Shown here: one piece after another, positions 1-64,000 of the stretch
How the letters are laid out: each line of letters begins with the position of its first letter
Numbering within the stretch: position 1 is the stretch's first letter
Assembly: GCA_964619725.1 (NCBI GenBank)
Contig: CAZUFC010000008.1
Coordinates: forward strand, 32,001 to 96,000
Direction of reading: 5' to 3'
Length of the DNA stretch: 64,000 nucleotides
From: an uncultured bacterium
GTDB lineage: Bacteria; CSSED10-310; CAZUFC01
Notes under the pieces: generated by a model
The model's input: the letters and a program-made list of their open reading frames with translations, nothing else
Databases searched by the model: none
Told to the model about the DNA's origin: nothing
Made by a program: the position numbers and the translations under genes

Positions 1-4
1 CCCT

Positions 5-504
5 TCAAAAATCATCGAACAGAAAATCCCGGTAATTTTCGACAAAGAACCTCTTGCCTTTCCGGGATACCTGTAAGCCCTCATTTTCCAGTAATTTTCC
101 ATGCGCTTCCGCTCCGCCCGGATATTTTTCATTCAGAAAACCGTCCGATTTCAGCGTCCTCCAGTAAGGTACATTCATATCACTGTTTTCCTGCTTCGCT
201 TCTTCAACCGCGTTGGCTGCAGTCATGATGAATATTCCAGTGGTCAGTGTGCAGCATCCCTTCACATTATGGTTACGAGCTATGCTTTTACATATTTCTG
301 CTATAGTCGTAACGCGACCCTCCGGAACTTTCTGCATTAATGGTACTATTTCACTTGGATTCACCAGGATAATTTGATCGCCTGTTTCAGCGCCCATTTT
401 ATGAACGGCATTGTAAAAGGGGAAGTTTTTTCCAACTGCAGTATTTTCGGGAAGTTATCTTTATCGGCGAGTTTCTCTCGCCAGGTTTTCTTTTTATAAC
501 CCAT
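5..504 (-). pseudogene. MGMT/ATL-family (alkyltransferase-like DNA-binding) gene with an apparent 1-nt frameshift near the 5' end
   Basis: ORF 5..397 has VPEGRVTT and VPYWR motifs (PxWR rather than catalytic PCHR). An upstream ATG at 504 (MGYKKKTWREKLADKDNFPKILQLEK) joins it only if one A is added to the A6 run at 426-431. Confidence 0.65.
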
Positions 505-511
505 CTTTCGA

Positions 512-2353
512 TCAGGACGGTACTGGCTCAGGGGCCGATTCTCTGACGTATTGGGCGTCGCCGTATTCTTTGTACGGTTCGGCCTTGTCGGGGTTTCTCT
601 TTGCTATGAGGTAATCGTTGAGCGCAAGGTATGTCAAGCCTGAATGCGTCAGGACGTGAAAGGCTTCTTCAGGCAGGTTGACCATAGCGTCGCCGTGCAG
701 ATTAAGCGATGTGTTCAGGACAGCTCCTATTCCCGTTTTTTCCTCGAACTTTTCAATGATGTCGTAATAGTCCGGATTGTATTCCCGTTCCAGAATCTGA
801 GGTCGCATACTGAAGTCGGACTGATGAATGGCTGCCTGGATTTGTTCACGGTTGTCCGGTACTGTCGGAAAGGCTATGACCATGTAATGTCCCTTGATGT
901 TCTTGGGATTGATCAGATACCGATGCGCGTATTTATCCAGAACAGTCCCTGCAAAGGGCATCCAGAAATCACGGCATTTTATCATGAAATTGAGCCTCTG
1001 AACGTTATGAAAATCGGACGGATTGGCCAGGATGCTCCTGTTGCCGAGGGCTCGCGGTCCATACTCCATTCTTCCTGAGCAGCGCGCTACCATCTCATTT
1101 TGCGCCAGGAGATTCGCTATCTCCTCGTTTATATTTTCCGGTTTCGTTACTATGAACGCATCTTTGTCCATATTTTCCACGAACCGTTCCACATGTTCGT
1201 CAATCGGTTCACCGAAATACATCGTGTTGAGAGGTTCGAAAGAATAGGATTCGCCTCTGTCCTTCTTCATATCGACGTATCCCAGGATGGCGGCGCCGAC
1301 CGATATGGAATCGTCGCCTGCAGCCGGAAAGATGAAAAAATCTTCAACTTCGTCCAGCTCGGTTATCCTGTTGTTGGCTTTTACATTCAGAAAACTTCCG
1401 CCCGAACCCGCAATTTTACGCGGCCCGAAATACCTGATGTTGTTCCGTATCCACTCGGTCATAATTTCTTCAAGTAAAGTCTGCAATGCGTAACAGAAAT
1501 AATCGAAACGCGTGTTCTTGAATTCCCTGTTAAGATGATCCACCAGGGCATCCCCCGCGTATCCGCACCTGTTTTTAAAGCGCAAACCTTCTACCGTCCA
1601 TAACTTGCGGAGCTTTTCCAGGACCGGTTTGGACTTGGCTTTGTCTCCCCAGGGAGCCATTCCCATTACTTTATATTCATCCTGCCACGGCGACATCCCT
1701 AAAAACTTGGTGGCCCTGGCGTAAAGTCCACCTATCGAATGAATGGAAGGAATCAGTATTTTCCGCTCGAACTCATCCCCCTGGCCGACCGATACGCTGG
1801 CGCAAATGCCGTCTCCGTTGCCGTCGCACGTGAAAATCAATACCGGCTCGTCTTTCCACGGATTCAGATAATGACCCGTGGCCGTATGACACGTGTGATG
1901 ATCGTAATACTTGATCTTTTCTTTGCCTATTCCCATCGATTCAAAAAATGGGAGGTAATTCCTGAAAAAATGGGACTTTCTGTAGCGGCTCAGTAAAAAG
2001 ACGTACGAATTCCTCAGGAAATCGGATTCGTTCAAAGATATCGGCAGCAGGCGTGAGGCTGTCGATACCGCTCGCGTCGTGAAGCGATATTCATTTTTCT
2101 GAGCTTTATTGGAGTCGAAAATTTCGCATCTGGTCCCTACTGCGACCAGATCGATATCTTTTCCCTCCACTCCGCCGATCTCCATCACTTTTTTTATGCT
2201 TTGTTCCGGAAAATCGGCGCTGTATTTTATTCTGTTCAGACGCTCTTCGCCGATTAATGCGACGATGCGCCCGTCACGGATCAGGCAGGCCGACGAATAA
2301 TGACTCATATTTATACCAAGGACTGTCGTCATAGATTTACTCCTGTTCTTCAT
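512..2353 (-). CDS. Carbamoyltransferase, NodU/CmcH family
   Basis: EERLNRIK, DHHTCH, DGNGD, EYKVMGMA, GRMEYGPRALGNRSILA, RDFWMPFA and LNTSLNLHG motifs. Confidence 0.93.
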   Translation of the reverse strand: MKNRSKSMTTVLGINMSHYSSACLIRDGRIVALIGEERLNRIKYSADFPEQSIKKVMEIGGVEGKDIDLVAVGTRCEIFDSNKAQKNEYRFTTRAVSTASRLLPISLNESDFLRNSYVFLLSRYRKSHFFRNYLPFFESMGIGKEKIKYYDHHTCHTATGHYLNPWKDEPVLIFTCDGNGDGICASVSVGQGDEFERKILIPSIHSIGGLYARATKFLGMSPWQDEYKVMGMAPWGDKAKSKPVLEKLRKLWTVEGLRFKNRCGYAGDALVDHLNREFKNTRFDYFCYALQTLLEEIMTEWIRNNIRYFGPRKIAGSGGSFLNVKANNRITELDEVEDFFIFPAAGDDSISVGAAILGYVDMKKDRGESYSFEPLNTMYFGEPIDEHVERFVENMDKDAFIVTKPENINEEIANLLAQNEMVARCSGRMEYGPRALGNRSILANPSDFHNVQRLNFMIKCRDFWMPFAGTVLDKYAHRYLINPKNIKGHYMVIAFPTVPDNREQIQAAIHQSDFSMRPQILEREYNPDYYDIIEKFEEKTGIGAVLNTSLNLHGDAMVNLPEEAFHVLTHSGLTYLALNDYLIAKRNPDKAEPYKEYGDAQYVRESAPEPVPS

Positions 2354-2565
2354 CTTCGACCTTGAAGGCCGTCATCTCTTTTTACCATATTCTGAATCGA
2401 AATCAAATAATATTAATGCCGGCGGAAAAGAAACAACCGGCAATTCAATGTTCCGGTCACCGAACAATCCATTGATTTTCCATTTATTTATTGAAATATA
2501 ATCAAATAATAAAGCTTCAGGTGAAGCGTTCAATAAATGGAATACGTCATGACGAGGCCGTAAAG

Positions 2566-3021
2566 TTAAAGAACCGGGGTCGGCAAATTGCGGATATATT
2601 CCGCATAACGAACCAGCTTGTATAAACCTTCGGTCGTCCGGCAATCCCTGATCTTGTCGAAAGGAACCCATTCGGCTTTTTCCGCATCGGAACCTGCCGA
2701 AACCTTACCGCTTAGATATTCAGCCATAAAGTCCACTATCACGTAATGAAAAACTATTTCATTTTTTTCGTTGCGGACTATTCTGTCGACGGCCGTAAGA
2801 AAGCGCGGCGTTTCAACCCTTATATTGCATTCTTCCATGAGCTCCCGATGCACCGCATCCTCCATCTTTTCCCCCAAAAGGACAACTCCGCCCGGAACGC
2901 TCCATAATCCTTTGGCCGGTTCCCGCGCTCGCTTGACAAGAAGCGCCCGATCTTCCTTGTAAACCAGAACTCCGACAGCCAATCGCGGCGCCGCTGGAAA
3001 TTTCCGATGATCGGGAGACAT
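2566..3021 (-). CDS. NUDIX hydrolase (ADP-ribose pyrophosphatase-like)
   Basis: Nudix box GGVVLLGEKMEDAVHRELMEEC; HYVIVDF and AGSDA motifs. Confidence 0.88.
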   Translation of the reverse strand: MSPDHRKFPAAPRLAVGVLVYKEDRALLVKRAREPAKGLWSVPGGVVLLGEKMEDAVHRELMEECNIRVETPRFLTAVDRIVRNEKNEIVFHYVIVDFMAEYLSGKVSAGSDAEKAEWVPFDKIRDCRTTEGLYKLVRYAEYIRNLPTPVL

Positions 3022-3026
3022 GACGC

Positions 3027-3491
3027 TTAAAACATGTCTTCAAAAACTACAATACTTGATATCCTGGCGTTCTCTTTGATCCGAATCCCCTGGCGGCCCA
3101 CATGCATAGGCACCAGCAACCGGTTGAAATCCTCAAATACATAGAAAGACGAATGGGAAGCGCCCAGCGCCCTCAATCGTTCATGCGGCTGAACGAAAAC
3201 CGCGATATTCTTCTGTCCGACGTATTTTTCATTGTATTCGAACAAATATGTTCCTTCCCCCAGGTCCCACCAGCCGTACTTCTCTCCTTGAGTCCGTTTC
3301 ATGGCCCGGAGTATATCTTTTCTGGCAGAATGCCACTCTGTTCCGCCGAAATCCAGAGCGCCGCTTTCAGAGAGCTGGAACAACTTTTTAATCGTTATAT
3401 CCAGTCCCCACTCATGGACCTGCTTTTTGGCGTAAATCAAATTATCGAACATCGTAGCTAATTCTGCTCCCTTCAGAAGCTTTGCACTCAT
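3027..3491 (-). CDS. dCTP deaminase / trimeric dUTPase-fold protein
   Basis: QVHEWGLDIT, GALDFGG, YGWWDLGEGTYLFEYNE and GIRIKENARIS motifs. Start placed at ATG 3491, which follows AGGAGG. Confidence 0.7.
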   Translation of the reverse strand: MSAKLLKGAELATMFDNLIYAKKQVHEWGLDITIKKLFQLSESGALDFGGTEWHSARKDILRAMKRTQGEKYGWWDLGEGTYLFEYNEKYVGQKNIAVFVQPHERLRALGASHSSFYVFEDFNRLLVPMHVGRQGIRIKENARISSIVVFEDMF

Positions 3492-3630
3492 CGTTATCCT
3501 CCTTGATTCGACCGTTAGCCCATCATAAATCAAATGCATCCCAAATGCAACAAGTTTTATTTCCGTCCGGCGCCTGTCGTCGGAATTATTCAGCGATAAG
3601 AATCCGGTTTTGATCAGACGCTATAAGTAA

Positions 3631-4656
3631 TTATACAAAAAAGCGCATTATATTTCTATTATCCCTTTTTCGCGTACTGAGAATTTTTTTGCGTTCTTTA
3701 AGAGTTCGGGGAAGCCGAGTTATGATGTCCTTTACGGCTTTAATCAGGTGCCTTTCTTTCAACAGGACATAGGCCGCCATTCTGATCTCAAACCATAAGA
3801 AGGGTCCCAGGTCAGGCAGGAGAGCTTTCAAAGTATCATTTCTCAATAGTATAACGTAGCGGTTTCGATAAGAGAGGTATTTGAAAAACCGCGATTGTTT
3901 TTTCCGTGTTTTCGGTGAAAAACCTCTAACGTGATAGCCTCTGGCAGTGGGAACATAAAGAGCCTTCCAGCCCCGCCCCGCAGCCCGCCAGGATACGTCG
4001 ACCACCTCGCGGTATATCAGGAAATCCGAAACGAAAACTTCACCGTCGTGGGATGAGGAAATATCATCGAGCATTTTTTTTCGATAGAGGGGAGCCGAGC
4101 CGTCTGCACCGAAAATTAATTCGGGAAAGTCATATTGTCCGATATCCGGCTCCTCCTGGCCGCGATCGAAATTTCTGCGGCTGCGAATCACAAGAATGCC
4201 TGTGGTGTCGATATACTCCTCGTCCGGGATAAAACCGGGAGGATCGCCGGCCTGCAGCAGCTTTCCCTGGGCCTGTCCGGCAGAGGGATCGTTTTCCAGG
4301 CTGCGGACCAGTTCCGAGATGAACGAAGGGGTCAAAAAAACATCGGAATTCATCGGCAGGATATAATCCCCACGGGACTGCTCTATGCCGATATTATGAC
4401 TTTTACAGTAATAATAGTTGGTGGGATTCTCGATGAGTTTTACTTCGGGAAAGCGGCTCCTGACGTATTCTGCAGAGCCGTCATGAGAATTATTGTCGAT
4501 CACCGTTATTTCAATATTAGGATAGATTTGCTCCTTCAGATGCTTCAGGCAGATTTTCAAATGCTCCTTTTCGTTCGTGCAAAGAACGTTGACGGATACC
4601 AGGGGATATTGGCGGCGATTGTCTGTCATCGAAGGGCTTTGTCTGCTGCTTTCCAT
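3631..4656 (-). CDS. Glycosyltransferase family 2
   Basis: VIDNNSHDGS, MNSDV and IYREVVDVSWR (variant of the EDVDLxWR motif). Confidence 0.9.
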   Translation of the reverse strand: MESSRQSPSMTDNRRQYPLVSVNVLCTNEKEHLKICLKHLKEQIYPNIEITVIDNNSHDGSAEYVRSRFPEVKLIENPTNYYYCKSHNIGIEQSRGDYILPMNSDVFLTPSFISELVRSLENDPSAGQAQGKLLQAGDPPGFIPDEEYIDTTGILVIRSRRNFDRGQEEPDIGQYDFPELIFGADGSAPLYRKKMLDDISSSHDGEVFVSDFLIYREVVDVSWRAAGRGWKALYVPTARGYHVRGFSPKTRKKQSRFFKYLSYRNRYVILLRNDTLKALLPDLGPFLWFEIRMAAYVLLKERHLIKAVKDIITRLPRTLKERKKILSTRKRDNRNIMRFFV

Positions 4657-4659
4657 TTT

Positions 4660-5502
4660 TTATCCTGATTTTTCCGGAGTTTGGAATTCACTGCCTTCAT
4701 CGAATGTTGGTGAAACCTGCCTGGCGATGAAACTGAGGAACCTGCCGGATTTTCTTCCTTCTTTGGAAGCGGAGAAGAAGAGTTCATTCCTGCAGGCTGT
4801 GCAGATACCCGCATCGAAAATATGGTTTTCCAGGATGCCGAATTCGTGCAGATCATTCAGCAATTTACCTTTAATATCCACGGAATAATGAGAAGCAGAA
4901 ATCTTTTTAATCCAGGGCATCCATTTCGGGTCCTCTTTTTGAACGGGATGCGACATGGTATAGCATTCGGGACCGATACAGGGACCGATGCCGACCAGGA
5001 AATCTCTGGGACGCATTTTCGCCTTCTTTTGCATACGCTCCAGGGTTTTAATCGTGATGTTATTGGCGACGCCGCGCCATCCGGCATGAACGAGGCCGCA
5101 CAGGCGTGACTGAGGTTCAAAAATAAAAACGGGGATGCAGTCAGCGGTGCTGACGAGCATGACGACCGGGCTTTCAGATGCGATAAGGGCATCTGTTTCT
5201 GTGATGACTCTGAGGTTCACGGAGCGTTCGTCGTAGATATCGTCAATGTCGAGTATATTATCCCTGTGATCGGGAGAGAGAAGGAATTTGGGTATGTCAT
5301 TCCAGTTCATCAAACGGAAGATTTTTCGGCGGTTTTCGTCCGTATGAGGGTCTTCAGTGCGCCAGGCCGCGTTCAGTGATTCGTAGGGCGGCCGGCTGTT
5401 TCCTCCTGCCCTGGTGAAGAAGCCGTATTTGAGGTCCGGGATGTCCAGGTTTTTCCAGCAGAACCAGGTTAAATCTCCGTTTTTTCGTTTCAGCAGGTTC
5501 AC
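4660..5502 (-). CDS. pgeF: YfiH/PgeF (laccase-domain, purine nucleoside phosphorylase-like) protein
   Basis: FFTRAGG, TDALI, TADCIPV, VHAGWRG, GPCIGPECY and CTAC..FFS motifs. Start placed at GTG 5502, overlapping the upstream TGA (GTGA). Confidence 0.85.
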   Translation of the reverse strand: MNLLKRKNGDLTWFCWKNLDIPDLKYGFFTRAGGNSRPPYESLNAAWRTEDPHTDENRRKIFRLMNWNDIPKFLLSPDHRDNILDIDDIYDERSVNLRVITETDALIASESPVVMLVSTADCIPVFIFEPQSRLCGLVHAGWRGVANNITIKTLERMQKKAKMRPRDFLVGIGPCIGPECYTMSHPVQKEDPKWMPWIKKISASHYSVDIKGKLLNDLHEFGILENHIFDAGICTACRNELFFSASKEGRKSGRFLSFIARQVSPTFDEGSEFQTPEKSG

Positions 5503-6248
5503 GATGCTTTTTCTTTCGTGTGAGATTTCCGGGCTGATATGATTAACGATGTTTTCCAATGATTCAGAAACAGGACTTCCAGAAACCCCCAGAAAAGACC
5601 TTCCAGAAGATCGACGGGATTACGGAAAGACATGGGGCGTCGTGGAGGATTAAAGTATCTTCTTATGCGGGTAAAGCCTGCTTTTTTCAGTTGGGAGCGG
5701 AGGAACCACCAGGAGAATCCCTGTTCGGTAACGTCGAATTTTTCAGCAATTTCACGGCTTTCGCGGGAAAAGCGGTGGAGCAGATTAGGTTCGTTCAGCA
5801 GGATTGAGCCGCCAGGCTTGAGGGCATCCCGGCAATGTTTGAACGCCAGGTCGGTCCTTTCAATGTGATGCAGGCTGTCATAAAAAAACACATGATCGAA
5901 TTGTTCCTGCATGTTTTCCGGCAGCGTTTCCTCGATATCCAGGCAGAGAAATTCGGCTTCAACGCCTTCATTTTGGGCTTTTTTTGAAGCTATTTCCACC
6001 ATTTTGCCGGAAAGATCGACGCCGGTCACGCTGGCTCCCATGCGCGCCAGGAAAAGCGACGTCCATCCCGGTCCCATGCCCACGTCCAGGACGCGGGAAC
6101 CGGGCCGGGGATGCATGATTCTGAGCAGCCAGCCGAAGCGTGTTATTTCCTTTCCGCTTATCACGGGCGTATTGCCGAAAGGTTTGGAATACAACCACTC
6201 CAGCGAAGGTTGTTTCGACGGATAATCGATCTCGCCCTGTTTGCTCAT
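5499..6248 (-). CDS. Class I SAM-dependent methyltransferase
   Basis: VLDVGMGPGW motif I, GVDLS, FD..SLHHI and LKPGG motifs. Start placed at ATG 6248. Confidence 0.88.
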   Translation of the reverse strand: MSKQGEIDYPSKQPSLEWLYSKPFGNTPVISGKEITRFGWLLRIMHPRPGSRVLDVGMGPGWTSLFLARMGASVTGVDLSGKMVEIASKKAQNEGVEAEFLCLDIEETLPENMQEQFDHVFFYDSLHHIERTDLAFKHCRDALKPGGSILLNEPNLLHRFSRESREIAEKFDVTEQGFSWWFLRSQLKKAGFTRIRRYFNPPRRPMSFRNPVDLLEGLFWGFLEVLFLNHWKTSLIISARKSHTKEKAS

Positions 6249-6337
6249 GAAACTCCGTGATTTATTGAAAAAGTTAATGGAAATCGTTATTTTACGCCGG
6301 CAAAAACGGACTATAATCAATCATATGAATGCTATGA

Positions 6338-6374
6338 AAGCCCCCCCTGAATCCCCCCGCAAGCAGGGGGACTT
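6338..6374. repeat. Short GC hairpin / REP-like palindrome
   Basis: aagccccccctgaatccccccgcaagcagggggactt can fold as CCCCC/GGGGG arms. Single copy in this window. Confidence 0.35.
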
Positions 6375-6521
6375 CAACTGTGAACCGTCGTCCAGGGTAA
6401 TGATTGCGTTTGCAGTTCATTTTTTTGAATTTGATTCTTTCTAATCTCAACCGTCTTTTGATTCCAGGAATTTTAATGTCAGTTGTCTGTTGTTGTGAAG
6501 CATCGACAAATAACTCTGATT

Positions 6522-7916
6522 TTACTGGAACGAGAAGGAATAAGTATCCAGGCTGACGAAGCAGTAAGAAACGGGTCTGGCCAGACCCGCGTAGAATCCG
6601 ACTTCACCGCAGCCGGCGCCTTCGGGCCAGACGAATTCCAGGATAGTTTCCGTTTCTTCAAAGCCGCCGCACAGCCATCTTCGCTCGCAATCAAGCATTT
6701 TCCCCCACGAAGGATAAAAGAAATACTCGCCGTAAGCATCCAGAACGATGTAAAGGTTCAGGTAAAGAGGACTCAGGGGATTCTCAAGACGAATAAGGAG
6801 CTCAAAATCGTCGCCGGCCCTGTATACGTATTTGTTGGAATAGATCAGTACGGATTGACGGTAAACAGGCGTCGGCGTTGGCGAAAATTGCGGAGGGCAT
6901 GTCGGAGTCGGCGAACAGCCTCCCCGCGGCGTCACCGTCGGCCTGGCCCCGGCCGTTTCGGCCAGCCACTCCGAAACGTTCATGAAAAAAATGTCATTGG
7001 TGTTGCGGGTGTTCGCCCAGGTGCTCCGTAAACTGTCGGAGGGATTCCCGGTTCCGTCGGAACAGGGCGAACTGTCGATAAAAGCAGCCACTCGTCCCGC
7101 TCCGTATTCGCTTACCGCCGCTGCTACGCATGAGTCGCCCTGAGGTTTTCCGTTCATCCACATGAATGCGGATACGGAAGAATTCATGCTTTTATTGATC
7201 GTAAGAGTCGTACCGTTGAAAATGCCGACGGATTCGACATCGCCCCACAGTCCATGAAGAATGGGATGATCTGGGTCGTCGCTGAAATTATCGCATTCCT
7301 CATTCGTGACGTCATTGTTCGACTCTTCCTCGCCCATGAACCTGAATCCGAAATGCTGCTCCGCTCCGAATTCATTCCAAACCACAACGGAATCCGCTCC
7401 GTTATTATTACGGTCCGATCCGGCATGATTGGAAATCATGAACAGAGACCCGCCGTTTTGCAGAAATTCCAGCGCCGCTTGAACCTGGCCTGCAGTAAAT
7501 TTAATCTGAGGTTCACACACTACAAAAACGTCATAGAATCCCAGGTCCTGCGGATTAGTAGAGTCGCCGTAGGTTATCGAACACCCAAGCGGCAACGTTT
7601 CCACGCGATGCCCGGCCCCGGCCAGTGCGACCCCCCAGGCGGACAGCGCTCCCGTCCAGAATTCCTCATGCGTACAAGGTGTCGCCAGGCAACCTGGAGG
7701 ACTGGGATACCGTTCAGGTCTGTCGGGCATATCAGTATCCACAACCCAGTCAGCATCCCCCGCAGTTTCACGTTTGGATGCATCGAATAAAAACGATGCG
7801 CCGAAAACCCCTGACGCATTCATCAAGAAAATAACCAATAAACAAATCAGAAAATGTCTGATAAAAGTTTCCTTCATGAAAGTCTCCTTGAATTTATTTT
7901 TCATCTGTAACTCCAA
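6522..7916 (-). CDS. Secreted protein: signal peptide, DUF4350/GATase-like domain, Thr/Pro linker, conserved C-terminal domain
   Basis: Hydrophobic N-terminus; FDASKRETAGDADW, WTGALSAWG, YDVFVVCEPQ, GGSLFMISNHAGSDRNNNG and DSSPCSDGTG; PTPT linker; C-terminal domain resembles that of 51863..53011. Confidence 0.7.
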   Translation of the reverse strand: MELQMKNKFKETFMKETFIRHFLICLLVIFLMNASGVFGASFLFDASKRETAGDADWVVDTDMPDRPERYPSPPGCLATPCTHEEFWTGALSAWGVALAGAGHRVETLPLGCSITYGDSTNPQDLGFYDVFVVCEPQIKFTAGQVQAALEFLQNGGSLFMISNHAGSDRNNNGADSVVVWNEFGAEQHFGFRFMGEEESNNDVTNEECDNFSDDPDHPILHGLWGDVESVGIFNGTTLTINKSMNSSVSAFMWMNGKPQGDSCVAAAVSEYGAGRVAAFIDSSPCSDGTGNPSDSLRSTWANTRNTNDIFFMNVSEWLAETAGARPTVTPRGGCSPTPTCPPQFSPTPTPVYRQSVLIYSNKYVYRAGDDFELLIRLENPLSPLYLNLYIVLDAYGEYFFYPSWGKMLDCERRWLCGGFEETETILEFVWPEGAGCGEVGFYAGLARPVSYCFVSLDTYSFSFQ

Positions 7917-8456
7917 CGCGCCGCAAAGGCGAATCCAATTTATCGAATCACGAGTCCCTTGTAAACTTAAAACAAAATTCTGAATAGTTTGATGAAGGAA
8001 ACCCGGGAATGAATCAAACGATTTTAATAAAGAAAAGTCCGCCCGCCTGCGGAATAAGAATCAGGAGAAGCGTTATTTCATATTTATGAATATGCAAGCA
8101 GCAAAATCGTTCGGAATACCGAGCGAAATTACTGTTAAATGCAATTTCGCCTGAATGAGAATAATGTATAAATTCAGAGATCGTTAAAAAGTGGTGAAAA
8201 AACAGTGGATTTTTTGGACGTTGGGTCATTTTATTAAACCTATTAAAATCATATAGTTAGACCAAAAAGAGATGATCAGACAATTCGCCGGCATTGACTA
8301 TCGTATTGAATTTAAATAGTTTTAAAATGTTTGTTTTTGCTCGGTTGTCCAATTTTAGAGATGCTGCTCAACTAATTGTATTTAAATGACTTTAAATTTT
8401 GACTTAACGAAGACTGAAATTCGACAACGAAAAAATATTTAAAGTTTTTTCGACAA

Positions 8457-8733
8457 TGATCAATAATGCGTCTTTGGGGATTAAAATTCTTTAGAATATC
8501 CCATCATTCAGAACCCGATCCCGATCCTGATTATCGATCCCGATTACCGAAACAAACCGTAAAACGTTTTGAAAGAAGTGCAGCCCCGGCATGGCCAGTC
8601 CCAAAATTCCGTTTCTTTTCAAAGACGGTTATTCTTCAGATGCCGGTTTTTACTTGTAAAAATGATTTTACGTACCAGCCGTCCCTTACGTCCCTTAGGT
8701 CCCTTAGGTCCCTTGGTCCCTTAGTCCCTTAGT
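8457..8733 (-). repeat. Diverged inverted copy of the modular dispersed repeat (GTCCC tandem, core, ATCG hexamers)
   Basis: Reverse complement aligns with about 10340-10605, including the gtccctt tandem at 8681-8733. Confidence 0.85.
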
Positions 8734-9055
8734 CATTTATAATTTAATAAACAAAACCCGCCCTCGAATTCAATCAAGAAGTAATCGCCGCTCCGCTGAG
8801 CACGAAAGTTATTTTTGAGTATCGAGATCACAATTTGTAACCCCTCTTTTATCAGAGTCCCATTTTTAAAAGGACAAAAGGAAAAAGGGACAAAAAAAAC
8901 AACAGAACACATTTTGTATGCTTCTAAAAAGAGGATTTGAATCAATACCCGCAAGATATATCCTGCGATCCGCATTCTTGACCGCAACCGGCAGGAAGGC
9001 ATAGACTGAAAAAAGAGATTTCGTGTCATTTCTCCAACGGAAAGGATTCCCCATT

Positions 9056-9835
9056 ATGCCCTATTATGACTCGCACGCTCATCTGGACGCCCCGAAGTTT
9101 GCCGGTGACGTTGATGAAACCGTAAAAAGAGCCGTAAACAAAGGCGTCGCCAGAATTATAACCATAGGCACAGGCCTGGAAAGCTCCCGGAAAGTCATCG
9201 AATTAGCCGAAAAACAGGAAGAAATTTATGTCTCTGTAGGGCTGGACCCCCATTCGGCCAGTAAATTCTCTGGCGAGATGCCGGAAGAATTCAGAAAACT
9301 GACCCGCCATGAAAAAGTAACCGCGGTAGGCGAAACAGGATTGGATTATCATTACATGCATTCGCCCAGGGAAATACAAAAAGAAGTATTTAAAAAACAA
9401 ATCCAACTGGCGATGAATGAGGGGCTGCCGCTGATCATCCATAACAGGGAATCCGACCAGGACCTTCTGAAAATACTAAGGGAAGAAAAACCCCAGGATA
9501 CCGTTCCCGTCGTACTGCACAGTTATTCCGCCTCCATGGAAACCGCAAAAAAAGCCCTGGATATGGGATGTTTCTTTTCCTTTTCGGGGATGATTACATT
9601 TAAAAAATTCGACTGGCTGCGCGATATCGCCCGGACCATTCCAATGAATAGAATCCTGGCCGAAACGGATTCGCCGTATCTCGCCCCCGTTCCATACAGA
9701 GGAAAAAGAAACGAACCGGCTTTCGTGATCGAAACATTTAAAATGCTGCAGAAAATAAAAAAATTGCCGGAAAATGAGTTTCTGGATGTGATGTACAATA
9801 ATTTTTTGCGTGTTTTTCGCCGGGTTAAGGGGTAG
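9056..9835 (+). CDS. tatD: TatD family deoxyribonuclease
   Basis: DSHAHL, VGETGLDY, IIHNRE, VLHSYS and ETDSPYLAPVPYRGKRNEP motifs. Confidence 0.95.
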   Translation: MPYYDSHAHLDAPKFAGDVDETVKRAVNKGVARIITIGTGLESSRKVIELAEKQEEIYVSVGLDPHSASKFSGEMPEEFRKLTRHEKVTAVGETGLDYHYMHSPREIQKEVFKKQIQLAMNEGLPLIIHNRESDQDLLKILREEKPQDTVPVVLHSYSASMETAKKALDMGCFFSFSGMITFKKFDWLRDIARTIPMNRILAETDSPYLAPVPYRGKRNEPAFVIETFKMLQKIKKLPENEFLDVMYNNFLRVFRRVKG

Positions 9836-9988
9836 AGCTTTCTCACCGTGCGGCAGGCTTTTGGTTAGCCGTTAAGTTCTGGATTATTCGCCGCATATCG
9901 CAATCGTGAGCGGGATATGAAAATTGGGATGGATCAAAGACATATTCTAATTTATCGCGAGGAAAAAATCGAGGTATTGCCTGTCCAT

Positions 9989-10066
9989 AAACTCGATTGT
10001 CGATTCAAAATTTAATGCTGGACAGTCACTGCGGTTTTTGATCCATAAACGAGCGAATTTTTCTTA
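9989..10066 (+). repeat. Second small intergenic repeat, copy 1
   Basis: aactcgatt-tcgattcaaa...tttttgatccataaacgagcgaa is shared with 40506-40573. Confidence 0.7.
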
Positions 10067-10288
10067 AGTCAAGGATGGTAATGATTTGCGAGGCAGGGGC
10101 GGCGCTTATATTTTGACTGACCAAGTCCGAAGACTGACGAAGAATTGGGAAAAATTCGCCGTTTATGGACAAAAACAGGCTAGGATTTACCCACAACTTT
10201 TTTGTTTTAAATCCTTGAATTTCCATTTCGTCCTTTTAAAAAAGGGCTGAAATTCTTTGGCGTCATGCTGAATGAAGAAGTGAACGAT

Positions 10289-10773
10289 ATCATGGACGAT
10301 TATGGTGGGGTTGCATTGGGTATGGGTTTTATTACAAAAGGGACCAAGGGACCAAGGGACGTAAGGGACCCAAGGGACCTAAAGGACGTAAGGGACTAAT
10401 GGAATATTGAATCATTTTTAGAAGTAAAGACCTGCATCTGAAAATTAACCGTCTTAAAAAAGAAACGGAATTTCGGGACTGATCAAACCGGACTTGCACT
10501 TCTTGCAAAACTTTTGACGGTTTGTTCCAGTAATCGGGGTCGGTATCGCAATCGCTGATGGTATATTCTGTCGAATTAACCTACAAAGATGCATTTTTGA
10601 TCAATGCCCGCATTTCGTTTAATCCTTTTGAAGGGCGCTTAATCGTCCGGGTTATTGTTTTACTGCGCTCCTTCAGAGCTCGGAGTTTTTATGATCCGGA
10701 CCCAGGGTTGCGCTCCGCTCCGCTTCGCTTAACCCTGGGCTTTCGTACTTCGCTCCTTCGGAGCTTCAGAAAT
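10289..10773 (+). repeat. Modular dispersed repeat, full copy 1 (about 480 bp)
   Basis: Near-identical to 17398-17880. Contains the GGGAC tandem (10340-10396), a core, ATCG hexamers and a triple-palindrome module. Confidence 0.95.
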
Positions 10774-10818
10774 ATCGGCTAACATAATATTATCGGAGGA
10801 GGAAAAGTTGATTCGCTA

Positions 10819-11175
10819 TTATTGCTTTCCGGCAAAGCGGACCTGATTTTCGGTAACTACAGCGAATGTTCCCCTCAATCTATCCGAATATTTTTTCAGA
10901 AGAATGGAAAGAGCTCTGATTTTCGAGGGCGGTCTTTCATCTTCCAGGCGGAGCAGGATAACGCCTTTGTGAGGACGGCCATCTCTATAAACCTTATCCC
11001 CGAAGTCTTTATCATTAGTGATCAGAATCCAGTTTTCTTCATACGCCTTTCGGATAATAGCTTCATCGTTTATTCCGCGGGCTTCATCGAATACGGAAAA
11101 GACCTCATAAGATTGTTCTTTAAGCCATTCAGCTACAGCAGGACCCGTGCATTCATCGACAATGAATCTCATCAC
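10819..11175 (-). CDS. DUF5615 PIN-like toxin (VapC45-like)
   Basis: RFIVDEC, DEAII and ILITNDKDFG motifs; overlaps the upstream DUF433 gene. Confidence 0.88.
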   Translation of the reverse strand: MMRFIVDECTGPAVAEWLKEQSYEVFSVFDEARGINDEAIIRKAYEENWILITNDKDFGDKVYRDGRPHKGVILLRLEDERPPSKIRALSILLKKYSDRLRGTFAVVTENQVRFAGKQ

Positions 11176-11420
11176 GCTGATTCAACAGCCAAAGGCATAA
11201 AATCGGCATTCCTGATGGAATTTGCGGCAAAGAGCAAACAAGCCTGGATGTCTTCCGATTTTAATGAGTTATATTCTTCCAGTATTTCACTCTCTGTCGC
11301 CCCGTGGGCCATTAAGTTGAGAATGAAATCGACTGTCAAACGCGTCCCGCGTATTACAGGCTTTCCGGCCATAAGTTTCGGATTCAGCGTGATGCGTTGA
11401 AGCAATTGATCATCTTTCAT
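11172..11420 (-). CDS. DUF433 antitoxin
   Basis: RITLNPKLMAGKPVIRGTRLTV...EDIQACLLFA. Confidence 0.92.
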   Translation of the reverse strand: MKDDQLLQRITLNPKLMAGKPVIRGTRLTVDFILNLMAHGATESEILEEYNSLKSEDIQACLLFAANSIRNADFMPLAVESA

Positions 11421-11541
11421 ATGATCTTCCTCCGATCGTCAAATTATCAGATGAGTTTGACGCAGTCAATTATCAGTCCATTTTTGAAGCAGATTTTTTT
11501 TTGCCTGGAGGCTTAAATGCAAAAAGCAGTCTGTTTGATAA

Positions 11542-11826
11542 TACGGTCCCTGTTTCTGTCAGGTAATCGATGCCTGGGGGTGCAGCGCAACATGCGGTGA
11601 AGGCATAAACGTGACGGTGCATGATGTTCCGTCAGTCACCGTTTTCGTCGGAGATGAACCCACTCCCACGAATTCGCCCGAATCGACCTACACGCCCACA
11701 ACGCCGCTTACCGCAACTTCGTCCCAAACGCCGCTTCCTCCGGTGATTCCGGCAGCGGGTCGTATCGGTATTATCCTGCTGATCTTTGGTTTCGGCGTCA
11801 TTTTGTTTAGAAGAACTAAATCCTGA
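11542..11826 (+). pseudogene. Orphan C-terminal fragment of a surface protein (Thr/Pro linker plus IPTL-CTERM-like anchor)
   Basis: Frame opens after TAA at 11539 with no signal peptide. Ends PVIPAAGRIGIILLIFGFGVILFRRTKS. Confidence 0.65.
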
Positions 11827-11881
11827 TGAGGGTTCATAAAAACAGCCTTAATTGGAACCATAACCGCCTTCCAATAGGAAA

Positions 11882-11904
11882 GTAGAAGCGGCATCCTGCC
11901 GCTT
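11882..11904 (+). repeat. GTAG-type REP-like hairpin
   Basis: GTAG followed by AAGCGGCA-TCC-TGCCGCTT, a perfect 8-bp stem. A similar hairpin, GCAGGCT-TCC-AGCCTGC, lies at 12601-12617. Confidence 0.6.
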
Positions 11905-11919
11905 TCCGATGCGCTTTCA

Positions 11920-12224
11920 ATGACCGATGACGAGGATATGACTCAGCAACATGAATGTAAATCTTTATGTTGTTATGTCAATAAAACTCCTGTTCCTCTG
12001 GATGAAGCCCCGACTTTGCTCGAGGCTATTATGATTCTAGGAAGGCTTGGAGGTCACATCGGCAGAAAGAGTGACGGATTCCCGAGAACGCAAACGCTTT
12101 GTAGGGGAATTCAACGCCTGGAAACCATGACTGAAATGTTCGTCATACTTAAGAAACGCATTGATCCGCATCCGATGCAATCAGGTCCCTAATCTCCATG
12201 GTGTCATGTGTGTATAAAGGTCAG
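11920..12224 (+). mobile_element. IS4 family (IS50/Tn5-like) remnant: C-terminal transposase fragment plus right terminal repeat
   Basis: PTLLEAIMILGRLGGHIGRKSDGFP..QTLCRG matches the Tn5-type dimerisation domain. The reverse complement of 12209-12224 is CTGACCTTTATACACA, resembling the Tn5 end CTGACTCTTATACACA. Confidence 0.8.
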
Positions 12225-12303
12225 GGCATGAGGATGTAACCTGTCAGTAGTGTGTTGCAAGATTTATTTTTCGGATACGATTTTCGTTGAAAAGATTTCG
12301 ATA

Positions 12304-12443
12304 GCGCTTTATCGTCCGGCTTATTGTTTTACTGCGCTCCTTCAGAGCTCGGAGTTTTTATGATCCGGACCCAGGGTTGCGCTCCGCTCCGCTTCGCTTA
12401 ACCCTGGGCTTTCGTAAATCGCTCCTTCGGAGCTTCAGAAATA
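12304..12443 (+). repeat. Stand-alone triple-palindrome module of the dispersed repeat
   Basis: Nearly identical to 10635-10773: gctccttcagagc / cccagggtt..aaccctggg / gctccttcggagc. Confidence 0.92.
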
Positions 12444-12782
12444 GAGGTTTAACCGGCCAACAAAATTCCACAGAACTCGGACAATATGAAAAAGCCGCAT
12501 AAAAAAGTAAAGCCGGCTGCAAGGGTTTACGGTAAAAACATAATGAACCTCGGCAGGGCTTTGAAAGTCATGGTTTGCATTAGAGTTCAGTTTTGCTTAA
12601 GCAGGCTTCCAGCCTGCCTTCGCATAGTATAGTAACGCATGGGGTCAGAGCCTGCCGGGATGTCTTGGAGACAGAAGATTCATCATCTTCGAAAAGATAC
12701 TGTATTACACGAACGATAGTCCCCAAAGGCTTCATTAACAATGAAGCCGAAATAACTAATATGAAAAAGAGGCTTTACGGAA

Positions 12783-12902
12783 TGATCAAAATAGCTCTTT
12801 TGAGGTTACAGTTCGATAGAATATCCCATCATTTTGTTTCGATTGCGATTGCGACCCCGACCCCGATACCGATTGCGATTGCGACCCCGACCCCGATTAC
12901 TG
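12783..12902 (-). repeat. Partial inverted repeat copy with expanded hexamers (cgattg/cgaccc)
   Basis: tgatcaaaa..cttttgaggtta...atatcccatcat, then two tandem copies of cgattgcgattgcgaccccgaccccgat. Confidence 0.8.
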
Positions 12903-13003
12903 ATGAGGGATATTTTTGCAATAAGACATTTTTTCCTGCAAAAAAAAATAAACGATGCTAAAATACGACAACGAAAAACCAGCAGTCGTCAGGAGATGAA
13001 AAG

Positions 13004-16000
13004 ATGGATTGCAAACAAACATTTCCGGGCAATAATCCGATGGAACCAATAAAAGCATACCGAATCCGCATCCCCGCCGAACGAGGCAAACTGGTTGAAT
13101 GTTCATTATACGGCGGTCCGGCTGAACACTGGCGATATATGAAAAGCGCCGGGGCATTCGATTCCGGGTCGTATGAATCCGCTTTGTCTGAAGCTTTAGA
13201 CGGCGTGAAGGATGGTGAGAACAGACTGCTTTTGAGTATCGGTCATCCGGACGCAGAGACCCGGGTCCTTTACAGCCGGGAATTGATAGCCGATTTGTGG
13301 AGGGCTGACCGGGGATTGGGTCCTTATCCTTTGCTTGAGTTGTTGGGCGATTATGAACGTGACGGCGTTTATTATTATAAATACCGGGAGCATCTGGCTC
13401 ATCAGGTCCGCGTCTGGCTGCTGGGATTGTATCTTCTGCACCGGGTGGACGTTATTCGCTGGGCTCTTCTGAAAGAGATAAAAGAGGATTTGAACAGGGG
13501 TGAAGCCCTGACCAAACTACAGTTAAATTCGGAAATGCTGCGGCGATGGAAGATTGCAGCTTTATGGCATGATATCGGGTATGTATTTGAAGTGCAGAAT
13601 TCCGGAGAAGCTGCAGAATTGATTAAAAAGAGTCTCAATGCGCTTAATAATACTTATTCTGCACCCATATCAGAGCTGACGGCCGGAAATTCATGCGGAA
13701 TTTCGCTGGAACTGGAAAGGGAGATTCAAAACCAGGCTGAATATGGATTCCCATCCTGGAAATATTTGAGCAACTTCGATGCGCTGGTTTCGGGTCGTCA
13801 TCGTAAACTTTGGTCCAAATTTAAACGGGAAGGTTCCGGGGCATGCCTGGTCGGAGATGCCGATCCGTCAGGCGGATTAAAGGTTTATTTTGAGATGTGT
13901 CGAAATAAGTCCTTCAGTAAAACGGCCGGAATGCGACCCGGGTTCATCGATCACGGAATAGCCGGCGCTTTGACGCTTCTGCGTATCCATGAATTCATGC
14001 AGCATTATGTTAAGGCTCTTCATGAATTCCTGATGGAGGAACCGGAGCTGAGCGACGAAAATCAAAAGAAGGAAGCAGAAGGGATACTGCAGGCGACAAA
14101 CAGCGCCGTCAAAACAGTGAGGGCTGCCGCTGGAGCGATAGCGCTGCACAATATCCATCCGGGTTTGCCTGAACCGAATACTGCTGCGACCGTGGGGCTG
14201 ACCCTGAATAAATATAAAATCCGCCTGACGGAAAAAAACGATCGTCCCGGCACGGCTCTGGCTTACCTGCTGGGCCTCTCGGACGGACTGCAGGAATGGG
14301 ACCGGCCGCATTTCAGACTGGTGCGGGATAAACGTGACCTGACGCTGATCGACCAGCATATTGAAGTCACCGCGGATGACCGTGCGGTTTACCTTCAGTA
14401 CTTCACGGGTGACGATTCGTTCGACGATTATAAAAAAGCGCGGGAAAACCTGGGACAATACCTGGACCGCATCAGAGGCGATAACGCCCTGCTTCGAGAG
14501 GGAAGAATTGAACGTCTGGCGAACGACCTGCCGGAAGAGGCGCAGCCTGCCGCGGTTGCGCGTCTGGACGATTACGACCTCGAACCATACCTGAAAATCA
14601 TCCTGCGCGAATGCGGAACCATAACCCTCCGGGGAATCATGGCCGCGGGAAAATCGCGTGAGGCGCTGGAAATACCTATCCAGGATATTTATGCTCCTTT
14701 GCGGATAGAAGGCGGCGGCACGGATGAACAGATGTGGCGGCTCATAGCGGGTGTGAAAGATGACGTGAGAGAACACAAGGGCCGGACTGAATTGATGCGG
14801 ACGGCGGAACCAATTGAAGATGAAGGCGGAGACGATGATGATAATGATACGAAACGCCAGGGATTGTTGCTCATCGGCGATCCGGATTCCGGCAAGAGCA
14901 CCTTTTTACGCCTGACGGCCGCAGTGATCGCCCGTGCCTTAATGAAAAAAACAGGCGCAGAGGAACACCCCGCAGTAAAAATCTTAAGCGGCGATAACGA
15001 CAAGCTCCCGCTGCCGCTTTACCTTCGCCTTTCCGAATTCGTTACCTTCATGCGGGATAATCAGGGAATCGCCGTTCCCGGAAGCCCCGGATGGTTGGAG
15101 GAATATTTACGTCAATGGCATGAGCAATTCGGTTCGGGAATAGCCTGGGAAGCTTTCAGGAAAAAAATGGAAGAGGGCGGCGTTCTCCTTCTGCTGGACG
15201 GACTGGATGAGATACCCGGCTCTGTAGAAAGACAAAAGGCGGCAGCAGCGCTGAAATCGGCCCTGTCGGAAAATAAATATGGAAAATGCCGCGTATGCAT
15301 CGCCAGCCGTCCGATGAATGAATATGATCTCGATCTGCCGCTCGCATCAAGGAAACTTGACGGGTTGAGCGACCGCGCCATAGAGGAATTTTTGAAATGC
15401 TGGGGTTCCAAAGTTACGCTGGATGAAGCCGGACGTTTCACGACCCCCGAAGAATACACGGAGGACCTCATGGGAGCGGCTAAAAAAGCCGACGTCGCCA
15501 TCCGGCGAATGCTGCGGAATCCGCTGATGCTGACCTGCCTGGCCGTCATACACTGGAATGAACGGCGTCTGCCGCAGCAACGGGCTGAGCTGTTCGATGC
15601 CGTCATCGCCTGGTTGTTGCGTGCCCGCAGACCCATAGAGGCCGGAATGCCGCAGTTGAGCGAACATGAAGCGCGACGAGCGTATCAACTGCTGGCGATA
15701 GCCATGCAGATGCATCCCGGCGGCAGAATACGTGAAATAGACCTGGTTGAAGCTGCTGAGAAAATCGCTGAATGTTTCAAAGGTGATAACGATGAGATTA
15801 AGCGTTTCAAAGCATGCCGTTTTCTTGAAGCAGAGGTCATCAATACAGGCATAGTCACCATGAGAGGCGATAAGCGGATATCGTTCTGGCACCTGTCGTT
15901 CCAGGAATTTCTGGCTGCGGATTATCTGTGCGAAGCTCCTGATAAAATGTGGAAAGAAATATTAAACCAAAAACGTCTATTCGAAAGGGAACAGCGCGAA

Positions 16001-17068
16001 GTCGTTCTACTCCTGGGCGGTCTGATGAAAGGGGGACCCAGAACAAACGAATTGCTGAGACATATCCTCCAGACCCCAAAAAGTGGAAAACTCGCTGATA
16101 AAGCCCGGGAATACGGATTGGCCGGAGCGGTGATCGAGGACGTCAAACCCTACGGTTTCAAACCCGATGCGAAACTCGACATTGAAGGATTGAAACAGGA
16201 TGTTATGCAAATTTTTACCGTCGAAGCCGCCGGCATCCCATTAAAAACAAGGGTTGAAGCTGCTGAAGCCCTCGGTCAGACCGGCGATCCGAGACTCAAG
16301 GAAGATAACTGGGTTGAGATCGAAGAAGGAGGGTTCTGGATGGCGAAATACCCGGTCACGGTGCAGGAATATGAAGCATTCGTGGAAGACGGCGGTTACG
16401 ATCCGGACGGATTCGGGAAAAAATGGCTGCCGGAATGGAAAAAGGCCTTTGATCAATTTCTGGCGTATGAAAAACTGAGAGAAAGATATTCATGGATAAA
16501 GGATGACGATTTTCAAAGACAAAAGCCCCATGATTGGGAAAAACAACTGCTTTATTACAACCGCCCCGTTGTTGATATTACCTGGTTTGAAGCCATGGCT
16601 TATTGTCGGTGGTTTACGGAAAAACAGAAGGACGGATGGAAATACACTCTTCCTGACGAAAAACAATGGGAAAAAGCGGCGATGGGAAAGAAAGGCCGGG
16701 GCCGTTATCCCTGGGGGGACGATCCTCCGGGTGAGGGCGATCAGGCCAGGGCGAACTATGACGGCGCCGGTATAGGCCATCCGTCGCCTGTCGGTCTGTT
16801 TCCGACCGGAACCTCCAAATGGGGCGAAAAAGGAGAATTATTCGATATGTCGGGAAACGTCTGGGAATGGTGTGTCGACACATTGTCAGAAAGTGGCTAC
16901 AAGTCTGTCGGCGGTTCTTACCGGCCGTTGCGGGGCGGCTCGTATTGGAACGACGCCGACAACGTTGAGGTGCGTAACCGTAACAGGAACGTCGCCGTAA
17001 ATCGTAACGACAACAACGGTTTTCGTCTTTGCTGCGTATCCGTCCCCGCCCAACACGCAAAACGATGA
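13004..17068 (+). CDS. HD-domain / NACHT NTPase / FGE-sulfatase (CLec-fold) multidomain protein; putative DGR target
   Basis: HD-like: YREHLAHQ, LWHDIGY, DHGIAG, ALHN, DGLQEWDR. NACHT: GDPDSGKST, LLLLDGLDE, NPLMLT, FWHLSFQEFLAA. FGE: MAKYPVTVQEY, PVVDITWFEAMAYCRW, LPDEKQWEKAA, YPWG, DMSGNVWEW, RGGS..GFR. Confidence 0.9.
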   Translation: MDCKQTFPGNNPMEPIKAYRIRIPAERGKLVECSLYGGPAEHWRYMKSAGAFDSGSYESALSEALDGVKDGENRLLLSIGHPDAETRVLYSRELIADLWRADRGLGPYPLLELLGDYERDGVYYYKYREHLAHQVRVWLLGLYLLHRVDVIRWALLKEIKEDLNRGEALTKLQLNSEMLRRWKIAALWHDIGYVFEVQNSGEAAELIKKSLNALNNTYSAPISELTAGNSCGISLELEREIQNQAEYGFPSWKYLSNFDALVSGRHRKLWSKFKREGSGACLVGDADPSGGLKVYFEMCRNKSFSKTAGMRPGFIDHGIAGALTLLRIHEFMQHYVKALHEFLMEEPELSDENQKKEAEGILQATNSAVKTVRAAAGAIALHNIHPGLPEPNTAATVGLTLNKYKIRLTEKNDRPGTALAYLLGLSDGLQEWDRPHFRLVRDKRDLTLIDQHIEVTADDRAVYLQYFTGDDSFDDYKKARENLGQYLDRIRGDNALLREGRIERLANDLPEEAQPAAVARLDDYDLEPYLKIILRECGTITLRGIMAAGKSREALEIPIQDIYAPLRIEGGGTDEQMWRLIAGVKDDVREHKGRTELMRTAEPIEDEGGDDDDNDTKRQGLLLIGDPDSGKSTFLRLTAAVIARALMKKTGAEEHPAVKILSGDNDKLPLPLYLRLSEFVTFMRDNQGIAVPGSPGWLEEYLRQWHEQFGSGIAWEAFRKKMEEGGVLLLLDGLDEIPGSVERQKAAAALKSALSENKYGKCRVCIASRPMNEYDLDLPLASRKLDGLSDRAIEEFLKCWGSKVTLDEAGRFTTPEEYTEDLMGAAKKADVAIRRMLRNPLMLTCLAVIHWNERRLPQQRAELFDAVIAWLLRARRPIEAGMPQLSEHEARRAYQLLAIAMQMHPGGRIREIDLVEAAEKIAECFKGDNDEIKRFKACRFLEAEVINTGIVTMRGDKRISFWHLSFQEFLAADYLCEAPDKMWKEILNQKRLFEREQREVVLLLGGLMKGGPRTNELLRHILQTPKSGKLADKAREYGLAGAVIEDVKPYGFKPDAKLDIEGLKQDVMQIFTVEAAGIPLKTRVEAAEALGQTGDPRLKEDNWVEIEEGGFWMAKYPVTVQEYEAFVEDGGYDPDGFGKKWLPEWKKAFDQFLAYEKLRERYSWIKDDDFQRQKPHDWEKQLLYYNRPVVDITWFEAMAYCRWFTEKQKDGWKYTLPDEKQWEKAAMGKKGRGRYPWGDDPPGEGDQARANYDGAGIGHPSPVGLFPTGTSKWGEKGELFDMSGNVWEWCVDTLSESGYKSVGGSYRPLRGGSYWNDADNVEVRNRNRNVAVNRNDNNGFRLCCVSVPAQHAKR
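16909..17058 (+). other. DGR template-repeat-like / variable-region tract inside the 3' end of the target gene
   Basis: Encodes WNDADNVEVRNRNRNVAVNRNDNNGFR, with 9 Asn (8 AAC and 1 AAT) between the conserved FGE residues, and lies directly upstream of the RT gene. Confidence 0.75.
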
Positions 17069-17199
17069 TTGAAACGTTAATCGATTTTCCGTGCAGGCTG
17101 CGTCCTGGCCGGGTTATTGTCCGGTTAAAGCATTACAGCCTGTCCGTTCCGGTAGGAAATATCCGAACGTCCGGACAGGCTTTTCCATTATTGTAACAA
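17069..17199 (+). ncRNA. Putative DGR TR-to-RT spacer RNA (structured)
   Basis: Perfect 10-bp stem AGCCTGTCCG (17137-17146) / CGGACAGGCT (17172-17181) enclosing ccggtagg..ccgaacg. Its position matches the DGR spacer. Confidence 0.55.
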
Positions 17200-17400
17200 G
17201 TGAAGACGTTCAATAACATTTTTGAAAAAATCGTCGCTTTTGAAAATATATGGAACGCCTGGAGGAAGGCCAGGAGGAGAAAAAGACGCACGCATCCTGC
17301 TGCATTATTCGAATTTAATGCTGAACATAACATTGAAAGAATCCGTCGCCGGTTGAAAAATGGAACTTACAGGCCGGATCGCTACAGGATGATTAAGATC
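17200..17400 (+). pseudogene. 5' fragment of a DGR-type reverse transcriptase, truncated by the dispersed repeat
   Basis: MKTFNNIFEKIVAFENIWNAWRKARRRKR...FEFNAEHNIERIRRRLKNGTYRPDRYRMIKI is a DGR-RT-like N-terminus. Repeat sequence starts at 17398 and no YxDD core is present. Confidence 0.85.
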
Positions 17401-17880
17401 ATGGACGATTATGGTGGGATTGCATTGGGTATGGGTTTTATTACAAAAGGGACCAAGGGACCAAGGGACGTAAGGGACCCAAGGGACCTAAAGGACGTAA
17501 GGGACTAATGGAATATTGAATCATTTTTAGAAGTAAAGACCTGCATCTGAAAATTAACCGTCTTAAAAAAGAAACGGAATTTCGGGACTGATCAAACCGG
17601 ACTTGCACCTTGCAAAACTTTTGACGGTTTGTTCCAGTAATCGGTATCGCAATCGCAATCGAAATGATGGGGTATTCTGTCGAATTAACCTCAAAAGATG
17701 CATTTTTGATCAATGCCCGCATTTCGTTTAACCGTTTTGAAGGGCGCTTCATCGTTCGGTTCTTTGTTTTACGGCGCTCCTTCAGAGCTTTAATTTTTAT
17801 GATCCTGACCCAGGGTTGCGCTCCGCTTCGCTTCGCTTAACCCTGGGCTTTCGTACTTCGATCCTTCGGAGCTTAAGAAA
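17398..17880 (+). repeat. Modular dispersed repeat, full copy 2
   Basis: Direct repeat of 10289-10773; the first roughly 200 bp are almost identical. Confidence 0.95.
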
Positions 17881-18184
17881 AGTAAGTAAAGAACATTTTC
17901 GGATGAAGAATTTTCACACAACCGATTAATTTTGCCTGATGAATAATATTGCAACCGTAGAACATTTCCGAAAAACCAGGCTTTTATGTTATAGCGATAG
18001 GCGAAGCGGGCCGGCTGTTTCCTGGATGTTGGTTTACCAGCAAAAGCTTGCATGCTGGGGATTTCATGAAGGGGCTAACCCAGTCATTGAATAAGTTTAC
18101 ATTTTTTGCAAAGTTGGGGCGCTTGCGTTATTGTAAAAAGATGAGATGGTCCTTATGATTGATCCTATTTTCCGAATCCAACCG

Positions 18185-18322
18185 AATGGTTTTTAGTACG
18201 GATGAAAGGAAGCCATCGACAGTCAAGCATCCCGATAAAAAAGGTCTGATTAGCGGGGAAATCAGGTGAAGACCTGGCGCCGGGAACACTGAACAGTATT
18301 TTGAAACAAGCGTGATTGAAAA
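18185..18322 (+). pseudogene. hicA: HicA toxin remnant
   Basis: Frameshifted pieces WFLVRMKGSHRQ / KHPDKKGL / GKSGEDLAPGTLNSILKQA*. Confidence 0.75.
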
Positions 18323-18464
18323 GAAGAAATATTTGATTGTGGTTGAAAAAACAGAAAAAGGTTATTCAGCGTTCTGTACGGATTTGGATGGATGCGTTGC
18401 TGCCGGACAAACGCAAGAAGAAGTCGAAAGTTTAATGGGCATTGATCAAAAATGCGTCTTTTGA
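18312..18464 (+). pseudogene. hicB: HicB antitoxin, 3'-truncated by a repeat module
   Basis: KKYLIVVEKTEKGYSAFCTDLDGCVAAGQTQEEVESLM, then repeat sequence from 18437. Confidence 0.78.
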
Positions 18465-18494
18465 GGTTACAATTCTTCAGGATACCCCAACATT
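18437..18494 (-). repeat. Partial inverted repeat copy
   Basis: gggcattgatcaaaaatgc is the exact reverse complement of 10591-10609. Confidence 0.8.
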
Positions 18495-18707
18495 TATAAT
18501 GGACCTAAGAATAGTGATGTTTGCGTTGTGACTATAAGAAAAACAACCCCCCGATTCGCTAATGCTGAGCCTTCGACTTCGTCTTGTCTCAGCATAAGCG
18601 TATCGGTCCCCCCTTTGGTAAGCTCACTTTTATACACGCTTGACACAATAGAGGAATGATTTTCACTTTACACTTCAAATACAATTAGTATCAGATTTTA
18701 GTTCTGC

Positions 18708-19004
18708 TTACGCGGCATCACCTCTTTTAAATTCATTTAGTTCCTTCTGAATACGCTCGGCGATATATATTTTCAGCAAAGACTGATAAGGAACATCCCG
18801 TTTATTCGCCAGAAGCTTCAAATGCTCAATAACGCTTTCAGGCAAACGGATGGATATCGTTTTGGTCGACGGTTTCAATTTCGCCAGGGTCAAAGAGTCA
18901 GCTTTTTTCCAATCAATATATTCAGTTGAATCATGGGTTGCCCAGAATTCATTTTCTTCATTTTCATCTTTAAATTCAGGGATTCTCTTTTTGTTCATTT
19001 TCAA
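18708..19004 (-). CDS. brnA: BrnA/CopG-like antitoxin
   Basis: IPEFKDENEENEFWATHDSTEY...ISIRLP...DVPYQSLLK. Confidence 0.88.
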   Translation of the reverse strand: MKMNKKRIPEFKDENEENEFWATHDSTEYIDWKKADSLTLAKLKPSTKTISIRLPESVIEHLKLLANKRDVPYQSLLKIYIAERIQKELNEFKRGDAA

Positions 19005-19299
19005 AAACCTTTCGTTCTTTATTGCTCATGTCTCTGGCAGAGATGATCCGAATAAAATCATTTCTGACAGTGAATACAATAAATAATCTTCTCCCCAAGT
19101 CCGTCTCTCCTAATAAGTAATATCTCTTTTCCGTGACGGAATGGGAAATATCATGGGCCACTATCATGGGCTGATTGAAAAAAACCTGCTCCGATTCAGT
19201 TCGGGACACCTGATGCTTTTCCCAATTTTTTGTCGCATTACCCGCATCCCATTCAAATCCTTTGCAATTTTTTAATAAATCCATCAGACCACTCGACAA
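18976..19299 (-). CDS. brnT: BrnT family toxin
   Basis: GFEWDAGNATKNWEKHQVS, HSVTEKRY and VFTVR..IRIISAR motifs. Confidence 0.92.
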   Translation of the reverse strand: MSSGLMDLLKNCKGFEWDAGNATKNWEKHQVSRTESEQVFFNQPMIVAHDISHSVTEKRYYLLGETDLGRRLFIVFTVRNDFIRIISARDMSNKERKVFENEQKENP

Positions 19300-19385
19300 A
19301 TCAGTATACTATGATCATATACAAATGTCAAGCGCTGCAAAAATTTTTCGGAGTTGCATCGCTTTATAATGTTAAAAAGGTGTAA

Positions 19386-20040
19386 AGGTATGCTGCTGCA
19401 TTCCGATGCGGAAAGAGTAAAAAGGAAAGATCGCCGGAAGCTGTGGCTGCATGGCTTCAACTGGGGGAATTGAAAGCCAGGGTGATTAATTGCAGGGATT
19501 TCAGTAAGAAGCGGATAATAGCTTCGTTGGAAGAAATCAGACAAATGACCGTTCAATCTCCGTAAGATTTTTTACCCGGTTTGACTTCGCTTCTCGCTGA
19601 TTGCGGAATAGCTTTCACATTATGTCCTCATTTTCCGAAAACTTACGTGAACGGAGCGGTATTTCGATTGGGCCGAAACAGGATAGTAATAATGATGACT
19701 TTAAGAGGGAAATGGGCTGACATTTTCTGGTTCAGTTTATTTCGTGAGCCTGAGCATGTTGTTTTGCATGACCGCCGGGCCGTAATAGTCGAATGCGAAG
19801 AAGGAAACCTGGAAAGCGATAAAGATGGAAGATGATGCGAACGATTTTGCCGCTGATGCGCTTGTTCCGCCTGATAATTGGTTCGTATTTATCCGAAGGA
19901 AATCGTTCGGGAAGACAACGATAGAAAAGTTCGCAGCAGATATTGGAATCGCTCCGGGCATTATCGTGGGCCGCCTGCAGCACGAGGGATACCTTAAGCA
20001 TCACTGGAACGACGATTTACGGATTCGTTATGTTTGGTAA
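19386..20040 (+). pseudogene. HigA-type antitoxin with ImmA/IrrE peptidase-like domain, degraded
   Basis: AVAAWLQLGE...CGIAF...NGA...TLRGKWADIFWFSLFREPEH (decayed HExxH)...ANDFAAD...PGIIVGRLQHEG. Has an in-frame TAA at 19563, a frameshift near 19820 and no N-terminal HTH. Confidence 0.8.
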
Positions 20041-20190
20041 AATTCTTTGTGAATATTTAATCGCAATATTAAGCTGAAAGGTTGATATACCTTTTTAACT
20101 GCTTTCATCAGTTCTCTTTTCCTAAAACCGGTCTTCGTGTAGAATAAAATGTTAGTACGGGAAAGGGTTGGTTCAACGCCGCCAAAAAAG

Positions 20191-20294
20191 GGGGACTGAT
20201 CAAAGGGGGTTACACTTCTTTCAAAATTTTCGACGGTTTGTTTCAGTAATCGGGTTCGGGGTCGGTATCGGGATCGAAATGGAAGCGAAATAAT
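20191..20294 (+). repeat. Partial repeat copy (core end plus ATCGGG hexamers)
   Basis: gggactgatcaaa...cacttctt.caaaa.ttt.gacggtttgtt.cagtaatcgg matches 10475-10540. Confidence 0.8.
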
Positions 20295-23200
20295 TGTTCC
20301 AACGGCAATTCATACGAGGAGATACAATATAATTTCACGGGCAATATGGTGAACGACAATCAAAGCGGAGGCGTTTACGTTCGCACGGGCGACAGTTCGG
20401 AGGAAATATCCGTACTGATGCAAAATGAGATTGTAGAGGGCAATGTTGCGGACGGCATCAACGTTCGATTCAGCTCTTATTCATCAATTACGTCTATGGT
20501 TTTACAGAACGTTGCGTCTTATGACAATGCGGGAGCGGGTGCGGAAATTCATTATGACAACAGTCAGACGGCGGCGGCCCTGGAAATAGAATCATGTGAT
20601 TTTTACGGAAACACGGGAAGAGGATTATATGTTTACGGAGATGGAATAATTTCTTCTTCGGTTTTTTCGAGCTGCACATTTTATGCGAACGGAAATGACG
20701 GATGTCGAATTTTCACGCCGGCAGAAATATTATTTCTGGACAACTCAGCGCATGACAATTTGAATCACGGCATCAGCATAAAACCGACTGCCGGGGCTTC
20801 TGTAGAAATACGGGGCAATGAGTCGTACGGCAACGCGGAGGACGGCATTTACTGTGAGAACTCTGACGCTCTGTTTATTTACAACAGCGTGCATGAAAAC
20901 GGGAGCAGCGGGATCAATTTTAATGACAGGACAGGGCATTTCATTCAGAACGATATTTTCACGAACGGCTTCTGCGGAGTGAGGTTCAACGCCGGTGACG
21001 GCGTGCAGGTCGTTAATGGTAATAATATATATGATAATTTGGAATATGAGATTTACAACAATACGCTTTATGCTGTCGATGCCAGGAACAATTATTGGGG
21101 AACAGCGACGACGGAAGCGATGAACACTCAGGGGTATACTGCCGACCTGGAAACTGTATATGACATCCATGACGATTTGCTTCTCGGCATGGTAGACTAC
21201 CGGGGTTGGAATGGGGATTTACTGGATACTTCGACTGATCCGGTTTCTTATATTGTAGTTCCCCTGGAAGGCATGACGTTGCCCCGGGGCAATTTTACGA
21301 TTGAGGGAGTAGCGTGCGCTTCGGCCGGCATAGCCCTGGTGGAAGCTTATAAAGACGGTGGCTGGGAGGAAGCCTCAGGGACGGTCGACTGGACCATAGA
21401 TTGGTTTGCGGGCGTATCAGGTCCTGCTACGGTTAACTCCAGGGCCGAGGATAGTGATTCCAACGTGGAGACGCCTGGTCCGGGAATCAACGTGGACGTG
21501 GATGTTTCCATGAATCACGCCAGGGGAGAACTTTACGCGGATGAAACCTGGAGCGGCGACGTATATGTTACCGGAGACGTCATAGTGCCTGAAGGCATCA
21601 CGTTGACCGTGCTTCCGGGATCAACGGTGAATTTCCTCCGTAACCGGGACGATACGCTCAGCGGTTTGGATACGTCGCGTTCTGAGTTGATCGTAAGAGG
21701 CGTTTTAATAGCTGACGGAGACCCGGAAAGCATTATCAGGTTTACGAGTGAGGAGGTTTACAAGCGCGACTGGTATGGAATAAGGTTCGACGATGCGAAT
21801 GATGAGCTTTGCGTGCTTGATCATTGCGAGATCAAGTATGCGCATGCAGGGATCAGCCTGGAAAGCGCTTCCGTGCCGATTACTAACTGTCTTGTCGCTG
21901 AATGCTGGTATCGCGGCATTACCGGCGAATCATCGGGAGGGGATATAATCCTCCGGAACAACGAGATTCTCAACAACGGTACAAGCAGCGAGGGCGACGG
22001 GGTAAACATCAAATGTAAATCATCCATTTCGGTATTGCTGGAGAATACAGAAATTCACGGCGCTTTCGCGACCGGAATACATTTTTACAATGAAGCGGAA
22101 ACAACGAATATTGATTATACGGTTATGGACAATAATATTCATGACAACGGCGAGCACGGCCTGAGCATCATCGCGGGTTCACGTTCGACAAACATTGATA
22201 TTCAAGTTCAAAATGAGGTTCATTATAATAATGTCGAGGACGGCTTCAACATAAGGATTAATTCTCAATCGTCCGGTACGGCGGTAAGTTTTGAGAACGT
22301 CGATGTTTACGACAACGACGGCGACGGAATAGAGGTGTTTTTCAACGAATTGGAAACATATTCGGGGATTGAGATGGCCGATTGCGAAGTTTATCGAAAC
22401 GAAGGGAGCGGCATTTGGATACGAGTGTCGGGAGAGCTTGATGAAGCTTTGGTTCATGAATGTTTATCGTATGAAAACGGCGGAGCGGGTTGCAGCATAG
22501 GAAAGACGGATATTTTAACGGTGAGGAACAACGAGATCAGGGATAACGGCGGCGACGGGTTATGGGTGAGAATAACGGATACGGGAAGCGTTATAGACGA
22601 TAATTACATCCGTGAGAATGCGGGAAGGGGAATACATTGTGAAGATGGAAATGCGATGTTCAAGTATAACACCGTCAGGAAAAACGGTTCTTATGGGATA
22701 GAGTTCGAGCGGGGATTCGGCACATTTTTGCAGAACAACATATACATGAATCAGAGCTGCGGATTACTGTTAAGCGACTGCGCATCCATTAACGAGATAC
22801 ATTACAACAATATATTCAGAAACGCCACGTATGAAATTTACAATAATTCGCCGCGTGCTGCGGACGCCAGGCTAAACTGGTGGGGCGACGTAGCGACCGC
22901 CCAGATGGACTCGCAGGGATATTCCGTGGATATCGAAGTGATTTACGATATTCATGATGATTTCACTCTGGGCATGGTGGATTACCGTGGTTGGTTCGTC
23001 CGTCCGTCAGACATTTCAAAGGACCCGGGTTCTCATATAACCGATCCCATGGACGGCATGACGATACCTGCCGGTCCGATAAATATTGTGGGAACGGCGG
23101 TTTCGTCAGCGGGTCTGGACCATGTGGATGTCAGCACGGACGGCGGGAACGTCTGGAACCCGGGAACAGGAACGGCACATTGGCATTATCCGTGGAATGC

Positions 23201-25685
23201 TGATACTGAAGGCACGTATAATATTCGTTCGTGTGCGTATGACGCTGAGTTGAATGCGGAATTTCCAATCGATGAGGGGATATTCGTCGATGTTGAGCCA
23301 GGTTTGCTTCATACGTGGGGAACCATTTACGAGGATGAGACATGGAGTGAGAGCATTGTGATAATGGGGGACGTCGTGGTTCCGGCCGGGGTAACGCTGA
23401 CTGTAATGCCCGGAACGACGGTGGTTTTTGCAGCAGAGCGGGACGACACGATGAGCGGCTTTGATGATTCCCGTTGCGAACTTATTGTGCAGGGGGCTTT
23501 AAATGCTGACGGCGATTCTGAAAATGAGATACTCTTCACCGTCGATTCGCTGGTTCCCGTCAGCAAGGACTGGTATGGAATACGTTTCGTTAATCCTGAC
23601 GCTTCATTCTGCGTCATGGACCATTGCAGCATCCAATGGGCCCATGCGGGCATATCCCTGGAATCGGCTTCTATCGACATAACGAACTGCAGTATTTCCG
23701 AATCTTTTTATCGGGGAATAACCGGAGCGACTTATGGAACGGGAATGTCGCTTCAGGACTGTCGAATATTCGACAACGGTCATGACGACGAAGGCGACGG
23801 CGTTAATATAAGATGCGGTTCATTCAACTCTCTGACTGTAAGCGAGAATGAATTTTTCGACAATTTCAACTGCGGAATTCACTGCTGGAGCGGTTCCGAA
23901 ACGTCGAACATTGATTACCTGTTCGTTAATAATCTAGCTTACGGCAACGGAGCAAGCGGCTTCAGCGTAAAAGCGGGCGTCGAATCAATGCATATTTCCT
24001 CGACATTTCAGAATGAGACTTGCTATGGCAATGCGCAGGACGGCATTCATGTCGAGTATTCGGGAGGAGCTGCGGATACGGAAGTCATCCTGGATAACGT
24101 CGTTACTTACGATAATGAAGGCGACGGCGTAGAGATACGTTCCAATGATCTTGACGGTCCGTCAGTTGTCGAATGCGTTGATTGCGATGCGCATGGCAAC
24201 GGAGGCATGGGCATCCGGTCGAATGTAACCGGAAGCATCTCCAGCCTGGGTATTGCCGATTGTGTGATTCATGAAAACGAAGGAGGGGGTTGTTCCCCGG
24301 GAATGTCGATTCAGGCTTCGATCAGCGGCATGAACATTTATGACAATAACGGCGAAGGACTGTGGATAAGGGGCGGCAATGCGGAGTTAACCGAAAACGA
24401 TGTATCGAACAACAGCGGAACGGGCATCCATTGTCAAGGCGGCGCTGTTCAGGGTTTCTGCAATGTGATGACGTTCAACGGCGGAGACGGCTTTCAATTG
24501 CAGAACGGAAGCGCTGTCTTCCATTACAACGATATAAACTGGAATGAAGGATACGGCGTCAGGTTTACTGATTCGGGAGCCGGTTCTAATTTCGATCACA
24601 ATAACATCTACACTAACGGCGATTATGAATTTTATAATAACTCGAACGAAGATGTTTCCGCCCAGTACTGCTGGTGGGGAAACACGGTCACCGGTGAAAT
24701 GAATGAACTGGGGTATCCCGCGGATATAACCCGGATATACGACGTACACGAAAATTCTTCCCTGGGAGAAGTCATTTACGATAACTGGCTCGACGGACAC
24801 GTGCCCACTGTAACGCCGACGCCGGGACCGACCTTTACGCCCGGTCCCCCGACTTATACTCCGACTGCAGGACCATCGCCCACGCCGCCGGTGTTTTCTC
24901 CAACTCCGCCCTTTACTCCCACTGTAACGCCGCTTTGCCTTAACGACGGAGACGTCGACCAGAACGGCAAACTGACTCCCCAGGATGCTCAGTTTGCTTT
25001 CTTTATTTATCTGGGTGTTATCGATCCCACTTACATAGAATTATGCTCCGCTGATTGTCTCGGTGAGGGCGAAGTCACTCCTGACGATGCTCAATGCATT
25101 TTACAGCATTATCTGGATATGGGCTGCGATTGCGCAGACCCTATAGCGATGCCGCCATATCCGAACCGAAAACAGAACACCGGCAAGCAAAAATGTCCGC
25201 TTGAAAGGCATATCCCCCGACATGCTCAGAATAATGCTCGTTCACACTTGTCGAAATCTGACCGGGCGCCGGCCGCTGTGGACCGGGAAAAAACCGGCGT
25301 CATCATCATCGAGCGGAAACGGGACGCACAGTCGGGATATTTAACCCTACGCATCAGTATGGAAAATTATCGTAATGAAGCGGATGCTTTTGGGTTTCGA
25401 TTGAATTTCCCGCAGAACCTGCTTACGCCGGTCAACATGCAGTTCGGCGAAAAAATTGCCGATTGGAGGGCTGTTGCCGCGAATCATGAACCGGGCAGTA
25501 TAATTTTCGGCGCTTTTGATACGGAAAAGGCTTTGCCTGCGGATTCTCAGAGCATGATAGCGGATGTCGAATTCATGATAAAGGGAATCGGCGAGACGGC
25601 CGGAATAGAAATAAGAGTCGTTGATCTAGTGGATGATATAGAAGATTACGAAATTTACGTTAACGATATGATTTTCAATGAATAA
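20295..25685 (+). CDS. Giant parallel beta-helix / Ig-like repeat surface protein with dockerin-like and cohesin-like C-terminal modules; 5'-truncated (first ATG at 20346)
   Basis: NxIxxNxxxGI repeats, ETWSG..GDV.VP units, PTPT linker, CLNDGDVDQNG..TPQDA/DCLGEG..TPDDA, C-terminal DAFGF..DLVDD. Homology to the paralog begins at 20295 and there is no signal peptide. Confidence 0.82.
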   Translation, partial: CSNGNSYEEIQYNFTGNMVNDNQSGGVYVRTGDSSEEISVLMQNEIVEGNVADGINVRFSSYSSITSMVLQNVASYDNAGAGAEIHYDNSQTAAALEIESCDFYGNTGRGLYVYGDGIISSSVFSSCTFYANGNDGCRIFTPAEILFLDNSAHDNLNHGISIKPTAGASVEIRGNESYGNAEDGIYCENSDALFIYNSVHENGSSGINFNDRTGHFIQNDIFTNGFCGVRFNAGDGVQVVNGNNIYDNLEYEIYNNTLYAVDARNNYWGTATTEAMNTQGYTADLETVYDIHDDLLLGMVDYRGWNGDLLDTSTDPVSYIVVPLEGMTLPRGNFTIEGVACASAGIALVEAYKDGGWEEASGTVDWTIDWFAGVSGPATVNSRAEDSDSNVETPGPGINVDVDVSMNHARGELYADETWSGDVYVTGDVIVPEGITLTVLPGSTVNFLRNRDDTLSGLDTSRSELIVRGVLIADGDPESIIRFTSEEVYKRDWYGIRFDDANDELCVLDHCEIKYAHAGISLESASVPITNCLVAECWYRGITGESSGGDIILRNNEILNNGTSSEGDGVNIKCKSSISVLLENTEIHGAFATGIHFYNEAETTNIDYTVMDNNIHDNGEHGLSIIAGSRSTNIDIQVQNEVHYNNVEDGFNIRINSQSSGTAVSFENVDVYDNDGDGIEVFFNELETYSGIEMADCEVYRNEGSGIWIRVSGELDEALVHECLSYENGGAGCSIGKTDILTVRNNEIRDNGGDGLWVRITDTGSVIDDNYIRENAGRGIHCEDGNAMFKYNTVRKNGSYGIEFERGFGTFLQNNIYMNQSCGLLLSDCASINEIHYNNIFRNATYEIYNNSPRAADARLNWWGDVATAQMDSQGYSVDIEVIYDIHDDFTLGMVDYRGWFVRPSDISKDPGSHITDPMDGMTIPAGPINIVGTAVSSAGLDHVDVSTDGGNVWNPGTGTAHWHYPWNADTEGTYNIRSCAYDAELNAEFPIDEGIFVDVEPGLLHTWGTIYEDETWSESIVIMGDVVVPAGVTLTVMPGTTVVFAAERDDTMSGFDDSRCELIVQGALNADGDSENEILFTVDSLVPVSKDWYGIRFVNPDASFCVMDHCSIQWAHAGISLESASIDITNCSISESFYRGITGATYGTGMSLQDCRIFDNGHDDEGDGVNIRCGSFNSLTVSENEFFDNFNCGIHCWSGSETSNIDYLFVNNLAYGNGASGFSVKAGVESMHISSTFQNETCYGNAQDGIHVEYSGGAADTEVILDNVVTYDNEGDGVEIRSNDLDGPSVVECVDCDAHGNGGMGIRSNVTGSISSLGIADCVIHENEGGGCSPGMSIQASISGMNIYDNNGEGLWIRGGNAELTENDVSNNSGTGIHCQGGAVQGFCNVMTFNGGDGFQLQNGSAVFHYNDINWNEGYGVRFTDSGAGSNFDHNNIYTNGDYEFYNNSNEDVSAQYCWWGNTVTGEMNELGYPADITRIYDVHENSSLGEVIYDNWLDGHVPTVTPTPGPTFTPGPPTYTPTAGPSPTPPVFSPTPPFTPTVTPLCLNDGDVDQNGKLTPQDAQFAFFIYLGVIDPTYIELCSADCLGEGEVTPDDAQCILQHYLDMGCDCADPIAMPPYPNRKQNTGKQKCPLERHIPRHAQNNARSHLSKSDRAPAAVDREKTGVIIIERKRDAQSGYLTLRISMENYRNEADAFGFRLNFPQNLLTPVNMQFGEKIADWRAVAANHEPGSIIFGAFDTEKALPADSQSMIADVEFMIKGIGETAGIEIRVVDLVDDIEDYEIYVNDMIFNE

Positions 25686-25701
25686 CCAGGAGGGAGTCAA
25701 T

Positions 25702-28700
25702 ATGAAAAACCTGTCTTTTAAAAGGCAATTGTTTGTCGTTGCGGCGCTTGTTATGTTTCTGCCGTGCGTATCCGCGTTTGCTCAAACCACAACGCCTTCT
25801 CCGGGGGCTACGGCTACGGTATCGCCTACGCCGGCGCCGACCCTGGCTTCGGGCATTCTTGCTGTGGACGAAACCTGGGACGGCAGGGTATTGGTTACAG
25901 GGGATGTAACGGTGCCGGATGGATTGAGTCTAACGATTCAAGCAGGTACGCTGGTTGAATTCACGGCGGTTTCTGACGATATGAGCAGCGGAGCTGATAA
26001 TTCCAGGTGTGAGTTGATTATTGAGGGAATCCTGGAAGCGGACGGGGAAGCGGCGAATGAGATCATCTTCACCAGCGACGCGGATACTCCTGAACCCAGG
26101 GATTATTACGGCATCCGGTTCCTGGACCCGGCAGATGAGCTCTGCGTGCTCGATTATTGTCAAATAGCCTGGGCTTATATCGGCGTTGAACTCAATACGG
26201 CTTCTCCTGCGGTTACCAATAATGTTATTTCAGACTGCTATTTCCAGGGAATCAGCGGCAGCTCCTCGGAAGTGGACCTGATTATCGAAGGTAACGAAAT
26301 TTTTAATGTCGGAGTCAACAACGACGGTCACGGCATCTACATCGATTGCTTTACCGATATGGATATCTATTTAAACAATAATCATTCTCATGATAATTAC
26401 GGACGGGGCATTTACTGTTATAACGGCAACGGGTTATCAAACATTAATTATTATTTCACGGGAAACCTTACTGAGAATAATGCGAGAGGGGGCATTTACG
26501 TTTACGCCGGCAATTCCTCCAATAACGTTAACTTTCATTTCCAGGATGAAACGGCAAGCAGCAATGGAGGCGACGGCATACAAGTGAGATCCTATGCTTA
26601 CGGCTCTAATATGGATGCCTTTTTTCAAAGCGTCGACTCATATGATAATGACGGCAACGGCGTTCATCTGTATTTCGACCGTATCAGCGATCCGACGAAT
26701 GTTGAATTAAGGGATTGTAATTTATATGAAAACGCTCAAAAAGGCATATACGCCTGGGGAAGCGGCGATCCTTCGTCAGCCCTGTTTTCGATGTGCGCTG
26801 TTTATGGAAACGAAGATGAAGGCTGTTATTTCAGGGCATTCAAGAATTTTTTAGCGGAAGGCAATGCCGTTTATGATAATCTGGACAACGGCTTACATGT
26901 AAGGCCGTCGTCGAACGCCGCAGTCGAATTCCAGCATAACGACATTTATAATAACGCATCTTATGGCGTGTATTGCAATGGGTCTTCTCCTCTATTTATT
27001 TACAACGAAATACATGAAAATTTGGGAGGAGGCGTATGGTATCAGGACGAGATAGCGACATTCGTTCAGAACGACATCTACATGAACGGGACGTACGGCG
27101 TATATTTCAACAATGTAAACGACACACAGGCAATCAACGGGAACAACATTTACGACAATACGGACGCTGAGATTTACAATAACACCGGACACGCTGTTGA
27201 TGCGCGGTGCAATTACTGGGGCGTTTCGACGACTAATGAGATGAATACGATGGGATATTCCGCGAATCTGTCGGCTCTTCACGATATCCACGATGATATT
27301 TCGCTGGGAATGATCGATTACCGCGGATGGAAATCGACTGCCCTGGACACTTCCGTGGACCCTGTATCTTACATAATTGATCCGCTGGACGGCATTACGG
27401 TTTCACGAGGCGTGCTTGACATAGAGGGAGTGGCCTGTGCGACGTCGGGTATAGATATCGTTGAGGTGACGAGAGATGGAGGCATGTTCTGGCTGGAAGC
27501 TGACGGCAAGGAGGATTGGTCATTTCCGTGGTATGCCAGCGCATCGGGAATATATAATCTTAATTCCCGCGCTTACGACGATGATTCGGTGATGGAAACT
27601 CCCGGAGCCGGAATTTTTGTGGAAGTCGATTCAGATAAGATTCATACGCTGGGCGATCTGTTTCTGGACGAAACCTGGAGCGGCGACGTATTCGTTACCG
27701 GCGACGTCACTGTTCCCAACGGAGTAACTTTGACGATTCTTCCGGGAACGACGGTGACTTTTGCCGCAAACCGGGACGATATGATCGGAGGAATGGATAC
27801 GTCGCGCTGCGAGCTGATCGTTAAAGGCATTCTTAATGCGACAGGAACATCGGGAGATGAGATCGTCTTCACAAGCGACTATGAATCTCTGAAGGATTGG
27901 CACGGCATCCGTTTCGTGAATCCTGTGGATGCTTTCTGCATCCTGGACCATTGCGATATTCAATGGGCGCATGCAGGCATTATCCTTGAAGATGCTTCGC
28001 CGACCATTATGAACAGTTCTGTTTCTCATTGCCTGTATCGGGGTATCACGGGCGAGACTTCGGAAGAAGACATGCTGTTGCAGGGCAACGACATATTTTT
28101 GAACGGCTCCGACGGCGACGGTTACGGCGTTTACCTGAGTTACAGATGTTCGCTGACGTTCGACGACAATCATATTTACGAGAATTTCAACAACGGCGTT
28201 TACTGCGTAGGATTCCAGGCGGTCAACATAATCGAACATAACTTCATGAACAATGTGGTCAACAATAATGGAGACACCGGCGTTTACATGAGAGTCCCTT
28301 CAAGTTCGCAGAACGTCGAGGTGAATTTTCAGAACGACATCTTTTTCAGCAATAACGACCATGGGGTTTTTGTCGATTTTGACCCTTATGGAACCAATTT
28401 GGGAGCGACATTTAACGGCGTAACCTCTTATGATAATGATGATGAGGGAATCAAGACAGCATTTGACCGGGATAATGCACCGAGATACGTTGAAATCTAC
28501 TCATGCGAAGTATATGAAAACATTGACTTTGGTATAGAAATTTGGGGCGGAGTGGATGATGTGACGGTACAGGATACCTCTGTTTATGAAAATGCGGGAA
28601 TAGGTTGTTACATAAGGTCTGTCGAACAGCTTGATTTTTCGAACAACTCTATCAGCGAGAACTTGTCTGACGGGCTTTGGTTGAGAGTATCCGATCCCGT

Positions 28701-31700
28701 GAGTCAGGTTTATTGGAATGATATTTACAGCAACGGTGAAGACGGCATTCATTGCGAGTACGGCAATATTGAGATGAAGTACAACGAGATACGAAAGAAC
28801 GGCATATACGGTATTGAGTTTGAATACGGGACAGGAACTTTCACACATAATAACATTTACCTGAACGCCGGATATGGGGTCATGCTTAAGGAGAGCGGGG
28901 ACATTTGCAAATTTCATTTCAACAACCTGTTCAGAAACGAGACATATGAGATGTACAACGATTCGGCAAGGCCAGTGGATGCCCGGCTTAACTGGTGGGG
29001 GGACGTAACGACGGCCCAGATGGATGCACAGGGTTATTCGGTGGATATTGCGAAAATCTATGACATTCATGATGATTTTACTCTGGGTCAGGTTGATTAT
29101 CGAGGCTGGATAGGGATGGCGGTTAATGTCGACAAGGACCCGGCATCTCATATCATAGAGCCGATGGACGGCATGGTATTGCCGAAGGGTCCGGTGGACA
29201 TATACGGGATAGCGGTTTCAACAGTAGGCATCGATCATGTGGACGTAAGTACTGACGGCGGGAACGACTGGGATGAGGTTCTCGGCGAGGAACACTGGAT
29301 TTTTCCGTGGTTTGCGGGCGTCGACGGAACATATAATATACGTTCAAGAGCCGTTGATACGGATTTAAACCTGGAATCGCCCGTCGGGCCCGGCATCACC
29401 GTAGACGTGGATACGGATGCGCCTCATACGTGGGGAACGCTTTATGAGGATGAAACCTGGAGCGGCAGCATGGTGATAACGGGCGACATAACCATCCCTG
29501 CAGGCAATGCGCTGACGATCCTTCCCGGAACTGACGTTATATTTGCTGCGGAACGGGACGACACCATGAGCGGAGTGGATGAGTCGAGGTGCGAATTGAT
29601 TGTGGAGGGATCGTTGATTGCTGATGGAGATGCGGCTGACGAAATTACATTTACGGTCAATTCGGTCGTTCCCGAAAGAATGGACTGGTACGGCATCAGA
29701 TTCGTGGAATCAAACGATGCCGAATGCGTGCTGGATCATTGCAATATTCAATGGGCCTACACGGGCGTCATGCTGGATAATTCTTCCCCTGAGATCAGCC
29801 ATTGCTCGATTTCCAACTGCTATTATCAGGGGATATCAGGCAGTACCTCGGACAACGACATCACCATATCCGACAGCGAAATATTCGAAAACGGCATGGA
29901 CAACGACGGTTACGGCATTATACTCGATTGCGGCGAAGAAATCAGGATAACGTTGAACGGCAATCACGTGCATGACAATTTCAGCTCTGGAATTCACTTC
30001 AGCAAAAGCAACGGACTGTCTGACATCCATTACATACTCATGAACAATACGGTCCACGATAACGACGGCCACGGCGTAAGGATATGGACGGGGAACAACA
30101 CCAATAATTCAGATGCATTCTTCCAGAACGAATATTATTACAACAATTACGGCGACGGACTTAACTTCAGATTCTCCGACTATTCGACTGATACGCAAGT
30201 AATTCTGGATAACGTAACCTGCAGGGCGAACACCGGCGACGGAATGTACCTGGAATTCAAACGCAACAACGAACCCGTCAATCTGGAATTATACGGGTGT
30301 GAGTCTTATGAAAATGATGAGAACGGCATTAAAATGTTTGCGAACAGTTGTTTTGTTTCCACGCTAACCTGTTCGGATTGCTATGTGCATGACAATGGAG
30401 AAGCGGGATGCCGGTTTGAAAAAACGGAGGAAGCGATCGTGAGTCACAATACGATCGGCGACAATGACGGCGACGGACTATGGATGAAACTAGGCGGAGA
30501 GAATGTATCCCAAATTTTTGACAACCAGATATTCGATAACGGGGGAATGGGACTTCACGTAGAAAACGGCGATGCGGTATTTTCAAACAACGCTGCAGAC
30601 CACAACATAAGTCACGGGATAGAATTCAGCGCCGGCCTCGGGGTTTTTCATTACAATGATATCAACTGGAACGGCGGATACGGCATCAGGCTAAACAATA
30701 CAAGCGACGTGACGGATTTCGATTACAACAATCTTTATCTCAACAACACCTATGAAATGTACAACGATTCTTCTTACGATGTATCGGCCATGTGCTGCTG
30801 GTGGGGCGATGCAGCGACCCAGGAGATGAATGATTACGGATTTCCTCACGATATATCGAGGATATACGACAACTGGGATTCGCCTTCGCGGGGACTGGTG
30901 AATTACAGCGGCTGGCAGAGCGGCCCGCTTCCGACGTTGACTCCCACAGTAGCGCCTACGGCGACGCCGGCGCCTCCGACATTGACTCCCACCATATCGC
31001 CCACCATGCCTTCCTGGACTATAACGCCGACCCTGGTACCGCCTACGGCCACGCCCGTATGCTGGAACGACGGCGATGTGGACGACAGCGGAGTATTAAC
31101 GCCCCTGGATGCCTTGATGTCATTCCGTATTTACCTGGGGGTGATACCCGATCCCACATTCGATGAATTCTGTTCCGCTGACTGTCTGGGAGAAGGCAAT
31201 GTTACGCCGGCCGATGCTCAATGCATCTTCGAGCATTACCTGGGAATGGAATGCGATTGCGCTGATCCTGTCGGAAAGGGATTCGGCGATGACTATGCTG
31301 CTCTGAATCAACGCAGAGGTTTACTGAGCGGACATGATGAAGCGTATGAGATTCAGGAACGGAGCGACGGCGAAAGGTTGGATGCGGTCTCCGAGGCTGG
31401 GATACAGAAGGTTCCGGACGGGTTTCTTTACGCTGAACTGGATTATAATTATACGACGGATTTACTCCTGGTCAGCATCAGGATGAGGAACGACGCAGAG
31501 CTCGTGCAAGCCTTCGGATTCCAGGTGTCATTCGATGAAAGCGTTTTAAATTACAAGGAATACCTGTTCGGCGAAATGATTGAGGATTGGGCATTCATGG
31601 GATCGAATTACAGCGAGGGCAACCTGACGGTCGGCGCCTTTGATGCTTTTTCAGGCATAAAGCCGGGATCGGAGGGCGTATTAGCGTTGTTTGTCTTTGA

Positions 31701-31830
31701 AGTCAGGGGAATCAGCGAAAGGTTTGATTTCGGGATTGATATTCACGGCCTGGCGGACGACATAGGCGAATATGAAACGACTACATATTGGTTGGATGAG
31801 AGCTTAAACGATTCAGAAGCGCTGCAATAA
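25702..31830 (+). CDS. Giant secreted parallel beta-helix / Ig-like repeat protein with dockerin-like and cohesin-like modules
   Basis: AGGAGGG before ATG 25702; signal peptide ending AFA; three units of about 600 aa; CWNDGDVDDSG..TPLDA/DCLGEG..TPADA; C-terminal QAFGF..GLADD. Confidence 0.88.
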   Translation: MKNLSFKRQLFVVAALVMFLPCVSAFAQTTTPSPGATATVSPTPAPTLASGILAVDETWDGRVLVTGDVTVPDGLSLTIQAGTLVEFTAVSDDMSSGADNSRCELIIEGILEADGEAANEIIFTSDADTPEPRDYYGIRFLDPADELCVLDYCQIAWAYIGVELNTASPAVTNNVISDCYFQGISGSSSEVDLIIEGNEIFNVGVNNDGHGIYIDCFTDMDIYLNNNHSHDNYGRGIYCYNGNGLSNINYYFTGNLTENNARGGIYVYAGNSSNNVNFHFQDETASSNGGDGIQVRSYAYGSNMDAFFQSVDSYDNDGNGVHLYFDRISDPTNVELRDCNLYENAQKGIYAWGSGDPSSALFSMCAVYGNEDEGCYFRAFKNFLAEGNAVYDNLDNGLHVRPSSNAAVEFQHNDIYNNASYGVYCNGSSPLFIYNEIHENLGGGVWYQDEIATFVQNDIYMNGTYGVYFNNVNDTQAINGNNIYDNTDAEIYNNTGHAVDARCNYWGVSTTNEMNTMGYSANLSALHDIHDDISLGMIDYRGWKSTALDTSVDPVSYIIDPLDGITVSRGVLDIEGVACATSGIDIVEVTRDGGMFWLEADGKEDWSFPWYASASGIYNLNSRAYDDDSVMETPGAGIFVEVDSDKIHTLGDLFLDETWSGDVFVTGDVTVPNGVTLTILPGTTVTFAANRDDMIGGMDTSRCELIVKGILNATGTSGDEIVFTSDYESLKDWHGIRFVNPVDAFCILDHCDIQWAHAGIILEDASPTIMNSSVSHCLYRGITGETSEEDMLLQGNDIFLNGSDGDGYGVYLSYRCSLTFDDNHIYENFNNGVYCVGFQAVNIIEHNFMNNVVNNNGDTGVYMRVPSSSQNVEVNFQNDIFFSNNDHGVFVDFDPYGTNLGATFNGVTSYDNDDEGIKTAFDRDNAPRYVEIYSCEVYENIDFGIEIWGGVDDVTVQDTSVYENAGIGCYIRSVEQLDFSNNSISENLSDGLWLRVSDPVSQVYWNDIYSNGEDGIHCEYGNIEMKYNEIRKNGIYGIEFEYGTGTFTHNNIYLNAGYGVMLKESGDICKFHFNNLFRNETYEMYNDSARPVDARLNWWGDVTTAQMDAQGYSVDIAKIYDIHDDFTLGQVDYRGWIGMAVNVDKDPASHIIEPMDGMVLPKGPVDIYGIAVSTVGIDHVDVSTDGGNDWDEVLGEEHWIFPWFAGVDGTYNIRSRAVDTDLNLESPVGPGITVDVDTDAPHTWGTLYEDETWSGSMVITGDITIPAGNALTILPGTDVIFAAERDDTMSGVDESRCELIVEGSLIADGDAADEITFTVNSVVPERMDWYGIRFVESNDAECVLDHCNIQWAYTGVMLDNSSPEISHCSISNCYYQGISGSTSDNDITISDSEIFENGMDNDGYGIILDCGEEIRITLNGNHVHDNFSSGIHFSKSNGLSDIHYILMNNTVHDNDGHGVRIWTGNNTNNSDAFFQNEYYYNNYGDGLNFRFSDYSTDTQVILDNVTCRANTGDGMYLEFKRNNEPVNLELYGCESYENDENGIKMFANSCFVSTLTCSDCYVHDNGEAGCRFEKTEEAIVSHNTIGDNDGDGLWMKLGGENVSQIFDNQIFDNGGMGLHVENGDAVFSNNAADHNISHGIEFSAGLGVFHYNDINWNGGYGIRLNNTSDVTDFDYNNLYLNNTYEMYNDSSYDVSAMCCWWGDAATQEMNDYGFPHDISRIYDNWDSPSRGLVNYSGWQSGPLPTLTPTVAPTATPAPPTLTPTISPTMPSWTITPTLVPPTATPVCWNDGDVDDSGVLTPLDALMSFRIYLGVIPDPTFDEFCSADCLGEGNVTPADAQCIFEHYLGMECDCADPVGKGFGDDYAALNQRRGLLSGHDEAYEIQERSDGERLDAVSEAGIQKVPDGFLYAELDYNYTTDLLLVSIRMRNDAELVQAFGFQVSFDESVLNYKEYLFGEMIEDWAFMGSNYSEGNLTVGAFDAFSGIKPGSEGVLALFVFEVRGISERFDFGIDIHGLADDIGEYETTTYWLDESLNDSEALQ

Positions 31831-31866
31831 AAACGGCAATTTTCACCAATAACAGGGAGCAGCATA

Positions 31867-34599
31867 ATGAAGCGAAAAATATTTCTCGGATTATCAGCGA
31901 GCTGCCTCATCCTGTTCAGCAGCGTAGCGTTGTGTTTGGGATATAATCCCGCATCTAAAAGCGACCTGGTATGGGTCGCCGATAGTACCGGCTGTACAGG
32001 AGAAGCGATACAGATTGCCGTTTCAATGTCCAACGGAGAAACGCCGGTCGAGGCGTTCGGATTTGATCTTCATTATTGTACGGATATGCTGGAGTATGTT
32101 TCGTGCGAATATGGAGAGCTGACTCTGGCCTGGCCGTATTTGAACTGCAACCCGGCTGAACCGGGGATTGTACGCGTAGGCGGATTCAGTCCCATGCCGA
32201 TACCGGCGGGCAGTTCGGGCAGCATTGCGGTCTTGACCTTTACGGTAACTTGCGGCGCCTGCAACCCAGAGGACGAATGTGAGATATCTCTGACGGATTT
32301 GGTCGACGATTTCGAGGGATGGTCGGCACAGTCTGGAACATTTACTTATCATTGCGAACCCACGCCGAGTCCTACGATTGTTCCCAGTTCCACGCCTTCC
32401 CCTGAACCGACGGTCGTTCCGACTCAGGCGGCGACGTCTACGCCGACGGACGACGAAATATGGGTTGAAGAGGTTTCGGGATGCACCGGCGAAATCATTG
32501 ATATAGCCGTTTCAATCAATAATCCCGATACGGCAGTGGAAGCGTTCGGTTTCGATTTTAATTTCAATATTCATATGCTGGACTATGAGTCATGCATCAA
32601 GGGTGATTTAACTTCGGAATGGAATTACTTTCAGTGCCATGAGGACGGACTGGGGCGAATACGCATCGGGGGTTTCTCTGATGATCCCATCCCGGCAGGC
32701 AGCGCCGGGACGCTCGTCGTTATTTCTTTCAGGGTTACATGTTACTACTGCGAACTGAATGATCAATGCACGCTGAGTTTGACCGGTCTGATTGATGATA
32801 TGGACGGTTGGACGACGCAGAACGGTCTGTTCACTTATTATTGTCCGCCGACGCCCACATATACCGTAACAGCGACAGGTACGCCCACTCTTTCGCCCAC
32901 CGGCACGCCGACTTTGACCCCGACGAGAACGCCACTATTCACTTATACGCCCACAGCGACTTTTACGCCGACGGATAATCTCATCTGGGCGGGCGATTGT
33001 TCGGGATGCGCCGGCGAGTCGATCCAACTGGCGGTTTTCCTGGCGAATCCGGACTCCACGGTCGAAGCTTTCGGTTGCGATCTGCACTATTGTCCGGATA
33101 TGCTGGAATATGATTCATGTGCGCCGGGCATTCTGACTTTAGCCTGGCCTTACCTGGAATGCCATGAAACGGAGCCGGGCACAGTCCGCATCGGCGGATT
33201 TGCGGACCAGGGCATAGTGCAGGACAGCAGCGGCAGCATTGCGGTTTTATCTTTTACGGTAACCTGCGACGGCTGCATTGAAGGAGATCAGTGCGAAATA
33301 TACCTGGATAACCTGGTCGATGATCTCTTTGCCTGGCCGACTCAGGATGGGACATTCACTTACTATTGTCCGCCGACTCCCACTCCCACAAGTTCTCCGA
33401 CTCCCACATGCTCTCCCACCCCGACCAATTCCGCCACGCCGACAGCTAGCCCGACAGTCACTTCGAGTCCTACGCCTGAACCGACATCCACACCCACTCA
33501 TACAGGCACGCCGACAACCGACTATTTATGGATTCAGGACGCTTCCGGCTGCAGGGATGAGTCGATACAGATCGCCATTTCAATCGAGAATCCCGATTCT
33601 CCCCTGAATGCATTCGGCTTCAACCTCAATTACGCCCCGGATATGCTCTCTTTCGTCTCCTGCGAGAAAGGAGAACTCTGTTCCGAATGGACCTATATCC
33701 AGTGCAATGAAACAGGTCCGGGAATCGTTCGTGCGGGCGGTTTCGACGATGCCGGCATACCCGCAGGCAATATGGGAAACATATTGATCTTGAATTTTAC
33801 GGTTAATTGCGAAAGCTGTGAAGAAGGAGACGAATGCCTCTTATACCTGGACGGCCTGGTGGACGATATTGCACGTTGGACAGCCGAGGACGGAACTTTT
33901 ACATTAGTCACGGATAACGTGTGGGTGAGCGATGCTTCCGGGACAGCCGGCGAAGTGATCGAAATACCGGTTATGATTGCTAACCCGTGCACTGCTCCAG
34001 ATGCCCTGGGATTCGATCTGGACTTTTGTCCTGATATGCTGGAATACGAAAACTGTCAGAAGGGAGAATTGACTGCGGACTGGCCCTATCTGCTGTGCAG
34101 CGAAATAGAGACTGGCCGGCTGCGCGTCGGAGGATTCGGAGAAACGTCCATCGGGACGGGCAGCCAGGGATCAATAGTTAAACTGTTCTTCACGGTTACA
34201 TGCGGAGAATGCGTTCCGGGCGATGACTGCATCATGCCCTTGTCCGGACTGGAAGACGATATCGCCGGGTGGACCACTGCCGAAGGAACGTTTACGTATG
34301 TCGAATATACTCCAACAGCTACCGTCTTTCCGACTGTAACCAATACCCCCGTTCCCACCGGTACGCCGACTGACACGCCTACGGCCTCGCCGACCGACAC
34401 GCCTACGGCTTCACCAACCGATACACCGACGTTTTCGCCTACGCCGCATTTCACCGCTACTCCCGAATATTCGCCGACTGTTACTTTGACGCCGACTCCT
34501 CCAGTCGTGCCGAGCGTTACCGTTACCGGCACAAGCGCGTTAATCCTCAGCCTTGGCTTGATCCTCTGGCTTGTCGGTCGTAAAAAGCATTCAACGTAA
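31867..34599 (+). CDS. Scaffoldin-like protein: signal peptide, five cohesin-like domains, Thr/Pro linkers, C-terminal membrane anchor
   Basis: Five repeats of about 130 aa (W..sG..Ge.I.I.V...N....AFGFdl.Y..DML.Y..C..G.L...W...C.....G..R.GGF...G....L.F.V.C..C....C...L..L.DD..GW....G.FT), followed by VPSVTVTG, a TM segment and RKK. Confidence 0.85.
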   Translation: MKRKIFLGLSASCLILFSSVALCLGYNPASKSDLVWVADSTGCTGEAIQIAVSMSNGETPVEAFGFDLHYCTDMLEYVSCEYGELTLAWPYLNCNPAEPGIVRVGGFSPMPIPAGSSGSIAVLTFTVTCGACNPEDECEISLTDLVDDFEGWSAQSGTFTYHCEPTPSPTIVPSSTPSPEPTVVPTQAATSTPTDDEIWVEEVSGCTGEIIDIAVSINNPDTAVEAFGFDFNFNIHMLDYESCIKGDLTSEWNYFQCHEDGLGRIRIGGFSDDPIPAGSAGTLVVISFRVTCYYCELNDQCTLSLTGLIDDMDGWTTQNGLFTYYCPPTPTYTVTATGTPTLSPTGTPTLTPTRTPLFTYTPTATFTPTDNLIWAGDCSGCAGESIQLAVFLANPDSTVEAFGCDLHYCPDMLEYDSCAPGILTLAWPYLECHETEPGTVRIGGFADQGIVQDSSGSIAVLSFTVTCDGCIEGDQCEIYLDNLVDDLFAWPTQDGTFTYYCPPTPTPTSSPTPTCSPTPTNSATPTASPTVTSSPTPEPTSTPTHTGTPTTDYLWIQDASGCRDESIQIAISIENPDSPLNAFGFNLNYAPDMLSFVSCEKGELCSEWTYIQCNETGPGIVRAGGFDDAGIPAGNMGNILILNFTVNCESCEEGDECLLYLDGLVDDIARWTAEDGTFTLVTDNVWVSDASGTAGEVIEIPVMIANPCTAPDALGFDLDFCPDMLEYENCQKGELTADWPYLLCSEIETGRLRVGGFGETSIGTGSQGSIVKLFFTVTCGECVPGDDCIMPLSGLEDDIAGWTTAEGTFTYVEYTPTATVFPTVTNTPVPTGTPTDTPTASPTDTPTASPTDTPTFSPTPHFTATPEYSPTVTLTPTPPVVPSVTVTGTSALILSLGLILWLVGRKKHST

Positions 34600-34643
34600 A
34601 GGAGCGTTCCGACGAAATAGACTCTATTCAGCGATTACTCCTT

Positions 34644-34674
34644 AAGGCCGGCGTCCTGCTGAAACGCCGACCTT
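34644..34674. terminator. Hairpin between convergent genes
   Basis: aaggccggcgt...acgccgacctt followed by T-rich sequence. Confidence 0.5.
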
Positions 34675-34711
34675 GCATGTTTGTGTTTAATATTTTTGAA
34701 TCGAGTCAAGC

Positions 34712-34740
34712 GTAACCTCTGTTTGATCAGTCCCCGAATT
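34712..34740 (-). repeat. Short fragment of the dispersed repeat core
   Basis: taacctctgtttgatcagtccccgaatt; compare 63023-63044 and the reverse complement of 10468-10487. Confidence 0.55.
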
Positions 34741-34755
34741 TAAACTGGCGATTAA

Positions 34756-36120
34756 TCAGGCCGCATATTTTTTACTTGAAACAGCCGGAAAAATGCCGAG
34801 AAGCAGCGCTAACAGAACCTTGCCGTAATCGGACGTAGCGGGAACGGACGGTTCTGTAGGCGCCGGCGTTGCTGTGGGGGTGACAGCCGGCGTTTGAGTG
34901 AATATGGGGGTTGTTCCCGGAGTGGACGTTGCGGTTGATGTGGAAGTTACTGTTGGGGTTGCCGTGGGGCTATGTGTTGGCGAAATCGTAAATGTCGGGG
35001 AGAGCGTCGGGGTCCTGGTTGGGGTGTTCGTTGGCGACTGCGTGGGAGAGAGTGTGTGAGTCGGCGATGGAGTCGGCGTCAGGGTAGGCGTTAGAGTGGG
35101 TGTAGTTGTCGGAGAGCGCGTCGGGGTCAGCGTGGGCGTTGATGTCGGACTTTGAGTCGGTGTTCCGGAAGGCGTTAATGTGGGCGATAACGTCGGCGTA
35201 TAGGTGACGGTCAATGTGACGGTCGGACTGACCGTGGGTGTGGAAGTGGGGGATTTCGTGGGCGTCAGCGTTAAAGTGACGGTAGGGGAAAGATTTATCG
35301 TCGCTGTCCTGGTGGGAGTATCCGTCTGCGTCCTGGTTGGAGTTTTCGTCGGCGTCTTAGTTGGAGTACGCGTCGGCGTAACAGTCGGGGTACGCGTCGG
35401 CGGATCAGGATTGCCGTAAGTCAGTCCTCTCGCCTGCCAGGTGGACATGGGTGGGTATAACCAGTCTACTTCGGCGCCGGTCGCAGGATTTATTTTTAAT
35501 ATGTCGTTGAGCGTGTTGATCGCCCATAAATGGTCGTCGCCGTAAGCTAATCCCTGTGCGGCATATGTCCCGATCGGAGGGTAGAGCCAACCCATTCCCG
35601 CGCCTGTGGAGGGGTTTATTTTCAGTATGTCGTTTGACGAATCAATCGCCCACAAATAACCGTCGCCGTGCGTCAGTCCCCTGGCGCTATAAGAATGCAT
35701 GGGCGGATAGAGCCATCCCAGGCTGTTTCCTGTGTCCGGGTCTATCTTCAATATCTCGTTTGTTGATGTGATCGCCCACAGATGCCCCTCGCCGTAAGCC
35801 AGGCCCTGGGCAGTATATGTGCCTATCGGCGGATATATCCATCCCATTCCCGCTCCTGTGTCCGGGTCTATCTTCAAAATGGCGTTCACGGCATCGACCG
35901 CCCAGAGATAACCCCCGCCGAACGTTAGTCCGCGCGCCTGCCACATATCAAAAGGCGGATCGAGCCAGCCTAATTCGCCTCCCGTGTCCGGATCGATTTC
36001 CATGATTTCGTTCACTGTATTGATTGCCCACAATGTGTCCGAAGCCTTCGACGGGCCGGCGCCGACTAACGTGATTAGAAGATTTGCCGAAAAAAACAAT
36101 ACGCTGAATCTCATTTCCAA
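34756..36120 (-). CDS. Secreted beta-propeller-repeat protein with long Thr/Pro stalk and C-terminal anchor
   Basis: Five 43-aa repeats (LWAI...N.ILKI.P.TG...GWLYPP.....A.GL.YG.G), about 185 aa of TPT stalk, and a VPATSDYG-hydrophobic-KK tail. Confidence 0.85.
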   Translation of the reverse strand: MEMRFSVLFFSANLLITLVGAGPSKASDTLWAINTVNEIMEIDPDTGGELGWLDPPFDMWQARGLTFGGGYLWAVDAVNAILKIDPDTGAGMGWIYPPIGTYTAQGLAYGEGHLWAITSTNEILKIDPDTGNSLGWLYPPMHSYSARGLTHGDGYLWAIDSSNDILKINPSTGAGMGWLYPPIGTYAAQGLAYGDDHLWAINTLNDILKINPATGAEVDWLYPPMSTWQARGLTYGNPDPPTRTPTVTPTRTPTKTPTKTPTRTQTDTPTRTATINLSPTVTLTLTPTKSPTSTPTVSPTVTLTVTYTPTLSPTLTPSGTPTQSPTSTPTLTPTRSPTTTPTLTPTLTPTPSPTHTLSPTQSPTNTPTRTPTLSPTFTISPTHSPTATPTVTSTSTATSTPGTTPIFTQTPAVTPTATPAPTEPSVPATSDYGKVLLALLLGIFPAVSSKKYAA

Positions 36121-36427
36121 ATCCTTCTTTGTTTCCGTTGATACTTATCTTCGTTCAAATAAGTATAGCTCTGATTCTGTTTTCTTTTTTACATGAAAAA
36201 TTCAGGAAAAACAAAAATTTAAGCGAAAACAATCGCTGACGGACCATCGTCGCTTCCGGTAATCTGATCCATGCGTAGACATTAATCGATTTTCGCGGTT
36301 AAAACGGGCTTTTCTGTTTTAATGGAGGAAAACCCGCATGTCTGCGTTACGTATGTCCAATACTGAGCATTTTACGGGAATTAAAACGGACGATTTGTTG
36401 CAGGGGCCGATTGTAAAAGGTATTCGA

Positions 36428-36862
36428 TCAGTCCAAAGGAAGCATCTTTTTTGCGGATGAATATTTAACGTCGAAATCCTGCAGAATTACAGCGGCTCGG
36501 CCTTCGGTCTCCCTGATCAAGGCCAGAAGAAAATGCTCAGTACCGACATGATTGTGTTTTCTGTTTTTCGATTCGAAGATTGCCGTCGCTAATACTTTTT
36601 TGGACATATCACTGAAGGGTATGCCGGCGGATATCTCGGATTTGGAATGCTCTTTTGCGAAGTAATTATTTTCGATGTGTCTTTTCATTCCCTCTGTATC
36701 GATTTCCATTTTCTCCAGAATCTTTACGCCCCGCCCGGTTCCCTCTTTCAATATGCCGAACAATAAATGCTCTGTATCTAAAGATTCGTGCCGGTAATGC
36801 TCCGCTGCAGTTTTGGCAAAGGCTATTACTTTTTTTGCTCTTTCCGTGAATTTTTCAAACAT
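36428..36862 (-). CDS. Stand-alone Clp repeat (ClpC N-terminal) domain protein
   Basis: MFEKFTERAKKVI, TEHLLFGIL and HNHVGTEHFLLALIRE; no ATPase domain follows. Confidence 0.88.
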   Translation of the reverse strand: MFEKFTERAKKVIAFAKTAAEHYRHESLDTEHLLFGILKEGTGRGVKILEKMEIDTEGMKRHIENNYFAKEHSKSEISAGIPFSDMSKKVLATAIFESKNRKHNHVGTEHFLLALIRETEGRAAVILQDFDVKYSSAKKMLPLD

Positions 36863-37242
36863 TTCAACGATCCTCCCCGTTATGACCGATTGAATTAATA
36901 ATTTTTCCCTGGCGATATTTAATTATTCCAGATAAAATCAGGGATTTAAAGAGCTTTTCATTTTTATCCTGGGCCTGTCCTGTTTCGGCGATTCCTGCTG
37001 TCGTTTTTATGATAGCTTAACGGTCAGGGTCTGTCCACACAGTCGCTTTTAGCTCGCAGCGCCTGTCCGGCATTAAATTTTGAATCGAGATTCGAGTTTG
37101 CGGAAAGGCGCTGACTCGTTTCTGTTCATCCCGGGGCGGCCAGGCGCCGGTTACAGAAATCGGTTTTACGCATTGGCTATTGGCTGTGAAAAAAGCAAAG
37201 CAGGCTGTCTTGACTTTTCATTTCTCATGTTGAATAAAGATA

Positions 37243-38490
37243 ATGTCTGCCGCGAGGGAATGGTTATGGTGTGGAACGGCAGGCGGCAGATATTCCGGGA
37301 AACGGGGCATTTCATTGTTTAAGCGGGCTTCGCAGACAGCTTTTATCAGAAAAATCGAAAAACGGATCGGGGACAGGACTCTGTCATTGATCAATTACAG
37401 GCCGAGTGCATCTCATTCCGTAAAATCAACGTTTGCGGTCATCGTTCAGTTGATTCATCAAATCATCGGCCGCATCTTCAGTCATTTTTATTACAGGAAG
37501 CTGAGGCGGTATAAGGGAAAGAAGAAAATCATCTGGGCGTTGACGCCTCCGCCGGGACTGCGCAACCTGGGCGATCATGCTCAGGCAGTCGCCATTCGCG
37601 GGATATTCAGGGACTTTTTCGGGGATTATGCCGTCGTTGAGCTGGACAAGAATGAGGTTTATCTGAGCCTATGGGCAATAAAAAAGATTCTGGGGCGTGA
37701 GGATATAATATTCCTTCAGAGCGGCGGCAATTTAAACAGCCGTTCGCCCTGGTCGGAAAACGGCCGGCGATTGATTATCCGGCATTTCAAGTCAAATAGA
37801 ATCATTTCTCTTCCCCAGACGATATATTTTGAGGAAACCGGTCCGGGAAGAGAGGAGCTGTCGATAAGCCGTCGGATTTACAATCAGCATCCGAATCTGA
37901 CGATTGTCGCTCGTGATTCGACAAGCCTGCGGCTGGCCCGGGAGTATTTCCCTTCGAGCCAAACGACGGCCTGTCCCGATGTCGTGTTGTATCTGCCGAA
38001 ACCTCCAAAAGAGCGGGAGAGAAGGGGAATATTGCTGTGTATTCGCAACGACCGGGAATCTCAAATCGGACCCGGCGGTCTCAGTCGCATACGGGAAATA
38101 ATGGAAGAAATCGGGAAGGAATACGAAATTTTCGATACTGTCGTCGATCACGATGTCGAGATATCGGAACAGGAGCAGGAAACATATCGCGCCCTGAGAT
38201 TATTCATGAGGCATGAAGCGGTGGTGACGGACCGCCTGCACGGATTGATATTTTCAGTCGTGACTCAGACTCCCTGCATAGTTCTGAATACGGCGGACCA
38301 CAAGATAAAAAAGGGGATCGAGTGGTTTGAAGGACTTGATTTCATCTATCATGCCGATGCTCCGGATTCAATAAAAAAATTGATCAGGGAAGCCTGTGAG
38401 AAGAAAAAGACCCCGGTCGGTTATCCTGACTGGAAATCAAAGTATTTCAACGGATTGTTCAAAAAGATAAGAGAAGAAACAGCATTGTGA
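37243..38490 (+). CDS. Polysaccharide pyruvyl transferase family protein (start uncertain)
   Basis: NLGDHAQ, QSGGNL, LPQTI, ARD..S, CPD and VVTDRLHG motifs. Confidence 0.88.
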   Translation: MSAAREWLWCGTAGGRYSGKRGISLFKRASQTAFIRKIEKRIGDRTLSLINYRPSASHSVKSTFAVIVQLIHQIIGRIFSHFYYRKLRRYKGKKKIIWALTPPPGLRNLGDHAQAVAIRGIFRDFFGDYAVVELDKNEVYLSLWAIKKILGREDIIFLQSGGNLNSRSPWSENGRRLIIRHFKSNRIISLPQTIYFEETGPGREELSISRRIYNQHPNLTIVARDSTSLRLAREYFPSSQTTACPDVVLYLPKPPKERERRGILLCIRNDRESQIGPGGLSRIREIMEEIGKEYEIFDTVVDHDVEISEQEQETYRALRLFMRHEAVVTDRLHGLIFSVVTQTPCIVLNTADHKIKKGIEWFEGLDFIYHADAPDSIKKLIREACEKKKTPVGYPDWKSKYFNGLFKKIREETAL

Positions 38491-39746
38491 TCGAAAAAGG
38501 AATCAAGATGAAAGCTCATAGCGGCAAAAAAATGCTGGTCGTCGCTTCAACGTTTCCCCGCTGGAAGGACGATTCGCTCCCGCCCTTCGTATATGAACTG
38601 GCTAAGAGATTGGCGGAAAAATATGAAATTCACGTGCTTACTCCCCATTATCCGGGTTCAAAGCGACGAGAAGTGATGGAAGGGTTGGAAGTGCATCGTT
38701 TCAAGTACTTTCCTGAGAAATACCAGATTCTCGCAGGCAGCGGCGGCATACTCCCGGCTTTGAAAAAAAACAGACTGCTGTATCTGGCGGTTCCTTTTTT
38801 CTTTGTATTCGAGTACCGGGCGCTGGTGCGACTGGCTGAACAAATTAAACCTGACATTATTCACGCTCACTGGACCGTTCCCCAGGGACTGGTGTGCGCG
38901 GCGCTGAAAAAAATTAAAGGGCATCCGTATATGGTAACCGCGCACGGCGGAGATATTTACGGTTTGCGCGGCCGATTCTGGAAGAAATTTAAAAAATTGG
39001 CATTAAGGAATGCCCGAAAGGCTACCGTAGTCAGCAACGCATTACGCCAGGAAATAATTGAAAATATCGATGAAAATTTGACGACGGACGTCATTTCCAT
39101 GGGAGTGGACACGGAATTTTTTAATCCCGGCAAACGTAATGAATCAATCAGAAACCGTTACGGCATAAAAGGACCGTTTCTCCTTTTCGTGGGTCGACTG
39201 GCCGAAAAGAAGGGCATACGTTACCTGATTGATGCCATGCCGGCGGTTATAAGTATTATTCCGGAAGTTAAACTTCTGATCGTAGGTTCCGGGACGTTGG
39301 AGCAAGAGTTGAAAGCCCTCGTCGACCACCATGATTTAGACGAAAACGTTGTTTTCGCGGGTTCTCTCCCTAATCAGAAACTTCCTGAATTATACGCATC
39401 GGCCGACATTTTCATCGCGCCTTCCATCGAAGCGGAAGGCGGTGATAAAGAAGGCCTGCCGGTTACTCTTATGGAAGCTATGTCCTCCGGGTGCGTAGTA
39501 ATAGCGACGGACCTGGAGGGTAACAGGGACCTGATCGATCAGGGTAAAAACGGTCTTCTGGTGAGACAGAAAAGCTCTGAAGACATCGCCGCAGCGATCA
39601 TTGAAACTCTAAAAGATGAAAGTTCTTTCTCTAAAATAGGCAATCCGGCAAGAAAACGCGCCATCCGTCATTACGATTGGAACGTCATAGCGCAAAAATA
39701 CGACGAAATCATCAAGGGCATGCTTGAACCACCCCCGACACATTAA
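38487..39746 (+). CDS. Glycosyltransferase family 4
   Basis: STFPRW, IHAHW.VPQG, FVGRLAEKKG and EGLPVTLMEAMSSG motifs. Confidence 0.93.
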   Translation: MIEKGIKMKAHSGKKMLVVASTFPRWKDDSLPPFVYELAKRLAEKYEIHVLTPHYPGSKRREVMEGLEVHRFKYFPEKYQILAGSGGILPALKKNRLLYLAVPFFFVFEYRALVRLAEQIKPDIIHAHWTVPQGLVCAALKKIKGHPYMVTAHGGDIYGLRGRFWKKFKKLALRNARKATVVSNALRQEIIENIDENLTTDVISMGVDTEFFNPGKRNESIRNRYGIKGPFLLFVGRLAEKKGIRYLIDAMPAVISIIPEVKLLIVGSGTLEQELKALVDHHDLDENVVFAGSLPNQKLPELYASADIFIAPSIEAEGGDKEGLPVTLMEAMSSGCVVIATDLEGNRDLIDQGKNGLLVRQKSSEDIAAAIIETLKDESSFSKIGNPARKRAIRHYDWNVIAQKYDEIIKGMLEPPPTH

Positions 39747-39791
39747 AAATTTCATCCCGACGCTGATTATACGTTGATGAAGCGCCGCCGG

Positions 39792-40091
39792 TTAATCCTT
39801 CTGTTTTTTCCTGAGCAGAGAAAGTCCTCCGAAACCGCTGATTACAGCCATGTAGAAACCGAAATCATACCACCATCCGGAATTGTTCGGCTCATATATT
39901 CTGATGTCGTCGTTGAAGATTCCCCATATCAGGCATACGGGCGCTATCCAGCCGTGCCAGATGCCTGAAAAGAATCCGGCTTCACGTTCCGGACCGTAAC
40001 GTCCGCCGCCTGGCGCACAAGATACCGCAAAAAGCATAGCCGCCAAAAGTAAAGCCAACGCCGGCGCTTTTGTGCCTTTGAAAACCTTCAT
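39792..40091 (-). CDS. Small membrane protein / lipoprotein
   Basis: FAVSC lipobox-like signal; AGFFSGIWHGWIAP...IYE..NSGWWYDFGF. Confidence 0.75.
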   Translation of the reverse strand: MKVFKGTKAPALALLLAAMLFAVSCAPGGGRYGPEREAGFFSGIWHGWIAPVCLIWGIFNDDIRIYEPNNSGWWYDFGFYMAVISGFGGLSLLRKKQKD

Positions 40092-40105
40092 TTTTTCACC
40101 TTTTC

Positions 40106-40291
40106 TTATTTTTTGACCAGAGTCTCACCGCAGCAGGAAAAAGTGCAGGGATCAGCCTTACCCTCTTCATGGCAGGCACAGTCCGCAGACGGCGTTCCAT
40201 AATCTTTGCATTCCTTAACTACCTCAAGCTCGAGTCCGCATTCCGGGCATACGTAAATATCGCCTTTTTTCATTTCGTGACACGTGATCAT
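40106..40291 (-). CDS. Small Cys-rich desulforedoxin-like metal-binding protein
   Basis: KKGDIYVCPECGLELEVVKEC...FSCCG; RBS AAGGAG upstream. Confidence 0.7.
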   Translation of the reverse strand: MITCHEMKKGDIYVCPECGLELEVVKECKDYGTPSADCACHEEGKADPCTFSCCGETLVKK

Positions 40292-40505
40292 ATTTTTTCT
40301 CCTTTCATTTGATTTCCGTGATTAAAAGCCGAAGAATCAAGGTAAATACGATTAGGATCATAATATAAAAATCCAGGCAAAGCAAATTGCCGGAGGAATT
40401 TTTACCTTCTACGGCATATTGGGCTTACTGAAATTTTGTTTTCGAGAATAAAGAGTGAAAACAAAACGTCGAATTTTTTATTTCGCCGGCAAGCGCCTGT
40501 CAAGA

Positions 40506-40573
40506 AACTCGATTTTCGATTCAAATTTTACTGTTGGACATGCGCTGCGACTTTTTGATCCATAAACGAGCGA
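40506..40573 (+). repeat. Second small intergenic repeat, copy 2
   Basis: Shares tttttgatccataaacgagcgaa and the aactcgatt..tcgattcaaa block with 9989-10066. Confidence 0.7.
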
Positions 40574-40671
40574 AGCGGAGAAAAGTTATGATAAACCATT
40601 TAAAGTCAATTACTTGTACCGCTGCTTTCATTTGTTTTTCAAAAAAACGCGATTTTACACAACGGATAATC

Positions 40672-40700
40672 TTGACGCACTGCTTCAAAAAGGATATTAT
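40672..40700 (+). promoter_or_regulatory. Sigma70-like promoter upstream of the fad operon
   Basis: TTGACG-17 nt-TATTAT, about 100 bp before ATG 40798. Confidence 0.5.
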
Positions 40701-40797
40701 AAGCTCATCGCTTTAATTACCGCAACTTAGCGGCGGTGATTATACGGTAAAATCGTCGTAAACGGAAACGGACAACCAGAATGGAGGACATGGAATA

Positions 40798-43212
40798 ATG
40801 CCTTATAAGATCAAGAAAACAGCGGTATTAGGAGCTGGAGTAATGGGCGCATCGATAGCGGGGCATTTTGCGAATGCCGGTTATCCATGCATATTGCTTG
40901 ACATTGTGCCTCCCCGGCTGACACCGGAGGATGAGAAGGCGGGATTAACGAAGGAGAGCCCGAAGTTCAGGAACAGGCTGGCAGAGCAGGGCAAGCAGGG
41001 AATGAAGAAGGCGAAGCCATCGCCGATATTTACGAAGAGCAAGCTTGATATGATCGAGACGGGGAATTTTGAGGATGATCTGTCCCGGTTGAAGGATGCT
41101 GATTTAGTGGTAGAAGCGATAATCGAGAACATGGAGATCAAGAAGAAGTTGTTTACGAATCTGGCGCCCAATTTATCACCGACGTGCATCTTGACGTCGA
41201 ACACATCGGGATTATCGATAAACGATCTGGCGAAGACGTTGCCTGAGGAGTTACGGGGCCGTTTCTGCGGGACGCATTTTTTCAATCCTCCGCGTTACAT
41301 GAAATTATTGGAAGTCATACCGGGTGAGGATACGGATTCCGAGGTATTATCGACATTGGTGAAGTTCGGGGAGTATGAATTGGGAAAGGGTATAGTGCAT
41401 GCGAAGGACACGCCGAATTTCATAGCGAACCGGATCGGTGTATATGCCTTAATGCTTGTGATTCATAAGATGGCAGAGATGGGAATGACGGTTGAGGAAG
41501 TGGATGCATTGACGGGACGGCCGATCGGTCATCCGAAGACGGCATCGTTCAGGACAGCCGACCTTGTAGGCCTCGACACGTTGTTGCACGTAGCGAATAA
41601 CGTATACGAGGGACTAGTTGACGATCCTTACCGGGAAGTATTCAAGGCGCCGCAATTTTTGAAGGAGATGGTAGAGAAGGGGCTGCTCGGAGGAAAAGCC
41701 GGCAAGGGCTTTTACAAGAAGATAAAGAGTCCCGAGGGCAAATCGATCATTTTGAGTCTGGATTACAACACGATGGAATATACGGAGCAGGGTAAGGCCT
41801 CATTCGGTTCGGTATCTCAGACGAAAGGCATGAGCGATGCGGGCGAGCGAATAAAGGCTATGATGTTTGCAGAGGACAAGGGAGGCGAATTCACGTGGAA
41901 GACGACGGCGCCGATGTTGAATTATGCGGCGTATTGCGTTCCCGAGATATCCGACGACATAGTGAACGTTGACAATGCGATGAAGTGGGGATTCAACTGG
42001 AAGCTGGGGCCTTTTGAAACGTTTGATGCGGTAGGAGTGGAGCAATGGGCCGAGAAGTGGACGGCGGAGGGCAATGAGTTGCCGTCGCTTGTGAAGTCAT
42101 TGCTGGATTCCGGCAAGAAGACGTTTTATGAAAGGGAGAAGGGAGTCGAATATTTCTTTGATATAGGCAAGAAGGCTTACGAAAAGATCGATTATCCGCC
42201 GCAGTATATTGATCTGAGCGCCTTAAAGGAGCAGGGTCGCACGATAAAGGAGAATGCTGGGGCGAGTTTGATCGACATAGGCGACGGTGTGGCGTGTCTG
42301 GAATTTCACACAAAGATGAATGCGATCGGCCCTGATATCATCAACATGATGAAGGAGAGCGTAGAGGAAGTAGAGAATAACTGGGAAGGCATGGTCATAA
42401 GCAATCAGTCGTCGAATTTTTCAGTCGGAGCGAACCTTCAGTTGATATTAATGACCATTATGAATGAGGAATGGGATGAGCTGGAGTGGGTCGTGAAGAG
42501 TTTTCAGGAAGCGAACATGAGGTTGCGTTATTCTTCGAAGCCTGTTATCGCAGCGCCATTCGGTCTGACGTTGGGAGGCGGTTGCGAGGTGACTTTGGGG
42601 GCTGACGCGGTGCGTGCGGCTGCAGAGACATATATCGGGATGGTTGAGTTGGGTGTTGGAGTGATACCTGCCGGCGGCGGCACCAAGGAGATGGTCCGGC
42701 GGCATGCTGCGATGGTGCCTGACAATCTGGCGGATGCCGACATTTTCCCTTTCATTCGCCGCGGATTCGAGGCGATCGGCATGGCGAAGGTAGCGACAAG
42801 CGGCGAAGAAGCGCGAGAATTCGGTTTTTTCACGGACCGGGACGGCATAACCATGAACAAAGATTTTCTGATACATGATGCCAAGCAGATGGTTTTATCG
42901 ATGGTGCGCGAGGGATACAGGGAACCCCGGCCGGCTGAAGACATTCCTGTTTTGGGGAGTAAAGGGATAGCAGCGATAAAGGTTTTTCTGTTCGGGTTTC
43001 AGGACGGCAACTGGGCTTCAGCCTATGACGTTCACCTGGGCAACATGCTGGCGAAGGTGATATGCGGCGGCGACGTAGCTGCGGGAACCAGGGTCAGCGA
43101 ACAGTATCTTCTGGAACTGGAAAGAGAGGTATTCCTCAGTTTATGCGGACAGAGGAAGACCCAGGAAAGAATGAAACATATGCTCGAAAAGGGCAAACCG
43201 TTGCGCAACTGA
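40798..43212 (+). CDS. fadN: 3-hydroxyacyl-CoA dehydrogenase / enoyl-CoA hydratase (FadN-like)
   Basis: VLGAGVMG, SNTSGL, THFFNPPRYMKLLE, DTPNFIANRIG, GGGCE and GKPLRN motifs. Confidence 0.95.
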   Translation: MPYKIKKTAVLGAGVMGASIAGHFANAGYPCILLDIVPPRLTPEDEKAGLTKESPKFRNRLAEQGKQGMKKAKPSPIFTKSKLDMIETGNFEDDLSRLKDADLVVEAIIENMEIKKKLFTNLAPNLSPTCILTSNTSGLSINDLAKTLPEELRGRFCGTHFFNPPRYMKLLEVIPGEDTDSEVLSTLVKFGEYELGKGIVHAKDTPNFIANRIGVYALMLVIHKMAEMGMTVEEVDALTGRPIGHPKTASFRTADLVGLDTLLHVANNVYEGLVDDPYREVFKAPQFLKEMVEKGLLGGKAGKGFYKKIKSPEGKSIILSLDYNTMEYTEQGKASFGSVSQTKGMSDAGERIKAMMFAEDKGGEFTWKTTAPMLNYAAYCVPEISDDIVNVDNAMKWGFNWKLGPFETFDAVGVEQWAEKWTAEGNELPSLVKSLLDSGKKTFYEREKGVEYFFDIGKKAYEKIDYPPQYIDLSALKEQGRTIKENAGASLIDIGDGVACLEFHTKMNAIGPDIINMMKESVEEVENNWEGMVISNQSSNFSVGANLQLILMTIMNEEWDELEWVVKSFQEANMRLRYSSKPVIAAPFGLTLGGGCEVTLGADAVRAAAETYIGMVELGVGVIPAGGGTKEMVRRHAAMVPDNLADADIFPFIRRGFEAIGMAKVATSGEEAREFGFFTDRDGITMNKDFLIHDAKQMVLSMVREGYREPRPAEDIPVLGSKGIAAIKVFLFGFQDGNWASAYDVHLGNMLAKVICGGDVAAGTRVSEQYLLELEREVFLSLCGQRKTQERMKHMLEKGKPLRN

Positions 43213-43287
43213 TAATTCTAAAAAAAGTTTTTTTTGGTAATAAACAAACTGAACCAATAAAGAAATCAATTTCAGGAGGAGATAAAG

Positions 43288-44466
43288 ATGCGTGATGCTT
43301 ACGTAGTCGCTGCGGTAAGGACAGCGGTTGGAAAAGCGAAGAAGGGGACCTTAAAGGACTACCGGCCTGATGATATGGCGGCGACGGTCATAAAGGGAGC
43401 GCTGGAAAAGGTAGAGGGATTAAAGCCGGAACAAGTCGACGATGTGATATTGGGATGTGCTATGCCTGAGGGAGAGCAGGGCATGAATGTGGGCCGGATA
43501 AGCGCTTTGGCGGCAGGCATGCCGGACAGCGTACCGGCCATGACGGTCAATCGATTTTGTTCATCGGGATTGGAGACAGTATCCATAGGGATTCAAAAGA
43601 TCATGTGCGGTTGGGCTGACGTGGTTCTGGCAGGCGGCACGGAGACAATGTCTTTAATACCCATGGGCGGCAAGGGAGTTTCTCCTAATCCTTTTCTGGC
43701 GGAGAATCATCCGGAAACGTACCTGGGTATGGGACTGACTGCAGAGCGACTGGTTGAAAAATACGATATAAGCCGGGAAGAACAGGACGAATTTGCATAC
43801 CACAGTCACCGAAAGGCGATAAAGGCTATCGACGACGGCTTGTTTGAAGAGGAGATCATTCCTCTTGAGGTTCCTGTAACTCATTTCGGAAAGAGAGGCA
43901 GGCCCTACCAGGAAAAGGTGATTTTCAAAGTAGACGAGGGACCTCGCCGGGATACCAGCGTAGAAGGACTGGCGAAATTGAAGCCGGCATTCAAGATGGG
44001 CGGTACCGTTACGGCGGGAAATTCTTCACAGATGAGCGACGGAGCGGCTATATTGGTTTTGATGTCGGGCGAAAAAGTGAAGGAATTGGGAGTAAAACCC
44101 GTGGCCAGGCTGTTGGCTTACACAGTAGCGGGAGTGCCTCCGGAAATAATGGGAATCGGTCCCGTGGAGGCGGTGCCCAAGGTGATGAAATTAACGGGAT
44201 TAAGCATCGATCAGATGGACGTTATCGAATTGAACGAGGCTTTCGCAGCCCAATCGATATCCGTCATCAGGGAATTGAAATTACCTGAGGACAGAATCAA
44301 CGTCAATGGAGGAGCCGTAGCTCTCGGACATCCTCTGGGGTGCACGGGCGCAAAAATAACCGCCACTATTCTGCAGGAGCTGAAAAGGCGCGGAGGAAAA
44401 TACGGTCTGGTCACCATGTGCATAGGCGGCGGCATGGGCGCTGCCGGAATTTTCGAGATGATTTAA
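43288..44466 (+). CDS. fadA: Acetyl-CoA C-acyltransferase (thiolase)
   Basis: [20 protein letters not shown] and MCIGGGMG motifs. Confidence 0.96.
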
Positions 44467-44694
44467 TACGGAAGTTCCTCCAGGTTGATTTATCGGCGAA
44501 GCGCTGTCCCGGAAGGGCGGCAGACCGTTCATAATCAATGGAGGATGTCCGTAGGGATCGTCGCAGCATTTTGGCGAAAAGTTTAAAAGCAATGCCGGCT
44601 GAAGAATTCTGGCGGAGAGACCGCCGGGATTCGAAGGCCGGCTGAAAATATTCGTCTGAAGCTTATTCGTCTTTTGTCGAAAGGGGATGTATTG

Positions 44695-46488
44695 ATGAGC
44701 AATGAAGAATATATAAAAGGAGGCAGTTTTCTGCTGCCGGACAACTGGGAAGATGACCCTTTTATACCGGAAGATTTTACCGAAGAGCAGCTTATGATGG
44801 CAAAAACCACGGAAGATTTTATTGAAAAATCCGTGTTGCCGAAAATTGATCAAGTCGAAGCCAAGGAATTCGAAGTAACGAGGTCGCTGATACAGGAAGG
44901 GGGAGAGCTTGGTCTCCTGTCCATTGAAGTCCCGGAAAAATACGACGGGCTTGATCTGGAAAAAACGACGGCCATGCTGGTCAATGAAAAGATTGCGCCT
45001 GCAGGCTCTTTTGTTCCGGCCTGGGGCGCCCATTCCGGCATTGGAATGCTTCCCATAGTGTATTTCGGAACCGAGGAGCAAAAAAAGAAATACCTGGACA
45101 AACTGATGAGCGGCGAATGGATCGGATCATATACTCTGACCGAGGCCAACGCGGGTTCGGATGCTCTTTCAGGAAAAGCGCATGCAGTTTTGTCCGAGGA
45201 CGGCAAGCATTGGATACTCAACGGCGAAAAAAGTTTCATAACCAACGCCGGCTTTGCGGACCTCTTTATCGTTTTTGCGAAGATAGACCGTGAGTATTTT
45301 TCAGCTTTTATCATTGAAAAGGACTTTGAAGGTTTTTCACTCGGCGCTGAAGAAAAGAAAATGGGAATTAAGGGTTCGTCGACCCGCACGATCATAATGC
45401 AGGACCTGAAAATTCCTGTTGATAACCTTCTGGGAGAAAAAGGCAAGGGTCACATCATAGCCTTTAATATTTTGAACATAGGCCGGTTGAAGCTTGGCGC
45501 CGGCGCCATAGGCGGGTCCAAGGATGCCTTGAAAACAGCGGTGAATTACGCAATGGAGCGAGTTCAGTTCAAGAAGCCTATCGCCGAATTCGGAATGATC
45601 AGGGAAAAAATTGCGGATATGACCATCAAGTCGTTTGTGGGCGAAAGCATGGCGTATAGAACTGCGGGATTAATCGATAAACTGCTGTCCACGATAGACC
45701 CGGACGCGGCCGATGCTGAAAAGCAGAAAATCAAAGGCATCGAAGAATACCAGGTGGAATGTTCGATTCTGAAAGTTTACGGAAGCGAGATTCTGGATTT
45801 TGTTGTTGACGAAACGTTGCAGATTCACGGCGGCTACGGATATATAGAAGAATATCCTGCTGAAAAAATGTACAGGGATTCGAGAATCAACAGAATATAT
45901 GAAGGCACGAATGAAATTAACCGCCTGGTCATCACGGGGCAACTGCTCCGGCGCGCCACCAAAGGGCTCGTGCCCCTGCTCCCGGCAGCTCAAAAAATCG
46001 TGAAAGAATTGACGGAGCTTCCGCCTTTGAGTTCGGGCGAAGAAGATGAGTTTATGGCGACCGAGAAAAAGATGGTCAACAACATGAAGAAAGTCGCGCT
46101 TATGACTGCCGGCCAGGCCGGGCAGAAATTCGGCAAAGACATTCTGAAGCATCAGATGGTCATGTCGGCCGGAGCTGACATCATTATGGAAAGCTTTGCA
46201 GCGGAAAGCGCGTTGCTGCGGGTACTTAAACTGAAAGAAAAGAATCATCCCAATGCGGACATAGCGGAAAAACTGACCCGGGCGTTTCTTTATGAAACCG
46301 TGGGAAGAGTTGAGATGCTGGGCAGAAAAATTATTGCTTCCCTTGAATCGGGCGATATGCTCAGAATCAATCTTTCCGCTTTGAAGCGATTCACCCGCCA
46401 TACGCCGGTAGACGTGCTGGCTCTCAAGGATGAGATAGCAGGCATCGCCATAGAAAAGAAGGGATATCCTTTCAAATTCAGCGGATGA
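44695..46488 (+). CDS. fadE: Acyl-CoA dehydrogenase (FadE-like)
   Basis: LTEANAGSDA, KMGIKGSST, LNIGRLKL, QIHGGYGY and RINRIYEGTNEINR motifs. Confidence 0.95.
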   Translation: MSNEEYIKGGSFLLPDNWEDDPFIPEDFTEEQLMMAKTTEDFIEKSVLPKIDQVEAKEFEVTRSLIQEGGELGLLSIEVPEKYDGLDLEKTTAMLVNEKIAPAGSFVPAWGAHSGIGMLPIVYFGTEEQKKKYLDKLMSGEWIGSYTLTEANAGSDALSGKAHAVLSEDGKHWILNGEKSFITNAGFADLFIVFAKIDREYFSAFIIEKDFEGFSLGAEEKKMGIKGSSTRTIIMQDLKIPVDNLLGEKGKGHIIAFNILNIGRLKLGAGAIGGSKDALKTAVNYAMERVQFKKPIAEFGMIREKIADMTIKSFVGESMAYRTAGLIDKLLSTIDPDAADAEKQKIKGIEEYQVECSILKVYGSEILDFVVDETLQIHGGYGYIEEYPAEKMYRDSRINRIYEGTNEINRLVITGQLLRRATKGLVPLLPAAQKIVKELTELPPLSSGEEDEFMATEKKMVNNMKKVALMTAGQAGQKFGKDILKHQMVMSAGADIIMESFAAESALLRVLKLKEKNHPNADIAEKLTRAFLYETVGRVEMLGRKIIASLESGDMLRINLSALKRFTRHTPVDVLALKDEIAGIAIEKKGYPFKFSG

Positions 46489-46534
46489 TGATTAGAAAAC
46501 TTGTATCGCCTGCTTCCGCAGGCTGATGATTGAT

Positions 46535-46580
46535 TACCGGATGCCGGAAGGCATTTGACAAAAGCTTCCGGCATCCGGTA
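46535..46580. terminator. Perfect 16-bp inverted repeat after the fad operon
   Basis: TACCGGATGCCGGAAG ... CTTCCGGCATCCGGTA. Confidence 0.65.
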
Positions 46581-46680
46581 TCTATTATTCGGGTATGAGG
46601 GCGGTCGGAGATTGACCGGAGCATAACCGTCACTTTGAACGTCCTTCCGGCACGAATGAACGAAAAGCAAATCCGGGACT

Positions 46681-47199
46681 ATGATAGCTCAGTTAAAAGA
46701 AAGACTTATCTACATTGACGGCTTCAATGTGATGAAGAATCTGCCTCAATTGACGGGCGTAAAATTCCGTCGAGGTCGGAAAGATTTCCTGGCTTACGTT
46801 AAAAAGCATCGTGCGGAATTAATGATGACAGGGAATATTTTCATAGTGTTTGACGGGGATGAAAGGGGCGGGCCGAAAGCGACCAGCAAATCAAGTAATA
46901 TCCGCGTTATATATTCGGGATACGAGACTGCGGACGACTGGATACTCAGGCAGCTTGAAAAGCGAGCCGGAAACGCCAGAATAACTGTGGTAACGGACGA
47001 CCAGGAGCTTTCCGATCGTGTTCAAGTTCATAAAGCCAGGGCTGTGAAAGCCGCTTTATTCTTCAACGAACTTCTTCCGGCGTCCAAAAGGAGCCAGGAG
47101 GAGGCCGAGGCCCGGAAGTTGACGGTTCAAAAAAAAGAAGAAATAACGGAAGAACTGATGGACTTATGGTGCGGGGATACGGAAGAGGAAGAATGGTGA
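46681..47199 (+). CDS. YacP-like NYN domain protein
   Basis: YIDGFNV, IVFDG, TADDWI and VVTDDQEL motifs. Confidence 0.85.
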   Translation: MIAQLKERLIYIDGFNVMKNLPQLTGVKFRRGRKDFLAYVKKHRAELMMTGNIFIVFDGDERGGPKATSKSSNIRVIYSGYETADDWILRQLEKRAGNARITVVTDDQELSDRVQVHKARAVKAALFFNELLPASKRSQEEAEARKLTVQKKEEITEELMDLWCGDTEEEEW

Positions 47200-47390
47200 C
47201 GGCGGGGCAGTCCATGGATTTTTCGTTTCCGATTCGAATGACGGGCTTCGGAAAATTGCGAAAGTATTTTCAGGGGAAACCGGGAAGCGTCCGGGCATGA
47301 ATCAATGGGTGAAGGCAGCAGTCTGTTGAGGCAGCAGAAGAAGATGAACCGCCTGTTTGTTATAAGCTCTAAAAGAAAAAGAGAGCGCTA

Positions 47391-49037
47391 ATGAGAATGG
47401 CAGTCCGCTTCGGTTTGATCGCCATAGTTATCATTAAAATAGGCGTATCGGCCTTATATCATAAGGATTCATTTGCTATTTCCGATGAAGCCGCTTATCT
47501 GCAGACAGCCAGGAGTCTGGCGAGGGAAAATAAACTCAGCGTGCCGAAATACAGAAACGCCTATCACATGAACATAGGCTCTTCCTACGTCGATCTGGGA
47601 AACATAATGATCTCCAAGTATCCTCCGGGATATCCCTTTTTGCTTTCCCTATTTTATCGAATAGGCGGGCATTCCTGGACAGGCCTGCTGAATTTGACGG
47701 CCTCGCTTTTTACGATAGTAATGATTTTTTTACTGGGCAGGAACATATTCGATTCTTATACGGGATTCCTGGGCGCCGTCGTTTACAGTTTCGGTCCGAC
47801 GGCGATGTTTTTCGATCAGACTTATATGTCCCATACGCTTTCAACAGCGCTGACGGCGGCTGCTTTGTTTGCAGCATTAAAAGGCTCTGAACGCCATAAA
47901 ATATATTTATTTCTGTCCGGTCTTCTGGCCGGTTCGGTTATATTCGTCAGATATAGCGATATCATACCTGCTTCAGCAGGTCTGGCGCTCATACTGATTC
48001 AACCGAAGACCTCAATGAAAGAACGAATAAAGGGTGCGGTATTTTTTGCGGCAGGCTTCGGTCTTGTTTCGGCGTTTTTTCTTTTATTCAATTGCGAAGT
48101 CTGGGGAGACCCTTTCAGGACAGGCTATTTTTATACTCAGGAACAATCAGCTTTCTTGCTCAGCTTGTTCCACCGTCGCATTTTGTTTGTGCTGAAAACG
48201 GTTTTCGTTCAGGGTATCCCCTATATTTCGCTTTTCGCCGCGCCGGCCATACTGATTCTGGCATTCAAAAACAGTCGGTATGCAATCTTTTATACCGTTT
48301 GGATTCTTCCTCTTCTGTTATTGTATTCGTGCTACTACTGGAAGACGCCCAGTTATTCCGTTTATTCCCGTTTCCTGATGCCGGTTCTTCCCGGCGTAGC
48401 TTTGTTGAGCGTTTATTTTATTTTCACCGTATGCAAAAAATTAAAGATTTCACTGGGCTGGACCGGCGCGCTTTTGATTTTTCTCTATCCGGCCATCGCT
48501 TTCAGAGGTTTTCATGAATCCATAACGGAGTATAACAAGCGTTCCGCAAACGATCTGATAGAATGGGTCGAATCGAACGTGCAGAAAAATTCCCTGCTCT
48601 ACTCGGATACCAACACTTTGACTGTTTTATCTTATTTCTTTGACGAGAGTTATGATTTTCGCGATTCGGCCGAATTGAGGATGCTTTTCCATAAGAAAAA
48701 AGAGAAAATAACACGTGCGACACGGAAAACAATAAAAGAAGAAAAATTGCCCCCGGTATTGGAGGCCAAAAAACAGGAAACCGGCATCGCTGTGCGGCGG
48801 CATTTCAATGCGGCTAAGCTGAAAGCAGAGATAAAGAACAGGATGACCTATCTTATTATCCGTGAAACGAAAGACGAGAGTATAATCGAAGATATAAGTT
48901 CGATTTGCCGTATTGAAATTTCAGCGAAAAATGAACGTGAAGGTTGGTCCGTGTACAGATTGTACCCTCAAAGAGTGCGTGCTCTGAACGAACCCGCTGT
49001 TTCGCCGTTATTTGAGGAAAACAGTGAGAATAACTGA
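47391..49037 (+). CDS. GT-C fold membrane glycosyltransferase (ArnT/PMT-like)
   Basis: SDEAAY after TM1, SKYPPGYP, multiple TM helices, MSH, and RFLMPVLP. Confidence 0.8.
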   Translation: MRMAVRFGLIAIVIIKIGVSALYHKDSFAISDEAAYLQTARSLARENKLSVPKYRNAYHMNIGSSYVDLGNIMISKYPPGYPFLLSLFYRIGGHSWTGLLNLTASLFTIVMIFLLGRNIFDSYTGFLGAVVYSFGPTAMFFDQTYMSHTLSTALTAAALFAALKGSERHKIYLFLSGLLAGSVIFVRYSDIIPASAGLALILIQPKTSMKERIKGAVFFAAGFGLVSAFFLLFNCEVWGDPFRTGYFYTQEQSAFLLSLFHRRILFVLKTVFVQGIPYISLFAAPAILILAFKNSRYAIFYTVWILPLLLLYSCYYWKTPSYSVYSRFLMPVLPGVALLSVYFIFTVCKKLKISLGWTGALLIFLYPAIAFRGFHESITEYNKRSANDLIEWVESNVQKNSLLYSDTNTLTVLSYFFDESYDFRDSAELRMLFHKKKEKITRATRKTIKEEKLPPVLEAKKQETGIAVRRHFNAAKLKAEIKNRMTYLIIRETKDESIIEDISSICRIEISAKNEREGWSVYRLYPQRVRALNEPAVSPLFEENSENN

Positions 49038-49220
49038 TTGACTTTTTACGTCGCCGCTGACTCAGTTGAACCAGACTCGAAATTTGACAATCGGCGGTCA
49101 TTTCGATTTGATAGGGAATGAGAAATCGGCCGTATCGGGCAACCGGTTACACTTTGCCGGAAATTTAAACGATCTGTTAATGGTCAAGGGAAAGCAATGA
49201 AATGAACATGGAGGTGTTCC

Positions 49221-51710
49221 ATGCAGGAGAGAAAATCTGGCGAGTTCAGAACGATAAATTTTGCTTTGATGTTTTTTGCAGCCGCTTTTTTGATCGGAGC
49301 GGGAGTTTTGATTGAAGGGGCGGAGGCTGATGTTGATTTTGAATTCGTTGAGGATTCGTTGTATTCGGGAAGCATTTATGATTTATGGGTGGAAGATGAT
49401 CTGCTTTACATGGCTGCGAAAAAGGCAGTGTGGATTTATGATGTTTCGACGCCGGAGACGCCGGTTTTGCTTTCTACCGTGGATACGCCGGGGCTGGCCA
49501 ACGGCGTGCATTACAAGGATGGTTACCTATATGTGGGCGACGTATACGGATTCCAGATCATTGACGTTTCGGACCCGTCTTCGCCTGTGACCGTCGGTTA
49601 TTATAAAGCGGTGGGAGATGGCTATCCTGAAAGGGTCCGGGTAAGAGACGGTTATGCCTATGTGGCGGCTTATGATGCAGGATTGCAGGTTTTCGATGTT
49701 TCCGATCCGACGATGCCGGCGCTGGTAGGCAGCGGAGATACGCCGGCCTACAGTTGGCATGTGGCCGTCAGCGGAAACCTGGCTTTCCTCAGCGACATGT
49801 TTTCTCTTGAGACGTTCGACATAAGCGATCCGACGCAACCCGTTCATCTTTCCTCTTATTCAGCGGTTTTCGGATTGGAGGTCGAGGTGGAGGGGAATTT
49901 AGTATATCTCGCTTACATCGACGGGATGATCGTTCTGGATATGTCGGACCCTGAAAACCCGGTTGAATATGGGTTTCCCGGAATAACCGGCAGCGGCAGC
50001 GGAGAATCCATTTCGCTGGAAAACGACCGCGTGTATGTCGGTCACGGCGCGTACGTGGACATCTTTGACGTTTCTGATCCCGGAGAACCGGAACGTATCG
50101 GTTACTACTACACTCATTCGCATCCCAGGGCCATTCAGGCGGTCGGCGATCTGCTGTATATTGTGGAAGATGAAGCGGGATTTGAAATCGTGGATGTTTC
50201 AGACCCGTCTGATCCTGTGCGGATAACTTATGTGAATCCTTTCATCCGGGGGGAAAGAGAGGATGTGCTGTACCATCAGGGGCTCGTTTACTTGGCCGAC
50301 GGCGTTCGCGGCCTGAGGATATACGATGTGAGCGCTGATCCGGCGCAACCCCAGGAGATATCTTCCGTGGGTCTGCCGGGATATGTCAGGAATTTAAGGC
50401 TATTTGAAGATCGATTGGTTGTTGGGGCTGATTCGAGGATTCATGTGCTGGATATCCAGGACCCGGCAACCCCGGCGCTGCTCAGCACAATCAGAACAAC
50501 CGGGCATCCCTGGCAGGCCTGGCTGGAAGGAAACACCCTGACGGCAGTTGATCTTTACGGCATACATACTTTTTCGCTGGAGAATCCTGAGAAGCCCGAA
50601 CTCCAGAACAGTTACTTCACTTCACATGAAGGCGATCCTTACGATCTCGTTAAAAGAGGCGATTATCTCTACGTTGCAGCGGGGCACGGCGGAATGATGA
50701 TATTCGACGTCTCCTCTCCCCTGGACCCCACCAGGCTGGCGCGCATCCCCGATGATAATTCCAGAAGCTACATCACGTTGAAATTAATAGCCAATACCGC
50801 TCTGGCGCTGAAAAGCTCAGGAGGCATAGACATTTACGACATAGTAAATCCCGCAGCGCCGGCACTCGTCAGGGAATTCGAACTGGAAGGCTCATTCAAC
50901 AGAATCCTCGTTCAGGACGATAAAGCTTTTCTCAGCAATGGAGTCAGGGGAATAATAGTCCTGGACGTCTCAACTCCACGTAATCCCGTAATTATCGGAT
51001 CATACGACACAACAGGATACAATGAAGGGACAGCAATAAACGGTCAATACGTCTATATCGCCGACTATTACTCCTTCGCCGTCTATCGGATGCTCAATAA
51101 ACAGAGCGATGACGTCCCTCCCGAAACCGTCATCGAATATCCCGCCCAGGGTGATTTAATCAAAGGCAAATTTGCCGACATTTTCGGTCGCGCCTGGGAT
51201 GACCAGTCCGGTTTGAAAAAAATACATATCAGTCCCGATAACGGACTCTCCTGGGAAACGGCCCAGGGACTCGATCCCTGGTCATACCGGTTTACTCCGG
51301 CCGATTACGGAAACATCACCGTCCTCGCCAAAGCCGAAGATCAGAAAGGCAACGTCGAAGACCCCCCGTCTTCCGTTGACTTCGACTTCATACCCGCAAG
51401 GCCCCAGATACTCTCCGCCGGCTTTCTCAATACCAGAATTAATTATGACGGCGGGCGTCTGGGCCTCGCCGCCTGGATTACAGACCCCCAATCAAACTTC
51501 AATATCAAAAAAGTCGAATTGCTCTATGACGGCATTCCTACGGGCGTCACGCTCGATCCCCTTTACAACAAAAGCGAAGATTTCCAAATTTACTGCCTGG
51601 ATCGCCAAATTGACGCTTCTGTTCCGGAAGCCGACTATGAAATTCAAATCGAGGTTGAAGATGTTTACGGGTTGAAAAGTCGATTATGGCCTTACTTGTC
51701 TGTTGAATGA
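49221..51710 (+). CDS. Secreted LVIVD-repeat beta-propeller protein with Ig-like and C-terminal WPYL domains
   Basis: About 14 YV....GL.I.DVSDP..P repeats; DVPPETVIEYP..D.SG..V Ig-like domain; ends SRLWPYLSVE. Confidence 0.88.
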   Translation: MQERKSGEFRTINFALMFFAAAFLIGAGVLIEGAEADVDFEFVEDSLYSGSIYDLWVEDDLLYMAAKKAVWIYDVSTPETPVLLSTVDTPGLANGVHYKDGYLYVGDVYGFQIIDVSDPSSPVTVGYYKAVGDGYPERVRVRDGYAYVAAYDAGLQVFDVSDPTMPALVGSGDTPAYSWHVAVSGNLAFLSDMFSLETFDISDPTQPVHLSSYSAVFGLEVEVEGNLVYLAYIDGMIVLDMSDPENPVEYGFPGITGSGSGESISLENDRVYVGHGAYVDIFDVSDPGEPERIGYYYTHSHPRAIQAVGDLLYIVEDEAGFEIVDVSDPSDPVRITYVNPFIRGEREDVLYHQGLVYLADGVRGLRIYDVSADPAQPQEISSVGLPGYVRNLRLFEDRLVVGADSRIHVLDIQDPATPALLSTIRTTGHPWQAWLEGNTLTAVDLYGIHTFSLENPEKPELQNSYFTSHEGDPYDLVKRGDYLYVAAGHGGMMIFDVSSPLDPTRLARIPDDNSRSYITLKLIANTALALKSSGGIDIYDIVNPAAPALVREFELEGSFNRILVQDDKAFLSNGVRGIIVLDVSTPRNPVIIGSYDTTGYNEGTAINGQYVYIADYYSFAVYRMLNKQSDDVPPETVIEYPAQGDLIKGKFADIFGRAWDDQSGLKKIHISPDNGLSWETAQGLDPWSYRFTPADYGNITVLAKAEDQKGNVEDPPSSVDFDFIPARPQILSAGFLNTRINYDGGRLGLAAWITDPQSNFNIKKVELLYDGIPTGVTLDPLYNKSEDFQIYCLDRQIDASVPEADYEIQIEVEDVYGLKSRLWPYLSVE

Positions 51711-51782
51711 TATAAGTGTGAAATGACGCTTGGAAAATATACATCTGAATTGATCAAAATATAATTGGGATAAAATGTTTTC

Positions 51783-51811
51783 TTGACAACTGCGTTTTGA
51801 TTACTTAAAAC
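51783..51811 (+). promoter_or_regulatory. Sigma70-like promoter
   Basis: TTGACA-17 nt-TAAAAC, upstream of AGGAGG and ATG 51863. Confidence 0.4.
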
Positions 51812-51862
51812 TTAAGTGGCGAATGACGTCAACAAAAATATTTTATTAACAGGAGGCTTCGA

Positions 51863-53011
51863 ATGATGAAAAAAGCAGGGCGGTTGATTTTAATGACCAT
51901 AGTCCTGGCGCTGACTGCAGCGAATATGGCTTACGGCGATGATCCCATGGACGTAAGCATTTGCGATATTCAGCAGTATAATGGAGTGAGTGAGGGAGAC
52001 CGCGTTCGCGTAACGGGAGTGTGCACGGCTGAAACGGGTCGTTACGGTATGAGCGTAACGATCATTTCTGAAGAGGGCGGCGGTCCCTGGTGCAGCATGT
52101 ATGTATATGTAGTGGACCAGGACCTGATCGCTTTTCAGGGTGAGTGCGTGACGGTGGTTGGTGAAGTATCGGAGTATTACGGAAAGACGGAGATATACGT
52201 AGGCAGTGATGAACCTGAGAGGCCGACGGTAACGACGGAATGTTTTCCGATACCCGAACCGATGTATGATTTGACGGCCAATTTCACGGGTGCGATTGCT
52301 GAAAAATATGAAAGCTGTCTAGTCAGGGCCGGTTGCATAACGGTTACGGAAGAAGCCAACGAAGGCAATTTCTGGAATATGAAGATCGATGACGGCAGCG
52401 GTCCATGCCTGGCTCAGTTTTCACAATATTGGGACAACCCGCCGGAAGGAACCGAATACTGTTCGATGTCGGGCATTTTGGATTATTCCTGGGATCAGTT
52501 CAAGATAAGGCCCAGGAATGAAGAGCAGGACCTGGATACGACGGCACACGCCGAATGCGGGTATTGCGGAGGAACCACGCCGACGCCGACGCCGACTTCT
52601 ACCGGTTCGACACCCACTTTCACCCCGACCGGCGATACGACCCCGATACCTTGCGAGCCGGACCTCGTGTTATCACTGAACAAAGTGAGTCCCAACTGCT
52701 TTACGGCCGGCGATCAGTTTTCTTTGTTCGCCACCATCACTAATGGAGACTGTCCGGCATACACGGTTGATTTCTATTGCGTGCTTGACGTTATCGGAAT
52801 GTATTTCTGGGCCCCGACCTGGACGGAGACGTTTGAAGGAATGCCCGTGGTTTTACCATCATATGATTCCACTGATGTCCCCCTTCTGGACTTTAGCTGG
52901 CCGAGCAACGCCGGAAGCTTCAGCGGGCTCTTTTTCTATTGCGCGATCTTTCAGGAGGGCACATTTGAATTTCTGGACGATCTGGAGATCAAGGAATTCT
53001 GTTACGAGTAA
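51863..53011 (+). CDS. Secreted Cys-rich OB-fold protein with Thr/Pro linker and conserved C-terminal domain
   Basis: SICDIQ, V.VTGV.TA, G.V.EYYGKTEI, AEKYESCLV and GILDYSW..FKI.PR resemble the OB modules of extracellular nucleases. Confidence 0.72.
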   Translation: MMKKAGRLILMTIVLALTAANMAYGDDPMDVSICDIQQYNGVSEGDRVRVTGVCTAETGRYGMSVTIISEEGGGPWCSMYVYVVDQDLIAFQGECVTVVGEVSEYYGKTEIYVGSDEPERPTVTTECFPIPEPMYDLTANFTGAIAEKYESCLVRAGCITVTEEANEGNFWNMKIDDGSGPCLAQFSQYWDNPPEGTEYCSMSGILDYSWDQFKIRPRNEEQDLDTTAHAECGYCGGTTPTPTPTSTGSTPTFTPTGDTTPIPCEPDLVLSLNKVSPNCFTAGDQFSLFATITNGDCPAYTVDFYCVLDVIGMYFWAPTWTETFEGMPVVLPSYDSTDVPLLDFSWPSNAGSFSGLFFYCAIFQEGTFEFLDDLEIKEFCYE

Positions 53012-53082
53012 ACGATAACTTCCGCCGGCAGAGCGCCGACGATGCTGATTACGATCTCGACAACAAGTGTATAATTGACCGG

Positions 53083-53137
53083 CTGAATCCAATCAACGGC
53101 CGGGGGGAATTTTCCGAAAGCCGTTGATTGGATTCAG
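53083..53137. terminator. Perfect 18-bp inverted repeat
   Basis: CTGAATCCAATCAACGGC ... GCCGTTGATTGGATTCAG. Confidence 0.6.
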
Positions 53138-53225
53138 ACGGCGACAAAATTTTTAATTGAGGTCAGACGTGTATCAGACAAGGATTTCGTTGACATAGAC
53201 TTTTTTGCTGCTTATCATCCTTTTC

Positions 53226-56219
53226 ATGTATTCGAAGTTACATAAAACATTTTGCATCGGAGCCGTACTGATTCTGAGCGTCGTTTTGTTTTTGTCGGTT
53301 ACCGAAGCAGCGTCCGTAATTGCTGTGACGGCTTTTTTGCTTGCGGCAAACGTTTATTTATATTCACGCGGGCAGTACGGTTCGTCCGTTGATATGATTT
53401 ACTTGTTTTTCGTCACAGTCGTTTCCGCTTTCTACCTGCAAAGCGCTGTTATGACTGAGTTTCCCGGTGAATCCGTCATTTCAAAACCCAATTTAAATGC
53501 TTTTTTCTGGCTCATCCATCTTGGCTTGATCTTCGTTTTGCCCGTTGCCCTGCGAAAAAGGACCATTTCAAAAACTGATATTTCCGTAGTCATTTTTGTT
53601 TTTTTTCTGGGTCCTTTCTACACACAGATCATCGATAAATCTCCTTACGGGCTTATGGTCCCGGCGGCGCTTGTTATTGAACGCCTCATGTCTACAGATA
53701 TTAAGGAGGACAGAAGGTATTCGTCGTCAATTTTCGCTTCTGCCGGATTTCTATTTGTTTTATGGCTGTTTATTTCTGGATTGTTCGCGGATGATACAGG
53801 CGGAATGTTCCGCGTTTTTTCTCATTATGCAGCCCCTCTGGCGGCCTTGCCCCTGTTACGGCGAACTAAAAACGGGAAACGGAACACCTGGCTTTGGGGT
53901 CTGTTTTTTCTTTTTATTGTTACACTGCTGATTTCCTTCAACAAGTTTTTTTATAACTGGTTTGCTCTTCATCTGAGGAATTTCTGGCATATCAAATTAT
54001 GGACCGCAGCGGTTCATCCCAATGCACTGGCTTCTTTTCTGATAGCGTTGTTACCCTTTTTATGCGCATTCATCACGTTTAATTTTAAGAAAAAATGGAG
54101 GATAATCTCCTATTTTCTTCTCGGTTTTATCATGTTGCTTCTGGTTTTTCTGACAAGGAGCCGCGGCGGAGTAATCGCTCTATCGGGAATGTTGATCGCT
54201 GCGCCGCTGTTACTGAAGAAACCAAAGTCCAGAGCCTTCCAGATCATTTTCACTATAGCGCTGCTGATTCCGGTACTCTTTTTTTCCGTTTACTCCGTGG
54301 GTTCTTTGCGATTGGAAAGCGGCGCCGGTCAGCAGTTTGAAGGCATAAGGGACAGGATAATTTTATGGAAGCCGATCTTAAGGGCGATAGGCGATATACC
54401 TGCGTTCGGACTGGGAATGGGAAATCACCACAGGCTGTCGCAATGGTTTCAATGGCCGGATTTAGGTTACCGGGAACTTTATGGGACCTGGATCGGATGG
54501 GACATGCTGGGTCGTCACAGTCACCAGGTATTTCTGGAGATACTATTGATAGGGGGCGTCCCGGCATTGATTCTTTTTTTGCTTGTGACGTTTTATGCTT
54601 TGTTTAAGGGGCGCCGGGGGATACATAACAAAGATTTTATATATCGAACAATGGGAAAGGCTGCTTTACTGAGTCTTCTGTTTCAGGGATTGTTCGATTT
54701 CACCTGGTATTATCCCTGTATTATTCTACTTTTCTGGACTGCGGCGGCTTCGGCTGCAGGGGAGTTCGATCAGGCAGCCTTACAGCCGGCGTTTTTACGC
54801 CTCATGACCAGGCGGCTTCAGAAGATTTTTCTCCTTATTTTCTTCTTTACTGCGGTTCTGGTTCCCATAGTCAACGGCCTGTTTTCCAACTTGCAAGAGG
54901 TCTGGGATCAAGATGCGCCGCTGAAAGTCTGGAGTATGCTCATGCCGTGGAATCCTGCGCCCGAGCGGCTGCTGGGAGAACGTAAACTGGAGGAGAAACA
55001 GTCGAAAGAAGCCCTGGATCATTTCAGAAAAGCCGTCGAACGTGATCCCTCGACTTTGAACGATCATGCAGTGCTCGGTTGGCTGATGATCCGGCTCCGG
55101 GAGGATCAAAAGGGATTCGAGTATTTGATGATGCGCGAACGAAAAGACCCATTGGGTACAGTGTGCGATCCTTACATAGACCTGGCGGCATTCGTTTCGC
55201 AACAGGATGCCCAGAACAAGGACGACCTGCTGCATTATCTGGAAAAATCCTTCATGGTGGGAGCGGGATTGAAAGAGAATTTCTTCTGGGATAATGAGAA
55301 TGAAAGAGAAAGATGGTGTTTTTCATCGCTTTTCCTGGGAGACTATCTGGCCGAAAAGTATGGGATATTGGATTTGCCGAAGGTTCCCCAGGGACTGTCC
55401 GTCGAATGCAGCCTGGAACTGCCCGAAGTGCTGAGCCGGTTGCAGTTGAATCTAAAGCAGGAACAGAATAGGGAAGTTTACAATGATTACCTGCGTATTA
55501 AAACTGCAGAATTGCTTTGGGAAAGCGGATACAGGAAAAAATGTCTGGAAATATTGCAGAAAGGCGGTATGAGTCTGAAAGAGCTTCATGGATTCAGGGA
55601 CGTTCCGATCGATACTATCGAGGAGGATTCCCCGGAACAATATCGAATAGAGGGAACGAGACTACTGGCCTTGGGTAAACCTGAAGAGGCGTTGCCTTTT
55701 TTGGAAAGAGCGTGGGAAAACGGATTGGATGATTTGAGGATTTCGGCGGGACTGGCTGAAGCTTATAAGGCGACGGGGAATATTGATGAAGCTGTAAAGC
55801 ATTATTATCGCATCATCGAGCAACAACCGGAAAACGAAACGATAAGAAATAATCTGGCTCTTTTGCTGCTGCATCAGCGCCGCTATAATAAGGCCGAGCA
55901 TCAGTTCAACGAAGCGCTGAAGATTAATCCGCGGTCGTACAGCGCTCTGTATAATCTGGGAACTCTTTATCTGGCGACTAACCAGCCAGAGAAGGCTGCG
56001 GAAATGTTCGATCGTTGCCTTAAGCTGGACCCGTCTTCTCCCGCGGCTTTGTTCAATCGGGCTCGCGCTGCAGACAAAATGAACCGAAGTAACGAAGCGC
56101 TGGTTTTTTATCGACATTTTCTTGCAAGCGCCAAACCTGATACGTACAATGAACTTCGCGGGATTGCCGTTCGCCGTATCAATGCGTTGCAAAAAGCGGC
56201 AGAAGGGAATTCCGAATGA
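53226..56219 (+). CDS. O-antigen ligase / O-oligosaccharyltransferase-like (Wzy_C) membrane protein with TPR repeats
   Basis: HPNALA, TRSRGG, R..LWK, P.FG.G.G, HSHQVFLE and QGLFDF motifs; C-terminal TPRs. Confidence 0.82.
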   Translation: MYSKLHKTFCIGAVLILSVVLFLSVTEAASVIAVTAFLLAANVYLYSRGQYGSSVDMIYLFFVTVVSAFYLQSAVMTEFPGESVISKPNLNAFFWLIHLGLIFVLPVALRKRTISKTDISVVIFVFFLGPFYTQIIDKSPYGLMVPAALVIERLMSTDIKEDRRYSSSIFASAGFLFVLWLFISGLFADDTGGMFRVFSHYAAPLAALPLLRRTKNGKRNTWLWGLFFLFIVTLLISFNKFFYNWFALHLRNFWHIKLWTAAVHPNALASFLIALLPFLCAFITFNFKKKWRIISYFLLGFIMLLLVFLTRSRGGVIALSGMLIAAPLLLKKPKSRAFQIIFTIALLIPVLFFSVYSVGSLRLESGAGQQFEGIRDRIILWKPILRAIGDIPAFGLGMGNHHRLSQWFQWPDLGYRELYGTWIGWDMLGRHSHQVFLEILLIGGVPALILFLLVTFYALFKGRRGIHNKDFIYRTMGKAALLSLLFQGLFDFTWYYPCIILLFWTAAASAAGEFDQAALQPAFLRLMTRRLQKIFLLIFFFTAVLVPIVNGLFSNLQEVWDQDAPLKVWSMLMPWNPAPERLLGERKLEEKQSKEALDHFRKAVERDPSTLNDHAVLGWLMIRLREDQKGFEYLMMRERKDPLGTVCDPYIDLAAFVSQQDAQNKDDLLHYLEKSFMVGAGLKENFFWDNENERERWCFSSLFLGDYLAEKYGILDLPKVPQGLSVECSLELPEVLSRLQLNLKQEQNREVYNDYLRIKTAELLWESGYRKKCLEILQKGGMSLKELHGFRDVPIDTIEEDSPEQYRIEGTRLLALGKPEEALPFLERAWENGLDDLRISAGLAEAYKATGNIDEAVKHYYRIIEQQPENETIRNNLALLLLHQRRYNKAEHQFNEALKINPRSYSALYNLGTLYLATNQPEKAAEMFDRCLKLDPSSPAALFNRARAADKMNRSNEALVFYRHFLASAKPDTYNELRGIAVRRINALQKAAEGNSE

Positions 56220-56310
56220 TCCCGGGGATGGATTCCAAGAATGCTGTTTATATTTCGCCTGCGTTAAAAATACATGCCGGCAAGAAGGCTTTTATAGGTT
56301 TTTAGGAGAA

Positions 56311-58800
56311 ATGAAAGAGCAAAAGCAAAATGTGTGGTTGATCCGGTTAATTGCTGCGGCCTTGTTTCTTATTCCCTGGGCGTTGTACCTTAAAACTTCC
56401 GTAATGGTCGTTTATACTGCCGATAACGGAGAATTGGTTTCGACGGCCTTCAATCTCGGCGCTCCTCATCCCACTGGATACACGGCCTACAATATTCTGG
56501 GGAGGCTCTTTTTTTTCTTACCCTTTGCAGCCATTCCCTCGCGCCTGGCAATCATGTCTGCTTTTTTTGCATCAATGAGCGTTCTGTTGATGTTTAAATT
56601 GATGAGGGATTTTTTCGGTTCGACGGCGGCTGCCGCAGCAGGCGCATTTATGGCTGCCCTGGCGCAGATATATTGGGACCAGGCTACAGTCGGAGAAGTT
56701 TATTCTCTTCATATATTTTTGATGCTGCTGGTCATCGACAGATTCGAATACGCCTTGAAAACGAAAGACCGCAGACACTGGTATTTTCTGGCATTCCTGC
56801 TTTCGCTCGCAGTAGGGCATCATATGCTGACGCTGCTTATCGGTCCGGCCCTGCTTTTCCGCTTCATTCAAAAGAAAGGTTACAGACTGCTTAAAACGAT
56901 CAATCCTCTGTTGCTGATCTTCTTTTTTATTCTGGGTTATTCCATGGTCATTTATATCGCCATGAGATACGACAAAACCAAGATGGTGCAATGGGGCGAT
57001 CTGTCCAGGTATCCCATGTTCATAAGGCATATTCTGGGCCGCAGGTTCCATCATCTGGCATCCAGCGTCAACCAGGACTTCCTTTTGGGCCGGATTAGCA
57101 TGTACATTCAAAATTTCTTTTCACAATTTTCCGCCGTGCTCGTCATTCCCGTCATTATAGGCGTTTATCGCCTTATTCGCAAAAACCTCATGCTGTTCAT
57201 CTATCTCTTCCTTATCTACGTCACAGACCTGATTTTTGCCTTGAATTATCAGGTTAAAGACATAGAGGTATTCTTCCTGCAGGGTTTCGTAATGCTGGCT
57301 TTTTTCTCTGTGCCCGGCTGGAAAAAAATATTTCAGCCCTTGATGACATCGCGGGTTTCTCCAGGAGAAGCGAAATCGCCGGAGGTGAAAAACAGATTCA
57401 GGAAAGCCCTGATTCCCATCGCAGGATTGATTCTGCTAGTCGTTCCGTTGACGAAAAATTATTATCAGAACAACAAGGAAGACAACTTCATCATACACGA
57501 TTATTCCGTCAATATCCTTAATTCCTTACCCACAAAAGCGCTTCTGCTTACTCAGGGATGGAGCTTTCCCTTTGTTTTTTTCTATAACCAGGAGGTCCTT
57601 GATTACAGGCCGGACCTGGATATTCTGATCGATAATCACGGCAATTACCTGGAAAAATTGCTCAGGGTTCCCGTGCTGCCGCCGATATACACTGATATAC
57701 CGCTGCCCATTCAGGCTTTGAAGGAACCTCAGAAACCCTTCGGTTTCGTTTACCATGTGGGAACTCATTATCCCTTCAATAAGGAAGAAGCGATAGGCTT
57801 ATGGAGACATTTCCGCATAAGAGGTCTTTACAGTGATGCCGTTTACAAGGACTTCCACAACAGGGCTCTGACGGCCATGCATTACATTATGTGGGGCGAG
57901 CGCTTGTTGCTGGAAGACCGTCGCGAGGAAGCCAGGGTGGCGTTTCGCGAAGCGGAAAGACTCAGCCTGGGCAACCAGTATCTGTGGAACTTCCTGGCTT
58001 GCCTTTATCTGAGAGAAAAAGAGTATCAGAAGGCGGAGTTAATGTGCAGACAGGCTTTGAAAAACAATCCGGATTTCATAACGGCCAAATTCAACCTGGC
58101 CTCCATTCTTCAAAAATCAGGCCGCGAGCTGGAGGCTCTCCGTTTATGGAAAGAACTCGAATCGACAGGATATAAAAGATTATCCTACCAGACCATCGGC
58201 GAAATATTCCTTAAAAACGGCGAATACGACAAGGCCGTCGATCTCCTGGAAAAGGCTAATCTCGCTCATCCCAATACCCTTGAAATTATGAACAACCTGG
58301 GACTCGCCTACAGTTATTCAAGACAATTCGATAGAGCTGAAGTGATTTTTAAAAGAGCCTTGAGGATTAATTTCAATGATCCGAAAATTTATAATAACCT
58401 GGGCAGCGTCTACATGGCGCAGGAACAACACGATATAGCCATTAAAACTTTCCGGCAGGCTCTGAGAATCGAACCGGGTTTCCGCGAACCGCAGCTTAAT
58501 CTCGGAATTATTGCCGCAAGAATAGGTGATTATAAAAAAGCCGAAGAGATTTTTAACTCGCTTCTGTCAGAAAACATGCGTGATTATGAGGCGCTCAATA
58601 ATTTGGCTCTGTTGAAAATGAATACCGGGGATGCCCGGACTGCAGAAAAATTGTGGACTGAATCATTGAAAATTAATCCCCGACAGCCGCACATCGCATC
58701 GAATCTGGATGCCATTGAGGGAGACAAAGGTCATATTCTGGAAAGTTACAGCCCTCCGGAAAGAGTCATGATCGACACATTGAGGACTTTCAGTCCCTGA
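56311..58800 (+). CDS. DUF2723 (TMEM260-like) GT-C membrane protein with TPR repeats
   Basis: DNGEL, LGAPHPTGY..Y, WDQATVGEVY and GHH motifs; multiple TPRs (NNLG). Confidence 0.85.
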   Translation: MKEQKQNVWLIRLIAAALFLIPWALYLKTSVMVVYTADNGELVSTAFNLGAPHPTGYTAYNILGRLFFFLPFAAIPSRLAIMSAFFASMSVLLMFKLMRDFFGSTAAAAAGAFMAALAQIYWDQATVGEVYSLHIFLMLLVIDRFEYALKTKDRRHWYFLAFLLSLAVGHHMLTLLIGPALLFRFIQKKGYRLLKTINPLLLIFFFILGYSMVIYIAMRYDKTKMVQWGDLSRYPMFIRHILGRRFHHLASSVNQDFLLGRISMYIQNFFSQFSAVLVIPVIIGVYRLIRKNLMLFIYLFLIYVTDLIFALNYQVKDIEVFFLQGFVMLAFFSVPGWKKIFQPLMTSRVSPGEAKSPEVKNRFRKALIPIAGLILLVVPLTKNYYQNNKEDNFIIHDYSVNILNSLPTKALLLTQGWSFPFVFFYNQEVLDYRPDLDILIDNHGNYLEKLLRVPVLPPIYTDIPLPIQALKEPQKPFGFVYHVGTHYPFNKEEAIGLWRHFRIRGLYSDAVYKDFHNRALTAMHYIMWGERLLLEDRREEARVAFREAERLSLGNQYLWNFLACLYLREKEYQKAELMCRQALKNNPDFITAKFNLASILQKSGRELEALRLWKELESTGYKRLSYQTIGEIFLKNGEYDKAVDLLEKANLAHPNTLEIMNNLGLAYSYSRQFDRAEVIFKRALRINFNDPKIYNNLGSVYMAQEQHDIAIKTFRQALRIEPGFREPQLNLGIIAARIGDYKKAEEIFNSLLSENMRDYEALNNLALLKMNTGDARTAEKLWTESLKINPRQPHIASNLDAIEGDKGHILESYSPPERVMIDTLRTFSP

Positions 58801-59044
58801 TCGTTTTCGTTGATTTCGCTGAGAGCATGAGTCGTCTTAAATTCATAAGAGAAATTGCAGCCGGGGGTATATCGACATCAAGCGGAAAGTCAGGGCAGGG
58901 CCGAATGAGAAAGGTCTTGCTTTGCCGGATAAGATAATTTTCGTAGTCGCTTGACAATAAAGGAAAAATATTATAAAAATAAATGAACAAAAGAGAATTT
59001 AAATAATATTGGGGAGTTCAATTGTGGGAAGACGGAAATTTGAC

Positions 59045-61855
59045 ATGGGGAGAAAAAACGTAAATTCGATACTCGAGACCGGCGATTGGAGCAACTATGA
59101 CGATCTGCAGATCGTCATAGACGAAGCGATCAATACGGGACGTTATTCGACCAAGGGATTCGTTGAATTATTGAACAAAGGGTACATGGAAACGAACGTC
59201 AAGAAGAAATCGGACCGTATCAGTGCGATTGAGGAGATTTTAATAAGGACGCAGAACGTCAAGGCCTGCGATGCGCTTTTGAATGTGTTGAAGACGGTAA
59301 TCGACCGAGAGACGCGTGATGCGATAATCAGGATAACGTGTGAGCTGGGAGATTCCCGTCTGGATAAGCGGCTTGTATCGATGCTTCGGGACAAGAGCCG
59401 GCCTGTGCGTGATGCGGCGAACGTGATTTTAAAGCATATCGGCAGGCGTTCGACGTTTGAGTTATTGAAGTCGAGTTGTCTGGACAACGGGGGATGGGCT
59501 TCGAAGCGGGAAGCGATAGATGTTTTATATTATTTGGACCCGACCGAATCGATACCTGTTTTTTCAGAGATAATAGCTGAGGGGAACAAGGCTGAGGTAC
59601 GTTTCGCGATAGAAAAGCTGTCGAAGATAAGGAACCGTCAGGCCAAGAAGGTAATTATAGAAGCGTCGAGGAATGAGAGCGCTCGCATACGGTTATGGGG
59701 GACGCAGGCGCTGGTAGAGATAAACGAACCCGAACTGACGGAAGAACTGATTCGATTAACAGGGGATGAGAACGTGAGTGTGGCGATGGCAGCGGTTGAG
59801 GGGTTGGAAAAGCAGAAAGGCAAGGAATCTATACAGTGTCTGGTTGAGCTTCTCGAAAATGACGACAACAGGCTTGTATCGAGATCGATTGATGCTTTGA
59901 AGCATGTAGGCGACGATTCAGCGATTGAACCGCTGGTGGAGAAACTCCGTTCACGGGATTTTTCGGTCAGGCACAGCACAATGGAGACACTGGTTCATCT
60001 GGGCAGGTCTCAGAGCGTCAATACCTGTAAAATGCTGGTGGATATCATGATGGACCCTGACGTCAACGTAAGGCGTTGCGCTGTGGAAGTCATCAGCAGT
60101 CTGGGCGCCGAGGGCGTGATGTGGGAATTGTTTCAGCATATCAAGGATGAAGATTGGTGGGTACGCGAAAGAGTCGCCAATTTATTTTGTGAATTAAAAG
60201 ATCACCGCATCATAGAACCGGTTATAGAACTTTTGAAAGACCCCAGCACGAAAGTCCGGCGTTATGCGGTCGAAATTCTGAACAGTTTGCCGGACAAGCG
60301 AGCGATAAAACCATTGCTCGAATCTCTTACGGATGCCGACTGGTGGATTCGTGAACGGGCGATTGAAGCTTTGGGTACGATTAAAGAAAAAAAAGTAACG
60401 CCTATCCTTATCAGAATCTTGAAATTCAGGGACTTGAATTGGGTGACCATCCATGCGCTGGGTGAAATAGGAAGTCCTGAAGCTTTTGAACCTCTGGAGA
60501 AGTTTCTATCAGACGAAAGAGAAGAAATACGCCTGGAAGCTCTGAAGGCTTTGGAAAAAATCAAGATGACGGAAAAGGCGCAGGACGAAATAATGAACCT
60601 TCTGAGCGATCCGGTGAAAGAAATAAGGATGAAAGCACGGGAAATATTGGGAAATTTGCTTGAGGATATAGATCGAAAAGCCGCCGAAGGCGAACAGGAA
60701 TACAAGAAGAAATATCTCACGGAACTGGATAATTACCTGTTGGAAGTCAAAAAAACAGAGGCTTCAGACCTCTGCGTATCTCCTGATCGAAGACCTATGA
60801 TGAAGAAGCACGGCGATATGATCGTTCTTTCTAATGAAATAATAAAGCCGGAAAACACCAGAAGCATGTTGTTGAATATATGTCCCCCGGAAGTAAAAGA
60901 GGATTTCGGCCGTATACGTGATACTGATTTTTCATACGAGATACCGGGCGAGGGGCGATTTCGGGTCAACATATGTCAGCAGAGAAACGGTATCGCCGGT
61001 TTTTTCCGCGTGACGCCGGAAAAACCGCCGACCATCGAAGAGCTGAAATTTCCCCAATCGGTGTATCACTTCACGAAATTACATCAGGGGCTGGTGTTGG
61101 TGACCGGGCCGACGGGTTGCGGGAAATCGACCACGCTGGCGGCTTTGGTGAATGAAATAAATGAAACGCGTTTCGAGCATATCATAACCATCGAAGACCC
61201 CATAGAATATATACATACGCCGAAGAACTGCATCATAAACCAGAGAGAGCTGGGACAGGATACCTTATCTTTTTCGAATGCTTTGAGATCGGCATTGAGG
61301 GAGGACCCTGACATCATACTGGTGGGAGAGTTGCGTGATCTGGAGACGATATCGATGGCTATCACGGCTGCAGAGACGGGGCATCTCGTATTCGGAACGC
61401 TTCATACGACTGATGCGGCGAAAAGCGTTGATCGAATCATTGATGTTTTTCCATCCTCGCAGACTGATCTCATCAGGACAATGCTGTCCGAATCGCTTGT
61501 TGGCGTCATCAGTCAGCAGCTTGTAAGGCAAAAGGAAGGCGGCATGATCGCTGCCATGGAAATTCTCATGACTTCGGCCGCTTTACGTAAAATGATCCGG
61601 GACGGAAAAACTTTCCAGATTCCTACCGTTATGATTACAGGTCAGGATGCGGGTATGCAGAGTATGGACCAGGCTTTGATGAAATTATACAAAAAGGGAA
61701 TCATCACTATTGCCGAAGCCTACAGCCATGCCGTCTCGAAAAAAGAATTCGAAGATTACCTCAAGGAAGAGGGTCAAAACATGGAAAACTTCAAAGGGCA
61801 AGCGGATGAACTTGCCCAATTGTTAATGGAGGAGAACCAGAATGGCGAAAATTGA
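59045..61855 (+). CDS. HEAT/PBS-lyase repeat - PilT/PilU ATPase fusion
   Basis: About 550 aa of L.D....VR..A...L repeats, then ASDL, RFRVN, GPTGCGKSTT, TIEDPIE, ALREDPDIILVGE and GHLVFGTLH. Confidence 0.9.
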   Translation: MGRKNVNSILETGDWSNYDDLQIVIDEAINTGRYSTKGFVELLNKGYMETNVKKKSDRISAIEEILIRTQNVKACDALLNVLKTVIDRETRDAIIRITCELGDSRLDKRLVSMLRDKSRPVRDAANVILKHIGRRSTFELLKSSCLDNGGWASKREAIDVLYYLDPTESIPVFSEIIAEGNKAEVRFAIEKLSKIRNRQAKKVIIEASRNESARIRLWGTQALVEINEPELTEELIRLTGDENVSVAMAAVEGLEKQKGKESIQCLVELLENDDNRLVSRSIDALKHVGDDSAIEPLVEKLRSRDFSVRHSTMETLVHLGRSQSVNTCKMLVDIMMDPDVNVRRCAVEVISSLGAEGVMWELFQHIKDEDWWVRERVANLFCELKDHRIIEPVIELLKDPSTKVRRYAVEILNSLPDKRAIKPLLESLTDADWWIRERAIEALGTIKEKKVTPILIRILKFRDLNWVTIHALGEIGSPEAFEPLEKFLSDEREEIRLEALKALEKIKMTEKAQDEIMNLLSDPVKEIRMKAREILGNLLEDIDRKAAEGEQEYKKKYLTELDNYLLEVKKTEASDLCVSPDRRPMMKKHGDMIVLSNEIIKPENTRSMLLNICPPEVKEDFGRIRDTDFSYEIPGEGRFRVNICQQRNGIAGFFRVTPEKPPTIEELKFPQSVYHFTKLHQGLVLVTGPTGCGKSTTLAALVNEINETRFEHIITIEDPIEYIHTPKNCIINQRELGQDTLSFSNALRSALREDPDIILVGELRDLETISMAITAAETGHLVFGTLHTTDAAKSVDRIIDVFPSSQTDLIRTMLSESLVGVISQQLVRQKEGGMIAAMEILMTSAALRKMIRDGKTFQIPTVMITGQDAGMQSMDQALMKLYKKGIITIAEAYSHAVSKKEFEDYLKEEGQNMENFKGQADELAQLLMEENQNGEN

Positions 61856-62930
61856 TGCTTTTCTGGAAATGGTAGCGGACCAGGAGGCGTCCGATCTTCA
61901 CCTTATTTCCGGATCGCAGCCCATGATCAGACATAACGGCACCATTAAACCCATTCGTTTCCGAACTCTTACTTCAAATTACACATGGTACCTGATGGAA
62001 GAAATCATGACGCCCGAACAGAAAGAGGCATACAAGGAAAATAAAGAGCATGATTTCGCCTACGCCATACCGGGTCTGGCGCGTTTCCGCGTCAATATAT
62101 TCAACCAGAAAAACGGCATCAGCGCCGTCTTTCGGTTGATACCGGAGAAGATCATGTCTATCGAGGATTTGAATCTGCCTCCCGCCTTAAGACAGTTCGC
62201 TTTCATGAACAAAGGCATAGTGCTGGTGACGGGACCTACGGGAAGCGGAAAATCGACTACTCTCGCCGCTATCATTGATGTTATTAATTCCGAAAGAAAA
62301 TGTCATATCATCACTATTGAAGACCCCGTCGAATTCGTTCATCCTCCAAAGAAATCCCTTATTACACAAAGAGAAGTCGGGACAGACACAGCAACTTTCG
62401 CCAGCGCTTTAAGGTCCGCTTACCGGGAAGCTGCCGACGTCATCCTGGTCGGTGAGATGCGCGACCTTGAAACGATCTCACTGGCGCTTACGTGCGCTGA
62501 AACAGGATGCCTGGTTTTCGGCACTCTTCATACCATCTCAGCAGCTAAAACCGTCGACCGTATGATAGATGTCTTCCCTAAAGAGGCACAGGCTCAGGTC
62601 AGAACACAGATATCACTCAGTTTAAAAGGAGTTGTTGCGCAACAACTGCTTAAAAGAAAAGACGGAAAAGGGCGAATAGCCGCAGTCGAAATTCTTGTCG
62701 GCTCAGTAGCTCTGTCGAACCTCGTCAGAGAAGGAAAAACTTTCCAGATAGAATCGCTTATCCAATCTGCAGATTATGAAAAAACAGGCATGCAGACCAT
62801 TGACCAGGCGCTTGTCAGGTTGCTCGATCAGGACCTGGTCACTCCAGAAGACGCCTACCTGAAAGCGCATCAGAAATTGGCATTCAAAGACCTTATCGAA
62901 AGAAAATATCAATTCGAAGACTCCGCATGA
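61842..62930 (+). CDS. pilT: Type IV pilus retraction ATPase PilT
   Basis: ASDLHL, RFRVN, GPTGSGKSTT, TIEDPVE, VILVGEMRD, FGTLH and GMQT motifs. Confidence 0.93.
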   Translation: MAKIDAFLEMVADQEASDLHLISGSQPMIRHNGTIKPIRFRTLTSNYTWYLMEEIMTPEQKEAYKENKEHDFAYAIPGLARFRVNIFNQKNGISAVFRLIPEKIMSIEDLNLPPALRQFAFMNKGIVLVTGPTGSGKSTTLAAIIDVINSERKCHIITIEDPVEFVHPPKKSLITQREVGTDTATFASALRSAYREAADVILVGEMRDLETISLALTCAETGCLVFGTLHTISAAKTVDRMIDVFPKEAQAQVRTQISLSLKGVVAQQLLKRKDGKGRIAAVEILVGSVALSNLVREGKTFQIESLIQSADYEKTGMQTIDQALVRLLDQDLVTPEDAYLKAHQKLAFKDLIERKYQFEDSA

Positions 62931-62949
62931 TCCATCTCCGTTTTCCCGA

Positions 62950-63070
62950 TAATATTTTCCATTTCGATCCCGATACTGACCCCGATTACTGAAACAAACC
63001 GTCAAATGTTCTGAAAGAAGTTTAACCCCTCTTTGATCAGTCCCGTAAAAATTATAACCCCTGTTTGATC
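62950..63070 (-). repeat. Partial inverted copy of the dispersed repeat
   Basis: ttccatttcgatcccgatac..cccgattactgaaacaaaccgtc...tttgatcagtccc is the reverse complement of 20192-20284. Confidence 0.85.
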
Positions 63071-63412
63071 TGTGCCGACAGTTGTCATGCCGCCCAGGCA
63101 TGTATTCAAAACTCAAAGAGCCTTTCTGCAGCGGCGTGCCGAGTTAAAAACGGCTTTGAGCTGAAACGCCGCTCAGAAGTTTGTTCAAAAAAACCAAAGA
63201 AAAACCGAAAACATTCCTTTTCGAGCGATAAGCTTCGGCTTGCGGGAGGATATATCCAGAAAAAAGCGCTAAGAATGTTGACTTCACAAATTTTATCATT
63301 ATAAATTAACGAAGGAAGTTATTGATCCTGCTGCAATAAAAATTCCAAAAAATTCATCATAAAAAATTAAAGAATAGAAATTTTAACTGCTTTAAATTTC
63401 AGGAGGCTAGGA

Positions 63413-64000
63413 ATGAGTAGGAGCAAGGGGGAATTTTCGAAATTATTTTTGACGATTATTTTATTATTTGCGGCGGGAGCATACGGCAATTTTGCATCAG
63501 GATCGCCGACGCCATCAGCGACGGTTGTGCCGACAGGTGAACCCACGGAAGCATCGACTCAGATTGCGACCGAGGTTCCGACGCAGGTTCCGACGTTGAC
63601 GCCGACATGCACGGCAACTATGCCGACGACCTGGAGCACGGACAGGGGGGAAAACTTAAAGGTTGCTGCGAGCGATGCGGGCCGCAGCAGTTACCGAATG
63701 ATCCCGGACGATCTTGGCGGCTATATCGTGGTCTGGTATGAATCCGGAGAAGAGCAGGGAATATACGGACAGCGATTTGATGCGACCGGAGCGCGGATGT
63801 GGGGACCTGATGGGATCGAGGTATGTCCGAATGCTGTGAATCCTTGGGGTCCGAAGATATGCACAGATGGAGCGGGCGGCGCTATTTGCCTTTGGTGGGA
63901 TAATCAGGGTACATATGATCAGACCTGGATTCAGCGGATCGATGCATCAGGGAACCTTTCATGGGGCGAAGACGGTAATCTGATAAGTCCTTACAACGTT
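63413..64000 (+). CDS. Secreted protein (partial, runs off the window): signal peptide, Thr/Pro linker, DGxGG..W..QR.D..G...W repeats
   Basis: AGGAGG RBS and ATG 63413; open to the window end (MSRSKGEFSKLFLTIILLFAAGAYG...DDLGGYIVVW...IYGQRFDATG...DGAGGAICLW). Absent from the ORF track because there is no stop. Confidence 0.85.
   Translation, partial: MSRSKGEFSKLFLTIILLFAAGAYGNFASGSPTPSATVVPTGEPTEASTQIATEVPTQVPTLTPTCTATMPTTWSTDRGENLKVAASDAGRSSYRMIPDDLGGYIVVWYESGEEQGIYGQRFDATGARMWGPDGIEVCPNAVNPWGPKICTDGAGGAICLWWDNQGTYDQTWIQRIDASGNLSWGEDGNLISPYNV

Follow-up and report, generated by a model that had tools for sequence, protein, structure and literature searches.

An open gene for an NLR-like protein, followed closely by the start of a reverse transcriptase (RT) of diversity-generating retroelement (DGR) type, lies in a 64-kb stretch of DNA from an uncultured bacterium (the window; all positions refer to it, and features are on the + strand unless noted). 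Is this locus a sensor that is still being hypermutated, or what is left of one? A sequence-only reading had taken it for a hypermutable sensor with a mutated variable region (VR) at its RGGSW...GFR end and a dead RT that another RT of the genome might replace in trans. The genome is a metagenome-type assembly of 9.17 Mb in 344 contigs, 91% complete and with 6.5% contamination.

An intact sensor gene from a DGR-diversified family

The sensor gene (13004-17068), a putative former DGR target, has no internal stops and encodes a protein of 1354 aa. Its C-terminal FGE-sulfatase/C-type-lectin-fold domain (16289-17029), the putative ligand-binding sensor, matches Pfam PF03781 over residues 1096-1342 (E 1e-36, Pfam scan), and a homolog-derived profile hits Treponema denticola variable protein 1 (2y3c) as well, at E 7.4e-9. 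The central NACHT-type P-loop NTPase core (14864-15409, residues ~621-802) contains a Walker A G-K-S-T (G630 K631 S632 T633) and a D-G-L-D-E (D732-E736) that are invariant in the homolog alignment. Scanned alone, residues 521-1065 score 29.6 bits against the Pfam NACHT cut-off of 26.7, and the whole 1354-aa protein scores 26.5 bits, slightly below it. Profile match, Walker A and Walker B together mark the protein as a predicted STAND/NACHT NTPase.

The N-terminal domain (13301-14503, ~residues 100-500) is a putative effector resembling HD-superfamily phosphohydrolases. When its AlphaFold model (pLDDT 84.7, pTM 0.89) was compared using VIA-align, phosphohydrolases and phosphodiesterases prevailed among the named matches in the 50 rows listed (Z 9.4 for YhaM, 9.0 for PPX/GppA, ~8 for phosphodiesterases, 8.1 for HD-GYP and 6.1 for SAMHD1; values of 9.4-5.8 are middling for helical models by the tool's own scale). 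Foldseek found no match to the model in the PDB at E <= 0.001. In an alignment of 13 sequences, H130, H133 and H189-D190 are invariant, and D316-H317, H382 and D427 are at least 90% conserved. Together with a weak Pfam HD score (17.3 bits, under the cut-off of 22), the fold matches and the conserved H..HD..D pattern suggest a putative HD-like domain. Of the HD-NACHT-FGE architecture proposed earlier, the NACHT and FGE parts were confirmed and the HD part stands as a probable resemblance.

Four full-length homologs (P0002-P0005) share 41-47% identity with the protein across 96-99% of the query. Ahead of the VR, P0002 and P0003 have 85.7% identity, yet within it only 12/26 residues agree, and this pattern of near-identity followed by divergence indicates a protein family that is diversified by DGRs. 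P0005, the closest homolog with retrievable genomic context, has no RT, avd, repeat pair or DGR within 3.6 kb upstream or 8 kb downstream on its contig (L029). Orthologs were sought in 40 other genomes, none nearer than the same phylum, and two matched at E <= 1e-20, both partially. Searching genome contigs for related loci with the window protein gave 8 pattern matches and no relatives, and a metagenome scan with the homolog alignment returned six distant loci at 27-31% identity, the contigs of P0002-P0004 not among them. PADLOC reported nothing significant on the sensor protein (sole match mad8, E 0.0095), and the NCBIfam antiphage EruA hit, at 18 bits, is far below its cut-off of 1000.

The 3' end of the gene is in the template state

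Three full-length, avd-linked DGR RTs are encoded elsewhere in the genome, on contigs C26, C9 and C280. C26 carries a bona fide DGR: an adjoining bAvd gene, an RVT_1 RT and two DUF4062-NACHT-FGE targets, with 18/19 and 19/20 of the mismatches between template repeat (TR) and VR falling on TR adenines. On both C26 and C9 the order, in one direction, is target, HTH, avd, TR, spacer and RT.

Compared with these elements, the last part of the window gene (16909-17058) looks like a TR. The 26 codons of 16940-17017 include eight AAC and one AAT and contain 25 adenines; the comparable stretch of the C26 TR has eight AAC and 27 adenines, versus 0-1 AAC and 9-10 adenines in the C26 VRs. Asn positions are common to the window segment and the C26 TR, and 8/9 Asn positions of the segment correspond to hypervariable positions in P0002-P0004. 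The segment is 74-76% identical to the stand-alone TRs of contigs C29 and C26. The genome has five Asn-rich RGG..GFR segments, and this one alone lies inside a long ORF, with 1323 open codons upstream; the other four are stand-alone TRs with 12-84. Its 3' flank aligns with TR-side spacers and not with VR-side recognition elements (IMH plus GC hairpin/cruciform), and the VR-type GC hairpin found behind both C26 VRs is absent behind it. The segment is therefore in the TR state, with a TR-type flank, and is not a diversified VR. The idea of a hypermutable sensor thus holds for the protein family and not for this segment, and the mutated VR expected at the RGGSW...GFR end gives way to a template.

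The proposed search for copies of 16909-17058 that differ at adenines only found none in the 9.17-Mb assembly, where the nearest repeats are the TRs at 74-76% identity; at 91% completeness, the assembly may lack a partner repeat. The mismatches of the segment fall on A in 9/45 cases against the C26 TR, 11/64 against the C9 TR and 3/39 against the C29 TR.

A TR-type spacer leads into an RT cut by a repeat

Between the stop codon of the sensor gene (ending at 17068) and the next ORF (starting at 17200) lie 131 bp (17069-17199) that resemble the DGR RNA 'Sp' region, with a conserved block at 17089-17109 and a hairpin at 17138-17180. This spacer folds better than most shuffled versions (z -2.64; 2/200 shuffles equally good), and its positions 17089-17196 align to the sequence between TR and RT on C26, C9, C29 and C15 and do not align to VR 3' flanks. 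The hairpin is conserved between TR and RT at three further loci of the genome, and compensatory changes are seen in 7/13 pairs, counted over four sequences only. The spacer matched no Rfam family at E <= 1; the single row was a chance lncRNA match at 18048-18282.

The spacer is followed by codons 1-66 of a DGR-type RT (17200-17397), the remainder of which is absent. When the ORF at 17200-17508 is aligned with a 335-aa DGR RT encoded elsewhere in the genome, similarity is confined to residues 1-69 (33% identity, E 2e-9). Residues 1-66 match 612 library proteins at E <= 0.001, at the N-terminus in nearly all of the 150 listed, and the best matches within the genome are the avd-linked RTs on C9, C280 and C26. 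None of 20 full-length relatives scores above the group II intron cut-off, and 14 of the 20 carry the Gxx(x)[TS]SQ motif, a mark of DGR RTs. The group II RTs on C274, C247 and C66 (353-389 bits) do not match the stub at E <= 0.01, and the group II-like RT on C78 is matched weakly (E 0.005 versus 2e-7 for C9). The RTs of C274 and C78 had been considered as DGR RTs and were rejected, being of group II intron type by profile. By these comparisons the stub is DGR-like and, with 66 codons, evidently dead. The sequence-only reading had correctly recognized this arrangement of FGE end, structured spacer and dead DGR-type RT start within about 130 bp, and these searches did not group the stub with group II or retron RTs.

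RT homology stops at 17397/17398, exactly where a composite MITE-like repeat begins that terminates the frame (17398-17895, no strand assigned). This repeat of ~500 bp includes 9-mer and hexamer tandem arrays and a very high-copy core. A second copy (10289-10804, no strand assigned) is 92% identical overall and almost identical in the first ~230 bp, and has no RT sequence before it. Sub-parts of the repeat have 80-485 BLAST matches in the genome, and depth in run X1 is ~1580 in its core and 8 in the flanks. Lenient tblastn detected no further RT, avd or HTH remnant in the 64-kb window, and the two avd proteins of the genome as queries gave chance-level matches only (E >= 0.49). The avd gene and intact RT that had been suggested as a check are missing from the window; elsewhere in the genome there are three full-length, avd-linked RTs.

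Logan contigs cover the junctions on either side of the spacer and RT stub at 16300-17642 (X1), 16837-17280 (X2) and 17324-17449 (X3), with no differing letters in any of them. The three runs behind these independent k-mer contigs belong to a single study, and one of them may be the source sample of the genome.

A probable collapse of VR onto TR as the best explanation of the locus

TR-like segment, TR-type spacer and RT start are contiguous in the window, each homologous to its counterpart in intact DGRs, and the locus is without avd, separate TR, VR-type 3' recognition flank and full-length RT. We propose, with a probability of roughly 0.7, that it is a DGR remnant in which VR-TR recombination fused the target to the TR, spacer and RT, the RT being cut by the repeat before or after. 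The ancestral layout would have comprised a target with VR, an HTH gene, avd, TR, structured spacer and RT; it is modelled on paralogs, with RTs ~33% identical to the stub, because no intact ortholog was obtained. Recombination or slippage between the direct repeats VR and TR, with a crossover in the short invariant run that precedes the first variable adenine, would have removed the HTH gene and avd between them. After such a deletion the gene would end in an unmutated TR and run straight into a TR-type spacer and RT start; applied to the C26/C9 layout, it would yield exactly the layout of the window. The fused gene would have an Asn-rich, 'germline' tail as its putative binding site. The RT would have been cut after codon 66, at the edge of the composite repeat, and either event could have been first. 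The anatomy, the TR state, the TR-type flank, the point at which the RT is truncated and the contigs across both junctions are direct observations; the recombination, the layout of the ancestor and any function of the protein are inferences.

Likeness to C26 and C9 extends to the TR type (Asn pattern), spacer blocks and hairpin, N-terminal RT sequence and NACHT-FGE targets. Unlike the window, these DGRs retain avd, a stand-alone TR and a full RT of 333-335 aa, and the mismatches of their two VRs are adenine-biased; their targets begin with DUF4062 and the window target with an HD-like domain, and their RTs share only 32-33% identity with the window stub.

That the segment is an ordinary VR, still diversified in trans by another DGR RT after the loss of its own, is conceivable, as three full-length avd-linked RTs exist (C26, C9 and C280) and the hairpin shared with C26 and C9 could allow RNA cross-recognition. 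However, the segment is in an unmutated TR state without a VR-type hairpin 3' of it, and it differs from the TRs of C26, C9 and C280, as well as C29, at all four bases. As the TRs of the three full-length RTs do not match the segment, we regard diversification in trans, as suggested by the sequence-only reading, as very unlikely. No differing letters are listed for 16300-17440 in the contigs of four runs, which is weak evidence because contigs drop rare variants. An assembly artefact, in which the path jumped from the target with its hypervariable true VR into the invariant TR and/or between repeat copies at 17398, might be feared in 344 metagenome-type contigs with 6.5% contamination, given the invariant stretches common to VR and TR and the ~230 bp nearly identical in the other repeat copy. 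Yet the k-mer contigs of X1-X3 between them cross both junctions without a difference, where a node entered at equal depth from both the target side and the avd side should break them, and the assembly contains no orphan avd or VR contig matching the locus; we give this explanation little credence.

Intact, undecayed TR segment, spacer blocks and hairpin, and an open ORF, would also suit a native functional layout, in which the 3' end of the gene doubles as TR for VRs and an RT in the unassembled 9% or on another replicon. Against this, all four other TRs of the genome are stand-alone, no VR partner is found in the assembly, the adjoining RT is visibly truncated by the repeat rather than absent by design, and no such arrangement was found in the DGR literature searched, which makes it highly improbable. 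Many paralogous FGE ends and several DGR loci in the genome could have allowed the TR-spacer-RT cassette of a different DGR to recombine into the CLec end of an HD-NACHT-FGE gene that was not its own target, and duplication and recombination of DGR parts are described for another multi-DGR genome (Doré et al. 2024, PMC10907252). The present data fit both this and a deletion, but ectopic capture requires an inter-locus rearrangement where a simple deletion suffices, and we hold it to be quite improbable.

With an unmutated template as gene tail and a stub as RT, the system looks switched off; most likely, the locus can no longer diversify and is a remnant rather than a working system. The sensor protein, with its open frame, may still work, as a putative STAND NTPase of fixed specificity with an HD effector. 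A further-reaching claim, namely that VR-TR recombination recurrently resets DGR targets to the template 'germline' state in nature while the machinery is discarded, that this locus is the first documented natural example, and that the poly-Asn, HD-effector NLR-like sensor is still expressed and functional, we consider unlikely.

If correct, the VR-onto-TR collapse reveals a specific mode of DGR death by homologous recombination that is built into the element's own repeats. Its signature would be a long target ORF that contains an AAC-rich 'variable' region with a TR-side spacer behind it. Searches built on TR/VR pairing would overlook or misinterpret loci of this kind, so the signature could serve to gauge how frequently DGR targets are frozen. 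The locus would also provide a natural protein in its naive, template-encoded state, a reference for what diversification adds to a CLec sensor, and would add an HD-type effector to the DGR-linked STAND-CLec sensors.

Comparison with known systems

The prototype DGR is that of Bordetella phage BPP-1 (Mtd, avd, TR, brt). Like the window, it has a CLec-fold target with C-terminal VR, an AAC-rich TR and structured RNA between TR and RT, the latter known as the RT-10 motif (Weinberg et al. 2017, PMC5737381). In contrast, the window encodes a cellular STAND protein instead of a phage tail fibre, its spacer has no Rfam match and the element is non-functional.

Closer are the STAND NTPase-CLec 'antigen sensor' proteins that DGRs diversify in multicellular bacteria (Doré et al. 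2024, PMC10907252). As described there, they share with the window protein a NACHT/STAND centre, a C-terminal CLec/FGE domain with variable region and an N-terminal effector-type domain, and in both cases the genome has several DGR loci, and MITE-like repeats have damaged DGR parts, the RT among them. In the window, unlike in those systems, VR and TR are fused, with the template standing where the target's variable region would be, and neither avd nor a separate TR is left; a literature search at main-text level found no description of a natural fusion of this kind. The window protein has an HD-like N-terminus, and 'HD domain' and 'phosphohydrolase' each occur 0 times in the main text of Doré et al., to which this count applies.

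NACHT/Avs-type antiviral STAND NTPases (NLR-like) have the order predicted for the window protein: N-terminal effector, central P-loop switch and C-terminal sensor. Their sensors are TPR, WD or LRR repeats, whereas the window protein has a single DGR-type CLec/FGE domain. Beside these systems, the TR-state fusion and the putative HD effector are modest novelties, and the locus is not a new kind of system.

The sensor gene ends in an apparent template repeat

The sensor gene (13004–17068, + strand), an uninterrupted reading frame of 1354 aa, lies in a 9.17-Mb assembly of 344 contigs (91% complete, 6.5% contamination). The sequence-only reading had taken the segment at its RGGSW...GFR end (16909–17058) for a VR mutated from a TR, with copies differing at adenines to be expected elsewhere in the genome. 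However, BLAST of 16850–17200 against the whole assembly revealed no copy whose differences are confined to adenines, and the best matches, on contigs C29 and C26, are 74–76% identical. The match on C26 is a stand-alone TR that belongs to a textbook DGR and is adjoined by a bAvd gene, an RVT_1 RT and two DUF4062-NACHT-FGE targets; in the two VRs of this DGR, 18/19 and 19/20 of the TR/VR mismatches fall on TR adenines. The Asn positions of window 16940–17017 coincide with those of this TR: over 26 codons, the window has eight AAC, one AAT and 25 adenines, and the TR eight AAC, no AAT and 27 adenines. The corresponding counts are zero AAC, zero AAT and 10 adenines for the C26 VR1, and one AAC, zero AAT and nine adenines for VR2. 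A genome-wide scan returned five RGG...GFR segments with at least six AAC/AAT codons; four are stand-alone TRs preceded by 12–84 open codons, and only that of the window has a long ORF upstream (1323 open codons). FGE-type (CLec-like) segments that end long ORFs hold mostly 0–2 AAC/AAT codons genome-wide. To judge from its codons, the 'variable region' of the window is thus a template repeat and not a diversified VR. The 3′ flank points the same way: 17089–17196 aligns with the TR–RT intervals on C26, C9, C29 and C15, and behind both C26 VRs lies a different element, a GC hairpin, that is absent from the window locus. Among the full-length homologs of the sensor, P0002 and P0003 share 85.7% identity in the part upstream of the VR and match at only 12 of 26 residues inside it, and eight of the nine Asn positions of the window are hypervariable in P0002–P0004, whose alignment indicates the normal look of the family's VR.

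Misassembly is a classic hazard at interspersed repeats and at VR/TR repeats. Logan k-mer contigs from four runs of one study (microbial mat metagenome) were aligned to 16300–18000, and contigs of three samples cross and support both junctions: record 1 of run X1 covers 16300–17642 with no differing letters, record 10 of X2 covers 16837–17280 and record 18 of X3 covers 17324–17449. This support is not fully independent, as the genome may have been assembled from one of these samples. No variant letters are listed in 16300–17440 in the k-mer contigs, which drop rare variants.

Domains of the sensor protein

The C-terminal third of the protein (residues 1096–1342) is an FGE-sulfatase/C-type-lectin-fold domain (Pfam, E 1e-36), and a profile from FGE-domain homologs also matched Treponema denticola variable protein 1, which is DGR-diversified. 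The middle of the protein is a NACHT-type P-loop NTPase, which scored just below the cut-off of 26.7 bits in the whole protein (26.5 bits) and 29.6 bits when residues 521–1065 were scanned separately; in the homolog alignment, its Walker A and D-G-L-D-E columns do not vary. For the N-terminal ∼500 residues, the predicted fold was confident (pLDDT 84.7, pTM 0.89). In an exhaustive VIA-align search with this model, named phosphohydrolases and phosphodiesterases predominate among the 50 rows listed (YhaM, PPX/GppA, cyclic-nucleotide PDEs, HD-GYP, SAMHD1 and Cas3), and columns H130/H133, H189-D190, D316-H317, H382 and D427 are conserved across 13 homologs. Yet the Z scores (9.4 to 5.8) are middling for helical models by the tool's own grading, Foldseek gave no match at E ≤ 0.001, and the Pfam HD score is 17.3 bits, below the cut-off of 22, so we call the domain HD-like, which is probable rather than proven. 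With this qualification at the N terminus, the proposed HD-NACHT-FGE layout is borne out.

The HD-like module is also fused to other partners, namely Ser/Thr kinase Pfam domains in P0006 (1183 aa) and an AAA_22 domain in P0009 (1279 aa), at 37–42% identity over about one third of the query, which suggests it is shuffled among proteins. A 286-aa paralog, 46% identical to residues 21–241, lies on C15 (locus L011) downstream of a DGR remnant, on the same strand.

A structured spacer leads into a truncated reverse transcriptase

A gap of 131 bp separates the end of the sensor stop codon (17068) from the next ORF (17200). The gap is more stable than its shuffles when folded (z −2.64) and matches no Rfam family; a hairpin inside it (17138–17180) is conserved between TR and RT at three further loci of the genome, and 7 of its 13 pairs show compensatory changes across 4 sequences. 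The ORF is RT-like over 66 codons only (17200–17397), with 33% identity to the N terminus of a 335-aa RT on C26 (E 2e-9). A library search with this stub gave 612 matches at E ≤ 0.001, and nearly all the 150 proteins listed are matched at their N terminus. Among 20 listed matches of at least 280 aa, 14 carry [ILVM]Gxx(x)[TS]SQ, which we take to be a mark of DGR RTs, none carries QGxxxSP, and none passes the group II intron model (74–153 bits versus a cut-off of 300), on which the avd-linked RTs of the genome score 83–129 bits and true group II RTs 353–389. As the best in-genome matches of the stub are also avd-linked RTs (C9, C280 and C26), it does not group with group II intron or retron RTs, although 66 residues are too few for a formal tree. 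The earlier description of a structured spacer and a DGR-type RT N terminus within ∼130 bp of the FGE end is therefore upheld. The RT/maturase genes on C274, C247 and C66 pass the NCBIfam group II cut-off (353–389 bits); that on C78 is group II-like (267 bits) and is matched weakly by the stub.

RT homology stops at 17397, the edge of a composite repeat of ∼500 bp (17398–17895) with 9-mer and hexamer tandem arrays, so the local RT is indeed dead, as had been claimed. A second copy (10289–10804) is 92% identical and almost identical over the first ∼230 bp, and sub-parts have 80–485 BLAST matches in the genome.

Further sites of this nested MITE-like family lie at 12770–12900, 18420–18500 and 20218–20294, and a ∼32-nt core at 17686–17717 reaches a depth of ∼1580 in X1, versus 8 in unique flanks. 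Inverted repeat copies stand either side of the sensor gene (12812–12903 and 17635–17684). Another inverted repeat, of 33 nt (17686–17718 and 18437–18469, 97% complementary), surrounds 718 nt that include a short ORF fragment (18312–18464), HicB-like by eye. Two-gene cassettes resembling toxin–antitoxin pairs occupy 18708–19299 and 10819–11420 (both − strand); for one product, of 98 aa, the BrnA antitoxin model gives E 1.9e-12 but 47.1 bits, below the cut-off of 60, and the other three products have no NCBIfam match. Three successive giant ORFs with internal repeats (1779, 2050 and 910 aa) follow at 20346–34599 (+ strand), the first without an NCBIfam match.

Probable collapse of a diversity-generating retroelement

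Two DGRs of the genome are apparently intact, on C26 (locus L009, 3102–11785) and C9 (locus L012, 2823–10801). Each has two convergent NACHT-FGE targets, HTH_17, avd, a TR, a spacer with the conserved hairpin, and an RT of 333–335 aa; in one direction, both run from a target with its VR through the HTH_17 gene, avd, TR and spacer to the RT. Two remnants have no RT: C29:440–1200 keeps a stand-alone TR and spacer, and C15:1600–2400 the spacer only, with a ∼190-nt insertion. In both, arrays related to the composite repeat of the window directly follow the TR-side spacer. Isolated C-terminal RT pieces occur at C27:66974–67420, flanked by the same repeat family, and C207:104–466; either might be the part missing from the RT at 17200.

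The window locus most likely arose by loss of the interval between two direct repeats, VR and TR, as its layout is the exact product expected from such an event in a locus ordered like those on C26 and C9. The target ORF would then continue into TR-state sequence, with the spacer of the TR side and then the beginning of the RT behind it, and the HTH gene and avd would be lost with the deleted interval; no remnant of either was found in the 64-kb window. Because every variable position is in the TR state, either the crossover would have fallen ahead of the first variable adenine, within a short invariant stretch, or the VR would not yet have been diversified at the event.

The sequence-only reading had allowed that an RT elsewhere might act on the locus in trans. 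Three full-length avd-linked DGR RTs do exist (C26, C9 and C280), but mismatches between the window segment and other TRs affect all four bases, with only 9/45 (C26), 11/64 (C9) and 3/39 (C29) at A. In cis, the locus lacks avd, a separate TR, a VR-side flank and a full-length RT; the search for avd and an intact RT thus succeeded only elsewhere in the genome. Missing cis parts and mismatched TRs together indicate that the locus can probably no longer diversify. Of the five features that define a functional DGR, it lacks four. We class it as the remnant of a DGR, whose sensor protein, its frame being open, could act with fixed specificity.

In full-text searches of the literature, we found neither a natural VR/TR fusion leaving a target in the template state nor an HD-type effector on STAND-CLec DGR targets. 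NLR-like STAND-CLec proteins as DGR targets are already published, as Doré et al. 2024 (PMC10907252) describe. The locus is a tidy example of DGR collapse, of modest specialist interest, and not a new system. It shares MITE-driven decay with the multi-DGR bacterium of that study, in which MITE-like arrays degrade DGR parts and RT genes, too, are replaced.
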